Below are positions 1 through 64,000 of a stretch of DNA of 64,000 nt, one piece after another; position 1 is the first letter of the stretch; every line of letters begins with the position of its first letter. The stretch covers positions 21,886,001 through 21,950,000 of the forward strand of contig CP158635.1 in the NCBI GenBank assembly GCA_050273025.1, in the 5' to 3' direction. A model generated the notes under the pieces. It saw only the letters and a list, made by a program, of their open reading frames with translations, had not been told where the DNA came from and did no database searches. The position numbers were made by a program, and so were the translations under genes. The DNA is from Cenococcum geophilum (lineage: Eukaryota).

Positions 1-509
1 TAGAAACAGCTAAGGTAGTATAGCAAAGAATAAAAAAGTACTATAATGCTAAGAGATCTAAGGGACTAGATCTTAAGGAGGGAGATAAAGTATAGCTACT
101 ATACAAAAATTTCAAAAGTTAACGACTAAGTAAGAAGTTAGACCACGTTAGACTAGGACCTTTTAAAATTATATAGAGGATTTCACCGGTTACATTTAAG
201 TTAAACCTACTAGCTAAAATAAAGATCTACCCTATATAGTATATTGCGATACTAGAGCCAGTATATAGGAATATTAAGCTACTAGTTTACGAGGCAGATA
301 TATATAGAGGATAGGAAGAAGATAAATAGCAAGTTTTAAAGATTATTAGTTATAAGGACATCGACAATAAAATATAGTATAAGGTTAAGTAGATAGGCTA
401 TAATAAGACTACCTAGGAACCACTAGAGAATTTAAAAAATACTATAGGAAAGGTATAGGAGTATCGGAAGAAAATAGGTCAGGTAACATTAATAAAGAAG
501 GATTATTAA

Positions 510-1093
510 AGAATAAATTACCTAAGGGGGACCTAGGAAGAGCGACTGCCGAACTACTTAGAGTTATTCCCCTCACCATAGGAGGAGAGTTAGTTCTCTT
601 ATTACCCAGTTCCTGTAGACCTTATTTTATAAGTTTCTACTCCTTAAAATAAACCTTCTTACGTACTTTCTTAAGACAAAGTAGACGAGTAGACGCCGTA
701 ATGCGAGTATCCAGAGCCTTTTATTCCGCATCCTAAGAACACTTAAGTTTAGTAAGGGCCTATACCAGGTTACTATTAAGCTTTATAGTAGCAGATTAAA
801 CATAAAACCCTATAATAAATTACTTAGGGAACTTAAAGACTATTAAGAGTTATAGGACGCGCATACTTAGCGTTAGAGGTAGAGCGAATATCGCAAGACA
901 ATTAAATGTTTGCTTTAGTGCACTCTAAATAAGAGGAGGGTTACTGAGATAAAGGACTCGCTAGCGTAATATACACTAGCCCTTCTTTTAAGCAACGAGA
1001 ATACGGAGATGGCATTATTTTACTAAGCGATAGTATTATAGCAATAGTATAAGCACAACGTTGCGCGTATAAAGAAGAAGAAGCTTTAGGCAT
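510..1093 (-). pseudogene. RIP-inactivated antisense ORF of the Gypsy element, Zn2Cys6-like motif plus coiled coil
   Basis: ATG at 1093 (MPKASSS...). Cx2Cx6Cx13Cx2Cx8C spacing with three Cys retained (tgc) and three as tat (RIP of tgt). GTATGC donor follows. 3' end approximate. Confidence 0.6.
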
Positions 1094-1201
1094 TATAAGT
1101 AATAATATCAACTAAATTAATTAGACGGATATTACACCTCTAGTAAATAACTTAGAGATACTAGGTATCTTTAAGGACAAAGATAAAAAGGAGGGAGATG
1201 G

Positions 1202-1627
1202 TGTTATAGACGCTTTAAGTACAATATTACGACTACTTAGAGAAGAGTTAGAAGAAGCTAGTTAGTTAATATAAGCACGGTCTAGGATAGAACCTGTAGA
1301 ACTATATAACAAAGAATAGTAGCTAAAGTTATATAAGGTGCTACGTAAGGAATATAAGGAATAAAGGGAACTTATATACCTTACGTATAACACGTATATT
1401 ACGTATAAGAAGGATTTTATAGGAGTACGGTTATATATTTAAGGACCCTTAGTTCCTACCTAGATAGTTCCTTCCTTATAGTAATTCTTAGAATATAATT
1501 AGAGTTAATCTATTGGGCAACCACTCCACCAGTTATTATTACGTTGTTAACTACTATCTTTGCATTTCTTACACACCTAGCCTATTGACAGAACCCATTA
1601 TAGTTCCTGCTACAAGGTTCCGTTACA
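1202..1627 (+). repeat. LTR (~426 bp), same family as LTRs 27954-28378 and 35480-35904
   Basis: Begins tgttata, ends cgttaca; aligns in reverse complement to the other two copies. Confidence 0.9.
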
Positions 1628-3800
1628 CTAAGGCTACTATTATAGCCTGTAATATAGCAGACTTTAACAGTATAAAGGCGATTATAGTAGTCTTTAATAA
1701 GGACCGGCCGCTGTGGGGTATAGTTTATATAGCTAGTGTATAGGACAACGGCGTCCTTACCGCCTTAACCCTATAGCGATACGCCACGGCCTTCACGCCT
1801 AAGGTAAACGGTACCTAGCATCTACACTAGCTAACCTATGACATAGATATAGACTTAGATATGTTTGTTATGTTTTTCTCTATCTCTAGCATTATAGGCA
1901 TGCTGGGTTATAGTAACTACGCTATTACTAATACGTTTCTTAATGCGCTTACGTACCTACGCTATACCTAGGGCCTACCTATTACCTTATTAGTATACGG
2001 CACCTAAAAGGGCAAGGGTATAGCGGCTAGGATTATTGGAACAACCCTTACCTACCTTACTTACCTTAGCCTTAATATACTCTTGCTAGAAGAGGGCCTA
2101 TAGCTGTTTAAGATGGCTATATACGGTAGTTATACCCTTACTATAGCCGCAGCTTTAAATCCTAAACGCCTCTAGAGCTACTATAAGGAGTAAGGTAGCG
2201 TACTGCCTTTATTCTACTTACTACTACGCTAAAGCGGTAGATAGGTCCACTAAAGCTAGGATTTATATAAGGTGCTAAGTAAAGCGGCCCCTAAGCAGCA
2301 CCCTAATATTATACTAGGTATAGTCTAAAAAACTATAGCTAAGGCATTAGGCTTTATACTACTAAATAATATTAATATTAATCGCCCCTTATAGGACATT
2401 AGAATTAACTTATTAACTATAGTTTTAATATATAACTAGCTAGCTAACCTAACTAGCCTAATACTAGCCGTAAGCGTCGCGTTATAGTACCTAAACCTTA
2501 AGGCCTTTAGCCAAATCCTACTTTTTAAGCTATAAGAGGATAAGTCTAATTCTTTATATAATAGCAGCACTCCCCCTACTAAGTTAGTATTTAAGCCGCC
2601 TTAGCTTAATATAGCTGCTATTAAGAAGGGCTATCTAGACGCTAACTTTAGGTTTAATAACGCCCCCTATACTACTGTACCTCCCTACTCTATCTTTGTT
2701 ATAGGTACTATAGGCTTTATTAGCGCCTTTATTATATATAAGCTGCTTAAGCTAGGTATTACTACCTATTACTTAGTACGTGCTAATAGTGTTAATTAAG
2801 CTATATAGTGTTTATTAGATACGCTCGCTAGCTATAGCCTCTAAAAGTATAAATACACGTTACTACTCCATCCCATTATTAGCGATATATTATAGCCCCT
2901 TCTCGGCCTGTCCTAAGAAGCGTTTAAAAACTTAGTAAACTATATTAATACCATCTGCTATTTAGGCGCACTTATTAACTAAATACGCCCACTAGAAGAC
3001 TATATTAGCCCTAATATTATAAGTGCTTATAAGATTTTGCGCCTGGCCTTATATAGCCGTAGTAAGTTAGTATATTTTATCTCTACTATATCTACGCTAC
3101 CTAAGTATATAGGTTATAAGGTTATAGAGAAAGACTAGGAGTATAGCTATGCTACCTTAAAATATATAGCGGAGCGCATAGTAGCAGCGGTACGTTAGCG
3201 CGGCTTTAGGGCATCTATTTACCGCTTACCCTTTATTACCGCCTTATCCGCTACTAGTTACTTCCGTTTTAACTATACTAACTTTTTACACAACCTTATC
3301 TCCGGATATCTAGAAATGGGCACCTTTTTATTATTAGACGCTAATATATTAGCCATACTGCCTATTAATTACCTATATAAGACTATCGTTGCCGTAATAA
3401 CCTAAGATGTGCATTAAATTAGCCGGGACTATAACTTTATAAATGCGTGTGCACTAAGCTTTAACCACTACTTTAAGCTAATAAGTGTTGCTAATATTAG
3501 GCAGGAGATTATATTATTTTCCATATAGTGGAAACGGGCATTAGCCTATGCTGCTACACTTATCTTAAGTCCACTGGCTTATATTGCTGCTTTACTTAAC
3601 AGTGTTACTAATAACTAAAAAGCGGCTGCTATAGTTACGGGCTCGCCTATTAGAGAATATGTGTTTAGGAATAATAATTACCCTATTTTACTAATTAATA
3701 AGCAGTCTATGCGATAGTATATTAGTTAGATTAATATAGCACGGGTGAAAGAATGTACTATTGACGTAGTTGCGATATCTGTTATTGACCTATTTACCCT
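1628..3800 (+). pseudogene. RIP-destroyed C-terminal part of a PKS or NRPS-PKS hybrid: KR - ACP - terminal reductase (R) domain
   Basis: De-RIP reading gives KR 'RPL.GVVH.AGV.DDGVLTALT...PKVDGAWHLH.LT..DLD.FVMFSS...NYA.AN.FLDAL', ACP '..LQDIG.DSLT.V..RNQLA' (~2390-2450) and R domain 'SIFVTGATGF.GAF' (~2690). Many TAA/TAG stops. Cut at its 5' side by the LTR. Confidence 0.8.
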
Positions 3801-4111
3801 TAATAAGGGCTAACTGTTAAGTAAAATTAGTTGCTACTATGTAGCTTAATAGATATAAGTATATATAAAAGAATAGGTATTAGTAGGGATCCGTTTAGGC
3901 CCTTAGTAAGATACGATAAATGGCTTAAAACTTAAAATAGAAAGGGACTAAAATTAGCCAAGTTGGAGGCGCTAGTGATTAAAAGGTGGTAAATAGGGTT
4001 CTTAGTTAGCGCTCTGACGATATCCCTTAATTGGTTTAAGCTACGGGTTTTTAGACTTGCGGAGGATAGGGCCGGATAGGCCTCTTAGATAATAGACCTA
4101 TTAGCTAATAG

Positions 4112-4143
4112 TATCCGGAGACTATCCGGATAGTCTCCGGATA
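4112..4143. repeat. Perfect 32-bp palindrome
   Basis: tatccggagactatccggatagtctccggata equals its own reverse complement. Confidence 0.9.
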
Positions 4144-4339
4144 GTCTTAGTAAAATCCCCTTAATATACTTATACTTGTAATGCACCCCCTAATATTAAA
4201 TAAATAATTTTTCTATTGGCATAGATTTATAGAGCTTATAAAGCGCTTTAAAATGGTACTACTTTTATCTAAATATCCTAAGGATAAGTAATATTATATA
4301 GATATAAAGCTTATAAGAGCTCTGTAGATAGGGGAGCCC

Positions 4340-4626
4340 CATATAAAGCTTTACTAAAGCTTAGTAAAAGCTCTATACGAAGCTCTATATAAAGCTCTAC
4401 GGAGGCTTTACATAAAGCTCTATATATAAAGGCTCTGCACTAAGCGCTACACTAAGCTCTACGTATAGAGGCTCTGCGCGAAGCTCTACGGAGGCTCCGT
4501 ATAAAGCTCTATGGAGGCTCTATATAAAGCTCTGCGAAGCCTCTATATAAAGCTCTGTGGAGGCTCTATATAAAGCTCTGCGGAGGCTCTGTATAAAGCT
4601 CTATATAAAGCTCTATATAAAGCTCT
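4340..4626 (+). repeat. Degenerate minisatellite of ~12-13-bp units (agctctatataa / ggctctgcggag)
   Basis: About 20 consecutive gctct-cored units. Confidence 0.8.
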
Positions 4627-5531
4627 AGTAAATACCTTTAGTTTTCCTACTAATTAGATATTTCCTTTTTACCTTTTTATTTATACTTCTCTTTATATAA
4701 AATACTATAAAATAAAATAAAAATAGGAAAAAAGAGAGGAGACCTAGTAGTTTAAATTTAATAACTTTTATCTACTTCTTATTGTCCTCTAGTTCTATAA
4801 TCCAATCCTCGCCCTCTAGTGCTCCCGCTGCCGCCACTATAGGCTAAGAATTTATATCGTACGACGAACATCAAGCCCTATAATCCCGCCACTTATAATT
4901 TCCACAGCACCCACCACAGAACCCTGGGAGACTCCGACATTTAGTAAAGGGGCGAGGGCCTACTAGACGACGTAGAGTCGCTGTATAAGCCTTATAAGGC
5001 TAGTATTAATTAGCTCTCTGCCTTATACAAGTAATATAGGTTACTTATAGTTATATTTAGAGACCTACGGCTCTGAATTAGAATTGTATTTATATATAAG
5101 GGCCTCCTTGTCCGCACCTGCCTCTCCAATACACCCCCTACCTAAGCCTCTATATTAATTGCCGGTAAAGCTTCTACCCTCTCCTACTTATCCTAAGAGT
5201 AGTTAGTTATATAGGTATGTTATACGGAGAAGAGAGTTTACTTATAGTATGGCAATATTGCCGGAGAATCTCTTGTATAATAGGACGAGAAGTATACTAG
5301 ATAATTGTATTTCCCGATTCTTAATAAAGGATGACGTTAGTAGAATTTAAACTTATAATCTATTTAGTTTAAAGTTAGTATATATTTACCTACGTCACCT
5401 ATACGCCTTTAGTGGTTACCTTTTGCCTAAAAGTATTCTATTTATATATCCTACACCCTTTAGTGCTTAGTGTTGTATAATATATACCTTCCCTTATACG
5501 ACTCTCTAGCTACTATATAATAATAAAAACT

Positions 5532-6616
5532 ATAAAAATGTCTATTCAAAGCGAAGTCACGCCTTCCCTCCAAACAGTAACATCAATATCTATCATAATT
5601 AGCCTTTTGGCTTTTCGCTTTAAAATAAGGCTTATTTAATAGAGATTTTGTTGTTTATTCGTCTTATAGCCTTAATAATGCTGTGCCGTACGGCGTTGTG
5701 TTGTCGTCGCGATAAAACGTCTTACCCCTTAGAGGATCGCGAACGAGTTACGCGTCGCGTCTTTCCACAGCTGTTGATAAGTAGTCTTTCCTAACAATTT
5801 TTCCCACAGGGTTTTTTCAATAGGTTTTGAATTGACGCTTTCCAGCTTCCTCCTTACTACGTTGTTGTCGTTAATAGCCTTCGATATTACCTACCGAACG
5901 GTTTTTGATAATACTCTATGGGCGTAAAGAGACGACATATATTCCTACTCCTATATTAGTTATTGGGCGCAGGCCTTGTACCGCTAGGTTCGTCGTCGTT
6001 AACAGCCTTCGATATTACCTAGGTTCTAGGTTACCAAATAGTCTTTTAACGATACCCTACGGGCGCAAAAAAAAGACGAGATATATTCCTACTTCTATAT
6101 TAGTTATGGGGCAGGCCTTGTACCGCTAGCTTCTAACGGTACGCGTTATTTGGGGCAATAAGTGTATAATTATCTACCACTGCTTAAGATAGTAGGGAAC
6201 CTACTATGCGATACAGCAGGCTAAGATAATTACCCTCTCCTCGGGCCTACACCCCCAATTAATACATTATTTAGAATATATCTCTACCTCTGCGAGCAAG
6301 TAAATAGATAAAAATATCTATTTAAAGCGAAGTTACGCCTTCCCTCCGAACAGCAACATCAATATCTATCACAATCAGCCTTTCGGCTTTTCGCTTTCCC
6401 ACCCTCCACCCTATAGATAGATTTTGCAGCCTCTTAGGCTTGCGGTAGGCCCGAGGGGGGCAATGAGTGTGTAATTATCTACCACTGCTTAAGATAGTAG
6501 GGAACCTACTATGCAATACAGCAGGCTGAGATGATTACCCTCTCCTCGGGCCTACACCCCCAATCAATACATTATTCAGAATATATCTCTACCTCTGCGA
6601 GCAAGTGAATAGATAA
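5532..6616 (+). mobile_element. Non-autonomous element with Ngaro/DIRS-type split direct repeats (A1 - internal - B1 A2 - B2)
   Basis: A1 5532-5621 = A2 6308-6397; B1 ~6151-6311 = B2 ~6457-6616. ATAA occurs at both termini and at the B1/A2 junction. No RT or YR motifs seen. Confidence 0.75.
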
Positions 6617-7415
6617 GAGAATACTTAGAATCTTATAAGCTGCCTAGTCCTTTACGTACTCTAATAACTTAAGTATTTATAGAGTAGTTCTCGTACGATC
6701 CTATAGAACGCGACGTCGAGAACCTAAAAATACTCTCTTTGGCTTATCGCTTATTCCAGGTATTAAGAGAACTTCAATTGTAAGCTGTGAAAGTCATAAA
6801 AATCTCGTACGCTGAAGAGGCTGATTTCACCATTAAATAGCTGTTATACGGCTATTAAGCGGAATTAGATTCTCGTTAATATAGCTATTAAACTCATCTA
6901 GACTCTGTGGACGAGTATGCTTTAAATAATACTAAAGACGAGCCTTATAGAAGGTAGAGAGGTTTTCTTTAGACTCTAAAGGCGACCTTTAAGTTTTCTT
7001 AGTTGCGTACGATATAGTTAAACCTAAAAGTATTGCTTTCTCGCGGAATCTCTCCTAGAGCTTTCGTACGCTAAAGAGCTTCTTTTCTCCTTTAACGGTA
7101 ATATAATTATTCCAATCTTTTAAGAAAGCCGTATAACACTCTAGGTTAAGAACCCGTGCCACTAGATAGTAGGGAGAATTATCTAGCTTCTTAATATACT
7201 TTATAAGCTTTTTCTTAGTATATTAGAGTTAAGGAGCTATAAACTTATCCTTAGCCTTAGTAGCTATTACCTAGTAGGAAAAAATTAGCTAAAGAAACGT
7301 TAAGAGTATTATATAATATACTAATGCGGTCTATATTATATCCTTAAAAATATTAACTAATTGTAAGAGGCCAGCCTAACCGGAACGTATGATTATCTAA
7401 TCGACAGTGTCACCG

Positions 7416-7462
7416 GTAAGTAGAAGGTAAGTCGAAGGTAAGTCGAAGGTAAGTTGAAGGTA
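7416..7462 (+). repeat. 11-bp tandem repeat (gtaagtcgaag)x4
   Basis: Directly visible. Confidence 0.8.
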
Positions 7463-8227
7463 GAATAAGTTTCACGTATTGAAGGACAAATGCTTCTAAC
7501 CACTTCTATTCAGAGACTAATCGCTAGTTCTTCTCTAGAGGGGAACCAGCTTCCTATATGTTTCTTCCGAGACGCTAGTAAAACCTTTCGCCCCTAACCT
7601 GTCTGACTGTGTCTTCTGGAACATAGATGGGACATAGATGAAACCTCCTACCGTCTCATTGGATATGTACCTCTTGGGGGATTCCGTTACACTAATTCTA
7701 GAACCCTCTCTAGTGTTATATAATCTCCTTAAAGAAATAGAGTTACTTCGTAAAAAGATTAAAGGAAATTATAAATCGTACAAAGATGTATCCATTCGCT
7801 TATTAAGAGAATATTATCTTTTAAGAAATTGTCCTTATAGTACTCCACGTAGAGTTAAAGCCTAGCCTTTACCTTATCCTCTAGAGCTATACATAATATA
7901 AGAAACCAGCTATTTCACCTCGTACGATTATTAAGAGGAATTATTTTACTAGCACGTTTAATAAACTATGTCGTACGGTTAGCTGAGCTGCGGATATAAA
8001 CGATATGGTTATAAAGCTTTCCCATCGGCCCCATAATATTTCAAATATTTTTACCGAGCCAAGATGAGGTCAACGCCTGATGAGCCAACGGGCACTAAAT
8101 ACCCAAAGGCGCAATAAGTCTCGCACAAGCCAACTCCAGAACAGATACAGCGGCAGGGGAGAGTTAACTGCGCCATCTGCCATAACCCAAACCTACGCTC
8201 AAATAGGCACTCCAGCCACGGTACCAG

Positions 8228-9459
8228 ATGCCGCAACTACCATCAAATCTCAACAAAAGCATTTTTCCATTCCTCAAGCTCCCCGCTGAACTTAGGATCC
8301 TCGTATATGTTGAGTTACTGATCTCGGATGGTCGACTGGTGCCTACGTGGCGCGGGCCAAGGTGCTATTTGCAGCGAAAAAACATCTATCCAGCCATTCT
8401 CCGAACGTGTCAGTTGGTGCACCAGGAAGCAGCAGCAGTATTGTATGGAAAGAATGTGTTTGATTTCGGTGGGTCTGGGTCTACCTCTTTCCATTCGTGC
8501 TCTCGAAGTCTGGCATTCAAACCATTTCAACATTTCTTAATGAGAATAGCTGAATGGGAGATTGTGAAGCAAAATTAGTGTGTGAGGGCCTGGTGCTTTC
8601 CATTAGGATTTAAGGAGTATTTCGAGGCTCTACGAAGCCTCTCCGGTCTTCACACCGGGGCTCTTAAGATTCCAAAGACTCTCATCATGCCGAGAGACCC
8701 TCTTCCACCAATTCAGCTCCATAATTTCTAAACGGCGCAGCATCTTCTCTCCCCCTTCTCACCCCCCAAAAACATCTTAATTCCCCTCACACTTCCCCAT
8801 TAATATTTCAGAAACTTCCTTCAACAGTCTTTATGGCCCTCTCCAACATTTTGTACGCACCTACTAAACCATTCGTAGGGAACATACTCGATCTCCCCAA
8901 CTACGGAGCCTCCTTCGCCAAACACATCGGGCCATACCACGCCTCCCTCATCCGCATCCTTGTTGCCGAAGCCTCCGTCGCCAGCGAAGCGCTCCACTCT
9001 TGCGAAGATATATTCAGCATCGACAAATCCCGCATCTCCCCCTTCATCGCCCAAGCCACCCTTGCCGCCGAGGCTTCCCTAGCCGCCGAAACCTCCCTTA
9101 CTGCCGAAACACCCCTGTCACCCAGCACCACCTACATCAGCAAATCCCGTATTGCCGCAATCGTCGCTGCCTTCGGCATCGACTTCGCCCGGCTCCGCAT
9201 GCTAGCTATCCACCTGCAGCCGCGCAACGAGATGTATTTTGACCGGAAGGCGGCCAGGGCCATCGACGCTGCGGAGCAGTGGTTTAAGATGCGAGATGTG
9301 GAGATGGAAAGGGTGGTGGACGGAATTGTGGAAAGGGAGAAGGGGTGGTTGAGGAGGGCATGGTTTGCGGATGTGGAGGGGGTTTGCTTTGAGTGGGTGA
9401 CGTCATGGGTGTGGGCGAGGAGACCGTGGTTTCTGTATGAAGGGGATTGTGATGATTGA
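8228..9459 (+). CDS. Intron-containing fungal hypothetical protein with N-terminal F-box-like 'FPFLKLPAELR..VY' motif
   Basis: ORFs 8228-8578 and 8833-9459; likely donor GTGGGT at ~8469; 'PAILRTCQLVHQEAAAVLYGKNVF' is typical of this large fungal family. Exact exons uncertain. Confidence 0.65.
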
Positions 9460-9738
9460 GGGCAGCGGTGGGATTATACTATTTTTGAAGGTATCCGGAT
9501 ATATAGCAGAGCTGTCAGCATCAATGCTATTTTATTTTTAAGAATCATGATTAGGGCTTGCATATATCTTCTATACCCTTCCAGCCATCCTTCCTAGATC
9601 TAACGATGGGGAACAATAGGCGTTTGATGGGATTTCTAATATCCAGAACCTCTATCTTTAGCTTCTCTGAAGTGTTTCACTAGTCCGTCGCAAAACTGCA
9701 TTTTAATCAACCTTGATACCTTCCAACCCTTAGCGCTC

Positions 9739-11262
9739 TCACAACTTCGCCTTGCTCTTCCACTCCCTCTCTTGCAGTCCTAGCTCCCTTACATCCGCAC
9801 TCACCTTCCTCCCCTCCACCATCTCACTTAGGACCTTCCCAGTGCCCAAACTCAAACTAATCCCCCAAGGCCCATGCCCCGCCGCTACGAAGACTCCTCC
9901 AACACTCCCACTTCTAGCCCGCTCGCCTAGTCGAGCATCAGGTACGCGCGCAATAATCGGTATGCCCTTCGGTGTCACAGGCCGGAAGCAAAGCGCCTCT
10001 CTCACGACCTCAATTTCGTTCGACGCGAAGCTCAAACCGCAGAGATGCTCCGCCGTAGCCTTAAGCTGGTCGATGGATTCGGCATGCGGCTGCGCTTTGC
10101 CCTTTCCGGCGGCGGGGAGGGGCAGGATGGAGGAGTTGAGGCCAGCCAGGTAGATCGTGCCTGTGAAGGTATTAGTATCATCCATCGTACATCACTTCTA
10201 AGTGGCGAGGGGTGCGCGGGAAGATTGCAGGTTTGTGATGATGTGGTTTAGGAAAGGGGCACACACCATCTACCCTCGCAAACATCTCTGGGAAATAACC
10301 CGTTGGATCCGTCGAGAATACCGCTGCCGTCTCCTCGCCTTCTTGCGGCCGCTTCCAGGCTGAGGAGCGCATGAGGAGGGAGTGGCCTGCTAGCGATGTG
10401 ATGGGGAGTTTGACGTCTGAGGACGGGAAGAGGGTCGTGAAGACCTGCGGAGTCCATGCTCCCGATGTGATGACTAGGCGGGAGCAGGGGAGATCGGCTT
10501 CGGTGCCGTTGGCGTGGCGGATACGGATCCCGTGAATTTTGCCGCTGGAATTGCAGGAGACGGAGAGGGTGTGGGTGGAGGTGTGGAGATGGACGCCGCG
10601 GGAAAGGCATTCGGAGAGGAGGAAGTTAGATAAGCGTAGGGGATCTCCAGCGTATGAAGTTAGCACTCGGTACTTCACACGATGCAAATCTCTCCCATAT
10701 CGTCTAATCCCATCATCCCAACAGCTAGGAATGACAAAGAAAAGATTGAAATTTACACCTGCGCCGTCTCGTTCAGGCTACCCTTCCCACTCAGCACTCT
10801 CATCTCCCTCCCTCTTGCCCTCCTTAGCCATTCAGGCCCGCTCCTCTTCTTCCATCCTAACTCTGACTTCGCGGCCTCAGCCCTACTTACCCCCATCGCC
10901 AGCCAATCATCCGACATAAGCCAATCTTCCGGCCTCTCCTTCTCCGCGTCCTCATCCTCCACAAAGCTTACACTCCTAGCCTTACACCAGCCCCATTTCT
11001 CCCTCCCGCCCTCTTTCTGCGCGAGCTCCGTGTGGAGATCGAAACTTAGCTCTCCGAGTGCTCTCAGTGGAGCCGGGAACCAGGAGCGAGAGAGGAAGCC
11101 GGCGGCGAAGCCGGATGCGGAGGTGAATAGCGTTGGAGAGGGGTCTATGAGGTGGATGTTTTGACCCGGTTGAGAAGAAGAGCTGGATGAAGGAGAAGAG
11201 AGGTAATAGGCTGTCGAAACGCCGATGAGGCCGGCGCCGAGAATGATAGTTGGTTGTGACAT
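9739..11262 (-). CDS. FAD-dependent oxidoreductase, DAO family (Tda3-like), 3 exons
   Basis: N-terminal 'IILGAGLIGVSTAYYL', 'ASGFAAGFL', 'SGAWT' and C-terminal 'CFRP...AAGHGPWGISLSLGTGKVLSE' across three ORFs. Confidence 0.9.
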
Positions 11263-12083
11263 GTTAAGTAAAAATTGTTGTTAAGAAAATTAGTTTCAAG
11301 ATGAGGATTGAAAGTGTAATTAGAGAATGGAAGTCTGATTGAACATGTTAATGAGAATATTACTGGGGGAGTAAAGCTTCTCAGATAGTAGAGGAAGAGC
11401 TACAAGTTTGAGCGTTAGAAAAAGATAATTGAATGGCTTCTAGATATATATACAAGAGCCTACATTGATGAACGTTCTAAAGCCTTCTAATGTCTGAAGT
11501 TGACATCCGGTTATCCGAGGCTTAATGCAAGCGGGATCTTTTACGCCCTACGCCCTGTAAAGAATTGTTTTAGCGATGCAAATGAGGGGAATTTGCTGAG
11601 TCTGGTATAGTCTTGGCATACGGCTTTCCTTTTCGGGTTATATTTCCCTTCGCCGTTCAAGTACAACTGAAATTTCGACGTCCTAGTTGTACACCTCTGA
11701 AGATTGCTAAGCTCCTCGACATATTCCCCTCTGAAGTACTTCGGACACTTGCCTAAAACCCACATAACGTGGCAAGGACTAAAACTAATAGCCCCCTCGC
11801 AGGTACGCCTTTCTCGATGGCACACGAGATAGACACTGGAACTCGCTACAGAATGCCATGGCAGTTCCAAGGTTGAGGGAGCGGCTGGAGTCGGCATAAG
11901 AGAGTCGGAATAAGAGGGTCGGAGAACTCCTTTTTAAATTGAAAGGCTAGATATCCTTGTGCAATATTTTATCAATTTAGTGTTCGTGACAGCGAGGCCT
12001 TCTCGGTATTCGTCCCTGAGTGCTTCCTGGCAAAGTCACTTTTACCAAGCTCAAGACGGACTATGCCCCGCTCTGAGCTTCCA

Positions 12084-13648
12084 TTATATCGACCATATCT
12101 TCAAGCTATTTCTAGCAGGTTGAGATGATTGCGATACAATTTTTGATGACTCAGGGCTAGATATCGATGAAGAGCTGGATGATTCCAACGACGCGTTATC
12201 GGGAGTTGACTCTTGTTCAATCTCAGCGTTTTCCGTTTCAGAATCACTTTCATCGGAAGATCCGTCATAGCGTATTCTTGGAATGACGCGTTCTCCAGAA
12301 CACGTAGCTACCAACAAACCTGAAGAGTGAACGATAGTCGACGAAACCGGACCTATCATGACAATATCATTAGCATTCAACCAGTGAAATGTTAAGACTC
12401 GAGCTTACTCTGATGCGCCTCCCACCCGAAATCTGCCTCTATCGCCCCTTCCTTCTCTCCTGGATTCCTCCAAACCCGCGCCACCCCATCTGTCCCACCG
12501 GCCCAAATTTCATGCCCGTCCGCACAGCGCACGACATCCACGTCCAACCGCTGATTTGTATCTGCCTTCCTGCCCTTCAGCCAGCCCAGCAACCTTCCCG
12601 TAACCCGGATGTCGTAAAGCAGTACCACATCACTCTTTCGCTCAGCGACATACAAATACCGTGCGCAGGGGCTCCAGAGAACTTGCGTTACACCACAGCC
12701 GCCAACCTCCTTCATCCCTTGTGCATAGCGGTCTTTGTCATGCGCGACGGAGAACACAGCAATGGGGGTGCCTTGACCTTCGTCGGCATATAACCCTATA
12801 CTCCTCGACAAAGTCCCTGCAGCTAGTGTCCTCTCAGCGCTAATGCTAAGAGCCGAGATGATTCCTTTGATACCGACCCCACCTCCAACAAGCTTATTCC
12901 GCCTCGAAGGGATGGTCTTCTGCTGGGCAACAGGCGCGGAGTGGCTGCGGTATACGTCGAAGAATGATATGAGGCTGTCAGAGCCAGCTATAAAGTGGGT
13001 GCCATCGGAAGTGAAAGCAAGCGAGTGAGGGGCGACGTATCTCTCGGTAGAAGAGACGAGAGGGTAGGCTGCTACGACACTGCTCCTGAAGTCCGAAGAA
13101 GGCGAAGAGCCAGCCGTCGAATTGAACAGGGCGTTAGTTAGACGGATAGGGTGGTCTCGGATACTACTCAGTACAAGAGTTGATTCGGGATTTTGGAGAC
13201 TGTACCCTGGGTATGGTATGAAGGCGTTGATAGGCTCGGGAGAAGCAAAGGATGCGTATGGAGTCAGTGTGTGGGCTTTGTCATTTGAGAGGATATCTTG
13301 TGGTCTATATTAATGGCATGTTAGCCTAAGTATAGAGGGCCAAGAGGAGCTTTCGACGAACACGATGAAGGTTCGGAGGTTATTAGAGGAGTCATTCGTC
13401 AAGATACAAGTTCCGTCTGGTGACCTACCAACAGAGTATTAGGCTAGTTTACAATATTGACTTGTAATATAAGAAAAATGTTACCATTGTGCGCTCCGAA
13501 AGCAGCTTGCCTCAAACTTCCGCGAACGCACTGCGCCATCTTGAGCTTCGCAATTCTCCCCCACATTAATCTTGCTTAGGACTGGATCAGTAGAAGCTAT
13601 GCACTTCGGCTCCGGTATCTGAACGGCCTCAGCCTGCCCATGTTCCAT
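12084..13648 (-). CDS. SWT21: WD40 protein, Swt21 / TCAB1 (WRAP53) family
   Basis: 'FRSAQW|SPDGTCILT', 'SIRDHPIRL.N', 'GVTQVLWSPCARYLYVAERKSD', 'TNQRLDVD', 'ATCSGER'; multiple introns. Confidence 0.8.
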
Positions 13649-13819
13649 AATCGGTATTCGGAGCAACAATCATTGGAATGGACAGCCAAATGAAGTTTGC
13701 TAGAAAGAATTAGTTCACGTTCCTCGGCCATTCATAGGGCTGAGAGAGCTTGGACCGAGCTTCAAAACCCCAAACCAACTTCCTATCCCACTCTGAGTCC
13801 TCAGTCCACTAATCCTACA

Positions 13820-14820
13820 ATGCTAGAACCCTACAGGCCGCCCGCATGGGTCGAATCGCCCTACCTACGCTCCCTAATCGTACGCTCTCCCTACACATCC
13901 TCCCAACTCCTCTTAGCACCCCAAATTGCTCTCCTCCCACCCCACTCACACCTCCGCTAACCCCCGCCCAGGCAGGCGGCCTCGCAGGCACCACCGTCGA
14001 CCTATCCCTCTACCCCCTCGACACGCTAAAAACACGCCTCCAGTCCTCCGCCGGCTTCGCGCGCGCCGGCGGCTTCCGCGGCATCTACGCCGGTGTCGGC
14101 AGCGCGGTCGTCGGATCGGCCCCGGGCGCCGCGCTCTTCTTCATGACCTACGACAGCACGAAGCGGCTGCTGCTGTCGCGGCACAGCATCCGGCACACGG
14201 CGGACGGCACGGCGCACGCGGTGCCCGCGGCTGCGGGCTGGGCGGGCAGCGAGGCCCTCGTGCACATGCTGGCGGCGAGTCTGGGCGAGGTGGCTGCGTG
14301 CGCGGTCAGGGTGCCGACGGAGGTGGTCAAGCAGCGCGCGCAGGCGTCGCAGCATCCGTCGTCGTTGTCGGCGCTGCTGCATATCCTGCGCCAGCGCCAT
14401 GAGAGAGGCTTGATTGGGGTGTGGCGGGGGCTGTATCGCGGGTGGGGTATCACGATAATGCGGGAGGTTCCCTTTACTGTGATCCAGTTTCCGCTCTGGG
14501 AAGCACTGAAGGAATGGAGGCGCCGCAAACAGGGAACTTCGACAATCTCCGCTCTGGAGGGCGGGTTTTTTGGGAGCGTGGCTGGCGCTGTGGCGGCAGG
14601 AGTCACTACGCCGTTGGATGTGTTGAAAACTCGGATGATGCTTGCCGCGGAGAAGCAGAAGATGCTTCCCTTGTTGGAAAGTATACTAAGAGAATCAGGA
14701 CCAAGAGCTTTCTTCGCTGGAATAGGCCCACGGGTGTTTTGGATCAGTGCGGGTGGGGCTATATTCTTGGGGAGTTACCAATGGGCAAGTAATTTACTAG
14801 GAGGGACCGAAGGGTTATGA
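13820..14820 (+). CDS. PET8: Mitochondrial S-adenosylmethionine carrier (Pet8/Sam5)
   Basis: Exon 13820-13879, intron GTACGC..CTAAC..CAG 13880-13971, then 'AGGLAGTTVDLSLYPLDTLKTRLQ', 'VRVPTEVVKQRAQ', 'REVPFTVIQFPLWE', 'TTPLDVLKTRMML'. Confidence 0.93.
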
Positions 14821-15001
14821 AAAGAGTGCAGAAATGCGGCAGTGCACGATGAGAGCGGTATGTAAAAACATTTGTAAAAACAACCCCGCCAAAACGACAA
14901 CATCAGAGAGAGGGTATGTGTAAATTACTATGTACAACTAAATGCATCATAGAACGGCGCTTGGTAGTAATAAATCCACTTCGAACGCATATCCAACGCT
15001 T

Positions 15002-18000
15002 CTAGCTATTTCGACTTAAGCTGCCTGCTTCTGACGACGTTTTGCGTTCGGAGCCGGAGGCGCTAGCAGCTGGAGGCGTAAGGGCACGAGGAGCGTATTT
15101 TATGTCCTTGCGTCCATTTGATTTATAAAACAGGACAACATCCCCACCGCCACGCCAAACGTGCGCGCGGATGCTTGCGAGGGTCATTGTAGGAGATACG
15201 AGCTAGGCATTTGGTTAGATTGAAAATATAGGAAGTATCTTTTGAGAAAACTACCTGATTCTGACAATAAAGCTCGAGGTACTCTTCTGGCTTCAACGCA
15301 TCTGGATCAGGATTTTCAGGTGCTGGCTCAATACGCTCTGCAACATAGTTTAAGATCTTTCGTGCTCTTAGCATGCGATTAGCGTTAAGACGGTTATTGC
15401 TTTGTCCGCTATTAGTATTGACGATCTTTTCAGGGGGTGCTATAAGAGGTATATACCCGTCCGAGGCTATGCTTGGCAAAAGGTTCTGGTACGGTTCAAG
15501 AATGAATGACACCTTAACAATGTCTTTAAAGGTTATAACATTCTAGTAATGTCAGCATGCTCGTCTTTCTGACGCTTCGTTTGTTACTTACCCGCAGCAG
15601 TACATCAGCTAACCACACCGGTGCCACCTTTTCAATCAAATCGGCTTGCTGCCCTAACGAACCGACTTTCCCTTCGAAAAGGTCTGCAACACCGCCAGAG
15701 TCCGGCCGATCTTCTTGAATTAGAATGGTAGTAGCTAACGGGGGCTTCAAAACCGGTGTTTCAGATGGTAGACTAGGTGTAATTGTAGAGGTAAGAACCG
15801 GTGCGCCCTCTTGAACTAGGTCCTCGTAGCCATGTCGGATTTTTTGTATAACGCCAAGGAAATTGTCCTCAACTACCCTATCGTCCGTCTTGGACGATCT
15901 TGAATCGGAATCCTCAGATTTCTCATCCACGGCAACGGGTTTATTGACTTCGGGGCTTGAAGCCTGGCCAAATTTTTTCTTTTTAAAGCTCATATTAAAC
16001 TTTTTAGAAAATAAGGCGTTTCCCTTCTTTGTCTGGTTAGCATTCTCCGGTTCCGAGGGAGAAAGAGGAACAGCATCTTCGGAAGTATCCGCAGATGCTC
16101 CAGGCTTTCCATTTCCATTGGCCGTTAGCGTGATAGGAGGCTGCGGGTGAGGAGTAGCTGAGAAGTAATCTGAAGAGTCCCTCCCTTGACTTTGCTGGGT
16201 CTGCGTTTTTTCCAATTGTGCGCCCTCCTCTGTTGTAGTAGGTAGGGTATTTAGCTGTTGCGTGCCTAGAACTGGTATTGGTAAAGCAGGTGTTGCAAGG
16301 CCAATGGAAAGTCCAGGTGTCATTGCAGGTAAGTGGAAGCCATTACTTGGACGAATTGTGGAGGCCGACGTTGGTCCAGATGAAGCATCCTTCCATCCAT
16401 TCGTATTTGCTTCTGGAATTTGTATACTTGGTGGAGCGCCGGTTCGCTGAAGAGAACCTTTCTTCTCCTGAAGCAACATGTGCCGGAATGCCTCGTCTCT
16501 TTTGATTTCTTTATCAATGAGATTCGAAAAAAGATATCGTAATATCCATTTGCCTAGATTTACTACAAAGATAATTAGAGCTGTGAATAGCCAGAGCGTT
16601 GACTTAAACTGCATATCGGAAGTGCACGAAGAATCATAGAAAGGCATGCTTACTTCGCTGGTCTTCCCGGAACTCAATCTTGTCCTCCAATTGTAACTCA
16701 TCGGCATACATTTCAGCGTCGAAGCAATAGTTCTCTTCGAGCACACAAGTTAGGCTTCCCGTTCTGGTATCAACAGCACACCAATGAGCGACAGTTTCAA
16801 TAGTATTCACTTCGGGCGCCACATCCTCGAGATGGCGTTTACCGAACGACTTGATTGGGGCGCACTGACGGAACTTGTTAGCATGGGAAAAGCAATAAGA
16901 CGTGCATACAAACCTGTAAAAGATCCCACAGCATCACTTCTCCTGCCGTATCAAGAGTCAAAACTCTCCTTCGGTCATTGAGCAAAACATGTTTCATGAG
17001 ACCATTCTGACCCTCAATCGAAAAGTCAGGTAAGCTTCGAAATGGAACTGTCAGTTCAGGGTCAGAATCCACAAAAGCGTCAGACGCTTTTCTCGTGGTT
17101 GTGACAGAGTACACTGTCGAAGCATCTGCATCTTTCGCCGAATATAGTGGAAAGGGAGCTGTATTTGACATGCGCAGAATGCATCTGAAAGGTAGCTTCT
17201 GACTGCTACCATTTATAGTAGGAGGGGGGCTGTTAGACGTTGGGGGTGAGGGATATCTTGTTCGAGTTGTAGCAACACTTGAGCGATGCCATTTATAAGA
17301 CTCAGGAAGCACAATTTCTGCTTCGGTTTCCACGTTGTTCCAGCGATTGATGCTAGAGCTGGACGTTGCTGTCCAAATGTATTCTCCCGCGCTGATAACC
17401 TTGTTTACACCTCCATGTTCTTGGCATACCGCGACGGATAAGCCTTCATCCATTTCCACGCAACCACGAACATCAGTCTTCGCAATGACCCCTGACCGGT
17501 CACTGGAGTAGAAAATTGATAGCTGTGGGTGGTCCGAAAAGAGCGACCAGACGCTGTCGTTGTGCATGGTGAGAGTATACATGCACCTTCCTGCGGTCAT
17601 TGACCAAACCTTAACAGTTTGGTCAGAGGAGGCTGTCATAATTGTGTCTCCATCTTGAGTAATGAGAACATCTCTGACATTATCAGTATGGCCAACGAAC
17701 TTAGTTATGCGCTTTCCTGTTCTCGGGTCCCAAACCCTAACAATGCTCTCGGGCCCACCACTGGCTAGTATGGAGGTCGTAGCAGCTAGCGCGTAGACTG
17801 AGCCTTTAGCAGTGTTCTCATCATCGCCCACAGCGATTTGTAACTTCTGTCCCCCGCCGCTTAGATCCCACAAGCTTATCTTATGATCCAGTCCACCAGA
17901 GGCAACCCAATTTGCATGAGGACCGGGTGAAGCTACGCGCTTGACGTAGTCACTATGTAGGCCGAGGGTCTGTGGGGGGCGAACATCTTCAGCAGCTGGT

Positions 18001-18474
18001 CGCCAGATCTTTACCGTGATATCTGATGATGCTGATATGAGAGCTTCATTGTTTTGCGCGAGCACAATGTCGTTAATCCAGTGCGTGTGTGCTTGGACTT
18101 GTTGTCGAAACTGCGTTGGAGGAGGTTTGTAGTTGGAACTATTAGAGTCTGCGAAAGGATCCTTATCGTCGCGGTCTTTTACATTTAGGTCGAGTCCGAG
18201 GTCCCAGGCGCATATAACGCCGTCTCGTCCACCCGAGTAGCTGATAGAAGTTAATGGAGATCCGGACTGGAGCTGTAGAGAGCGTACAGGATGGAGTTAA
18301 CTGGGTCTACGGCCAATCCATTTACCCCTAGTCGATGACCTCCAGCAGAGTTTGCCAGAGGCAAGACTATCACAAGAAGGAGAGGGTGATTAGTACGAAC
18401 GAGCCATATCAGTATGAACGAAGTAAGGATGGAGACCTACCGTAAGAGATGCGCTTCCGAGCGTTGCGCCCCAT
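15002..18474 (-). CDS. WD40 + DUF3337 protein, WDR48/UAF1/Bun107 family (deubiquitinase cofactor)
   Basis: Start [11 protein letters not shown]; '[10 protein letters not shown]', 'GHTDNVR', '[12 protein letters not shown]', '[11 protein letters not shown]', '[14 protein letters not shown]', '[12 protein letters not shown]'; multi-exon. Confidence 0.9.
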
Positions 18475-19019
18475 GCCCGCCCTCAATCAACGGACTTGCT
18501 TACATGCGGCCGAGGGTACCACGTGATCAAGCTATCTAGAACAACGGGTGGATTCAAAGGCAGCTGGTGATTGTCGCTGTGTCTCTTGTCGAGTCTGCGT
18601 ATTGCGTAACGATGTATGTACCTGCCCACCTGGACCTGCGGCGGCGCAATCGCTAAACTGTTACATTCTGAGCCGAGTGAACGGACTGGGCGCAGATCCC
18701 ACGTGGAAGCCGTTTATCCAGCATTTCGGGTGACGGATGGTCAGCGGAGTATCACTTGACAGCTGCATCACTACTGACGTTTATGTCAACCATTTTCCCA
18801 AATGAAATTGTTACAAAGGAAAACAACGAGGATTATCCCAACATCCCGGCCCCCACTTTCCTTTTATATGCCTGTATTGAAGGGACTGTTATATTCGCCT
18901 CAACTGGGTATTGCTATTTTATGTAGACTATAAATACATTCGTCCCAATGGAAACTGTATATCGGGTCCTAAAGACTCCCAAGTTTCGCTTTCCTTGCCC
19001 CGCAAAATGCGGATATGCT

Positions 19020-21544
<2,525 letters not shown>

Positions 21545-21856
21545 CTAGGAGACTCAGGACTGATAAAGTTGGATGGGAGTTAATTAGACACGTCCTGCGA
21601 GATGGAGGAAGGCAGACTCGCGCGTTGCGATGGTCGTGTGTTGTTCAAGGTTGGCAGTCGCAAGAGATTCAAGGTTCGAAAAAGTTCTTGGCAATGCAGA
21701 TGCGGGAGAGCTACAGTCGCTTCGGAAAAGGACGATCAAATGTCAGAAACCATGATCAAAAACAGAAATTTGCCGAATCCTCACCAGTTTGAACCCTTTT
21801 TCTGTACTCGCGCATGCCACCACCCATCACCTTATTATTACCTTATATTTGAAGCC

Positions 21857-22927
21857 ATGGGTAAACCTACTTGGTTGATTGAACAGAAGTCGATTATACA
21901 AGCTCTAATTAACCTCGGCAACAACAACTTCTATATAGAAGTTAAAACCGGCGTTCCTTAACCTACTCTTCGACGCTAGAGGGTGAATTTAAAGAGATAT
22001 AGCCAGATTAATCCACCAATTAAGGCAAATGGTAGGCCGCTGCTGCTTACGGATAAGGCCCTAGATGTATAACGTTAGGTGTTATTAATGTTAATTTATT
22101 AACGCGTACCTTAGGGCCTTCTTAAATACCTCTTATACAGCCTAAACGCCTATTTTAAAGAGATGCTCTGGTTTCTATATAATAAATATAATATAATAGT
22201 GGCACGGAGTACGCTATCAGCTGGATTAAAGCGAAGGAGATGGAGTAAAAAGGTTATAAAAATAATTATATAATAATGTAACCTAGGCCTAAGAGATAAC
22301 TAGATCGTTTAAATCTATAACTATAGGCGTAATTAGTTTATTTTTGTTAACAAATCGGCTTATAATGAGAAGACAATAGATAGGAAGTACGGGTGGGCAC
22401 CTATTAATAAGCCTACTAAAGGAATATTAGAATTAAAGAGATTTAAAAGATAGAGCTTGCTGCTAGCGTATACCTAGTAGGGCTATATACCTAGTTAGTT
22501 AATATATTAAGGCGCCATTAACGGGTTAATGTTTATTAAGTGGATAAAGAACGAGGTTCTTACTTATATACAGCCTTATCTACAGCCTCGTTTAGTTCTA
22601 GTAATAAATAATACATTAATCTATCGCAATAAGGTACGTGGTAACCATAAAGGATAGGCGCGTTAACGCTGCTGCTTACTTAAACCTAGGAAGTTTAACG
22701 CCTCTATAACGCTGCTAGTGTTAAACTTAAATATCTTCCTCCTTACTTACCCAATTTTAATCTAATTAAGGCTTCTTTTTATGACCTAAAGCAGTGGCTA
22801 CGTACTTATTAATTTAAAGCTAAACTATGGAATAACTTTAGCGACTTTTTAAACCATACGGTAGAGTAATAAGGATTTAATAAAAGGGCAAAAGGTCATT
22901 TCTTACGGGTAGGTATTAAGAAGTAGA
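21857..22927 (+). pseudogene. Tc1-type transposase pseudogene
   Basis: De-RIP motifs FVDES, VMDNASIH and YLPPYSPDFNPIE; D-to-E spacing is 34 after removing an intron (GTACGT ~22634 to TAG ~22689). Confidence 0.85.
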
Positions 22928-23009
22928 TAAAGGGAAGGATAAGGTTTATTATTATATAGAGCGCCTATTAATTAAGACATTAAGTAAGGCCTCTGCTGTA
23001 GTATTATAA

Positions 23010-24658
23010 CGTCGCTAATCTATTCTAAAGTCCTCCAAGTTATCTACCATGCGATTAATAAGCCCGTATGTTAAACTAACCCTATATAGCTTTATATGGC
23101 CTATATTATTATTAAGCAGCGCCTGCTTAAGCATCTTAAAGGTGTAGTACTCGTCAACTAAAATTAACTCTACTTTAGTAAAGGCGTGTATAAAAGCTAG
23201 ATAATGGCTTTGTAGCCATTTAATAAAGGCGCTAAGCTTATTATCTAATTGTTTGATATCGCTACGGGCAGGGCTGCTAGGTAGTAGGCTAGTAGAAGGC
23301 GTATTTAAAAGTAGATAGTAAGGACCGGTGGGCGTTTTAGAGGATAGAGTAGAATCGGATAGAGCGCTCTATAAAGAAGGCACTGAAGGTCTTATATTTA
23401 GTATAGGATCCACTATAAAACAACTGTTGGCGATGGTTAGTAATATAGAAGAAGGCAGTACTGCCTATATAGCACTCTATAACTGTTATAGCGTCTGCTA
23501 GTTCTGCAGCTGGTTCTACTGCTATATTTGGCTCTGCTACTGTATCTAGTTTATCAAAAGCGTTAATGCCGTTAGTAATAGATCGTGTTAAATAGGATTG
23601 GCTGGTGATTATATAACTATAATATAAGCCTCCCGTCGCTGCCGTCGTTAGGGAGGGGAACTTGATTTGTCTGTACTATAAAAGTTACTTTAACGGTGCT
23701 TATAGCTGCCCAAAGACGCCTTTGTATCTTTTTTATCCTCCTTATTCTATAGGTACTTACTATACTTAATCTTTAACAGTAAGGACAGATCTGGTATATT
23801 AACCGTGGCTTTCTTCTATTCTATTACCTCCAACTAGCGCGTTAAGTGGTAAAATAGTATTAGGTAGTGCTTTAAGTCGAATTTAAGATAGTATATAGTA
23901 CCGTGCTTTTTGTTCTTATAGTGCTATTAAAGGCAGCGATGGCGTTTAAGCAGCGCATATAGATGCTTGCCTTTAGCTTTTGTACGTTTACGCCGTTTAG
24001 CAGCCTCTTTCTGCATTTTAGTAGTAGTTGATGCCCTCTTTTTACTAATAGCTTTCTCTACTACACCTTCGTGATCCTCGCCAGAGGACTCTACCTCTTT
24101 ATTAGCCGCTGCTTTAATTGGAATACCTCTTACTTAAAGCGCCGTATTAATAGCCGTAGTAAAATCAGCGTCTTTAGCATTAGCAGACGCGTTAATAGGT
24201 GCAGTAGCGGCCTTATATTTAACTGTAAGATTAACCCTTTATGCCCTCCTTATGTACTTTAACTGTGCCTCTATTATTCCCTCTACTTCGCGCCATTCGT
24301 CTATATTGTTTACCTCTTTAGGTATTATAGGATCCTTCTAATTTAATGACGCAATAATAGCAGTTAAATAATTAAGCTAGAAAAAACGAAGACCGTAATA
24401 TTCGTTAGCTTAATATGTATTTTAGGTAACAAACTTTTGGTATTTAAAGGCTCCGAACGGGATGGCTAGAATATTGCTGAATATCTTTATGGTATCGGCG
24501 TATACGATTATATTTAGAATAAAGGTTTAAGGGTCTTTGGACTATTCTATAATAGTAGAAGGTGGTATAGGTTTGATAGTAAGGTCTACCTCTTTAGGCG
24601 CTTTAGAAGTGTTCTTTACGGTATTCTTAGGTGCTTTGGCTCTCCTCCTATGCGTCAT
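23010..24658 (-). pseudogene. Second, convergent spliced gene inside the Tc1 element (unknown Cys/His-motif protein)
   Basis: GCCATG start at 24658 (MTHRRRAKAPK); intron with GCTAAC branch and TAG acceptor near 24377; de-RIP 'RHRC.QQHC.N....CC.....HY...HHLTRW' at ~23835-23960; Gln-rich tract. 3' end approximate. Confidence 0.55.
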
Positions 24659-24926
24659 GGCGCTAACTAAAATAGGAAATAATATAGGCTTTGAATAGCT
24701 TCAAAAATAGGCGACGGCGATATATTAGCTGGGAGGATGGGTGGTGGCATGCGCGAGTATAGAAAAAGGGTTCAAACAGGTGAGGATTCGGCAAATTTCT
24801 GTTTTTGATCATGGTTTCTGACATTTGATCGTCCTTTTCCGAAGCGACTGTAGCGCTTTTCTGTCGGCGAATTGACGTAGATTATGGAACCTCCATTCTA
24901 ATCAAACTGCACTTATAAATGCGACG

Positions 24927-25456
24927 ATGGCTTCTAGGGGATCACATTCACTTTCCGCCAAGTTTCAATCCTGCTTAAGGCAGCAAGCAAACAGAACGCA
25001 GAAATCAGGACTGCAAAATGTAGTTAACACCCGGTTATCATCTTCAGAAGCCAATTCAAAGCCCTAAACGCCAAAGGGTGAAACGAAAGTATGTCCTCTT
25101 TCATATGATACCTATCTTAAAGGCATCCGCTAGGATCTTGTGACTCCTAACTCGTTTCTCTAAAAAGTTCTGTAATTTGGGTTTTATAGAAGTCCTCCAA
25201 AATGCGTAGACTGTTAGAATGCTTTCGACTCTAAAAGCTAATAATATTTCTAAGTGACACATGTTGATATATATAATAGGAAATAAAACCTACTGAGAAA
25301 CCTCGGAAGAAGACGCAAGTTGAGCTGGATGCAGAACTTCAACTGAAAATGCAAGGTCTTGCTGGGGATGGAGGTGAGGCTGGCGTGGAGCTCGAAGACG
25401 GCCAACCAGTAGCTATGAAACGAAGCGTGCGGGACAACATGTTTCGCTATATATGA
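24927..25456 (+). pseudogene. Small fungal gene (C-terminus ...GDGGEAGVELEDGQPVAMKRSVRDNMFRYI) with in-frame TAA in exon 1
   Basis: Exon 1 24927-25088 (phase 0, donor GTATGT), exon 2 25280-25456; TAA at 25065-25067 lies in frame. Confidence 0.6.
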
Positions 25457-27953
25457 AATGCTGGGGCATATACGAGCTGCGTCAACCTTTTGATGTTACG
25501 AGCCGTCTTGTGCAGCATGTATCCAGTTTGTCAAAGTCATAGACTCCCTACAAATATGCATCTAACGATCACTAATAAGTAGCTAGCCGCCGAATACTAT
25601 TCAATATGCATCCGTGCAGCACTCTGAGCACTCCATAAATGACATTTCCCCGCACTTATGATCGAGATATGAAATGCCGACTCGACATATTGAATACATA
25701 TATGCATCGTTACATTCCATGCTCTTATTTCCCAAGAGCACCCGAAAGAAAGGCTAGTCTATATTTGCCGTAGCCACCTGAAGTACGCCAAAACTCTTTT
25801 AGATACTAGCAACTCATATCTATATTCGATAATAAACATGGATAAGTGTTCCCAAGTTTTCACAAAAAATGAGTGAAGTATATTTTTATTTCACCAATGA
25901 ATATACCTTAAATTTTCATAAAGAATTTTGCAGTAGAATTTCCTTCTACATCTGAGATAGTCCCTCGTGGTCTAGTATTCTCTGTTTGCATAGTCCTTAT
26001 ATACCTTTATTCTCCATTAGAAAACTTCACTGTCTAAAATATTGTATGCTTCGATGACATTCCTTTCTCATTACTTCTTCGGAAAAAGTAGCCGGATGGA
26101 TTACCCAGGCACTTTTCATCAAGCCAAGAAATTGCATCCGCAAGTAACTCTCTACTAGCCGCAATCTTCAAATCAAACCTATAAATATTCTAAAGCGTGC
26201 CCTCCCGGAACTCCGAAGAATCTTTAGAGCTCTAAATGTATACCATTTACCTCAAAGGGATCGTCGATGCCAATTGTTGATATCTTGCTTTCAATTTTCA
26301 CTTCCTTTTTTGAGCCTTTTCTTTCAATTCTAACACGCTGTCCCCCCATTAAGATCTCCCCCGTACCAAAAAATAAAACTCACAAAATCAATTTTGTCGA
26401 AAAAGAAATATATGACTGACGCTTTTCCTAAGTCTCTAGCAAGACTTATCTCACCTAGTAGCATTCCACATTTAATTGAAGCAGATGTTACTCCTATAGC
26501 ATTTTTCCTCCTATCTATCCAGCGAAAGAGTAAGAATGAACCGTTTTTCTAATCGATTTTAATTCCCGCATGTTTATCTAAGGTCTCAAAATCTTGACTA
26601 AGCTCCTATAAACCCAATGGTGACCTCTTAAAAGTGCTTGAGAACTTTTTATCCTCTTCTGTGGCATGTATAACCAGACTTGCTGATAAACAAACCCCGT
26701 TTGCTAGTTTGTTTATTTATTTACTTTGTAATCAAATAACTAATCTATCTCTTCGAACACGTGCATTTTTAGATAATTTTTTGATTGGTGGCTGCGGCTT
26801 AGGGGCCTGCAAATGGCGGGCTTATTTTCTGGCTTTGTAAGCAGTTTTTACTATAAAAGGCAGGAAGAATAGCCCCAAATTTGTAAGCCCATGGTCTAAC
26901 TAGCGAAGGTGCGTACTTATAAGAAGTAGGGCATAAGCTATATATATATCTATAAGGTAAAAAAGCGAATGCTTAGGTAGGTAGGTAAATTAACAGCAGC
27001 TTTAATTAACGAGAACTAGCATATTTGAATTTAATTAAATAATGTTATTACTGCTTAAAGTTCTTAATATAGAGACTTTAAGCCGTGTACTATAGGCACG
27101 TGACTCCCTATAGACCCTATTATCTATCTCTTTAAACACGTATATTTTTAGATAATTTTTTAATTAGTAGCTGCGGCTTAGGGGCCTACAAATAGCGGGC
27201 TTATTTTCTGGCTTTATAAGTAGTTTTTACTATAAAAGGCAGGAAAAATAGCCCCAAATTTATAAGCCTATAGTCTAGGGAGAGTAAAGCGTAACTATAG
27301 CCAAATTAGGAGAAAAATATGTATAGAGAGATATATTTTAGGTATCAGCCTTATATATAAGGCTAAGTTAAAGAGAATACTAGTAAGGCGCCTAGTTAAA
27401 ATCTCTGTAAAAGGCGGAAGGTATTGGCCTATAAGGTTAAGTAATAGAGGTAGAAGGCATCTAACGTCCAGCGGCCTAGACGTTAGATCTCTTTGTCAAA
27501 GAAGCCATAGTCTAGGGCGTATTAGGCTACGCCCCTACGGAAGCTATAACCTATATACTATACGGCTAGAATGCTATAGAGATTTAGCCTTAATTTAAGT
27601 ATCCTCTATACATATAAGGCGGAAAACGCCGCGCCACTAGATGCAGTAAATAGCGGCGTAGAGGAAGCCTGGGGGTCTAAGAGGAAAAGCCTTTATAGCA
27701 CTGCTACGGGGTAAACCGCGTTAAAGGTAGCGGCTACTACAATTTAAACGCCCTGCTTATCCTTATCGGTCTTACTACATTTAAAACAGAAGGTAAGATA
27801 ATCTCTAAAGGGGCTAAACTATACGTCTAAGCGAGTAGCCTTAGTTACAGTAAATAATGGTTTAGACCATTGCTTATTAGTATAGAAGATCTCGCCTATA
27901 TAGAGGCACCCTATAAAGGCAAGGCAGAAAGCGGTATTAGTATTTACCCCTAG

Positions 27954-30900
27954 TGTAACGGAACCTTATAGCAAGAACTACAATGGGTTCGTTAATGGGC
28001 TAGGTGTATAGGAAATACAAGTACAAAAGTCAACAACGTAATAATAACTGGTGGAGTGGTTGCCTAATAGATTAACTCCAATTATATTCTAAGAATTACT
28101 ATAAGGAAGGAACTATCTAGGTAGGGACTAAGGGTCCTTAAATACATAACCGTACTCCTATAAAATCCTTCTTATACGTAATATACGTCTTATACGTAAG
28201 GTACATAAGTTCCTTTTATTCCTCTTATTTAATATATAGCATATTATATAACCTTAGTTACTATTCCTTATTATATAGTTCTATCGGCTCTATCCTAAAC
28301 TATACCTAAATTAACTAACTAGCTTCTTCCGTCTCTTCTCTAAGTAGTTATAATATTGTACTTAAAGTGTCCGTAATACTATCTCCCTCCTCTTTATCTT
28401 TATCCTTAAAGATTTAAAACATCTTTAAGTTGTTTACTAAAGGTGTAATATCCATTTAATTAATTTAGTTAATATTATTACTTATTATGCCTAAAGTAAT
28501 TTCTTCTTTATATGCCTAACGTTGTGCTCGCACTATTACTGCAATATTATCTCTTAGTAAGATTATACCGTCTCTATATTCTTATTATTTAAAAGAGGGG
28601 TTAGTTTATATTATATTAGTAAACCCATCTTCGCGATAACCGTCCTCTTACTTAGAGTATACTAAAGCGAATATTTATTTATCCTATAACGTTCGCTCTA
28701 CTTCTAATGCTAAATATATATAACCTATTACTCTTAATAGTCGTCTAGTTCCCTAATTAATTTATCTTAGGGTCTTATATTTAATCTACTATTGCGCGGC
28801 TAAATAGTAAACTATTACAAGCCCTTACTAAGTTAGAATGTTCCCATAATACAAAATAGAAGGCTCTAAATACTTAAATTACGGCGTCTGCTTATCTGCT
28901 TCATCTTAAGAAGATTTATAAGAAGGTTTATTCTAAGGAGTAGAAACTTATAGAATAAGGTTTATAGGAACTAGGTAATAAAAGAACGGATTCTCCTCTA
29001 ATAGAGAAGGAAATAGATCCGAGTAGTTCAGCAACTACTCTTCTTAGGTCCCCCTTAGGTGACTTATTCTTTAGCAATCCTTCTTTATTAATACTACCTA
29101 ACCTAATCTCTTTTAATACTCCTATACCTTTCCTATAGCGTTCTTTAAATTCTCTAGTAGCTCCTAGGTAGTCTCAGTATAGCCTATCCACTTTACTTTA
29201 TACTATATTTTATTATTAATATCCTTATAACTAATAATCCTTAAAACTTACTATTTATCTTCTTCTTATCCTCTATATATATCTACTTTATAGACCAGTA
29301 GCTTAACATTTCTATATACTAGCTCTAGCATTACGATATACTATATAGGGTAGATCTTTATTTTAGCTAGTAGGTTTAACTTAAATATAACCAGTAAAAT
29401 CCTCTATATAATTTTAAAAGGTCCTAGTCTAATATAGTCCAATTTCTTACTTAGTCGTCAACTCTTAAAATTTTTATATAGTAGCTATACTTTATCTCCC
29501 TCCTTAAGATCTAGTCCCTTAGATCTCTTAGCATTATAGTACTTTTTTATTTTTTCTTATACTTTCTTTACTAATTCCATAAGGTCTATATAAAGATTCA
29601 TTAACGTCTTTATTCTTTCTTTAGCTATACTACTTATTTTCTTTACTTGCTATAGTAACAACGATATTCTTAGCTTATATCCATAATTTGCTTTAAATAA
29701 TAATATGCCTATTCCTTCTTAAGGTGTTGCATTATATATAAACTATATAACTAGTAATAGCGATACCCAATTATTCTGTATATAATTAATATAATACCTT
29801 AGATACTGCTTTAGTATCTAATTTAACCTTTCTATTTAACCGTCTATCTGTGGATAATACGCGGTAGAAGTTACTGCTTAAACTCCTTACTCCGCTAAGA
29901 ATACTTCCTAAAATGCTGTTATGAATCTTAGGTCTCTATCTAATATAATCTTACTTAGTGCTCTATATCTTATAAACACTTCTTTAACGTAGATTCTAGC
30001 GATATCTTCCGCTGAGATTTCTTCTATACATGCTATAAAGTATCCCCACTTTATAAGCTTATCTACTATTACTAAGATTACATTATAATCTTATCCGGTA
30101 ATAGGATCTTTTAATTTTAGCAACTTAATAATAAAGTCCCATAATATAACCTTCTATAGTCTCTCTAGTATTTCGACAGGTTATAGCCCTCTATATGGCT
30201 TATGCCTCGTTAGTTTATTCCTTTAATAATCTAGATATTCCTTTATAACCTTTCTAGCTATCCTCTAGATTCCGTCAATAATGTACTCCTTTTAAAGTCT
30301 CGTCACTAAGCCTATAGCTCTATTATATCCTTAGGTTAGTCCCTTGTGGAAGTCTTCTATAAACTACTCTACTATACTTCTTAGGATATACTTTACTTCT
30401 TAATTTTCGTATATATCCGTCTGTGGATCTTCTAGCTATGCTTTTAGAATTCTTTATACCCAAAAGCTTTCCGGTGTCTTATAGACTTTCTTTAGTTTCT
30501 TATCTTCTTAAGTTGCTACAATTTTCGGATAATTATACCTAATTAACCTGTCTATATCTTTTCGCAATAAAGCCCCTAATGGCTTTTCCTTATTTTATAG
30601 TTTAGCTTTACAGCTTAGAGCATCTACCCTTATATTATCTATACCTTTAGTATACTAAATCTCAAAATAGTATTCCGCAAGCATCTCTACCCATCTAACC
30701 TATCTTTAGTTAAGTTCCTTCATTATTAGAAATCCTGTTAGGTTCTTATAATCTGTCTTAACTATAAATAGTTTCTCTATGCCTTACAAGAATGCTCTCC
30801 ATTTCTTTAATACTGTAACTATACCTAATAACTCCTTATTATAGATGTTATAGTTTAATTCCAGTAGTGTTATCTTCCGACTATAGTATGCCACTAGGTG

Positions 30901-33900
30901 CCATCTATCTTAATGTCTTTATATAAAGCACGCCCCTAGTATATAGTCTAATATATCTATTTCTATAACCGTCTCTAGACCTAGTTAATAGATCTTAAGA
31001 ACTGGCTCCTAGGTAAACAACTTTTTAACTTTCTTAAAGAGTTTTCTTTGCTCCTCTCCCTATACCTATAGTTCTTCTTTCTTTATTAACCGCGTAAATA
31101 GCTTAATATCCTTTAACCACTGCGCTATAAACCTTCTGCAGTAATTGCAAAACCCTAAAAACAATCTTAACTATATAACATTCTCTAGTTTCTACTAATT
31201 TACTATAGCCTTAATCTTCTTTAGATCTATACTAAGTTAGCCTAGTTTAATAATAAATTTAACAAAATCAGTCTTCCTAGTAAAGAACTCGCATTTCTTA
31301 ATTACTACTAGTATCTATTCTTCTTATAGTCTCTTTAAGACCCATTTAATATGTTCCCCAAATTCTTCCTTAGTTATTAAGTAGATAATAATATTATTAA
31401 GATATACTATAATAAATTCATCCAAGTATTCTCCTAACATATTATTGATACATTTTTAGAACGTTGCTAGTATATTTATAAGCCCAAATTGCATAACTAA
31501 TAGTTTATATAGTCCTTCCTTTAACCTAAAGGCTGCCTTCTATTTATCGCCTTCCTTAATCCTAATCTAATAGTACGCCCATCTTAGATCTATCTTTATA
31601 AAGATTTACGCATTACCTATTCTGTCTTAAATTTCGCTAATTAAGGGTAAAGGATACCTATCCTTCCTAGTAATACTATTTAACTATCTATAGTTAATAC
31701 ACAGCCTTAGTTTACCATTTTTCTTTAGTACGAACAGTACTAGATAACCCGCTAATAACTACGATGGTCTAATATATCCCTTTTATAAATTTTCCTAGAT
31801 AAACTCTTTTAACGCTCTACCTTCTTCTTTAGTAAGCTTATAAATTAGAAAGAACTTTAGACTTATTCCTAGTTCTAACTCTATTTTATAGTCCCATGCT
31901 ATATATTCTAATAGTTTTTTACTTTCCGGTAACCATAGTTTCTTACCGTACTTATGGTATCTCTTTAGTATATAACTTAGTCCTTTTTCTATTTCTTTAT
32001 AGGTTGCTCCTACTTAGTACCATACCAACTTGGCTTATTATTACATCTTACGGCGTTAAGTATCTCTAATATCGACCTAACCTATAATCTAATTAATCCT
32101 CAGATTATATTCCTATAACTAAGGCATGCCTAATACTGCCTTATCCTGTCCTAATGGTAGGATATCAAAAGACATTTTAATTTATCTCCCTTTAATAGTT
32201 ATCCGAATAGGTCCTATTTTAAGATTAATAATCCCTCCTCTATAGGTTATTAGATCTCCTAAAATTATAACTAATAGGTAAGATTACTTCTTTTGTCTAT
32301 AAGGTAGTCCTATTCTCCTAACTACTACTAGTAAGATATAGTTTTGTGTTACTCCACTATCTATTAGCACTTCAAACTGCTAATTTTACCAATTAATTTA
32401 TAAATTTAGGTGTTGTCCTTAAATTCCTTTAAGGGTCTAAGGCTCTACCACTAGCTCCCTCTAGTCCTATAGGCCTTTACTTTTTTTAACTATTAGCTGC
32501 TTAATCCTAATATACTTAGCTTACTCTTTAGCCAATACCTAGTTCGCTTTTTATCTTTAATATACTATAGATACGTGTTTTTTAAGCATTCCCACCACTA
32601 TCGTCTATCTAAGTATTCTTCCGTAAGGAATCTTCCTAGTTAAAGTACTAAACTTTCTTCCTCTTAGACCTCTACTAGATGCTATCTATATATATATTTA
32701 GCATTCCTATACTATTACTTATCTATTATCCAGTATATCCTTATAGGGTATTTCCAATTCTTTTCCTTTAGATTCTTATACATTTCGCATATATTATCTA
32801 CGCACGCAATCTATAATAACGTATAGTATACTAGGTGCTTTAGGTTAACTCTTAGCTCGTCTTCGTCCTTAAGTTTAAACCTTTATTGTGCTAATCTAAA
32901 CATTACAACTTTATTTGTAGGTACTAAAATACGTCTCTTACTTCTCTAGTCCTCTAAACGTTCCTCTAAATCCTTTAACGTTATAATTAAGGCTCCTTTA
33001 ATATATGTTATAGCCTTCTCTATAATTAGGTAGTTCTAAATAACTTTTTCATCCAACTATATATAGAAATCTTCCCACTTATTATTATGCCTTTACCTAT
33101 ACTACTTTTAGTATAGCTGCTAAAGTATATACAGTCTGTCCGTAAGAAAGTATCTTCTTATTGCTATATTATAACAGCCTTTTATATATTGTTCCTTAAA
33201 CCTAGTAGGAATCCCTAAATCCTCTTCTTATTCCAGTTTAGTAAGCCACTTAGCTCTTAATATACCTACTCTCGGCCTATTAGTGATTCTTTATACTAGT
33301 GCTCTGTCCTTTATACGTCCCAATGTGCTAGATCTCTTATCTAGTTTCTATTCTTACTATGCAATAATTCTTTACCTAAACTCTTCTATAGTTTTTTTTA
33401 GTTTGCGCCTTGCGCTCTAATCCTTAAAGTTATCTTACTTCTTAATCCTAGTATTAATTTTTCGATCTTTAGTTTAAACACTTCGTTTAACTAGTAAATC
33501 CTCTAGGTTTATATATTTGTCTCCTAGTCTAATTACTATTTATGCCGCAGATTCTCTAATTTATAAAGAAGCTCCTTACTTTTTATCTATAGGTATCCTA
33601 ATTTATACTCCGAATTCTTGACCTCTTAGATTCTTTAATCCTAAGCTCGCTTCTAACTTAAGCTTAGCTCTTGCCTTAGTTTAACTAGGCTTAACTAGTA
33701 TCCTTATCTTATTTTAAGAGTCCTAGATCTTACTTATCTCGTCTTAAGAATCTTATACTATTGGGAATTCTTATCCTAAGCTTATTTATATATTTTTAAA
33801 CTAAGCTACTGCTCTGCTCCATCGGTTATCATCCGTTATAGGTCCTTAAGCTTACCTTATCTTGTTTTAAGAATCTTGGTTATCTCTTATCTCGCTATAA

Positions 33901-35904
33901 GAATCTTAAGCCTTTAGCCTTTTGCCTTTATTAAGTGCTAAAGTGGTTTACTATCCTACTTCTCTTACGTCTTATAAAGTGATAGACATTATGTCTAGTG
34001 GGGTTTCGATTCCTACTAATGTTCCTTATTCTGTAACGGAATTATCCTCTACCTCTAGTATAACATCTCTAAGGTCTACTCGCTCCTAGTAAGCGGCCCT
34101 TATTGCCTTATTATTATAGAATGTTTCGCCTAGGTCGAATTTATTATCCTTAATATCCAATCTACAAACTGGTTTATTAGTTCCTCTATATCCTATAGGT
34201 GCTAGCTCTTATAGCTAATAGCTTACGCCATACTTAGCGTCCTTATGAATTCGGTATGCATTATTATAACAAAACGTAAAACTTCTAATTAAACATTCTT
34301 TTATTCCTTATAGCATATTGTCATCCCTTTATATATATATATCGTCTGCTAGTCTCATACCCTTTACTATATAGTGACTCTACCCACTTCTATAGTCTCT
34401 AACGTAATGACCCTGTTTTCCGCAATTTATATAAGCTCCTTCTTTAAACCATTTCTCTTACTATGGAGTCCACCTAAATATCTTCTGCTGTTGAGATCCC
34501 TAATTCGGCCTCTGCTCCTTGGACCTTTAATTACCTAATCCTTGTCCTCTAGGTTTCTATAGTTTGCTCCATTTCTTATAGGCTTCTTTAGTGCTACTTA
34601 GGTCTATTAGCTCTGCGCCATACTATAGTTTCTAACTTAGCTTTTATTATTGCGTACTCTGCGCCTTATATAACTGTAAAACTTTGTCCTAGCCCTTCTT
34701 AGCCTGTTCCCTTTAGTAGATCTAATTGTTAATCTTAATCGCCTAATCTATTAGTCCCCTTAGGGTGTCTATATCTTCCATTAGGATAATTACGTCCTAG
34801 ACTTTAGCCTTAAGTCCCTATTTATACTGTGCTATAAGCGCCCTATTATTCTACTCTACTTATATTACTAGTGTCTGGAACTGTATTATATACTTAATTG
34901 CTAAAGTTTATTACACGAGGTTCTAGAGTTTTCTTTCCGCTATAGTTATTTCTTCTAGGTCTCTAAATATCTGCGTGAGTTGCTTTACAAATCCTTCCTA
35001 ACTTAAGAATATAAATCGCACGTCTTAGTTAGTGGTTGTCATTCCATTTACCTATATCTCTGTAAGGTAAGGTTTAAACCACTTAAGTGCTTTTCCTAAC
35101 AAGAATAGTCCTACGTAGGCTATCCGATCCACAGGTATAGGTAACTTTGCTCCCTCCTATAAGACCTTAAAGTGCATCTGCGTAAGAAATCCTTTAAGCT
35201 TTAACCTCTTTCCTATAAATCTCTTAATTAATAGTAGCTTAATCTTTGCTACTTCTATCCCGTTAAGTCTTTCTTCTAATACTATATTATTAGCTGTTAG
35301 CTAGTTAACTATTTCCTATAGCTATCTAACCGTTATAGGTTGCTATAAGTTAGTATCCGCCATACTAGTATCACCTCCTGTCCTTAAAGTAGTTGCTACC
35401 ATTAATGGCGTCATAGTGGCTGCTTTTAGTGGTATATTATTTAACTTCTTATATTAATACTATAACTAGGTAGTAATTATATAACGGAACCTTATAGCAA
35501 AAACTACAATAGGTTTGTTAATAGGCTAGGTATATAGGAAATGCAAGTATAAAAGTTAACAACGTAATAACAACTGGTGGAGTGGTTGCCCAACAGATTA
35601 ACTTTAATTATATTCTAAGAATTACTATAAGGAAGGAACTATCTAGGTAGGGACTAAAGGTCCTTAAATACACAACCGTACTCCTATAAAATCCTTCTTA
35701 TACGTAATGTACGTCTTATACGTAAGGTACGTAAGTTCCTCTCGTTCCTCTCGTTTAATACGTAGCACATTATATGACCTTGGTTACCATTCCTCGTTAC
35801 ATAGTTCTATTGGCTCTATCCTAGACCGTGCCTAAATCAACCAACTAGCTTCTTCCGTCTCTTCTCTAAGTAGTTATAACATCGTACTTAAAGCGTCCGT
35901 AATA
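27954..35904 (-). mobile_element. Full-length RIP-degraded Gypsy chromovirus (gag, PR, RT, RNase H, IN, chromodomain)
   Basis: LTRs 27954-28378 and 35480-35904; 5-bp TSD CCTAG (27949-53, 35905-09); zinc knuckle ~34400-34435; 'LIDSG' ~32360; YL(DD) ~31395. Confidence 0.95.
28487..29100 (+). pseudogene. Antisense Zn2Cys6-like/coiled-coil ORF of the Gypsy element (second copy)
   Basis: ATG at 28487, collinear with 510-1093; Cys positions are Tyr codons (RIP); probable intron ~28715-28770. 3' end approximate. Confidence 0.6.
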
Positions 35905-38900
35905 CCTAGGATTGTGATACTGCTAGTCGCGATCTTAGTGAGGATGCTACGTAAGATTAGCAACTTCAAAGTAGCTTCTTTTAGGCTAGGGTTAAGAGAG
36001 GTTGCCCTATTAAGTATGCAACGAAGTGACGCATTCTTAAATACTGTAACATATGTTCTCTATACTACCTATTCTATAAGATTAGATAACTGGGCTAGGT
36101 ATAGTGCTACAGCCCTTATAGCGCAGAAGAACTCCCATAACTTTATGCCTAAGGCATACGTCTTACAAGTGTTAGGCTCAATACTATGCTATAAAAGGCT
36201 TAAAACCAAGTAAGATTGGCCTAATTGGATAATAAAAGCAGGCAGCGGGCCTGGTAGGTTAATAAGCGAGCCTAAAAATAAGCCATTAGCACTGAGAGAT
36301 CGATCTAAGGATAGAGATTTTTAACTATGGCCTAGTTAAAGCGGGAGAGTATATTAGCTAGTGTATTATCTTTGGATAAAATCCAAGAAGATTGCAACTA
36401 GATATTAAATGCGGTAGCCTAAACTAAGATTTATCAGAGGAGTAAATTGGCAGGGCCTTTAAGCATTATATTTTATAGGCCTGTAAGGGCAACTATATTA
36501 TCCGTATAGACGTAAATAAATAAATATTACTAGGCAGGGCTCTATTTTATAAATATGTTAGTAATAGCGAGTACTTTAAGCATATTAATGTGGGCACGGA
36601 GGTGCTCGGGGGCAGAAGATACTGCGAAGAGGTTGTCTTATAGCAGCGCGGAGGCATAAGGGCGCTATTAACTATAAGGAGTAGAATAGGTCTCGGCGGA
36701 GGAGTGGCCTAGGCAGCTATAAAAGAAGCTAGCATAACCATATTTAGATAAGGCATCCGTAAAGAGATAGATCTAGGGGTAAGTAACGTCCTCCTAAAAG
36801 AAATAAACCCCATTTTAAAGCGCTAGGGCTTTACTCTACTAAGCTAGGTCGGAGATTACTGCTAGTAGGATAGGTAAAGTGTGGCAGTTTATAAAAGAGA
36901 AGGCTATAATAAGGTCCTATAGTAATCTTAAGTAAAATCGCCCCAACTAGATAACTTTTACGGCCTAGGCTAGGCTACCTCTAAGTTACTAGCACTATTT
37001 AAGAGAGATTTAAGGCTTAAGGATAAAAGAGGTAAGTAAATCTTATAATACCATCTACTTAATAGGGCTAAGGGAGAGGAAAAAGGTATTAGTATTAATC
37101 TAATAACCTAGAACGTCTAATACTATACTATAGGAGTCTTTAGTGGCGTTAGGAGGAAAACTAAGTAGTGTAATTATAAAGTTATATATATAAACCACCA
37201 GTGCGTGGCTAGTGCCTAGGTGTAAAATAAATATAAAGTTATTTAGGTAATGAACTAGTGTAAAGAAAGCAACGATTAGATAAAAATGGCGTTTAAATAC
37301 CCAATATAGGGCTTCTGTAAAGAGGTTAAAGAAAAAGGGCACAATAGCTAAACTAAAGGGAAGGCAGCATTTAGTGTATACTATCTTCTCCCATTTAAAA
37401 CCCAGTAGGCGTTAGTTAGTAGTAGCGACCAGGATATTCTAAAAAGCGTCTTTAAGATCGCGTTTAAGAATAACGGCTCCTCTCCTAGCGAGAAGGATAA
37501 GCGCTAGAATGTCGTCTACAGTGCTATAAATAAGGGTAGAGTAGGCCTCTAGGATAGTAGCGTTAACAGAGAGGCCTTAGTAAGGCTTAGGCGAAGAGAG
37601 ATTATAAATACGGCGGAAGGTTCTATCTGGCTTAGGTATAAGTCCTAAGGGGGAATAGCAGATTACTTTAGGTAGACGAATAGTAATACAGCCAATAGGC
37701 AGATCGGTAGCAATCTTTATAGTAATTACCCTAGGGTCGGTATTAGATAAAAGTTGATTTAAATATATACGTGCTAGCAGTAAGGCAGTAACTCTAATCC
37801 GCGCGCTATATATTAGGATACCCTTAATTAAGGGGCCAAGATCTCTAGGGTATAGGAGTAGCTCATCCCTCTAGGCTAACGCGTTTAATGGTAACGGTAA
37901 AATATAAAGTGGATACCCTAGGGTAAATACCTTAAATCTTAGTATTAAATTTGGGCGTAGAGGGGGTATAAATTATTATAGAGACCCCTTACAATCTTTC
38001 TTAACGTAATTCCCTTTATATACTTTACAGAGATATTAATAGGAGTATAGTAATTTAAAGCACGGGCGGCCTATATTTCAATTACCGCATACCTAGCCTT
38101 ATAGGGATAAGATAGATATATCTGCCTAAGGGCGTTTAGATAACGCGCCACTATAGGGGGATAATAGGGCTAGGCGTAAGGTGGCGAAGTTATAGTTAGC
38201 TGCTTATAGTTTAATAGGGATAGTCTAGTTAGTAGGGTCAGTTTATCCAAGCCTTATAGCTCTTTAGTGGACAACTATAGCTAAATTAAAAACGCTGTTC
38301 CAGATAAACTGTGCAAAGAAGCCTATAATAGCTTAGTAGAATTTTGCCATTATAATAGCTAAGGGGGTTAATATGGCCTAGAGGGTTTAAACAATAATAC
38401 TATAATTAGTAAAACCCTTAAGCCAAATGCCTATAGAGGAGAAATCTTTTCTAGAGCCATTACTAAAGGTAATAACTCTTTTATCTGCCGTTAACTCTAT
38501 CTAATTAGAGTTAATTCTAGATGGGTTATTGCGTAGCTTTATAAGGTTTTCTAAAACAAATATACCCTTTTAGATTATAGTAACTTCGGAAACTAGGATC
38601 CTAGAAAGAAGCAGGTCTAGGCTTTTTATAGTAGGAGGGAGAGAAGACTTACTAGAGTTAACCTCTACCGCGTTAATTATTATAGGGTTCTTCTTAATGG
38701 CGGCGAGCCGCGCCTAGTATATTTCTTCTATAGCTAACTTCGCCTAGGCTGTGGAAGCAGTAAATACTTTAAGGGTAGCCTAGTTTAAAGCCGCCTTATA
38801 ATTACGCTCCTGCTTATAGTCTTTTAGCTCTTATTTATAAATATCCTATAGGCGCTTTTCGGCTGTAGTAAAGGGCGTAGGGGCCATAGTAACGGAGGAG

Positions 38901-39238
38901 CGACATGTCTACAAGCCTTTGCTGTTAAGAACACAAGAACAAGAGCGTGTGCTGTATGCAGGAGCGTCTTCAAAAAGGTCTGTTATACGGAGTAGACGGG
39001 GTAATATAGGATGGCGGAGAGGGGTAACGACAACGGCCTAAATTCGAAGCTTTTTAAGGGAGGAGACTCGACGGTTAAATAAGATCTAAATGAATGAATC
39101 AACAGCAGCTTTAATTAACGAGAACTAGCATATTCGAATTCAATTAGATAATATTGTTACTGCTTAAAGTTCTTAATGCAGAGACTTTAAGCCGTGCACT
39201 GTGGGCACGTGACTCCCTATAGACCCTATCATCAAACC

Positions 39239-41060
39239 CAGAGGCCCGATTTTAGCAGTCAATCAAGCCCTATATCGTCTCGTTTAATTAAGTTAGTTTG
39301 CTCGTTTAATACATAAGATATAGGGGTTCTTGGTGGTTGATTTTGGGCAGTTCTATAATATACTACGATTGTGATATAATATACGCGCCGAAAATAAACA
39401 TCCGAACGCGTCTTTTTGACTTAAGCCTACTAAAATCTCCTCTTTTACCCACCAATTCCTATCGCTATACTGCCTATATTATGTCTTCCCATCTTTCTAA
39501 AGCTGGCCCTATTAATTTAGCAGAGAATATGTCTGCAATCGCGCCTAGCAAAGCCTGCGAAGGTTCTAATACCTTATTAGAATTAACCCCCCTTAAGGAC
39601 GAATATAAAGGCCTTAATTGGGACCGTATAGAGAGATATTAACGGCCTTATTAAGACCTCCTTAGAACTCTAAGCTTTATATAGGACTATAGCTGGCGGC
39701 TCTAGTAAAGATTTGGTAAGAAAATAACCATTTTCTTATATAAATATTGCCATCTATATAAGATTAAGGTGACTTTATATAAGACTAGTAGAGCTACTAC
39801 TTCTGCGGCAGGATATCTTATTAAGGATATAGATAGCCATTAGGTTAATTTTTATAGTCTTATTAATTATATAGTGTCTTAAAAGTGGAAGGCTTTAACT
39901 ATTCTAGAGTAGATTTAACGAACCTACTATATATCGCAAGTAGTTGCTAATAAGCTTATTAAGTCCTACGACTCTAATATCTTTAAATAGGCGGTTATAC
40001 TATAGATCGCCGCCGGAAACTACCCTCTGTAAAAAGTCGAGCAACCTAAATTTTAAGCCCTAATTGCGGCTGTAAATAAAGATGCCGAGCCTAATCTATA
40101 CTAAAACTATAAGGCAATTTATAATTAAGTTCTCGCTAAATATAATAGTAATAAAGGTATAGTAATGGAAGAACTAGCGCGATTAATAACGAGATTTTAT
40201 ATATTATTTAATAGCTGGACAACGCGCAATAAGAAGAAAGCTCTTACTAGTGTCTATATTTATTACTTAGATAATTAAGGCCAGATTTAAGACTTTATGC
40301 TTATTCTACTAGAGCAGCTTGGCCTATATAGCGGCTATAACTATTATAACATTATTGGCAATATTATTGCTGAGTATAATCTTAGTAGTCAAATTGGCTA
40401 GTTTATTATGGATAACGCCTATATTAACTTCCTTGTAGTAGAGCTTAGATTTAATAAATAGCAACGTTAGGTGCGGTACGCTACCTATATATTTAATCTA
40501 GTGGCTTAATTAAGTCTATTTGGAACTAATAAAGATACGTTTAAGAACAGTGATGAGAACTTAACGGTAGGCGTTCCCCTATTATTAATTTAATTAAAAC
40601 TAAGACTTCTATAAGAAGAGCAGTAGTTCCTAAAGAAGTAGCGAAAGGAAGGCCCGCTTGGAACTCTTATTAATTTTATCTATTTAATCTGCTTACTATA
40701 AAAGTATAAATAGTTCTATGCCTTCTAGCGAGAGGAGAACGCTATACTACCGCGCGCCAATTTTAAAGTCCTTAAGCTTGTTAAGCCCGTTAAGACTAGG
40801 TAGAATAGTTATTTAATAATATTTAAATAAGCTATTAAGCTTTAAGGCCCTATTTCCTTAATAATGTAGTATAATATTAATAAATAGAATAGGAAGCTCG
40901 TAATAGTTAAGTCTAGTTAATAATATAGAAAGAATCTAAACCTATATTAGAAGCCTCTTAATCGCCCTCTCTATATATAAGTTGGCGGCCTTACTTCCTA
41001 TAATTAGGACGTTATTAAGCATTATATTTAGCTTCTTAAGCCACTTTAGCAAGCTATACT
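39239..41060 (+). mobile_element. hAT (Restless-like) transposon, 5' part, interrupted by a Gypsy LTR
   Basis: Starts CAGAGG; ATG at 39481; BED-finger-like C..C (~39740); de-RIP 'FDGWT', 'MDNA', 'RC..H.FNL', 'TRWNS'. Confidence 0.8.
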
Positions 41061-41419
41061 TGTTACGGCACTGGCAGAACTTGGTAGAACTTTGCGGTTA
41101 CGTAACTAGAGGACCGCATAAAAGAACCCTTCTTCGACTGGCGCTGCTCTCCTTCTCCTTTCCTTTCTCTAGCTTTAGATTCTCGTTTATAGACAATCCA
41201 ATCATACAGGCTTGCACACGTCCTTCTTGCTGTGCTCATGTCCAGGGTTGCGGAAAATCCAATTTTCCGCGATACGGATCGACGATCCACGATTAATTAC
41301 CTCAGCAAGCTTAGACGTAATTCCGTTGGTGCGGATTTTCAATCGGTCCGCAACCTGACTAACTACGTTTGTGCGAAACCACCGGAATCACGTCTGAGGG
41401 ACATTTCCAATGTTTCTTA

Positions 41420-44400
41420 GGGCTGGTTTACTAACTTTTTTCCACCTATTCGTGCCCACCTGGTCGACGCCGCCAGGTGGGTCAAATTAAAGCCCAACAG
41501 GTGGATTGTAAGCGCCACTAGCAAGCGCTCGTGCAGGGGTGTAGATTAAATAGGTAAGAGCGGTTCGTTTACTAGAGGTAGTTGCTAAGGTTGCTAGTGG
41601 GCGAAATAGCGGTGGAGCAGGGTTATATAAGCCGCACGCGGGACGTCTAAAGGCTCTATATAAAATAAGTAGTTAGAGCCTTATAGATATAATTAACCCG
41701 TTCTTAATATACGCACCTTTTTTATAGGCGACGACAACGAGCCCATAGAGGCCAGCCCTGTTAACACTACTGCCAGCGTAGCTCCCCCTGCCCCTAGCCA
41801 TAGCCATGACCCAACCGCTACCTTTACCACTACCTCTACCACCACCTCTACACCTAGTATAACGTCCTCTAAAGCTGCCTCTACTACTACCTTACTAATA
41901 TTAATACCTATAATAAAGCTGCTAAAGAAGCAAGTAAGGGCGAATACAGTAAAGAAGGATCTTATAGCTGCTAGTGCTAGTTCCAAGCTACCTATTAAAA
42001 AGACTTAGAGAAATAAGGCGGCAGAGGGCAAGGATCCTAGTAAGAAGCCTTAATTAGTATAGCTTAAGGCGTTAAGTAAGGCGTTTCTAAAGTATATAAA
42101 GCTATTAGTTACCTAAGGCAAAGAGACCAACGGAGCTACATTTAAAGCCACCAATTACGCTAACGCTATTACCTATATTAAAGTTAAATCGGGCTAGGAC
42201 CTTACTCTTAATCAGTTAATAAATAAGTACGATTATTAAAAGGCTATATACCGCAAATGGGAAGCGCATATTAAGGCGTGTTTAGGGTAAAATAAATATA
42301 AGGTTACTGGCTTACTATAAACTAATAAGGAAGGCGTTATAAAGGGCTATTTTAATAGCCATATTAAAAGGAGACCTTTTAAAACAAAATGGCCTATTTA
42401 CTATAAGCAACTAACGGAGCTACTTACTAGTAAAATAGCCCGTGGTAATTATACCGGCATAATTAAGGAGGCGCTTAATAAGGATTCGGTTTAAAACCGG
42501 GGCAATATTAATTTAAATTCGTCTAATTATAATAATAAGGATAGTAAGGATCTAAATATACCGCGCAGTATAGTTAAATAGAGCCTATTTAGTACGCCAA
42601 TCAATAGCTAAAGCCCTACTCCTACACCAGGTATATTAACACCCTTAACACCCTTAACGCCTTCGCGATCCTCCTTAGTATCCTTATTAATATCATTATC
42701 TTCTATAAGCTAATTTCCCTTACCTACGCCTAGCATAACGGAAAAGAGGGCTTAAAACACTAAGAAAGTAAAGAGGCTAGAGTTAATAAAGCGGTTAACA
42801 AAGAACGCGGCCAAGGCTGCCAATTAAAGCCATTTATTAAAGACATTAGCAGTAACAGAAGCTTTAAGTAAGAGTATTAGTAAGACAGCGGCGACGTTTA
42901 AATTATTAAAGATAACGCTATTAGCAATATATAGCTCACCAATTAAGAAGGCTATAGGTAGCTTTATTTATAATTTTAAGTACCTTCCTACTATTAATTA
43001 GTAACTTATTCTAAAAGGATTTAAGGTTAAAAGCAGGACCTATATCTTTAATTCGCTTACCGGTAAAGCTTAAAAAGGGTATATTAAGCAGCTAGTAGTT
43101 AATATAAAACAGCAGTAGTTGCATATTAAATAATTAGGGTCCTTTAGTAGAGAATTAAAGGTTAGTAGTAAGTTAGAGGATTAATATAATATTAATTTTA
43201 GCTCTAATCCTTAAGAGGTATAGGCAAAGTAATTAATCTATAGCTAAATAACCTATCACAACTTTTTTAATAGTGGTGTTGCACGTATTTATAGGTACTT
43301 AAATGCTACGCTTACAGATAAATTACATCTACTACTTCAGTCTTTATAAAGATAGGTAATTGTCTAAACGAGGTTATCTGTAACTAATTAGGTTAGTCAC
43401 GTGAGCTAAGCGAGTTTAGGAAATCCACCAAATTCCACCTATAGAATAGGAGAATCAATAAGCATCAATTAAAAATCAGTTACCACCCCTATACTATTAC
43501 AATAGCAATACGTATCACCGGAAGTAATACCGACACTAATTAGTGATTACAGATTAGGAGACGTACTACCTACGAAGAGAGACGAGCTTAATTAGTCTCT
43601 GCTTGCAGGCCTCTACCGAACCTGTTTGCTAAGGAGTATTAGTTAATATATATCTAAAGAACCAACCCCCTAATAGGCCCTTAATTCTTTATATATAGTC
43701 CTTAGGTACTTAAAGAACCGACCCCTTAATAGGCCCTTGGTTTGCGTCTATTACGTACTCTAAAAGGCGTTAGGTATTTAAGGAACCAACCCCTTAATAG
43801 GCCCTTAGTTTTGTATTTATTACGCGTTTTAGAACCTAAAAATTAAAACTTAATAAGATAAAGAACCTTAGTTCGCGTCTATTACGCGTTTTAAACCCTA
43901 TAACTATTACACGAACTTACCTGTTATTATAAGAACCACTATAACAGATATTAGGCAATAAGTTAGAGAAGGACAAAAGAAGTAGGGCAGAGGAATTAAT
44001 ATAGACTCTAATAACATTAATATTACAGACATTAATAACTTCGTGTAGTTTAAGACCTTAGAATATAAGGTCTATAACTTTAAAGATAATAAACTATAGG
44101 AAGCCTATAAGGATAATTTCTAGAACTTTATAGTATAAATCTTCAAAAACTGCAACTAGATATATATTAGAAAGCTTCGATTACTCCTACGGACTAACGG
44201 CGTATAGGTAAGAAAGCATAGGAACGCCACAGTTCCTAAATCGCTATTTAATACCCTATAAGAATAAGAACCTATAGAGTAGACTAAGCTTAAGATTAAA
44301 GAGTATATAGCAGCCGGAGGGAAGTTTAATTTAGGACAAATTAACTACCTCCTTAAAAACAACTTCGCTAGTGCCAGTACTAGTACTAGTACTACTAAAA

Positions 44401-47400
44401 ATCTAATCTTATAAACTACTATTGAAACCCCAACCTTAACCTCACTAACCCTATAACCTATCTCGTTAATATAACCCACCTCGTTAAACCAGGGTTTTAG
44501 TAAGGAGTTAATAAACCTTATAAAGATATATACAGAAGACAATAAGTACAGTAGAGAAGATAACAACTTTAACTTTAAACTTACCATCTTCTATAACCTC
44601 TGTAGCAGAGCTAATATACCCCAAAAAGCTAAGGTTAAAGCCTACCCTATAATACTACGTGGCTTAGCACTTAACTATTACTACACTAACCTTAAGAACG
44701 TTACCATAACCCTTTTATTTAACTAAATCTATAACGCCACACGTAATTACTTTAAGGGACCTAAGTATAAGCGTAGTATACTAGGGCAATAGAACTCAAT
44801 AACCTTAAGGTCTATAATAAGTAAAGGCGAGAATACTAGAAAATTAACCCTAGACTGCCTATAGTTGCTTATTAAAGAACTAAGACACCTCTAGTACGGT
44901 CTTAACCTAGATTTACGCATAGATAAGTTTCTTTATAATAAGCTTATTAACGCCTGCTAGGAGTTACTAGTGTATTAATATACCTGCTTTAAACCCTCTA
45001 ATAGCTTAACTGGCCTAATTAATAACTTACAATCCTCTATTACAATATTTAAAAAGTTAAATAGTAAGAACCCCTAAGCCTACTTTACCAACCGCCGCTA
45101 CCACAGACAATACTCCCGATTACCTTATAAAATATAATCATCCTTATCTAGCTAATATACATTATTAAAGAAGCGCTGCTTTATCTGCTATAAAAAAGGC
45201 TACTGGTTATCTAAATACTTAAAAGAAGAACGCGACGAATTAAGGAAGAAGTTTAAGGATAGACTTAACCGCCGCTTTAATAGGCACGCTAAGTAATATA
45301 TTACCAAGTACGAGGGAATAAATTATAATAATAAACTTAACTTAAAATCTACTAATAACGCAATAAAAGCCCTTATAATTAATATTAAGTCACTACTAGT
45401 ATCTCTAGCTTAGGAATAGACTAAACTATTTCTTACCTCTTCTAGAATAATACAGTATAAAGGAGCTACTAATACTATAACTGACTTAGCGGACTAATCC
45501 TTTACCTATATAATTACCGGTACTAACCTAACTACTTACCATAATAACCTAGACCTATTTGCCTACGTTACTACTAGCTAATATACCTCTAATAAGTTCT
45601 ATAGAGTAATAATTAACACTAGAGCTTTAAAGAGATCAATAGCAGGTTATAGATAATACCTTGTATATAGGAAGACCTATAACACCGTTATTGATACCTT
45701 AAAGGCCGGCGCTATTAACGTCTAGTTTAGCATCGGCTCTACCTCTTCTATTAGCTCCGTTATAGCTAATATACTAGTTAGCAATATCGAATTTTATATT
45801 ATAAAGGCTGATATACCTTTTCTACTATATCTCGCAGATATGGATATACTAAAGGTCTATTATAACAACCTTAAGAATATCCTAGTTACCCTAATAAAAT
45901 CGGTGCTAGTAGTTCGCTAATTTGGTTACCCCTTCCTATTATAGAAAGAGTTATTATAGTTATTTATAACCCACTTATTTAACCAAAACCCTTACTACCT
46001 AACTACTACTAAACTCCGCCAACTCTACTGCCGCTTTAGATATCTATCGGCAGATAAGCTATATAAGGTACTAGAACGCTCTAGCTACGATAATATTAAT
46101 AAGTAGGTCATCGACTACCTTACTAAGTACTACTCCTACTACTAGAAACACGGCAAATCCCTTAGATGGTTTAAGTTCATATTATAAAAAGACTAAAATT
46201 TTGATTTTAACTATTCTATTTTTATTAATATCATATATATTAATGGAAGCCCTATCCTCTATATAATTAATAAAGCTACTAGATTTTAAGCCGCGAGATA
46301 GCTACGTAATATCTCCGCAAAATATACCTGGGATATCCTACGACTCTGCTAGATTAACACCTATATTAGACCACCTGACTACATTACCTATAACGCTAGG
46401 AAGAACTTCGTAAGTAAGGAATTTTAATAGCATGCTATAGCAATGGCTATATTAACCAAGAGCGTCCTAGTAGAAGCTTACTAGTCCATTAGAATGGTAG
46501 AAAGAGCTTATCTAATCCTACGCCAAGTATACTAAATAATTATAGAGGAGCTATAGGACTTAGGAATAACTAAAGAACTGGCTTTATAAATAGCGGTAAA
46601 GGCTACTAATAATATAGCTAGCCTAGATGGCTTAGTCCCAACACTTCTTATCTTTAGTGCCTACCCTTAAATAAGTAAACTTAACCTATTAGCACCCTCT
46701 ATTATATAGCGAGCGGCAGCTATAAAGAAGGCAATAGAGGAGATTGTAAGGATTAGGGTAAAGAAGCAAGTTAATAATGTACTGAACTAATAAAATGGTC
46801 TATCTGTCACTACAATCTATAACCTCCCCCTTAACTTAGATATACTTGTATAGCGTAAAGGTAATACTAAATAAAGCGGTAGATAGACTAGCCTATTTAA
46901 GTTGCTTGGAATTAATAGAGAGATATATAAGGTATAGCTCCCTAGTAGACCTACTAACTTTAAGACTATAGCAGTAAAACTATACTTATAACCCGAACTA
47001 GAAGAACTGACTAAGGAACTAACTAAGGAACCAACTAAGAAACTAACTAAGGAATTAATTAAGGAACTAACTAAGGAACTGGCAGCTACTATACCCCTCT
47101 AAAGATTAAAACGGATATAATAATCGCCGATAAAGTCCTAGCAAAATATTATAGACGTATTAATATTTATTAACAACAGCCTAACAAAATCTGACACTAT
47201 AACCTCTAAGTATACCTTACTGTTATTTATAAAGTCTTAACGCAAGGAGATAAACGGTTTACTTAAGAAAGGCGTCTTTAAGTTTACCAATACAGCAGAC
47301 GTCCTAAAAGGAGTTAGAATCTTTAACTCCTAATTTATTAACAAGATTAAGAACGCCGGAATAGATAAGGCCTTTAAGAAGTCTAGACTGGTTGTATAAG

Positions 47401-50400
47401 CCTATAACGATTATAGCAAAGATCTAGTTCTAATATAGTTACTAACTATTTAACGTGTTAGCTAGAGAATTATTCTAGTACTTATAGCAACCCTATAAGG
47501 AAATAAAAGAAGACTAGCCTCTTTATACCTGCGCGATATCTTATAAGCTTATGTATAGTCCAGCACCCACCTAAACAGAGACTTCTTTGTACGCCCGCTA
47601 CTAGAACTTAGACTAAAAAATAGATTAATTCTAAGAGTTATTAAACCACTATACGGTGTCCTGGAAGCTGGTAACCACTAATTTAATATATACTACCGCC
47701 ACTACCTTAATAAGCTATGGATAAACTAGTTAATATATAACCCCTGCTTATTATATATAAACAGCAATAGCTTTAGAATTATAGGATTGCAGACTAATAA
47801 TATACTATTCCTTGCTAATAAAACCTTTACGGAGGCTAAAGAAGCTAAACTTTAGGAGGCAAAGTTCCTAGTAAAAGAGAGAGAGAAGCTTACGCTAAAT
47901 ACCCTAATTAAGTTTAATAGAGGCTATATTAAGCAAGAAAAAGATTTAATAGCCCTTACCTAGGAACGTTAATGCTAGAACCTAAAGCTAGTTACTATAA
48001 AGGCTATAGACCTAACTAGCTCTAGAGGGGAAGTCCGTAAGGCAGTTATACTAAAGGACTAGTACGTTGCTTAAAGAGCAAGAGGAGCCTATATCGCCAT
48101 AGTCTATTAACCAGAAGCTGCCTTTAACCTCTCCTTTACGGTATAAGTTATTAACCTAAAGGAAGAATATGCGAAGTAGCTTAATAAGCAGCTATAATGG
48201 CAAATTAATAATCCCTCCTAAGGACTTTGTTTCGTACAACTTAATATAAGCACTCTTAAACTAATAATATTTACGGACTTATCCTTTACTAATAACTATA
48301 ACCTCTCCTTTTAGATCGGCTTTGTTATTATACTTACGGATAAGGATAATAGGGCTAATATTCTCTATTAGTTATCTATTAAGTGCAAGCGAGTTATATA
48401 AAGTGTCTTAGCATCTAAACTATATGGCATAGCCTATGGATTTAACACCGGAGCTGCGATTAAAGCAACCATTAAGAAGATCCTATAACTTAAATAACTA
48501 CCACTTACCCTTTATACCGATTTAAAATCTCTATATAACTGCCTAGTTAAACTTGGGATAATATAAGAGAAACGACTTATAGTTAACCTAATGTGTTTAC
48601 AATAATTATATGAGAGAAGAGAAATAGCAGAGATTAAATGGATTGACGGAGGCAGTAACCCTATAGACGCTATAATAAAATTAAAGCCTTACCAGGCGTT
48701 AAAGGACCTAATTAATATGAATATAATTAAGCTATAGGTTACCAAGTAGGTAGAGAAAGAAGATGTTAAAGTAGGAATAGAGTGTGTGAAGATGTTAAGC
48801 TAGCCGCTAAGGCGCTAGTACTAAGCGAGCTAATAGCGATTTTCCATCCCGGGGATGGAAAATTGTGATTAGTTACTTTAACTACCTAGCAGAATTTGGC
48901 AGAACTTAATGGAATTTAGTGGAACATAGCGGAATTTAGTAGAACTTAATAGAATTTGGTGGAATATGGCAGAATTCGGCAGAACTTAATAGGACCTGGC
49001 AGAACTTAACGGAATTTAGTAGGAGGCGTGCTTAAGCACCACTAAAAACTAAATACTCCTAGTGTCTGAACGAGGTTGTCTGTAACTAATTGGGTTAGTT
49101 ACGTGAGCTAAGCGAGTTTAGGAAATCCACCAAATTCCACCTGTAGAATAGGAGAATCAATAAGCATCAATCAAAAATTAGTTACTACCCCTACACTATT
49201 GTAATAGCAATACGTATTACCGGAAGTGATACCGACAGTAATATTACTACTAAAATTAAATATCGTCTTCCTCTAGAACTTCTAGGACCTCTACTTTAAC
49301 TACACCTAAGCCTTACAGCTAGAACGTCCTAATACTACTCCCATATTATATCTGCTATATCCTCCCACCGCTAGCTTATTACTTGCTTACTAATATTATA
49401 AGAAACTATACAGTTGTCGGTATCTAAATTGTCCTCACTTTTATAACTAAACTCGTCCTTATATATATTATAGCTGTTCTAGTTTAAAAAGTTATAAACC
49501 GCCGTTAACGCCCATATAATCTTTACCTGCGTCTTTTAGGTATAGCCTCTACGGCCTTTATTAAATATTAAAAAGCGCGCTTTAAGTACACCAAACGTAC
49601 GCTTAATAACATTCCTTAAGGACGTATAGCGTAGGTTAAATAGTTTATACTTATCCTTTAGCCTCTGCCTTACGCTAGCCTACTCTTTTAAATAATATCT
49701 AACCTTTTATATAGTACTAGGACTAAAGGATTATTAGCTATATATCCGGCGTCTACTAAATAGTATTTTTCTAATAGTATATAGAAGCCTTAATCCTTCG
49801 CAAAACTAAGTACCCAGCCATTATATACAGAGCCTTCCCACCTAGGTAAAATATACACAAAGTTTATATCAAAATCGCACACCGCAAGCACGTTCTACGA
49901 TATCCAGCCCTTCCTATTTCGCCATGCAAATTACTTAGCTACTAGCACCAAAATAGGCATATACGAGCCGTCGAGCGCGCCTATATAGTCACTAAAAAAA
50001 GGCCACATTTTATCGTCAGATTCGATCCGTTTAGGTGTGCAACTAGGCAGTAGTTTAACGATATCTTTATGCAGCTTATATAGAGCATTAAGAACTTTAT
50101 AAAAAACGCTTATATAGGTAAGTTCTGGTCCTCTATAACTTTAAATATTAACTACCTATAGGCTAATTATACGAGTTGAATATTAAAACTCCTACCCAAC
50201 TATCCTCATACTTAGCCCCCCCCTATATAGCGCCATAAATATCATTAGCTTTTACTCCGCCGATATATATTCCTACAGGCGTAATTCGTATTTATTAACC
50301 AGCCGATTAAGCAGCAATTTAAACATCCTTTAGTCCATATAGGTAAGCGTTTTAATCGCCTTAGGAGGACCATATAATAGCTCTACTATTATTACCTCAC

Positions 50401-50956
50401 CGCGCAAAGGATCAAATATCTGCTAGCGCTTACTATTTAATATAGGAAGGTTTTTCGCACCTTTAATAAGCATATAGAACAGCGCCAGCAGCGCATAGAG
50501 GCCTATGTATACTGCTTTAGATATATAAGGCTTTATACTTAAGGTTAATAAGAATCACGTAATCTTTTAAAAAAACATTACAATTAAGGTCAGATTAATT
50601 AAATAGGTCGCCTAGGTCACCCAAATAGATATACAGGACCCCCCCTTTTAAACAGAGGGTATAGGTAGGATTCCACCTATTCAACGGCCCAGGTAGGTAA
50701 ATTCGCGCAGTCTATACTACTTTTGGCTATATAATCGCGGGAAGCGCAAGAACGTCAAACAGGCCAGGTAGAATATTAATTTCAGCTGCCAAGATAACTC
50801 AATAGGTAGAAATCGAACAGGTGAGGTAAACAAAGCAGCTCCTACCTGTTGGATATTTGATCGACCTGGAAATATCGACCTGTTCGTTCCAGGTGGGTTT
50901 TTTGGGCGACGAACAGGTGGGCGCGATCAGGTGAAAAAAAGTTAGTAAACCAGCCC
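41420..50956. mobile_element. PIF/Harbinger transposon with convergent putative Myb/SANT ORF (+, ~41800-43250) and DDE transposase (-, ~50530-49300)
   Basis: TIRs gggctggtttactaactttttt; TTA TSD; de-RIP motifs 'GALDGSH', 'QNVLAVCDFD', 'YLVDAGY', 'FNLRHASLRNVIERTFGVLKARF'. Confidence 0.92.
43361..49237 (+). mobile_element. Ty1/Copia LTR retrotransposon, RIP-degraded
   Basis: 175-bp LTRs (43361-43535, 49063-49237); TSD GTAAT; domain order gag - PR ('IDTGA' ~45612) - IN - RT ('KSRLVVQAY', 'KPLYGV.EAG') - RNase H. Confidence 0.93.
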
Positions 50957-53754
50957 TTAGCAGCTCCGACGATATCCATGATTTTCCCTATACTCGCGGT
51001 TAAATCACTCAACCACAACGGCTTAAAATACTAAGAAAAGTTTATCGATTAGAGAGACGACCCGATATTTTATAGATATTGGGTTTAAATTGGCCCATAA
51101 CCCCTAGGAGCTGTGCTTATTTTTGCCAAAAAAAAAGTCGTTATTAGGGATTGTAACATTATATATAACGTCGCAAAAAGTATATATATAAGAGCCAAAA
51201 ATTAATTATTTATAGACCTAGCTCGTGCGATTATTTTAAGCCTATGTGCAGCCCTAGACCTTACGTGGGTAGCTTTAACAATTTTATTAAAGATTGTATA
51301 TAGCTCCCTATACAAATTTAGACAACGCGGCGAGACTTAGCTATAATGTCGCAGCAGGCGCATATATAAGGCCCAAAAGTTCATTAATTATAGAGTTAGT
51401 TCTATAGATTAATTTAATAATATTTATAAAATAATAGCTGTTATAGGGCTATAGATTAATTTCATTAAAAAAGGTGACTGCTTTTACATACAAACAACGT
51501 CGCATCGCTTAAGAAACGTTGGAAAAGTCCCTCAGACCATAGAATCAACTTTTTGACAAAAAAGGTTAGCGATATCCGCTTGCGGATATACGTAAGTCCG
51601 CTAATTGATTCTTCGGTCTGAGCTTGCTAAGGTAACACGATTAATACGATATCTCATATCGTATCGAAGTATCGTGATATTCCTTGGCATTCCCCATTAA
51701 ATTTTCTTTTACTAAATCTACTGCTTTTCTACTTTAATATTATACAAAACATGGCTTTAGAAGCGGATTTATCTCTTCTTAAAAATACTCCTAGCTTAAT
51801 TAAGAGCTCTAGCATACAACAGGCTCAGCTTTAATCTCCAGTCTATAAATTTACTCGCCCACTATACGAAAATAAGCTAATATACGATAAAAAGAACCAA
51901 AAGCTTATATACTGCAATCAGTACGAAAGTTACTTAGCACTATTAACTATAAATATAAAAAAACACCTTACAAAAGACCATACAATCTCTATTAACTTAA
52001 AATAGCCTTATATAAAGAAGTAAGCACTTAAAAAGCTTTAGGAACTTTAGGTAAAAATAGTATTAGAATTTAGGACAGATAAAGTTAATTCTATAATCCT
52101 TATAAAGGTTCTAAATAAGGAAGTTATCCAATAAGCTCTTATTAACTTAGTTATTATATAAAACCTTCTATTCCGGATTATAGAGTAGGAAGAGTTCTAT
52201 ATTTTTTATTAGGCTCTTAACCCAAAGTTATCCAATTCAATAACAACAGTATACTTAAAAATTTCTTAGATAATTACCCATTCCTTCTAGTTATAGAAAG
52301 ACATTATATAAAGACAAGTTTAATTAGCGTTAATAAGTATTTATCTTTCTATTAATATCTAGATGTCCCTAAATAACCACCTTCTTCTTACAGTCTGCGC
52401 CCACTTTATTAATAGCCAGGAAAACTAAATAAAAGCTCTTTTTACCCTTTATACGGTACCTAGTTATAATAAAGCTAAATAATAGAATACCCTTCTCCTA
52501 GTCTTAGAGGAGTATAGGATTATATAAAAGCTTAGAGCTATTATTATAGATAATTCTATAATAAATAATACTCTCTATTATACAATCTATAAGTATCTCG
52601 CCAATAATAAGGATATTACCTAGGATCCTATCTAATAATATATCCGCTGCCAAGGGTATACTATTAATCTCGCCGTCTAGGCCTTCCTCTTTAAAGATAC
52701 TCTTAAACTTAAGGCTATTAAGTTATATAAAAGGAATAATATAAGCGGAAAGGAGCGAAGTTATAAGGAAGAGATTAAGTAGAAATAGGTCTTCTAAGTA
52801 ATAGGCCTACTTAGCAAGCTTTATAATATTATAGTATACTTCCATACCTTAGTAAGCTATATAAAGGAGTTTAAGACTTTAGTTAGAAGATAAGTTCTAT
52901 TTAATAATTATATAAAATAGAATAGCTGGTATTAAATACTTAGCGTCTTACTTAAGCATAAGTTAGGAATTAATAACTATATTAAGAGCAACTTTAATAT
53001 ACTTAAGGAGGATTATATCTTACCACAAAACTAGAAGCTTTTTTATACAATTTATACTTTTCTAAAGCCATTCTACCGTGCAATATTAGAGATATAAGGG
53101 GATTATATAACACTTAATTAAGTACTCTTTACAATAGATATACTTATTAAATATATAGAGAACTCTCTTATATAACTCTTCTTTTAGCCACTTTATTTAA
53201 GCTAAAGCTAATATTATATAATAGGCACTCTTTAAATTAAATAAAGCTCTCTTACTTCGAGTAAAGAATGTATAGGCGAAGTTTAACGAGTACTACCAGA
53301 GAACAGATAATTCGCCTCTTTACGCCGCTACACTTATTCTTTACCTAAATCGTTATATAAAGTATATTAAGACATTTTAAAAGAAGGAGTAGTAGAAAAT
53401 AGTACTTTTAAAGGTCTAACGGCTCTAGGAAACGTACTAAGAATTAAAGAAGCCTATTACCTCTCTTTAGATAGTATTATATAATAAGCTATTATAAGAT
53501 AAGTATAAGGAACTTAATAAGTACAATTAAATTATAAATAAGTTAAAAAAAAAGGTTACTTAACTAGCAAGCCAGGATAAGTATAAGGACTACTACTCTA
53601 AAGTACTATACGAAATTAAAGTTTCTCTACTTTAGTAGTAGTCTTAAGAACAACAAATAAAGCGCTAGCTGCAGCTTTTACTCTTTATAAAAAAGGTACT
53701 TTTAATTCTAGCTATAAGCGACGAACCAAAGAGAGTATTTTTAAAAGGATATTA

Positions 53755-56700
53755 ATAATTCATTGCTTAACGTCCGATTTAGATCCCTACTAGGCCCACG
53801 CGGACTACTCCTTATTTACATATGGGGAGAAAACTCTATTTAAGAAAAATGAGAAAACCCCGTGATCCATCTCCCTGCCTTTTGGGACTCGCCTACTTAG
53901 CGCCTATAAGTCGCCTATAGTGCTTTACTACCTTACTATTTAACCTTTTTGGGAACTACTGCTGCCGTAATAAGCCTATAGACGCGCTAGTATTATAAAC
54001 TTTTACTCTACTACTATAGAGTTACTAGGGGGCACCTGCTACTCGCCCCCTTACCTTCTATTACTATTTCCCTTGCAACTTAGAACTAATTTAGTATATT
54101 TTAACTAATAAGCCACTAGGTAACCGCCTTAAGGCCTTTTTATATTAAGAGTAGTGTATTATAGTTCTCTGTGCTAGCTACTAAGAGTATTATTTCTTAA
54201 TTGGTGCGTAGGGGGCATAGCAGTATTACGTGTTTTGGTGTCTGTCTTAGCCAGCTATATTCGCATCTTAGGCTATTTACTAGGATACCCACCCAGTAAA
54301 GCCAATCTTTTAGTCCTATTATTCCTGTTCTTAAGAGTATTACTATTATATTTTCTGCCTTTATTAGGCCTTCTCGGAGCCCTTAGATATTTACCCCCTA
54401 TAGCGTTAACTATACTATAGCTTAGGTTTGTCTTGCCTAAGTTAGCCTCTATACCTTTAACTCCTATTTACCTCTCTAGCGTTGGTCTAACTAGTATTGT
54501 ATTATGGTAGATAGTTTCCCGGCGTTCTTATATATTCTACTTTAGCTCCTTTCTCTATCTTGCTATTATTTTTACTAACCTCTTACGCGTCTCCCTTTCT
54601 CCTCTATATAGGCCTGGGCCCTAAAGCGGCACCATTTTTCTTCTACTTTCTTTACCTATTTCTCTAATATCTCTTTCCTACTTTAGGGTTGTTGGTTTAT
54701 TCTCCTACGGGGCACCCTAGGGTCCCTCTATAGTTTACTTAGGCGTGTCTTAATATACTTTATAACATTAGAGTTATATTTATTTTACGTTCTTTATATT
54801 ATAGCGGCTTTAATATATAACTATAGGGGGGGAATATTAGATTCCTTCTTAAGCAGTGCTGTAGCCGTTTGCTTATACCCGCCTGTAATACTCTAAAGGT
54901 AGGCTATTTAAACCTTTTAAAGTGGTTTAAGGAGTGATTTTAGGGGGCCCTTCTTAGTTTCTCCAATGGCCCAGATACTAGATCTATATATTATAGTTAG
55001 CCGGACGACTACTATATATAGTAGGCGTAACCTCTAAAAGCATAGACCCTATATAAAATTAACAATCCTAGATAAAGCGATAAACTGTGCTTAGCCTTTA
55101 TGGGCCGCTTATACCGCATATACGCTCCACTAGAGCTTACTATCTACCTATACTCCTAATACCCTTAGGCCCTAAACTAGTTAACCCCTAAAGCCTTAAA
55201 TGCGAATTATATGCTAAAGATCTGTAGATTAGTTATATTTTCTTATAAAATGGATTAGCTGGTATTTCTCTAGTGAGAATTAGATTCTATAATGTTTTGC
55301 CTACTCTATATAAGTGTTATAGGCTTTCTCTAGTGTTCTGCAGTTCTCTGCGGCTATTAGCCTGTATATAATTAGGTTTATATCGTTAATAAAGCCTATT
55401 CCCTAGGTCGCCCCTTCCTTAAAGAAGTTAAGTAGGTTGCTTATAAAGAAAAGGAAGAGTATAGGTAAGAGGGGTAATCCTTATGGTATTCCTGTTGTAA
55501 CTATAATAGGGGGGCTCTGGTATCCGCTAAAGACCAGTAATATTTCTTTTTAGCCTATAAACCCTTAGATAAATTATATAATCTATTTTAGGAAGCCCTT
55601 TACCCTAAGGATATATAGGAGACGCTTGTGGGGTATATTATTATAGGCACCACTAATATCTAGGCTAAGCATTAATACTATAAAGTCCTTTTGCATCGCC
55701 TATGTAGATTTAATAGTGGTAGCGAGTAGCGTAAGTGCTAATAGTGTTAAGCGGTTCTTTTTTGCCCCTATTTAGCTTTATAGTAGTAGGGCGTATTCCT
55801 CTACCATATCTACTATATGTTCCGCTATTACCCTTTCTAAGATCTTGCTAAGGGTGTTTTCTAAGGCAATAGGGCGGTAGCTTCCTAGGATTAAGTAATC
55901 TGCTTTACCTTCTTTTTATAGAACAACTGTTATTATAGATCTTCCGAGTCGCGGGTAGTAGCCTATAGTAAAGTATGCTCTGGCTATATCTATAAGCTAA
56001 GGTGCTATAAGTGGCCCACAGGTTTTTAGGGCCTTATTTAAAATCCCATCTGGTCCTAATGCTATATTATTTAAAAGGCGGCTAATAGTTCTAGCCATTT
56101 CCTCTATTATTATATCGCTATTAACCTATAGGTAAGTCACTGGTATTTCGCCCGTGATATTACTAAGGTCTGCTAGAGCCGATTAAGGGAAGAACCTTTC
56201 TATAAGGATCTTTACCTTCTTATTATTATCGTTTATAGCCTGTGATTCTCCTACTCTTTATAGGGGTGGTAGGTATAGGTCTTCTACTAGGCGCCCTGCC
56301 TTTTTCTTTACCTATTTTGCTATATCCCAAAGGCCCTTATTATAGGGGAGGCTCGGGTTAGAAGTATATTTATTTATAAACCGTCTCTAGTTATTCCTTA
56401 CTTCTTTTTTTAGGGTATTCTTTAGCTGTTTCTTATATCTTTATATCGTCTCTTATCTTTAGGGTTGTGGCTACTTATATATTTCCTTCTTACTTATTAT
56501 TAGCTAGTAACTAGAACTGCGCATTATATAGACTATACGTGTCGCGTATAGGGGCCCAGTTTTAAGATCGGGCAGTGCTCTTCTAGCCCATTTTTAATTA
56601 CTGCCTAGATCCTTTCTAGTCTTCGGTCGATTTCCTTAGGGGTAGTCAATAGGCCTCGCTTATTTAGTATTAGGTGGATTTCTTCTAGGTCTTAAAGTTG

Positions 56701-59700
56701 TTATTTAACTATATTAAGGAAACTATCTATCTTAAGCTTCCTTATTGCGTATCTTTTTCTATTTAGTTACGCTTTAGTATCTAGGTCTAGCTATATCTAG
56801 ATAGGGATATAGTCTAGGGTAAGTGCCTATTCTTCTTTGGGGTTACACCTTTTAAGTCTCTAGTATAGGCCTTTGTCTATAAATATAAGGTTAATTATAC
56901 TTCTAATAGTGCCTTATTGCCATATAATTGCTTCTAGGGGGGTAGCTAGCTTAAGGCCCCAGATATCTATAGCTCTTAATAGGCACTCTAACTATTAGTC
57001 TGCAGTAATATAGATACCCCCCTACCGTAGGTAGTAGAGGTTTATATCTCCTAATAGGATAAACTCTATACCTTTAGTTTCTAGTAAGCTTATTACCGAT
57101 ATAATATTCTCTATTTATAGAACCCCTTTAACCCTAGGGTTATATATATTAATAATTTATACCAGTCCCCTATATGTTTAAATTATTATAACTATAATAT
57201 CTGGGTTAATTGCCTGCTATAACTATAAGGATAGGCTAATAGCCTTGCTAATTATAAAGTATATATATATAGCTGCTTTTGGTTTATATAGGAACTGGAA
57301 TCCTTAGGGGCAGTATATTAATTATATAAAGGTATTATAATACGGCTCTTATATAGCAAGGATATAGTATTTCTCTAGGTCTAGACTGTCTAGTAAAGGC
57401 CTTATAAGGCGGTGGTTTGTGTTACTATAGTTATACTATATAATAGATAGGTGGTGGACCCCTAGCAAGGGTCTTTTAACTCTCTTTTGTTCCTCACTTC
57501 TTTTATTTCTACTTTCTTTAAAATATTTAGAGCTTCTATCTCTTATATCTACACCCTAATTACTACTTATTTTATATAGAGCTTTCCATTTCTGTGTCTT
57601 ATATTCCTATTAGCGCTTCTATATCTAAATCTATTATTATTACCAGTTCTTCCCCTATTCTTACTAGTCGGCTATATACCCTTTATAGGTTGGCTGCGAA
57701 TATTATATTTGCCGTATTAAGTCTAATTTTTAATTATCCTAGTCTTAAGCCTGTTATCGCTATCTATAGGGGTCTTCCTACAGGGCGTCCTCTCCCTTAT
57801 ATCCCCTGTAACCCTTATGTCCCTAATTAGTCTAGTAATGTCGCGCGGCGTCGCTTCTGGCCCGTTAAGGCTTAGGATAGCTAGCCTAGCCCTTTAGTAT
57901 TAAAGGTAGGAAACGCTAGGAAGGCACCTATATCCCCCTAGCTTATTGCCTGTTGTTTCTATTTATATAACCTAGTATGCAGTTATTCCTATAGCTATTA
58001 AGCCCTTACCTTCCGTCTCCTATATTTAATATAGTCTTCTCTCTTCTATGCCTTATATGTGCTTTAGTAGCAGTTCGCGCATTTTATTTAGTCTTAATTT
58101 AAGTAATATCTCGTATCGTAGGGGCCTGCATAGTGGCCGTAGTACACCTATGCTGCGTATATAGATTAGGTGTATCCCTATTATATATAGCAATAGTATT
58201 ATTTTAGGCGTAGTCTGTAGTTATAGAGCCTTATATTATATATAAGGCCATTTATAATTATTCCTTTTTAGATAAGGAGTTTTTATATTCCTAATATATG
58301 TGTACTAACAATAAGGGAGCCGTGCGTTCGTCTAGCGTTTCTGTAACGTGGCCCGCCTCCACGTCGCCATACGGCCAAAAAGACTGAGAGTGCTTGCGAA
58401 CTTGTCGCAAGCGCGGCGGGACCTAATATATATACTCTTACAATTGCCCTCTCCTCTGCGCGCTCGTCCTCGAGCGCTCGCAGGGATTCCTCTGTGCGCC
58501 CGTTCGCGCCACAGGGATCAACGCCAAGAGTATCACTATATTAGTTAGTCCCCAGTAACGTAAGCGATCGGACTCAGCCGACCCGCCTTATCGCACGGAT
58601 GCGTGTTAGACTGTACCAGAGCGAAGTGATCGATGGGGATCGAACCCACGACACCTGGCCCCAGTAAGTTCGCAAGCACAATTGTAACGTGGCCCGCCTC
58701 CACGTCGCCATACGGCCAAAAAGACTGAGAGTGCTTGCGAACTTGTCGCAAGCGCGGCGGGACCTAATATATATACTCTTATAGTTTCCCTAGCAAGTCT
58801 CTAGTAACCCTTATATCCTCTTATTGTTCTTATTATATACTTAGTTTATATTTTCCTATTAAAGCTATTAGATTTAGGTGATTTCGAGTCCTAATATAAG
58901 GCGTTCCGTTTGTCTTACTATTTCCTATATAATTACTATATTATCTACCTAGCGTTCCTTTTTTACCCTAAGGCTTATAGGAACCGCTAGGACTTTAACT
59001 AGGTAATCCTTGCAGAGTACTTTTATACCAATACGTTCTTTTAGCCTATCCCCTACCCTTACAGCTCGTTCCTTTGCCTGTTAGTTCTTTAAAGTAACTC
59101 TAATATCTCCGCTCTTAAGGTATCGGACTATAATAGCGTTATAGACCTCTTTATATATCTCTATAAGGACTTCTATTTCTAATTATCCCCTAAGCCCCTC
59201 TGCTTGTTCTATATTTGGTTATATTATAATTATATACCCGGTTGTTAACTTAAGGGGGGTAAGTTCCCTATACTATAAAAGCGCAGCTATAGCGGCCTAA
59301 GTGCGGTTCGCCGGTAAGGGGGGGTTATACTTATTTTTAATTTTGCTTAGCCGTTAGAGGATTTAATTAAGGGTTTGCTAGAGGGGCGCCTAAGGTTTAC
59401 TAGACTAGCAAAGCCATTCTACTAGCTATATTAGTTCGTTATAGCTAACGGTTACTCCCCTATAATTCTGGATACTAGACGCGTCTAATAGGCTTTATAT
59501 TTTGTTAGATGCCTTCTTAATAGAGGTATTTCCGCTTTATAGTGTGGTATTCGCCTATCTTTATTATGGAGGGCCATTGCTAGGCGTAGTTCTAGCGGTC
59601 GCGCGCGAGTGCGAGCCACCGTCATTCGACGTGTGCCTCCCCTGCGATGCATGCATCTCAGGGGGATTCTCTAGGTGTTTTTCAGGGTTCTTTTGGTTGG

Positions 59701-59766
59701 TTTTGGTCTTTTTGGGCCGGGTGCAGCAAGAGCTCCAGTTTTTTCAATATACATATATAGAGGGAC
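53755..59766 (-). mobile_element. Full-length LINE (Tad1-like) with ORF1, endonuclease, RT and probable RNase H
   Basis: 15-bp TSD tttaaaaggatatta (53740-54, 59767-81); RT 'GIPQGSPL.PILF' ~55460-55492 and 'GF(V)DD' ~55385; APE motifs ~57300-57450; Cys/His knuckles ~58070-58250. Confidence 0.88.
58342..58783 (-). mobile_element. TRIM (miniature LTR element), 442 bp
   Basis: 101-bp LTRs 58342-58442 and 58683-58783 (one mismatch); 5-bp TSD GTTTC; PPT AGAGGAGAGGG (58447-57, minus strand); 240-bp non-coding interior. Confidence 0.93.
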
Positions 59767-62670
59767 TTTAAAAGGATATTATACAATATTATAGGAACGG
59801 ATAAAGCTTAGAATATTAAATATTAAAAGAATAGAGTGTATAAAGAGTTAGTATAAAATTAAAATTTTAAATAAAAGATAACCACTAAAGGCGTATAGGT
59901 CGCATATATAAATATATACTAACTTTAAACTTAATAGATTATAAGTTTAAATCCTACTAACGTCGTCCTTTATTAGGAATTGGGAAATACAATTATTTGG
60001 TATACTTCTCGTCCTACCATATAAGAGATTCTTCGGCAACATTACCATACTATAAGTAAATTCTCCTCTCTATACAATATACCTATATAACTAACTACTC
60101 TTAGGATAAGTAGGAGAGGGTAGAAGCTTTACTAGCGATTAATATAGAGGCTTAGGTAAGGGGGGTATTAAAGAAGCAGGTGTAGATGGGGAGGCCCTTA
60201 TATATAAATGCAATTCTAATTTAGAGCCGTGGATCTCTAAATATAATTATAAGTAACCTATATTACTTATATAAGGTAGAGAGCTAATTAACGCTAGCCC
60301 TATAAGGCCTATATAGCAACTCCGCGTTATCTAGTAGGCCCTTACCCCTTTACTAAGTGTTAGAGTCTCCTAGGGTTCTATAGTAGGTGCTGTAGAAATT
60401 ATAAGTAGCGGGATTATAGGTCTTGATATTTATCGTACAATAAAAATTCTTAGCCTATAGCGGCGGCAGCGGGAGCACTAAAGGGTAAGGATTGGATTAT
60501 AAAACTAGAGGATAACAAGGAATAGATAAAAGTTACTAAATTTAATCTCCTCTCTTTTTTACCACTTTATTTTATTTTATAGTATCTTATATATAGTATC
60601 TTATATAAAGAGAAGTATAAATAGAGAGTAGAAAGGAGATACCTAATTAATAGGGAAGCTAAGGACGTTAGTAGATTACTCGCTTATTTAGTAGCGGATT
60701 AAAAAAAATCGATTAATATAATATAATATGATATGATCTCGCGTATCGTATCGATAAGGATCGTTTAGATTTTCCACTACCCTACTTATGTCTTAATTAA
60801 CTAAGTCGCTAATATTATCTAAAGCTTACTCTACTCTTTCTTCCTAAGAAGGAACTTAAATATATCTATAAGACTATAAATAGGACAAGAATATAGAATA
60901 AGACCCTAAGGATATTACTAAAACCATAAGGACAAGACCTAAAAGAAAAGAATAGAACCCTAAGGAAAGGACCTATAAGATATACACAGACCAAAACCCC
61001 TAAAGAAATTACCTAGAATTAACTAATACCCCTACCACTATGCCATAAAATATAGTAGTAGGTAAAGTAGCTATAGGACCCTTAAATACTTTAGACAAGA
61101 AAATAATTAACATCTTAACCCCCTAGGCGGAGCTTACGGCAGCTAATACTAAAATTAAACAACTATAAGAGCTGCTTAAAGCTAGAGATACCCCTATATC
61201 TAATAATAAGTTATTATTAAATAACTAAAGACTTGCTATAGTCCTTTAGACCCTATTTTAGCGCCTTAGTAGATCTACTAAGGTCTATATAGTACTAAAG
61301 CGGTTAGTAAAGGTTACGGATTCCCTACTACTTATAGACGGAACCAACCCTATATTTAATAATTAGAAGCTTTAATTATAGGATAAGCTTAAAGTTAATA
61401 TAGACTACTTTCCTAACGCCTGAGCTAGAATAGCCTATATCTTTAGCTGTACTAGCGGAGACGCCTAGATATATTTACACCTGTAATATACTAAAGACTT
61501 TATAAACCCCTTTATCTCTAAAAAAGAAATAGTTAAATACTTATCTTCTATTTATAAAGACCCTTTTAAAGTATAAAACGCTTACCTTAGCTATAAAAGC
61601 CTAAATATAAAAACAACGGAGACCTTTTTAGCCTTTTAAACCCGCTTTCTATACCTAGTAGGATAGGCCTAGATCCCCTAGGAAGACCTACTACTAGACC
61701 TCTTTAATAAGCTTACCCTAGACTTATAGCGGGCCGTATTACTAGCTTATACTATAATATAAACGTTAAAGGAACTTATAGACTATTGCCTAGCTATTAA
61801 CTAAGGCCTCTATTATATTAAGGCACGCGCTAATTAGCTAAAAACTAGAAACCTTATAAACCAGGCCATAAGTACTATAAGAACGGCCTATAGTACCCCG
61901 GTATAATTAGTAACCCCTATAGCACCGGCTATTTAGCTAATAGTTAACCTAGCAGCTAGCCGCGTAGCTACCCCTATTGCGGGCCTGGTATACACCTGGC
62001 CTATATATAGCGACCCCTATATATAGGCCCTTAGCGATTAAAGAGCTTACTTCTTATATAGTTAACTAGGCTACCCTATAAGAAACTACCTAATAAAGGT
62101 AAAGATAAATAAGGTCCTATTAATTTAGGAGGATAGTATAGAGTTGGAAAAAGAGGAACCCTAAAGGAAGACTCCTCTCTAGGGTTAAAAGGGATTAATA
62201 TATTATATATTAATCTAGGTTAGCTAATTAGTAAAAGAAGCTACACTATCCCTTATACTTTATTCCGTAATAGATATTAAGTTTTAACCTTTACTTTAGC
62301 TAACTTAGAAGCAAATACCTTTACCTTAATTAATATAAAGTGCGCGGCAAAACTGGCTAACTTTTTAAATGCACCCTTTAAAGAACTGCCTAAACTAATC
62401 CCTATTTACGGGTATAACGGATAGATAGGGCTACCTATTATAACTATCTTATAAATCTACCTTCGCGTTAATTAACGAAGATAGTATAATATCCCCTTCC
62501 TTATTACGGACCTTAGAAGCTATAATATAATCTTAGGAAGAAAATAGCTAGCCTATTTAGGCTTATAGCTTAATATATAAAACAGGCAGCTTATTTAGCC
62601 TAAAATTATACCCCTAACGCCTTCCTTTATAAAAGAAATTAGTATTATAATAGAAAACCTTATACGGCTA

Positions 62671-63399
62671 CAGTTAGGTGTCATAAGTGTCCGTGCTAAG
62701 CGAATTTTCAAGATAACCCACCCTATTAAATTATATATAACAACCATATAATTAATTTTAAAGCTTTAAAAAATAGCTGAAGTTTATATTATATATTAAA
62801 TCTAGCTATTACAGCTTTTTTTTCGGTTTAAAACCTATAACTCTTTTAGAAATCCTATTAGTTCCCTAATAAGATCTATAATATTTAATGTATATTTTCT
62901 ACTACTAGATATTTATATTTATTGTAACTTAGTATATTTAGAATATTATTTTAAAAGTATAAAAGTTTATTATAATGTTATAAAGTTGAAAATTTTTAAT
63001 TTATATGGGGAATTTCATTTTTTTCTACTTTTTCGACTTTATAACCCTACAATAATTTTATATATATTTTAAACAAAAATTTAAATATAGAGAGTCTTAG
63101 TAAAAGCAAATCTCTATAAAATATTAGAATTTTAAGGAATATTTTTAATCCCTAGTAGTAAAAAATATATGCTAAATATAGTAAGTTTAGTAAAAAATCG
63201 GTAAAACATCGAGACTTTTAATAAAGGACTGTAAAATATAAGACTTTAAAAAAAGGTATAATAGCTAGATTTTATATAGTAATAGGCCTTATAACTATTT
63301 TAAAGCTCTAGAATTAATTTTGTGGTTGCTATATAGTAATTTGGCAAAAAATATCACATTTGATGTGGTCTGGGCACGGACACTTATAACACCCCACTG
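62671..63399. mobile_element. Tc1/mariner-type MITE (729 bp) inserted in Gypsy pol
   Basis: TIRs cagt.[ag]ggtgt.ataagtgtccgtgc; TA TSD (62669-70, 63400-01); AT-rich non-coding interior. Confidence 0.85.
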
Positions 63400-64000
63400 T
63401 ATAGATAAATACTATTTACTAGGCTAATATAACACGTAGGGACTAGGCTTTTAAGAAGGATATATAGCTTAATCTATAACGGATCCGTATACTACGCCGC
63501 CCCTAGACTACCTTTATTATACTACCCGCACTAGAGACTTAGGAAGTTAATAGTAGCCTAGCTAAGTCCCTAATAGAGAACTTAGGCCCTATATAGCCAC
63601 AAAGAAAGGCTAGGGATATTAGACGATATACCAAACTAATATATTAAAAGGATAACTTACGGAAGATAAAATATAAGCTAAGGAAGACTATAAACCCTAT
63701 ACCGCAAAATACGGCCTAAATATCCGTAAAGAAACCCACAGACCTCCCACTAATTAATATCTACTGCATTAGCGCTATAGGATTCTACCAGAACCTAGTT
63801 TAGCCTAATACTATTACCTTTATAACTAGCTTATACAAAATTAATTAAATAATTAAAGAGGAAAAAGCCCTAGCCTAAGAAAAAGGTAAACTTATAGATA
63901 AGGAGCTAGTAGAACAGAAACTGCCCTATTAATACTAGAAATTTAAAGATACCTTTTCTAAAGTAGCGTCTAATATACTTCCGCCTTACCGACCGTATAA

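Follow-up and report, generated by a model that had tools for sequence, protein, structure and literature searches.

Few LTR retrotransposons are equipped with extra genes, and most of these genes lack an explanation. The window analyzed here, a 64,000-nt stretch of Cenococcum geophilum DNA (contig CP158635.1, positions 21,886,001 to 21,950,000), raises the question of whether a fungal Gypsy element carries such a gene on the strand opposite pol, and what the encoded protein might do. The original prediction, made from the letters of the DNA, proposed a spliced antisense gene between integrase and the 3' LTR that encodes a protein with Gal4-like cysteine spacing, perhaps a DNA-binding regulator or anti-silencing factor expressed from the 3' LTR side. 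Its observation is confirmed and its interpretation partly supported: the stretches in the window are very probably RIP-killed copies of a real, selected and spliced antisense accessory gene of a chromovirus lineage.

Results

Two dead copies of an antisense gene at the 3' end of a chromovirus

One chromovirus in the window is full-length and RIP-mutated (27954-35904); of a second copy, the window includes the 3' end (Table 1). Copy 1 measures 7951 nt, is flanked by CCTAG on both sides and has the LTR pair of a Ty3/Gypsy element (426 and 425 nt), in which 43 of 426 aligned columns differ by 42 transitions and one indel. Pfam detects RVT_1 (E 8.6e-18) and RT_RNaseH (E 1.3e-23) in its minus-strand translation, together with SH3_Tf2-1 and protease matches that fall under their Pfam cut-offs. 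The pol order of protease, RT, RNase H and integrase, with a chromodomain last, is that of Ty3/Gypsy chromoviruses; the chromodomain was recognized by the motif WYEVKWTGY...WEP in intact relatives, a motif reading and not a separate Pfam score. The host element is a Ty3/Gypsy chromovirus with a chromodomain.

Table 1. Features of the two element copies in the window, in window coordinates
Feature	Position	Strand	Remarks
pol 3' end, copy 2	1..473	+	chromodomain region
Exon 2, copy 2	442..809	-	
Intron, copy 2	810..864	-	55 nt; donor GT RIPed to AT
Exon 1, copy 2	865..1093	-	TGC left at 3 of 6 Cys codons
3' LTR, copy 2	1201..1627	+	inverted relative to copy 1; window start cuts element off
Target-site duplication, left	27949..27953		5 bp, CCTAG; partner at 35905-35909
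3' LTR, copy 1	27954..28379	-	426 nt; element sense strand is minus
TATA-like TTTAAGGACC	28133-28145		repeats lie ~30 nt upstream in sense direction
Tandem 9-bp repeats, (G/A)TACGT core, in U3 of copy 1 3' LTR	28174..28206		three kept, fourth RIPed
Polypurine tract, copy 1	28380..28410	-	adjoins 3' LTR; sense strand ...AAGGATAAAGATAAAGAGGAGGGAGATA
Exon 1, copy 1	28487..28715	+	N-terminal helix and six-Cys domain
Intron, copy 1	28716..28770	+	55 nt; donor GT RIPed to AT, acceptor AG kept
Exon 2, copy 1	28771..29138	+	long helix and conserved C-terminal ...SxxTPIPF tail; stop TAG
gag-pol, copy 1	29101..35479	-	heavily RIPed
Chromodomain, copy 1	~29101-29205	-	
Integrase SH3, copy 1	~29326-29499	-	
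RNase H, copy 1	~30670-30975	-	
RT, copy 1	~31264-31728	-	
Protease, copy 1	~32116-32385	-	
5' LTR, copy 1	35480..35904	-	
Four (G/A)TACGT repeats in copy 1 5' LTR	35700-35733		

In each copy, a gene of two exons lies on the strand opposite pol, in the region that separates the chromodomain from the 3' LTR. The antisense ORFs proposed to start at 28487 (+) and 1093 (-) are borne out, with the pol domains on the opposite strand. The gene starts 108 nt inside the element, counted from the 3' LTR, and ends tail-to-tail with pol inside the last chromodomain codons, so that in copy 1 the final ~38 nt of exon 2 overlap the chromodomain end on the opposite strand. Several details had to be corrected: the true donor begins 2 nt downstream of the proposed GTATGC, exon 1 ending at 28715 and 865; exon 2 reaches 29138, 28 nt beyond the end placed at 29110; and the three surviving TGC codons credited to the 28487 (+) copy, which has 0 of 6, belong to the 1093 (-) copy. 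All six Cys codons of copy 1 now read TAT or TAC, its exon 1 contains two in-frame TAA stops and its exon 2 several RIP stops. Both window copies of the antisense gene are dead: with several stops per copy, the donor destroyed, and 0 and 3 of the 6 Cys codons left, the gene can do nothing here. For this window alone, two dead copies are an ordinary finding.

Linkage, intron and selection are conserved among relatives

We recovered 75 related metagenome loci with the exon-2 protein, using an 8-row alignment. Intron and codon counts were made on 77 aligned DNA copies and residue counts on 82 related RIPed ORFs; two natural intact relatives (L001 and L002), and no de-RIPed consensus, served as the reference for the unmutated gene. 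A single metagenome supplied 69 of the 75 loci, so that many of the copies are paralogues within one genome. In 75/75 loci pol runs on the other strand and its end meets the 3' end of the antisense gene, and exon 1 sits directly upstream of exon 2 in 72/75. The expected linkage of homologues to Gypsy 3' ends holds in every locus recovered, each with the tail-to-tail arrangement, and the idea of an element-borne gene with an intron is supported. The antisense protein extends to 229 representative proteins at E<=0.001, and none of the related proteins returned by database searches has a functional name.

The intron is 55 nt long in 72 of the 77 copies. A GT donor is seen in 21 and its RIP product AT in 53, and the acceptor reads AG in 71; the ancestral start is GT(G/A)CGC, whose first base is now A in both window copies. 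The five exceptions among the 77 do not include a loss of the intron: the region is missing from L004 and L063, an interruption breaks it in L023, and in L066 and L067 the intron is longer. Across families the intron measures 55, 64 or 127 nt, and as a GT-AG intron it restores the antisense frame exactly. It has persisted through retrotransposition, as predicted, since splicing cannot remove it from the genomic (sense) RNA. Six database ORFs (P0231, P0249, P0251, P0253, P0254 and P0256), on contigs of 921-1423 nt, cross the predicted junction ...SDAEW/SRV... uninterrupted, and in P0257, from a 120-kb contig, exon 2 is preceded by intron sequence. The short contigs and the lack of intronless genomic copies suggest that the junction-crossing ORFs derive from mRNA.

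We then compared L001 with L002, between which dS is 0.75-0.93. In the antisense frame, exon 1 has a dN/dS of 0.062 and exon 2 one of 0.224, versus 0.203 and 0.509 for the pol frame over the same intervals; the pol core gives 0.084, a constraint comparable to that of exon 1. Transversion-variable columns of exon 2 fall on antisense codon positions 1, 2 and 3 in 36, 33 and 62 of 116 columns each, an excess at position 3 over positions 1 and 2 (Fisher p = 2e-5) that corresponds to pol-frame position 2. Altogether, this shows a conserved antisense gene whose linkage to pol is constant and whose own frame is subject to purifying selection.

A six-cysteine domain followed by a long helix

The intact protein is about 200 residues long and consists of a short basic N-terminal helix, a six-Cys domain, a helix of ~75 residues and a conserved C-terminal tail. 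The spliced products of L001 and L002 (197 and 209 aa) both retain the proposed Cx2Cx6Cx13Cx2Cx8C pattern with all six cysteines (spacing 2-6-13-2-8) ahead of the helix. In the 82 RIPed ORFs the six positions are C or Y only (C37/Y45, C35/Y47, C12/Y69, C10/Y53, C50/Y13 and C24/Y35), and at the DNA level the 77 copies have TGY or TAY there, with the exception of a single GGT, a single TTT and, per codon, two gapped rows. The coil-like exon 2 that had been anticipated is modelled by AF2 as a helix over residues 77-151 with pLDDT above 90. The six-Cys region is modelled at low confidence (pLDDT 49-65 in the first model; mean 54.8 for the N-domain alone), with a short helix predicted at each CxxC.

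The helix may mediate self-association. ESMFold2, run on two copies with 4 Zn and with the alignment unused, returned a homodimer score of 0.49 versus 0.01 for the best of three controls, on a protein truncated by the contig end. The mark for this score was reached by 21/30 solved one-chain pairs versus 0/23 solved single chains, and among eukaryotes by 17/29 pairs (1/7 for those with no older solved relative) versus 0/30 single chains, in a calibration that included no small molecule. Runs share at least 75% of contacts, which are antiparallel, and partner pLDDT is at least 77. The model supports binding without showing it.

The domain appears closest to DUF3716

Pfam gave nothing meaningful on the RIPed window ORFs. 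For the intact relatives the nearest family is DUF3716 (PF12511): exon 1 of L001 scores 20.1 bits (E 6e-4), under the cut-off of 22, and the match spans the whole domain (profile 3-59 of 59, residues 23-74). Scores are 18.6 for L002, 15.4 for P0250 and 13.4 for L067, so that 4 of 27 members match, none at the cut-off; Pfam found no DUF3716 match in P0231, P0249, P0232 or P0122. DUF3716 also occurs on 28% of the members of an Atlas cluster that ranks third at 0.78, which is a lead only. Judged by these scores just under the cut-off, the six-Cys domain appears closest to DUF3716 and loosely like Zn2Cys6.

Like DUF3716 proteins in the passages that treat them, the antisense protein has a fungal Cys-rich domain of ~60 residues; some members are transposon-borne, and one relative binds DNA (PMC8232023; PMC4650311; PMC10776026). 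Neurospora crassa NCU05718 directly binds double-stranded TTAGGG, through a domain that was not mapped (PMC4650311), and PSC58 of Fusarium graminearum, a DUF3716 protein, is called its orthologue (PMC10776026). REP9-1 and REP9-2, also DUF3716 proteins, ride in a class II transposon of Zymoseptoria tritici (PMC8232023). In contrast to the gene studied here, these cases are DNA-transposon or host genes and not antisense in an LTR element, and their descriptions in these passages include no coiled-coil partner domain.

The original prediction had likened the domain to those of the Gal4-type factors, whose usual Zn2Cys6 consensus is CX2CX6CX5-12CX2CX6-8C, with longer loops in AlcR, and which dimerize via a parallel coil. 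There is some likeness: these factors too are fungus-specific and have six cysteines in two halves (here two CxxCx6-8C halves), a linker and, after the cluster, a dimerizing helix, here on the strength of the model. AF2 places a short helix at each CxxC, and weak Zn_clus (PF00172) matches occur in 7/27 members at E<=10 (best E 0.0063). However, the best Zn_clus score is 17.0 bits (L002 exon 1) against a cut-off of 21 that none reaches, and most alignments pair the first half of the domain with the second half of the profile. DUF3716 outscores Zn_clus, and does so over its full length. The C3-C4 gap of 13 is one residue beyond the consensus range, basic residues are few between C2 and C3, the modelled dimer is antiparallel and no transactivation region was seen. 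A PDB sequence profile search returned no zinc-cluster protein and one chance coiled-coil match (E 4.8); Foldseek against PDB, with the low-confidence N-domain model left out, gave 0 matches at E<=10. True membership of the Gal4-type family is thus unlikely, and this part of the prediction is not upheld.

Competing explanations of the open frames

The pol frame is open across the antisense gene, an observation that is new here. In L001 and L002 its stop comes ~120 nt into the LTR; in L063 it runs open to the contig end, and in L067 it is open save for one frame change. Pol might extend beyond the chromodomain by ~290 codons, across the whole antisense gene and on into the LTR, with both strands translated. 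When antisense synonymous codons were permuted, the pol frame stayed open in 0.24% (L001) and 0.1% (L002) of 5000 trials, and in 3.7% and 0.84% when codons were drawn from pol usage, although the two relatives share ancestry and their trials are not independent. The remaining two minus frames carry 2 and 10 stops in L001, and 8 and 12 in L002; general TpA avoidance could account for part of the scarcity of stops. Over exon 2, however, the most variable pol-frame position is the second (62/116) and the third is not enriched (33/116), dN/dS in that frame is 0.51, and no codon periodicity is seen upstream of the antisense ATG (15/11/17 of 84; p = 0.38). We consider translation of both strands possible, if doubtful. 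It would add to a selected antisense protein without replacing it, and leaves either direction of overprinting, of the antisense gene on a pol tail or the reverse.

The same open frame in intact copies could mean that the pol extension alone codes and that the antisense ORF is a chance frame opposite it. This is scarcely credible, since the codon-position pattern and dN/dS favour the antisense frame, the intron restores that frame exactly with database ORFs crossing the junction, and hundreds of copies have nothing but Cys or Tyr, the RIP product of Cys, at the six positions. Nor does an RNA acting against pol, with an irrelevant protein, fare much better: its sequence would be complementary to the genomic RNA's 3' end, where the end of the chromodomain and the polypurine tract lie, but the strong protein-level selection and the conserved cysteines make it very unlikely, and an RNA role could in any case exist alongside the protein. 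A host DUF3716-type gene might instead have been captured once by the lineage, with no role in the element's life cycle, a reading that the class II transposon of Z. tritici makes conceivable (PMC8232023). Against it, position, intron and frame are kept in 75/75 loci and across families with introns of three lengths, exon 1 is as constrained as the pol core at the dS given above, and a useless gene in a replicating element would decay; we regard such a passenger as quite unlikely. A selected antisense protein is the reading that we retain.

Tandem repeats in the LTR and a candidate function

The LTR contains GTACGT tandem repeats, which are also new here. The density of TACGT cores is 4.2 per kb over 71 LTR stretches versus 0.8 per kb in whole loci, and 86 of 128 cores lie 175-200 nt from the inner LTR end with 9-nt spacing. 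A dense CGTACG palindrome array was not seen in this family, the sites numbering one in L001, two in L002, one in L063 and none in L067 or the window element. What this family has is the local GTACGT tandem of the LTR only.

In the proposed mechanism, the six-Cys domain would bind zinc and the helix would dimerize; the dimer may then bind DNA and regulate the element's own transcription or silencing, with the GTACGT tandem that lies a short way upstream of the U3 TATA box as candidate target. As a mechanism by itself, such a DNA-binding regulator is tentative. The link between the protein and the repeats is a guess, and the repeats could serve a host factor. A bolder version, which we hold rather unlikely, would make the six-Cys DUF3716-like domain an undescribed zinc-dependent DNA-binding module whose dimer recognizes the GTACGT repeats of its own U3, yielding an element-borne transcription or anti-silencing switch like a retroviral accessory regulator, in a gene also overprinted on a translated pol C-terminal extension. 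VANC proteins are anti-silencing proteins of Arabidopsis VANDAL transposons. They serve here as a model only, being transposon-encoded DNA-binding proteins that recognize short repeats in their own element; unlike the present protein, they belong to another transposon class, kingdom and protein family, and nothing here shows anti-silencing.

Discussion

A gene of this kind and position has been known since 2011, in the form of brtn, the additional antisense gene of Boty-like elements reportedly described by Zhao et al. 2011 in Virology 417:248. In the passages that treat it, brtn belongs to Boty-like Ty3/Gypsy elements (BcGypsy1) of Botrytis cinerea and Sclerotinia sclerotiorum (PMC8365987; PMC7264820; PMC4227169; PMC5987419). 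It lies antisense between pol and the 3' LTR (PMC7264820, section 5 and Fig. 1I legend), in an element for which a CHROMO domain is listed (PMC4227169), and is said to have no entry in the B05.10 annotation now in use (PMC8365987). One transcript of Monilinia gave matches to truncated Pol as well as to BRTN (PMC5987419), consistent with genes laid out tail-to-tail.

Brtn appears, by position and description, to be the closest known system: it too is an extra antisense-strand ORF, placed between pol and the 3' LTR in a Gypsy element of fungi that bears a chromodomain. The passages on brtn, in contrast, name no intron, no six-Cys or DUF3716-like domain and no coiled coil, and the window element, with its 426-nt LTRs and 7951 nt, may represent another chromovirus lineage. 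The name brtn is on no protein returned by our database searches. Literature searches on a zinc-cluster antisense gene in fungal Gypsy elements brought up the brtn citations and two DUF3716 papers only. Plant Gypsy elements (Grande1, RIRE2, Retand and PvRetro13) also have antisense ORFs between pol and the 3' LTR, described as family-conserved and sharing position and orientation with the fungal gene (PMC7264820, section 5); unlike it, they reside in plant hosts, no sequence relation is expected, and the fungal gene has its own domain make-up.

That such an antisense gene is conserved, spliced and selected, and that its make-up is probably that of a DNA-binding protein, suggests self-regulation by some fungal retrotransposons. 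DUF3716 thereby gains a role that can be tested, and the gene points to an antisense family that repeat masking hides from fungal annotations.

A spliced antisense gene in a RIP-mutated chromovirus

Copy 1 of the element lies in an AT-rich setting (GC about 0.29-0.32 over 28-34 kb) that adjoins a GC-rich gene island. Repeat search and alignments delimit an element 7951 nt long, with an LTR pair and, on either side, a perfect 5-bp duplication, CCTAG. The two LTRs differ in 43 of 426 aligned columns, comprising 42 transitions and one indel, the mark that RIP leaves on an inserted element. The minus-strand translation, in which stops were replaced by X, has Pfam matches to RVT_1 (E 8.6e-18) and RT_RNaseH (E 1.3e-23) and weak ones to the Tf2-type integrase SH3 and an aspartyl protease; the domains stand in pol order and are followed by a chromodomain motif. 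Pol thus occupies the minus strand, and the antisense gene is carried by the other strand, in the stretch separating the chromodomain from the 3' LTR. Copies 1 and 2 share 83% identity over 1587 nt, and ATG-led frames are present in both, at 28487 (+) and 1093 (-).

Features of the window and of related metagenome loci
Feature	Coordinates	Strand	Details
LTR pair, copy 1	27954-28379; 35480-35904		426/425 nt
Antisense gene, copy 1	exon 1 28487-28715; intron 28716-28770; exon 2 28771-29138	+	mapped from L001/L002 model
Copy 2	LTR 1201-1627; interior 1-1200		inverted relative to copy 1; cut by window start
Antisense gene, copy 2	exon 1 1093-865; intron 864-810; exon 2 809-442	-	mapped from L001/L002 model
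Open pol frame	L001:29-4294; L002:3784-7512	-	window equivalent 27990-29100 (-)
GTACGT-core tandem repeats	28174-28206; 35700-35733; 1383-1407; L002:3718-3750; L067:637-700
GC-rich island	8700-21000		GC 0.46-0.59; ordinary eukaryotic genes
DAO-type oxidoreductase fragment	10181-10777	-	in GC-rich island
Mitochondrial carrier	13813-14817	+	in GC-rich island
WD40 protein with DUF3337	15529-18296	-	in GC-rich island
Cef1/CDC5-type Myb_Cef splicing factor	19023-20918	-	in GC-rich island
Inverted repeat	21707-21828; 24736-24857		122 nt, 98% complementary, 2907 nt between arms; at gene-island edge; could be TIRs of a young DNA transposon
Inverted repeat	4746-5432; 59865-60551		arms of 687 nt, 87% complementary, separated by 54 kb; another repeat family, in two copies
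Direct repeat pair	43361-43540; 49063-49242		180 nt, 92% identical, 5702 nt apart; probably LTRs of another, different LTR element
Three direct repeat pairs	6152-6616; 26743-27277; 58342-58791		109-160 nt, 90-97% identical, spacing 305-379 nt

Intact relatives define the gene model

In less damaged database proteins, including P0122, P0231 and P0249, the Cys domain is joined to the region originally proposed as a second exon, and these proteins share a ...SSDTPIPF tail with the window copies. A metagenome contig scan with their alignment gave 75 loci, 69 of them from one metagenome. Exon 2 and pol are on opposite strands in 75/75 loci, with pol ending at the 3' end of the antisense gene, so that the predicted linkage of homologues to Gypsy 3' ends, tail-to-tail, holds throughout. 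Exon 1 lies just upstream of exon 2 in 72/75; the remaining three are either interrupted or truncated at a contig end.

Among 77 copies, only those of two loci, L001 and L002, are intact, and neither locus is RIPed (GC 0.48 and 0.47). Their 55-nt intron reads GT(G/A)CGC...TAG; exon 1 ends ...GA(A/G) T and exon 2 opens with GG, which makes a TGG (Trp) codon at the junction, and the spliced proteins have 197 and 209 aa. The GTATGC donor first proposed lies 2 nt too early, and the frames would not join with it. Of the 77 copies, 72 have an intron of 55 nt, 21 a GT and 53 an AT donor, and 71 an AG acceptor. Intron length differs by family: 127 nt in L066 (L066:4961-5194), 64 nt in L067 (L067:1173-1236) and 55 nt elsewhere. 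P0122 reads across the junction in frame as ...AEC-TFHVRS-AAARL, which may reflect residual intron sequence or alternative splicing.

Against L001, window copies 1 and 2 show 199 and 176 differences over 649 positions (149 and 123 of them C>T or G>A). The antisense gene in the window is dead.

Six ancestral cysteines

When the copy-2 translation was run through a word-indexed search, 82 related ORFs came back (best E 4e-32), each a single-member cluster with visible RIP damage. The six positions named in the original prediction are occupied in them solely by Cys or Tyr: C37/Y45, C35/Y47, C12/Y69, C10/Y53, C50/Y13 and C24/Y35. RIP converts TGY to TAY and never the opposite, which places Cys at all six in the ancestor. 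The three TGC codons reported earlier are kept in the copy at 1093 (-), and the copy at 28487 (+) keeps 0/6. Of 1.84 billion representatives screened with a profile, 229 proteins matched at E<=0.001; the C/Y pattern with the proposed spacing is present in 162 of the 227 compared, two of which have all six Cys.

Which strand codes

The pol frame of L001 and L002 stays open for ~290 codons past the chromodomain, through the antisense gene and the PPT, to a stop ~120 nt inside the LTR. Since this frame is open through the whole gene, the coding-strand question is real. Three tests favour the antisense gene: transversion columns, dN/dS and junction-spanning ORFs. RIP cannot produce transversions. 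In exon 2, where antisense codon position 3 is pol-frame position 2, transversion-variable columns at antisense positions 1/2/3 number 36/33/62 of 116 each (Fisher p = 2e-5). The exon 1 counts, 24/11/43 of 80, cannot discriminate because both frames share their third positions there. Between L001 and L002, dN/dS in the antisense frame is 0.062 for exon 1 and 0.224 for exon 2, against 0.203 and 0.509 for the pol frame over the same intervals, with 0.084 in the pol core. On contigs of 921-1423 nt, six database ORFs run uninterrupted over the predicted splice junction as ...SDAEW/SRV... (junction marked by the slash); P0257, on a 120-kb contig, has intron sequence read ahead of exon 2, and no intronless copy was found among the 75 loci. 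For these reasons the six ORFs are most simply taken as spliced mRNA.

The openness of the pol frame across the gene is still odd. When synonymous codons of the antisense gene were permuted, it stayed open in 0.24% (L001) and 0.1% (L002) of 5000 trials, and in 3.7% and 0.84%, respectively, when codons were drawn from pol usage. The pol frame past the chromodomain may also be translated, with the antisense gene overprinted on it; this dual coding is retained as a partial, rather unlikely rival. The exon 2 codon pattern of the pol frame does not resemble that of a protein under selection.

Family membership and protein models

The original interpretation holds in so far as the element bears a spliced gene that combines six Cys with a helix; membership of the Gal4 family is unproven, and the regulator function is putative. 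Of 27 members, 7 match Zn_clus at E<=10, usually with just one half-cluster aligned, and the best score, 17.0 bits, stays under the cut-off of 21. DUF3716 (PF12511) is matched by the intact exon-1 proteins over all 59 profile positions, at 20.1 bits (E 6e-4) for L001 and 18.6 for L002, below the cut-off of 22; 4 of 27 members match. Among named Atlas clusters, one in which 28% of members carry DUF3716 ranked third (0.78), as a lead only. The Cys domain thus appears DUF3716-like, and Zn2Cys6-like in layout, and is assigned to neither family because both scores fall under their cut-offs. In Zymoseptoria, a class II transposon bears two proteins with DUF3716, REP9-1 and REP9-2 (PMC8232023); Fusarium PSC58, called the orthologue of N. 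crassa NCU05718, has the domain too (PMC10776026). Recombinant NCU05718 directly binds double-stranded TTAGGG through a binding domain left unmapped (PMC4650311).

The AF2 model of P0231 (56 aligned rows) has one long helix, residues 77-151, with pLDDT above 90, and a short N-terminal helix; pLDDT in the Cys region is only 49-65, and the N-domain modelled alone averages 54.8. Both models place a short helix at each CxxC within this low-confidence region. A Foldseek structure search gave 0 matches, and a profile search of PDB sequences gave no zinc-cluster protein. ESMFold2, run without an alignment on two copies of residues 28-152 with four Zn, scored the dimer at 0.49 (best of three controls, 0.01). 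At least 75% of contacts agree between runs, partner pLDDT is at least 77, and the modelled contacts are antiparallel (e.g., 133 with 94, 115 with 115). In calibration, carried out without small molecules, the score mark was reached by 21/30 proteins solved as one-chain pairs and 0/23 solved as single chains; for eukaryotes, by 17/29 pairs (1/7 of those without an older solved relative) and 0/30 single chains. The two-copy model supports binding, and does not show it.

LTR repeats and relation to known systems

No dense CGTACG array was found in this element family. The U3 carries tandem 8-9-bp repeats with a GTACGT core: the LTRs of the window have three to four of them, L002 has four and the divergent L067 has seven. 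They stand ~30 nt upstream of a sense-strand TATA-like box, at a position conserved across divergent families. TACGT occurs 4.2 times per kb in 71 LTR stretches and 0.8 times per kb in whole loci, and 86 of 128 sites lie 175-200 nt from the inner LTR end. These repeats resemble an enhancer that a host factor, or the element's own protein, might recognise; that the latter binds them is a guess.

Altogether, the observation of a spliced antisense gene is confirmed with small corrections. Later papers, citing Zhao et al. (2011), describe brtn as an "additional antisense gene" between pol and the 3' LTR in Boty-like Gypsy elements of Botrytis and Sclerotinia. Compared by description, the two agree in position, orientation and host-element type. 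By this analogy, the Cenococcum antisense gene would belong with the brtn-type antisense accessory genes, a known kind.

Follow-up and report, generated by a model that had tools for sequence, protein, structure and literature searches.

The 442-bp sequence at positions 58342..58783, read on the minus strand of the window (the whole 64-kb stretch of DNA analyzed here), is a complete TRIM consisting of two LTRs and a core. The evidence strongly supports it as one member of a non-autonomous LTR retrotransposon family that has been active recently in a filamentous fungus affected by RIP. The original prediction of a 442-bp TRIM is thus upheld: the sequence is a discrete insertion with a target duplication, its family is multicopy and includes many solo LTRs, and it has no coding capacity. 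As to how such an element would be copied, Tf1-type self-priming is the best reading and, in our judgment, a probable one.

The two LTRs (Table 1) are each 101 nt long with TG..CA ends, and their sequence pattern starts with TGTAAGAG and ends with CGTTACA. They show a single difference, at LTR position 2, where the 5' LTR has TA and the 3' LTR has TG, a RIP-type TG>TA change. The core of 240 nt is non-coding, and none of seven overlapping stop-to-stop frames reached a Pfam cut-off (best E-value 0.012). The element is unmutated, with a G+C content of 55%, and sits in a mutated repeat with 37-39% G+C. Uninterrupted copies of this enclosing repeat occur in the DNA runs X1 and X2 (joints 58318/58320 to 58787). 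The positions originally given for the LTR tract, primer-binding site (PBS) and TATA-like box are all correct when read on the minus strand; the GAAAC duplication, the polypurine tract and the conserved T-arm-like core hairpin are features that had been missed.

Table 1. Features of the element in 5' to 3' order of its sense (minus) strand; positions are those of the window.
Feature	Position	Strand	Remarks
5' target-site duplication GAAAC	58784..58788	-	perfect 5 bp, identical to 58337-58341
5' LTR, TA(TG)TAAGAG...CGTTACA	58683..58783	-	101 nt
TATA-like run TATATATAT	58767..58775	-	LTR positions 9-17; putative promoter role
LTR hairpin arm 1 GCTTGCGA	58746..58753	-	LTR positions 31-38; partial copy of PBS core
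LTR hairpin arm 2 TCGCAAGC	58733..58740	-	8-bp hairpin with GCTTGCGA
Candidate self-primer AAGTTCGCAAGCAC	58731..58744	-	LTR positions 40-53; exact PBS complement; putative transcript start
Predicted U5 hairpin GACGUGG-AGGCGGG-CCACGUU	58686..58706	-	ends 6 nt before PBS; in minimum-free-energy folds
ATT spacer, 5' LTR to PBS	58680-58682	-	3 nt
Putative primer-binding site GTGCTTGCGAACTT	58666..58679	-	3 nt after 5' LTR
Long leader hairpin directly 3' of PBS	58614..58666	-	predicted; 9-bp outer stem UACUGGGGC/GCUCUGGUA
T-arm-like hairpin tip GTCGTGGGTTCGATCCCCATCGATCAC	58626..58652	-	sense orientation, in core
B-box-like GGTTCGATCCC within T-arm-like tip	58636-58646	-	sense orientation
Polypurine tract AGAGGAGAGGG	58447..58457	-	4 nt before 3' LTR
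CAAT between polypurine tract and 3' LTR	58443-58446	-	
3' LTR	58342..58442	-	101 nt
3' target-site duplication GAAAC	58337..58341	-	identical to 5' duplication

The family was retrieved from the metagenome with an 18-mer pattern covering LTR positions 36-53, which gave at least 120 loci. The LTR is present in at least 111 loci (111 of the 120 among the matches listed). Solo LTRs far outnumber complete elements among these listed matches. Of the 87 solo LTRs that could be assessed here, 74 are flanked by perfect 5-bp duplications, nine more by a duplication with one mismatch, and 23 are identical to the window LTR. Perfect 5-bp duplications, all different, also flank eight of the ten complete elements (about 440-490 bp) among the matches listed. 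The scan with the LTR pattern has thus found the further copies with distinct 5-bp duplications that were expected at the outset. One locus (L028) holds a tandem LTR-core-LTR array, and the polypurine tract is conserved before the 3' LTRs within the family.

The PBS 14-mer is identical in 17 of the 18 LTR-to-core junctions among the matches listed, the exception being L093 with one RIP-type G>A change. It is also kept between leader subfamilies set apart by indels of 21 nt and 17 nt. The invariance of the LTR 14-mer in the metagenome loci, with no visible covariation, follows from the search pattern, which itself covers LTR positions 36-53. The DNA runs X1 and X2, which carry two species labels, contain many variant contigs of the family. 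Neither 14-mer has a variant at or above 10% in these runs; RIP-prone LTR sites elsewhere do vary (for instance, 58408 at 29% in X1).

The PBS GTGCTTGCGAACTT (58679..58666) is complementary to AAGTTCGCAAGCAC inside the LTR (58744..58731) at 14 of 14 nt, exactly where the original prediction had placed the two tracts, and this match exceeds chance. When the 20 nt after the LTR were shuffled, none of 20,000 shuffles reached 14 nt; their longest run complementary to the LTR had 11 nt and occurred once. Eleven other LTR-like repeat pairs in 484 kb gave complements of 5-8 nt, counting both orientations, and one odd repeat pair at 6152-6616 of the window gave complements of 10 and 12 nt. The 12-nt complement lies directly after a 160-nt repeat, which made this pair a candidate second example. 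It was not counted because L024 carries that unit without the second repeat and the similarity extends past the repeat start.

The first letter of the LTR 14-mer is the A of a CA dinucleotide, and it lies 31 nt past the first T in the TATA-like run. Neither a TGG nor any other tRNA-type PBS adjoins the LTR in the 20 nt that follow the 5' LTR, and the claim that a TGG-initiated tRNA PBS is absent therefore stands. The candidate tRNA-type PBS TGGGGCCAGGTG was rejected because, at 21 nt past the LTR, it is too distant and because it is not kept in the long subfamily. ARAGORN finds no tRNA genes in the 484 kb. The 8-bp LTR hairpin, which had been put forward as a possible alternative fold, is present. 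It lies partly upstream of the proposed transcript start and would therefore be confined to the RNA's 3' end. Its first arm (GCTTGCGA) is not strictly conserved, given that LTR position 35 is variable in 32 of 104 LTR copies.

If the element is self-primed, transcription by RNA polymerase II would begin with the A at LTR position 40 (58744), roughly 31 nt past the first T in the TATA-like run, and the RNA's first 14 nt would pair back with the PBS, which lies 3 nt beyond the LTR. The RNase H of a partner would then cut the RNA and leave a free 3' OH, as in Tf1, and minus-strand DNA would be made from this self-primer without a tRNA. The PBS of each new copy would be recopied from the primer, so that the two 14-mers would stay matched. 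Because the element encodes nothing, copying and insertion would depend on the proteins of an autonomous LTR element. In the accounts of self-priming in PMC4600332, PMC10085805 and PMC2864245, as far as the passages on priming go, the complement of the mRNA 5' end sits just after the 5' LTR, and a section of PMC6934838 proposes self-priming for several ascomycete Gypsy elements.

Structure prediction gives partial agreement with this mechanism. RNA folded from LTR position 40 has a predicted energy of -60.4 kcal/mol (z -4.6), and none of 200 shuffles was as good. The primer:PBS duplex forms the core of the predicted leader fold, and the long subfamily has the same predicted leader architecture. 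The 9-bp outer stem of the leader hairpin is kept in all leader variants via G.U to A-U changes. The Tf1 leader, as outlined in part of PMC10085805, is a pretzel with a central duplex and two further duplexes between PBS-adjacent and LTR sequences. Only one of these two side duplexes can be drawn in the predicted folds of our element, and it is marginal. This is the U5 hairpin (the upstream 7-bp duplex), which the minimum-free-energy folds show for the window copy and for five metagenome copies; 354 of 5000 shuffles do as well. For the third pretzel duplex, on the downstream side, 2143 and 3981 of 5000 shuffles equal the element, which is no more than chance. The originally proposed Tf1-type self-priming is partly supported: it is compatible with geometry, statistics and conservation, as well as with the coarse polarity of the RNA libraries.

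A further reading, which we think unlikely, is that the primer:PBS duplex and the conserved hairpin immediately after it, capped by the tRNA T-loop motif GGUUCGAUC, jointly imitate the acceptor/T-arm half of a PBS-bound primer tRNA. If so, the 442-nt RNA would be all that a reverse transcriptase of the Tf1/sushi type needs for recognition and start.

Family sequences are found in RNA libraries. In the RNA library X7, depth falls from the PBS bin upstream through the 5' LTR (33,095, 6,140, 1,148 and 403 in successive 29-nt bins, contig depth being the per-contig mean) and is 0 in the element flanks. The DNA run X1 is flat over those bins (2,412 to 3,112). With depth taken in 29-nt bins, no sites where many RNA molecules begin are listed. 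Among the raw X24 RNA reads, first mates are mostly on the + strand (617 vs 13.5), which in most stranded libraries means minus-strand RNA. At this coarse level, the strand bias agrees with element-sense (minus-strand) RNA. Depth in X24 is 0 over LTR positions 5-33 of the 5' LTR and 12x over U5 and PBS. X24 has its strongest signal, about 600x, at 58584-58634. The source is a long-subfamily relative, and because U5 and PBS have no similar depth, that RNA may not start in the LTR. Ten of the 12 X24 reads over the PBS carry 58669 T>A. This change is a mismatch at primer nt 4 unless the LTR differs too, and no matching LTR change is listed.

The PBS mismatch to the LTR in the expressed X24 variant fits an alternative in which the TRIM is primed by a host RNA pairing at the PBS, for instance one half of a tRNA or some other small RNA. 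The LTR complement would then serve another purpose, for example as a long-range leader stem for packaging or dimerisation. There is precedent for this in the fungal TRIMs of the Helenus group, which, in the portion of PMC10886601 that treats their priming, mostly use the anticodon-loop region of a tRNA and not its 3' end. We nonetheless consider host-RNA priming rather unlikely, since the complementary 14-mer lies exactly at the expected TATA-directed start and shuffles never produced a 14-nt match at the PBS spot. The PBS complement also lacks a CCA end and has a C at the place of the T-loop A58. This A58 is near-invariant in tRNA T-loops.

The RNA depths also bear on a second alternative, in which the T-arm-like B box of the core acts as an internal promoter for RNA polymerase III. 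That would make the element a SINE-derived or TRIMp3-like unit with a main transcript from near the PBS to the T5 run in the 3' LTR, and the LTR/PBS complementarity would be secondary. We take GGTTCGATCCC to fit the B-box consensus, and the abundant X24 RNA covers the core without matching LTR/PBS depth. The core has no runs of four or more T, the first after the 5' LTR being the T5 of the 3' LTR, but we estimate that about 300 nt would lack any TTTT roughly half the time. Pol III promoters have been described in TRIMs (part of PMC10886601). Against such a promoter, neither ARAGORN nor Rfam finds a tRNA, the latter even at E<=1, there is no convincing A box, and the spacing in the short subfamily would be too small. 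An RNA starting after U5 would also lack R, so that reverse transcription of the LTR type could not be completed. We therefore regard a Pol III origin as quite doubtful. DNA depth is lower in the core than in the LTR, which indicates that there is no separate abundant SINE. The core was also tried as a tRNA gene and dismissed on the negative ARAGORN and Rfam results. Against Rfam, the window had no hit at gathering scores, and three loci that hold family copies had none at E<=1.

A third possibility is that each LTR, solo LTRs included, makes an RNA of about 27 nt, from the TATA-like run to the T5 run, that primes the PBS in trans. The T5 run (LTR positions 62-66) does begin 9 nt past the end of the 14-mer, and solo LTRs greatly exceed complete elements; however, the proposal is pure deduction, and the descriptions of the Tf1 primer in parts of PMC4600332 and PMC10085805 have it as the mRNA's own 5' end. 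We regard trans-priming as highly improbable. Finally, the occurrence of only one copy in the 64-kb window could suggest a single deletion remnant of a full-length element, a reading removed by the multicopy family with different duplications and refuted by the at least 111 LTR loci, the eight of ten complete elements with different perfect duplications and the 74 solo LTRs with perfect duplications among the matches listed, and the many variant contigs in both DNA runs.

A non-coding element of this kind would need an autonomous partner. The autonomous Gypsy with the same LTR ends and PBS that the original prediction suggested looking for did not come to light: no autonomous element with this LTR, PBS or leader was found in the 484 kb by LTR/PBS motifs, polypurine-tract junctions or repeat pairs, and none of the 111 LTR loci among the matches listed has this LTR adjoining a coding core. 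The element may be a parasite of self-priming chromoviruses, as originally suggested. Fragments of Gypsy reverse transcriptase (RT) and RNase H lie in the same contigs as family copies, and all of these nearby fragments have short open frames only. Pfam, applied to stop-to-stop frames, gave no retroelement domain in the window's AT-rich parts; tblastn with locus-derived RNase H and RT found mutated Gypsy pieces. RIP stands in the way of fairly testing the large elements for self-complementarity. The viral contigs have no match.

Self-priming occurs in Ty3/gypsy elements of the Tf1/sushi group (Tf1, Tf2, Tj1, Tosmo1-3 and Tcry1) and has been proposed for Maggy, Skippy, Cft-1, Boty, Grasshopper and Afut1. 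Our element resembles this group in having a PBS just after the 5' LTR that is complementary to an LTR stretch taken as the mRNA 5' end, no tRNA-type PBS, an LTR that ends in CA, and a predicted U5 hairpin that adjoins the PBS and would be the counterpart of the Tf1 U5-IR duplex. Target duplications are 5 bp here, as they are in Tf1. In contrast to the Tf1/sushi elements, it has no gag or pol and its LTR is only 101 nt long. The predicted primer duplex is 14 bp, whereas that of Tf1 is 11 bp, and the sequence after the PBS is predicted to form its own long hairpin with a T-loop-like tip, with the third duplex unsupported. Self-priming is experimental in Tf1 and only predicted in our element.

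The element shares with the TRIMs of plants, animals and fungi the short LTRs, the non-coding core, the PBS, the polypurine tract and the target duplications, as well as the many solo LTRs and the tandem LTR-core-LTR arrays (as at L028). Its LTR:core ratio is within the range that the relevant part of PMC10886601 reports for Helenus and Ajax. The described TRIMs considered here are primed by the 3' ends or halves of tRNAs, whereas the PBS of our element is self-complementary. A further comparison is with Helenus/TRIMp3 (Kojima 2024, PMC10886601), which, in the passages on its structure, is likewise a TRIM found in fungi with 5-bp duplications and a tRNA-like motif (GGTTC of box B). The fungal members of Helenus named in those passages come from rusts and a few Agaricomycetes. 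In Helenus, however, the tRNA-like sequence lies in the LTR and has boxes A and B; in our element the motif is in the core, with no A box, the LTR has no tRNA-like part, and neither ARAGORN nor Rfam detected a tRNA. In these passages of PMC10886601, the PBS of the fungal Helenus members pairs with the anticodon loops of tRNAs, with no complementarity found between LTR and PBS, whereas the PBS of our element is complementary to the LTR.

We also compared the element with the Conserved Hairpin Site of fungal GalEa Copia elements, in which a 9-nt palindromic CHSeq1 (CTGATCAGT or CTAATTAGT) at the end of the LTR pairs with a nearby downstream CHSeq2 (PMC5445492). No complement of the GalEa site was found in the LTR (PMC5445492). 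Our element has ATTGTGCTTGCGAACTT after the LTR, and its pairing partner is in the LTR and not downstream. We therefore rejected identity with the GalEa site, as neither its sequence nor its geometry fits.

The element seems to be a small variant on known transposon biology, in which the self-priming TRIM design is what seems new. The earlier remark that its author knew of no described fungal TRIM with this design agrees with the full-text literature searched, which gave no self-priming TRIM. If self-priming is true, less than 450 nt would define the cis requirements of self-primed reverse transcription, namely the primer, the U5 hairpin, the PBS, the leader hairpin, the polypurine tract and the LTR ends. 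This would offer a convenient substrate for experiments that are difficult with 5-kb elements.

The family may also represent a route by which a retroelement remains active in a RIP-proficient fungus. This is suggested by the unmutated element in a mutated repeat, by the solo LTRs identical to the window LTR (23 of the 87 assessable among the matches listed), and by the Gypsy fragments with short frames. RIP acts above a length threshold. The small size of the element would keep most copies below that length, and the family could thus spread where large elements have all been inactivated.

On the minus strand of the window, 58783..58342 is organised as a complete miniature LTR retrotransposon (see the table). 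Its 5' and 3' LTRs differ by a single base at position 2 (TA versus TG), a RIP-type change, and GAAAC borders the element on both sides. The original prediction had placed a TATA-like run and an 8-bp hairpin in the LTR, and both lie where it put them. Its further claims, that a complement to the primer-binding site (PBS) lies within the LTR and that there is no TGG-initiated tRNA PBS, were borne out: the PBS and LTR positions 40-53 (58744..58731) are perfectly complementary, and TGG is absent near the LTR. Within the element, stretches of at least four Ts are limited to a T5 run in each LTR (58718-58722 and 58377-58381), 9 nt past the candidate primer's end, and are absent from the core.

Features of the miniature element, in window positions
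Feature	Sequence or length	Position	Strand
5' LTR	101 nt	58783..58683	minus
TATA-like run	TATATATAT	58775..58767	minus
Hairpin in LTR	8 bp, GCTTGCGA/TCGCAAGC		minus
Spacer	ATT, 3 nt	between 5' LTR and 14-mer	minus
PBS (14-mer)	GTGCTTGCGAACTT	58679..58666	minus
Non-coding core	240 nt, counted from spacer through CAAT		minus
Purine run, then CAAT	AGAGGAGAGGG	58457..58447	minus
3' LTR	101 nt	58442..58342	minus

The window holds no second copy of the element. We scanned metagenome contigs with an 18-nt LTR pattern, which matched at least 120 stretches. BLAST found the LTR in 111 of the 120 matches listed; the other nine are unrelated, chance hits to the pattern. The matches listed contain 124 LTR hits, 89 of them without a core on either side. 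For the 87 core-less LTRs with full length and both flanks present, the 5-bp duplication was perfect in 74, had one mismatch in 9 and did not match in 4 (three of these truncated or rearranged); 23 are identical to the window LTR and 29 share 95-99% identity with it. Nine complete elements of ~440-490 bp also occur among the matches listed. Counting the window copy, 8 of 10 are bordered by perfect duplications, each different, so the search for further copies with distinct 5-bp duplications that the original prediction had proposed shows a multicopy family. The 111 listed LTR loci and their duplications thus exclude a single-copy deletion remnant, the first outcome it had named as speaking against a TRIM. 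X1 and X2, DNA runs with two species labels, yielded many variant contigs of the element, with LTR depth several times core depth. We regard the identification as a TRIM as secure, with very little doubt.

Among the differences between listed LTR copies, 241 of 466 are G>A or C>T, enriched at TpG and CpA, which shows that some of the copies have undergone RIP-like mutation. One locus (L028) has a tandem core-LTR-core piece. At the left end of an aberrant copy (L063, 2658-3066), an inverted U5 (LTR positions 101 to 71) abuts U5 positions 90-101, followed by PBS, core and a normal 3' LTR, all flanked by a perfect GAACC duplication; this would fit the integration of a snap-back reverse transcript that had U5 at both ends.

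The window is AT-rich (29-41% G+C) except for a gene island of normal G+C (~8000-22000, i.e. ~8-22 kb) lying between RIP-mutated repeat blocks. Genes in it code for eukaryotic proteins of ordinary kinds, namely a Cef1/Cdc5-type Myb protein, WD40 proteins, a mitochondrial carrier and an FAD oxidoreductase. Together with the HET domains, NLR-like TPR domains and broken Gypsy reverse transcriptase (RT) and RNase H pieces on related metagenome contigs, and the fungal labels of the public runs that carry the element, they indicate a filamentous fungus in which RIP operates. G+C is 55% in the element and 37-39% in its flanks, so an unmutated element was inserted into an already mutated repeat. Insertion-free copies of the flanking repeat in X1 and X2 (joints 58318/58320 to 58787; loose ends 58338, 58787) confirm a discrete insertion. 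Other repeats also lie in the window. A RIP-mutated Gypsy element of ~7.9 kb (27956-35905, minus) has 424-nt LTRs 90% alike and RT and RNase H traces at 30679-31449 (tblastn); its LTR family also occurs in L001, L026, L028, L051 and L067. Direct repeats of 180 nt (43361-43540 and 49063-49242), 92% alike, 5.7 kb apart and starting TGTCT, are probably another mutated LTR element.

The 14-nt match between PBS and LTR is not due to chance. When the 20 nt following the LTR were shuffled 20,000 times, no LTR complement exceeded 11 nt, a length reached once. Eleven further LTR-like repeat pairs from the same 484 kb of sequence show complements of 5-8 nt, and an odd pair at 6152-6616 shows 10 and 12 nt. 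Among the matches listed, all LTR-to-core junctions read ATT plus the 14-mer, which is exact in 17 of 18 and has one G>A change in the other (L093); the arrangement is kept across core subfamilies differing by a 21-nt and a 17-nt insertion. In the metagenome loci the LTR 14-mer is invariant by the search pattern (LTR positions 36-53), and covariation cannot show there. The X1 and X2 DNA is free of this bias, and neither 14-mer has a variant of ≥10% in it; other RIP-prone LTR sites do vary (for instance, 58408 at 29% in X1). A TGG-containing stretch 21 nt downstream of the LTR, considered as a PBS, is not conserved. ARAGORN found no tRNA genes in the 484-kb sample, leaving no host tRNA for comparison with the PBS.

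The first base of the LTR 14-mer is the A of a CA dinucleotide and lies 31 nt downstream of the T that opens the TATA-like run, a spacing that would suit a TATA-directed polymerase II start. The RNA would begin at this base. Folded from there, the first 145 nt reach -60.4 kcal/mol (shuffles -44.6 +/- 3.4; z -4.6; 0 of 200 as good). In the predicted fold, primer and PBS form a 13-bp duplex, a 7-bp hairpin in U5 stops 6 nt short of the PBS and a long hairpin follows directly 3' of the PBS; this fold recurs in five metagenome copies of both the short and long leader subfamilies.

RNA depth, taken in 29-nt bins with contig depths as per-contig means and not as a mapped 5' end, is zero in both flanks in a metatranscriptome (X7) and falls upstream through the 5' LTR from 33,095 in the PBS bin to 6,140, 1,148 and 403; X1 DNA is flat over these bins (2,412 to 3,112). 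In a second RNA run (X24), the first mate of raw reads is mostly on the plus strand (617 versus 13.5), which in most stranded libraries indicates minus-strand RNA, the element's sense. Depth in X24 is zero across positions 5-33 of the 5' LTR, with U5 and PBS covered by ~12 reads whose extent is bounded by read length. This coarse evidence agrees with a start at the 14-mer. Two observations in X24 count against self-priming. Ten of 12 reads covering the PBS carry 58669 T>A, with the corresponding LTR change not listed; this is a mismatch at primer nt 4 unless the LTR of those reads differs. The strongest signal (~600x at 58584-58634, 90-95% identity, in 12% of the run, stranded, one species label) has loose ends matching the long-subfamily leader and lacks comparable U5/PBS depth, so the start of this RNA may lie elsewhere, or in an LTR that has diverged.

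[quoted passage not shown] The Tf1 'pretzel' requires two side duplexes (PMC10085805). Our element matches this poorly, which also counts against self-priming: an upstream duplex can be drawn, though a marginal one (reached in 354 of 5000 shuffles), and the downstream duplex does no better than chance (2143 and 3981 of 5000 shuffles). The site also differs in sequence and geometry from the GalEa hairpin site, as far as described in PMC5445492. Fungal TRIMs of the Helenus group have a tRNA-like part in the LTR and a PBS that pairs with tRNA anticodon loops; in the accessible text their author reports that LTR-PBS complementarity was not found (PMC10886601).

An autonomous Gypsy with the same LTR ends and PBS, which the original prediction had suggested seeking, did not emerge: none of the 111 LTR loci among the matches listed has a coding core beside the LTR, and we counted this absence against self-priming. 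On balance, self-priming is the best-supported mechanism, and we hold it to be moderately probable. A search limited to the full text of papers found no self-priming TRIM; the element would combine two known things, TRIMs and Tf1-type self-priming. A 201-nt LTR family (TGTTAGG...CCTAACA) with a TATAAAA box occurs at L076 ~2056-2256 (minus), L018 1723-1923 (a solo copy with a CGACC duplication) and L036 849-1049. In L076, AAGAAGGGGGGGGCAAT precedes this LTR, giving the ...GGGCAAT|TGT junction that the miniature element shows too. The family, seen without a 5' LTR/PBS junction, is possibly a relative of the partner element.

The long hairpin after the PBS, not mentioned in the original prediction, has the tip GTGGG-TTCGATC-CCCAT (58652..58626, sense orientation), which by its sequence reads as a canonical tRNA T-arm with the B-box-like GGTTCGATCCC. 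In the long subfamily the tip keeps GGTTCGA with different flanking pairs (GTCGTG/CACGAC), and all variants preserve the outer 9-bp stem, with G.U pairs changed to A-U. The hairpin is not a tRNA: ARAGORN finds no tRNA gene in the core, and Rfam returned nothing for the window at gathering scores, and nothing even at E≤1 for three loci with family copies. It may serve in packaging or recognition, or be left over from a tRNA or SINE fragment. A polymerase III B box, the third candidate, fits poorly, because an RNA that began downstream of U5 would be unable to complete LTR-type replication.

Two other compact repeat arrangements were seen. In L018 (760-1216), a miniature-looking pair of 110-nt repeats (TGTATATAG...CCGTAACA) lies 348 nt apart, with no matching flanks and LTR-to-downstream complementarity of only 5-7 nt. 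The odd pair at 6152-6616 (minus; also 5532-5621 and L024 2213-2512) consists of a 160-nt repeat, a 145-nt spacer and a second 160-nt repeat, the last absent in L024. Directly after its first repeat, CCTCGGGCCTAC is the exact complement of repeat positions 62-73, 30 nt after TATATT. This unit lacks a target duplication, and similarity continues upstream beyond the repeat; a second mini-element with self-complementarity is one possible reading, a different kind of sequence another.
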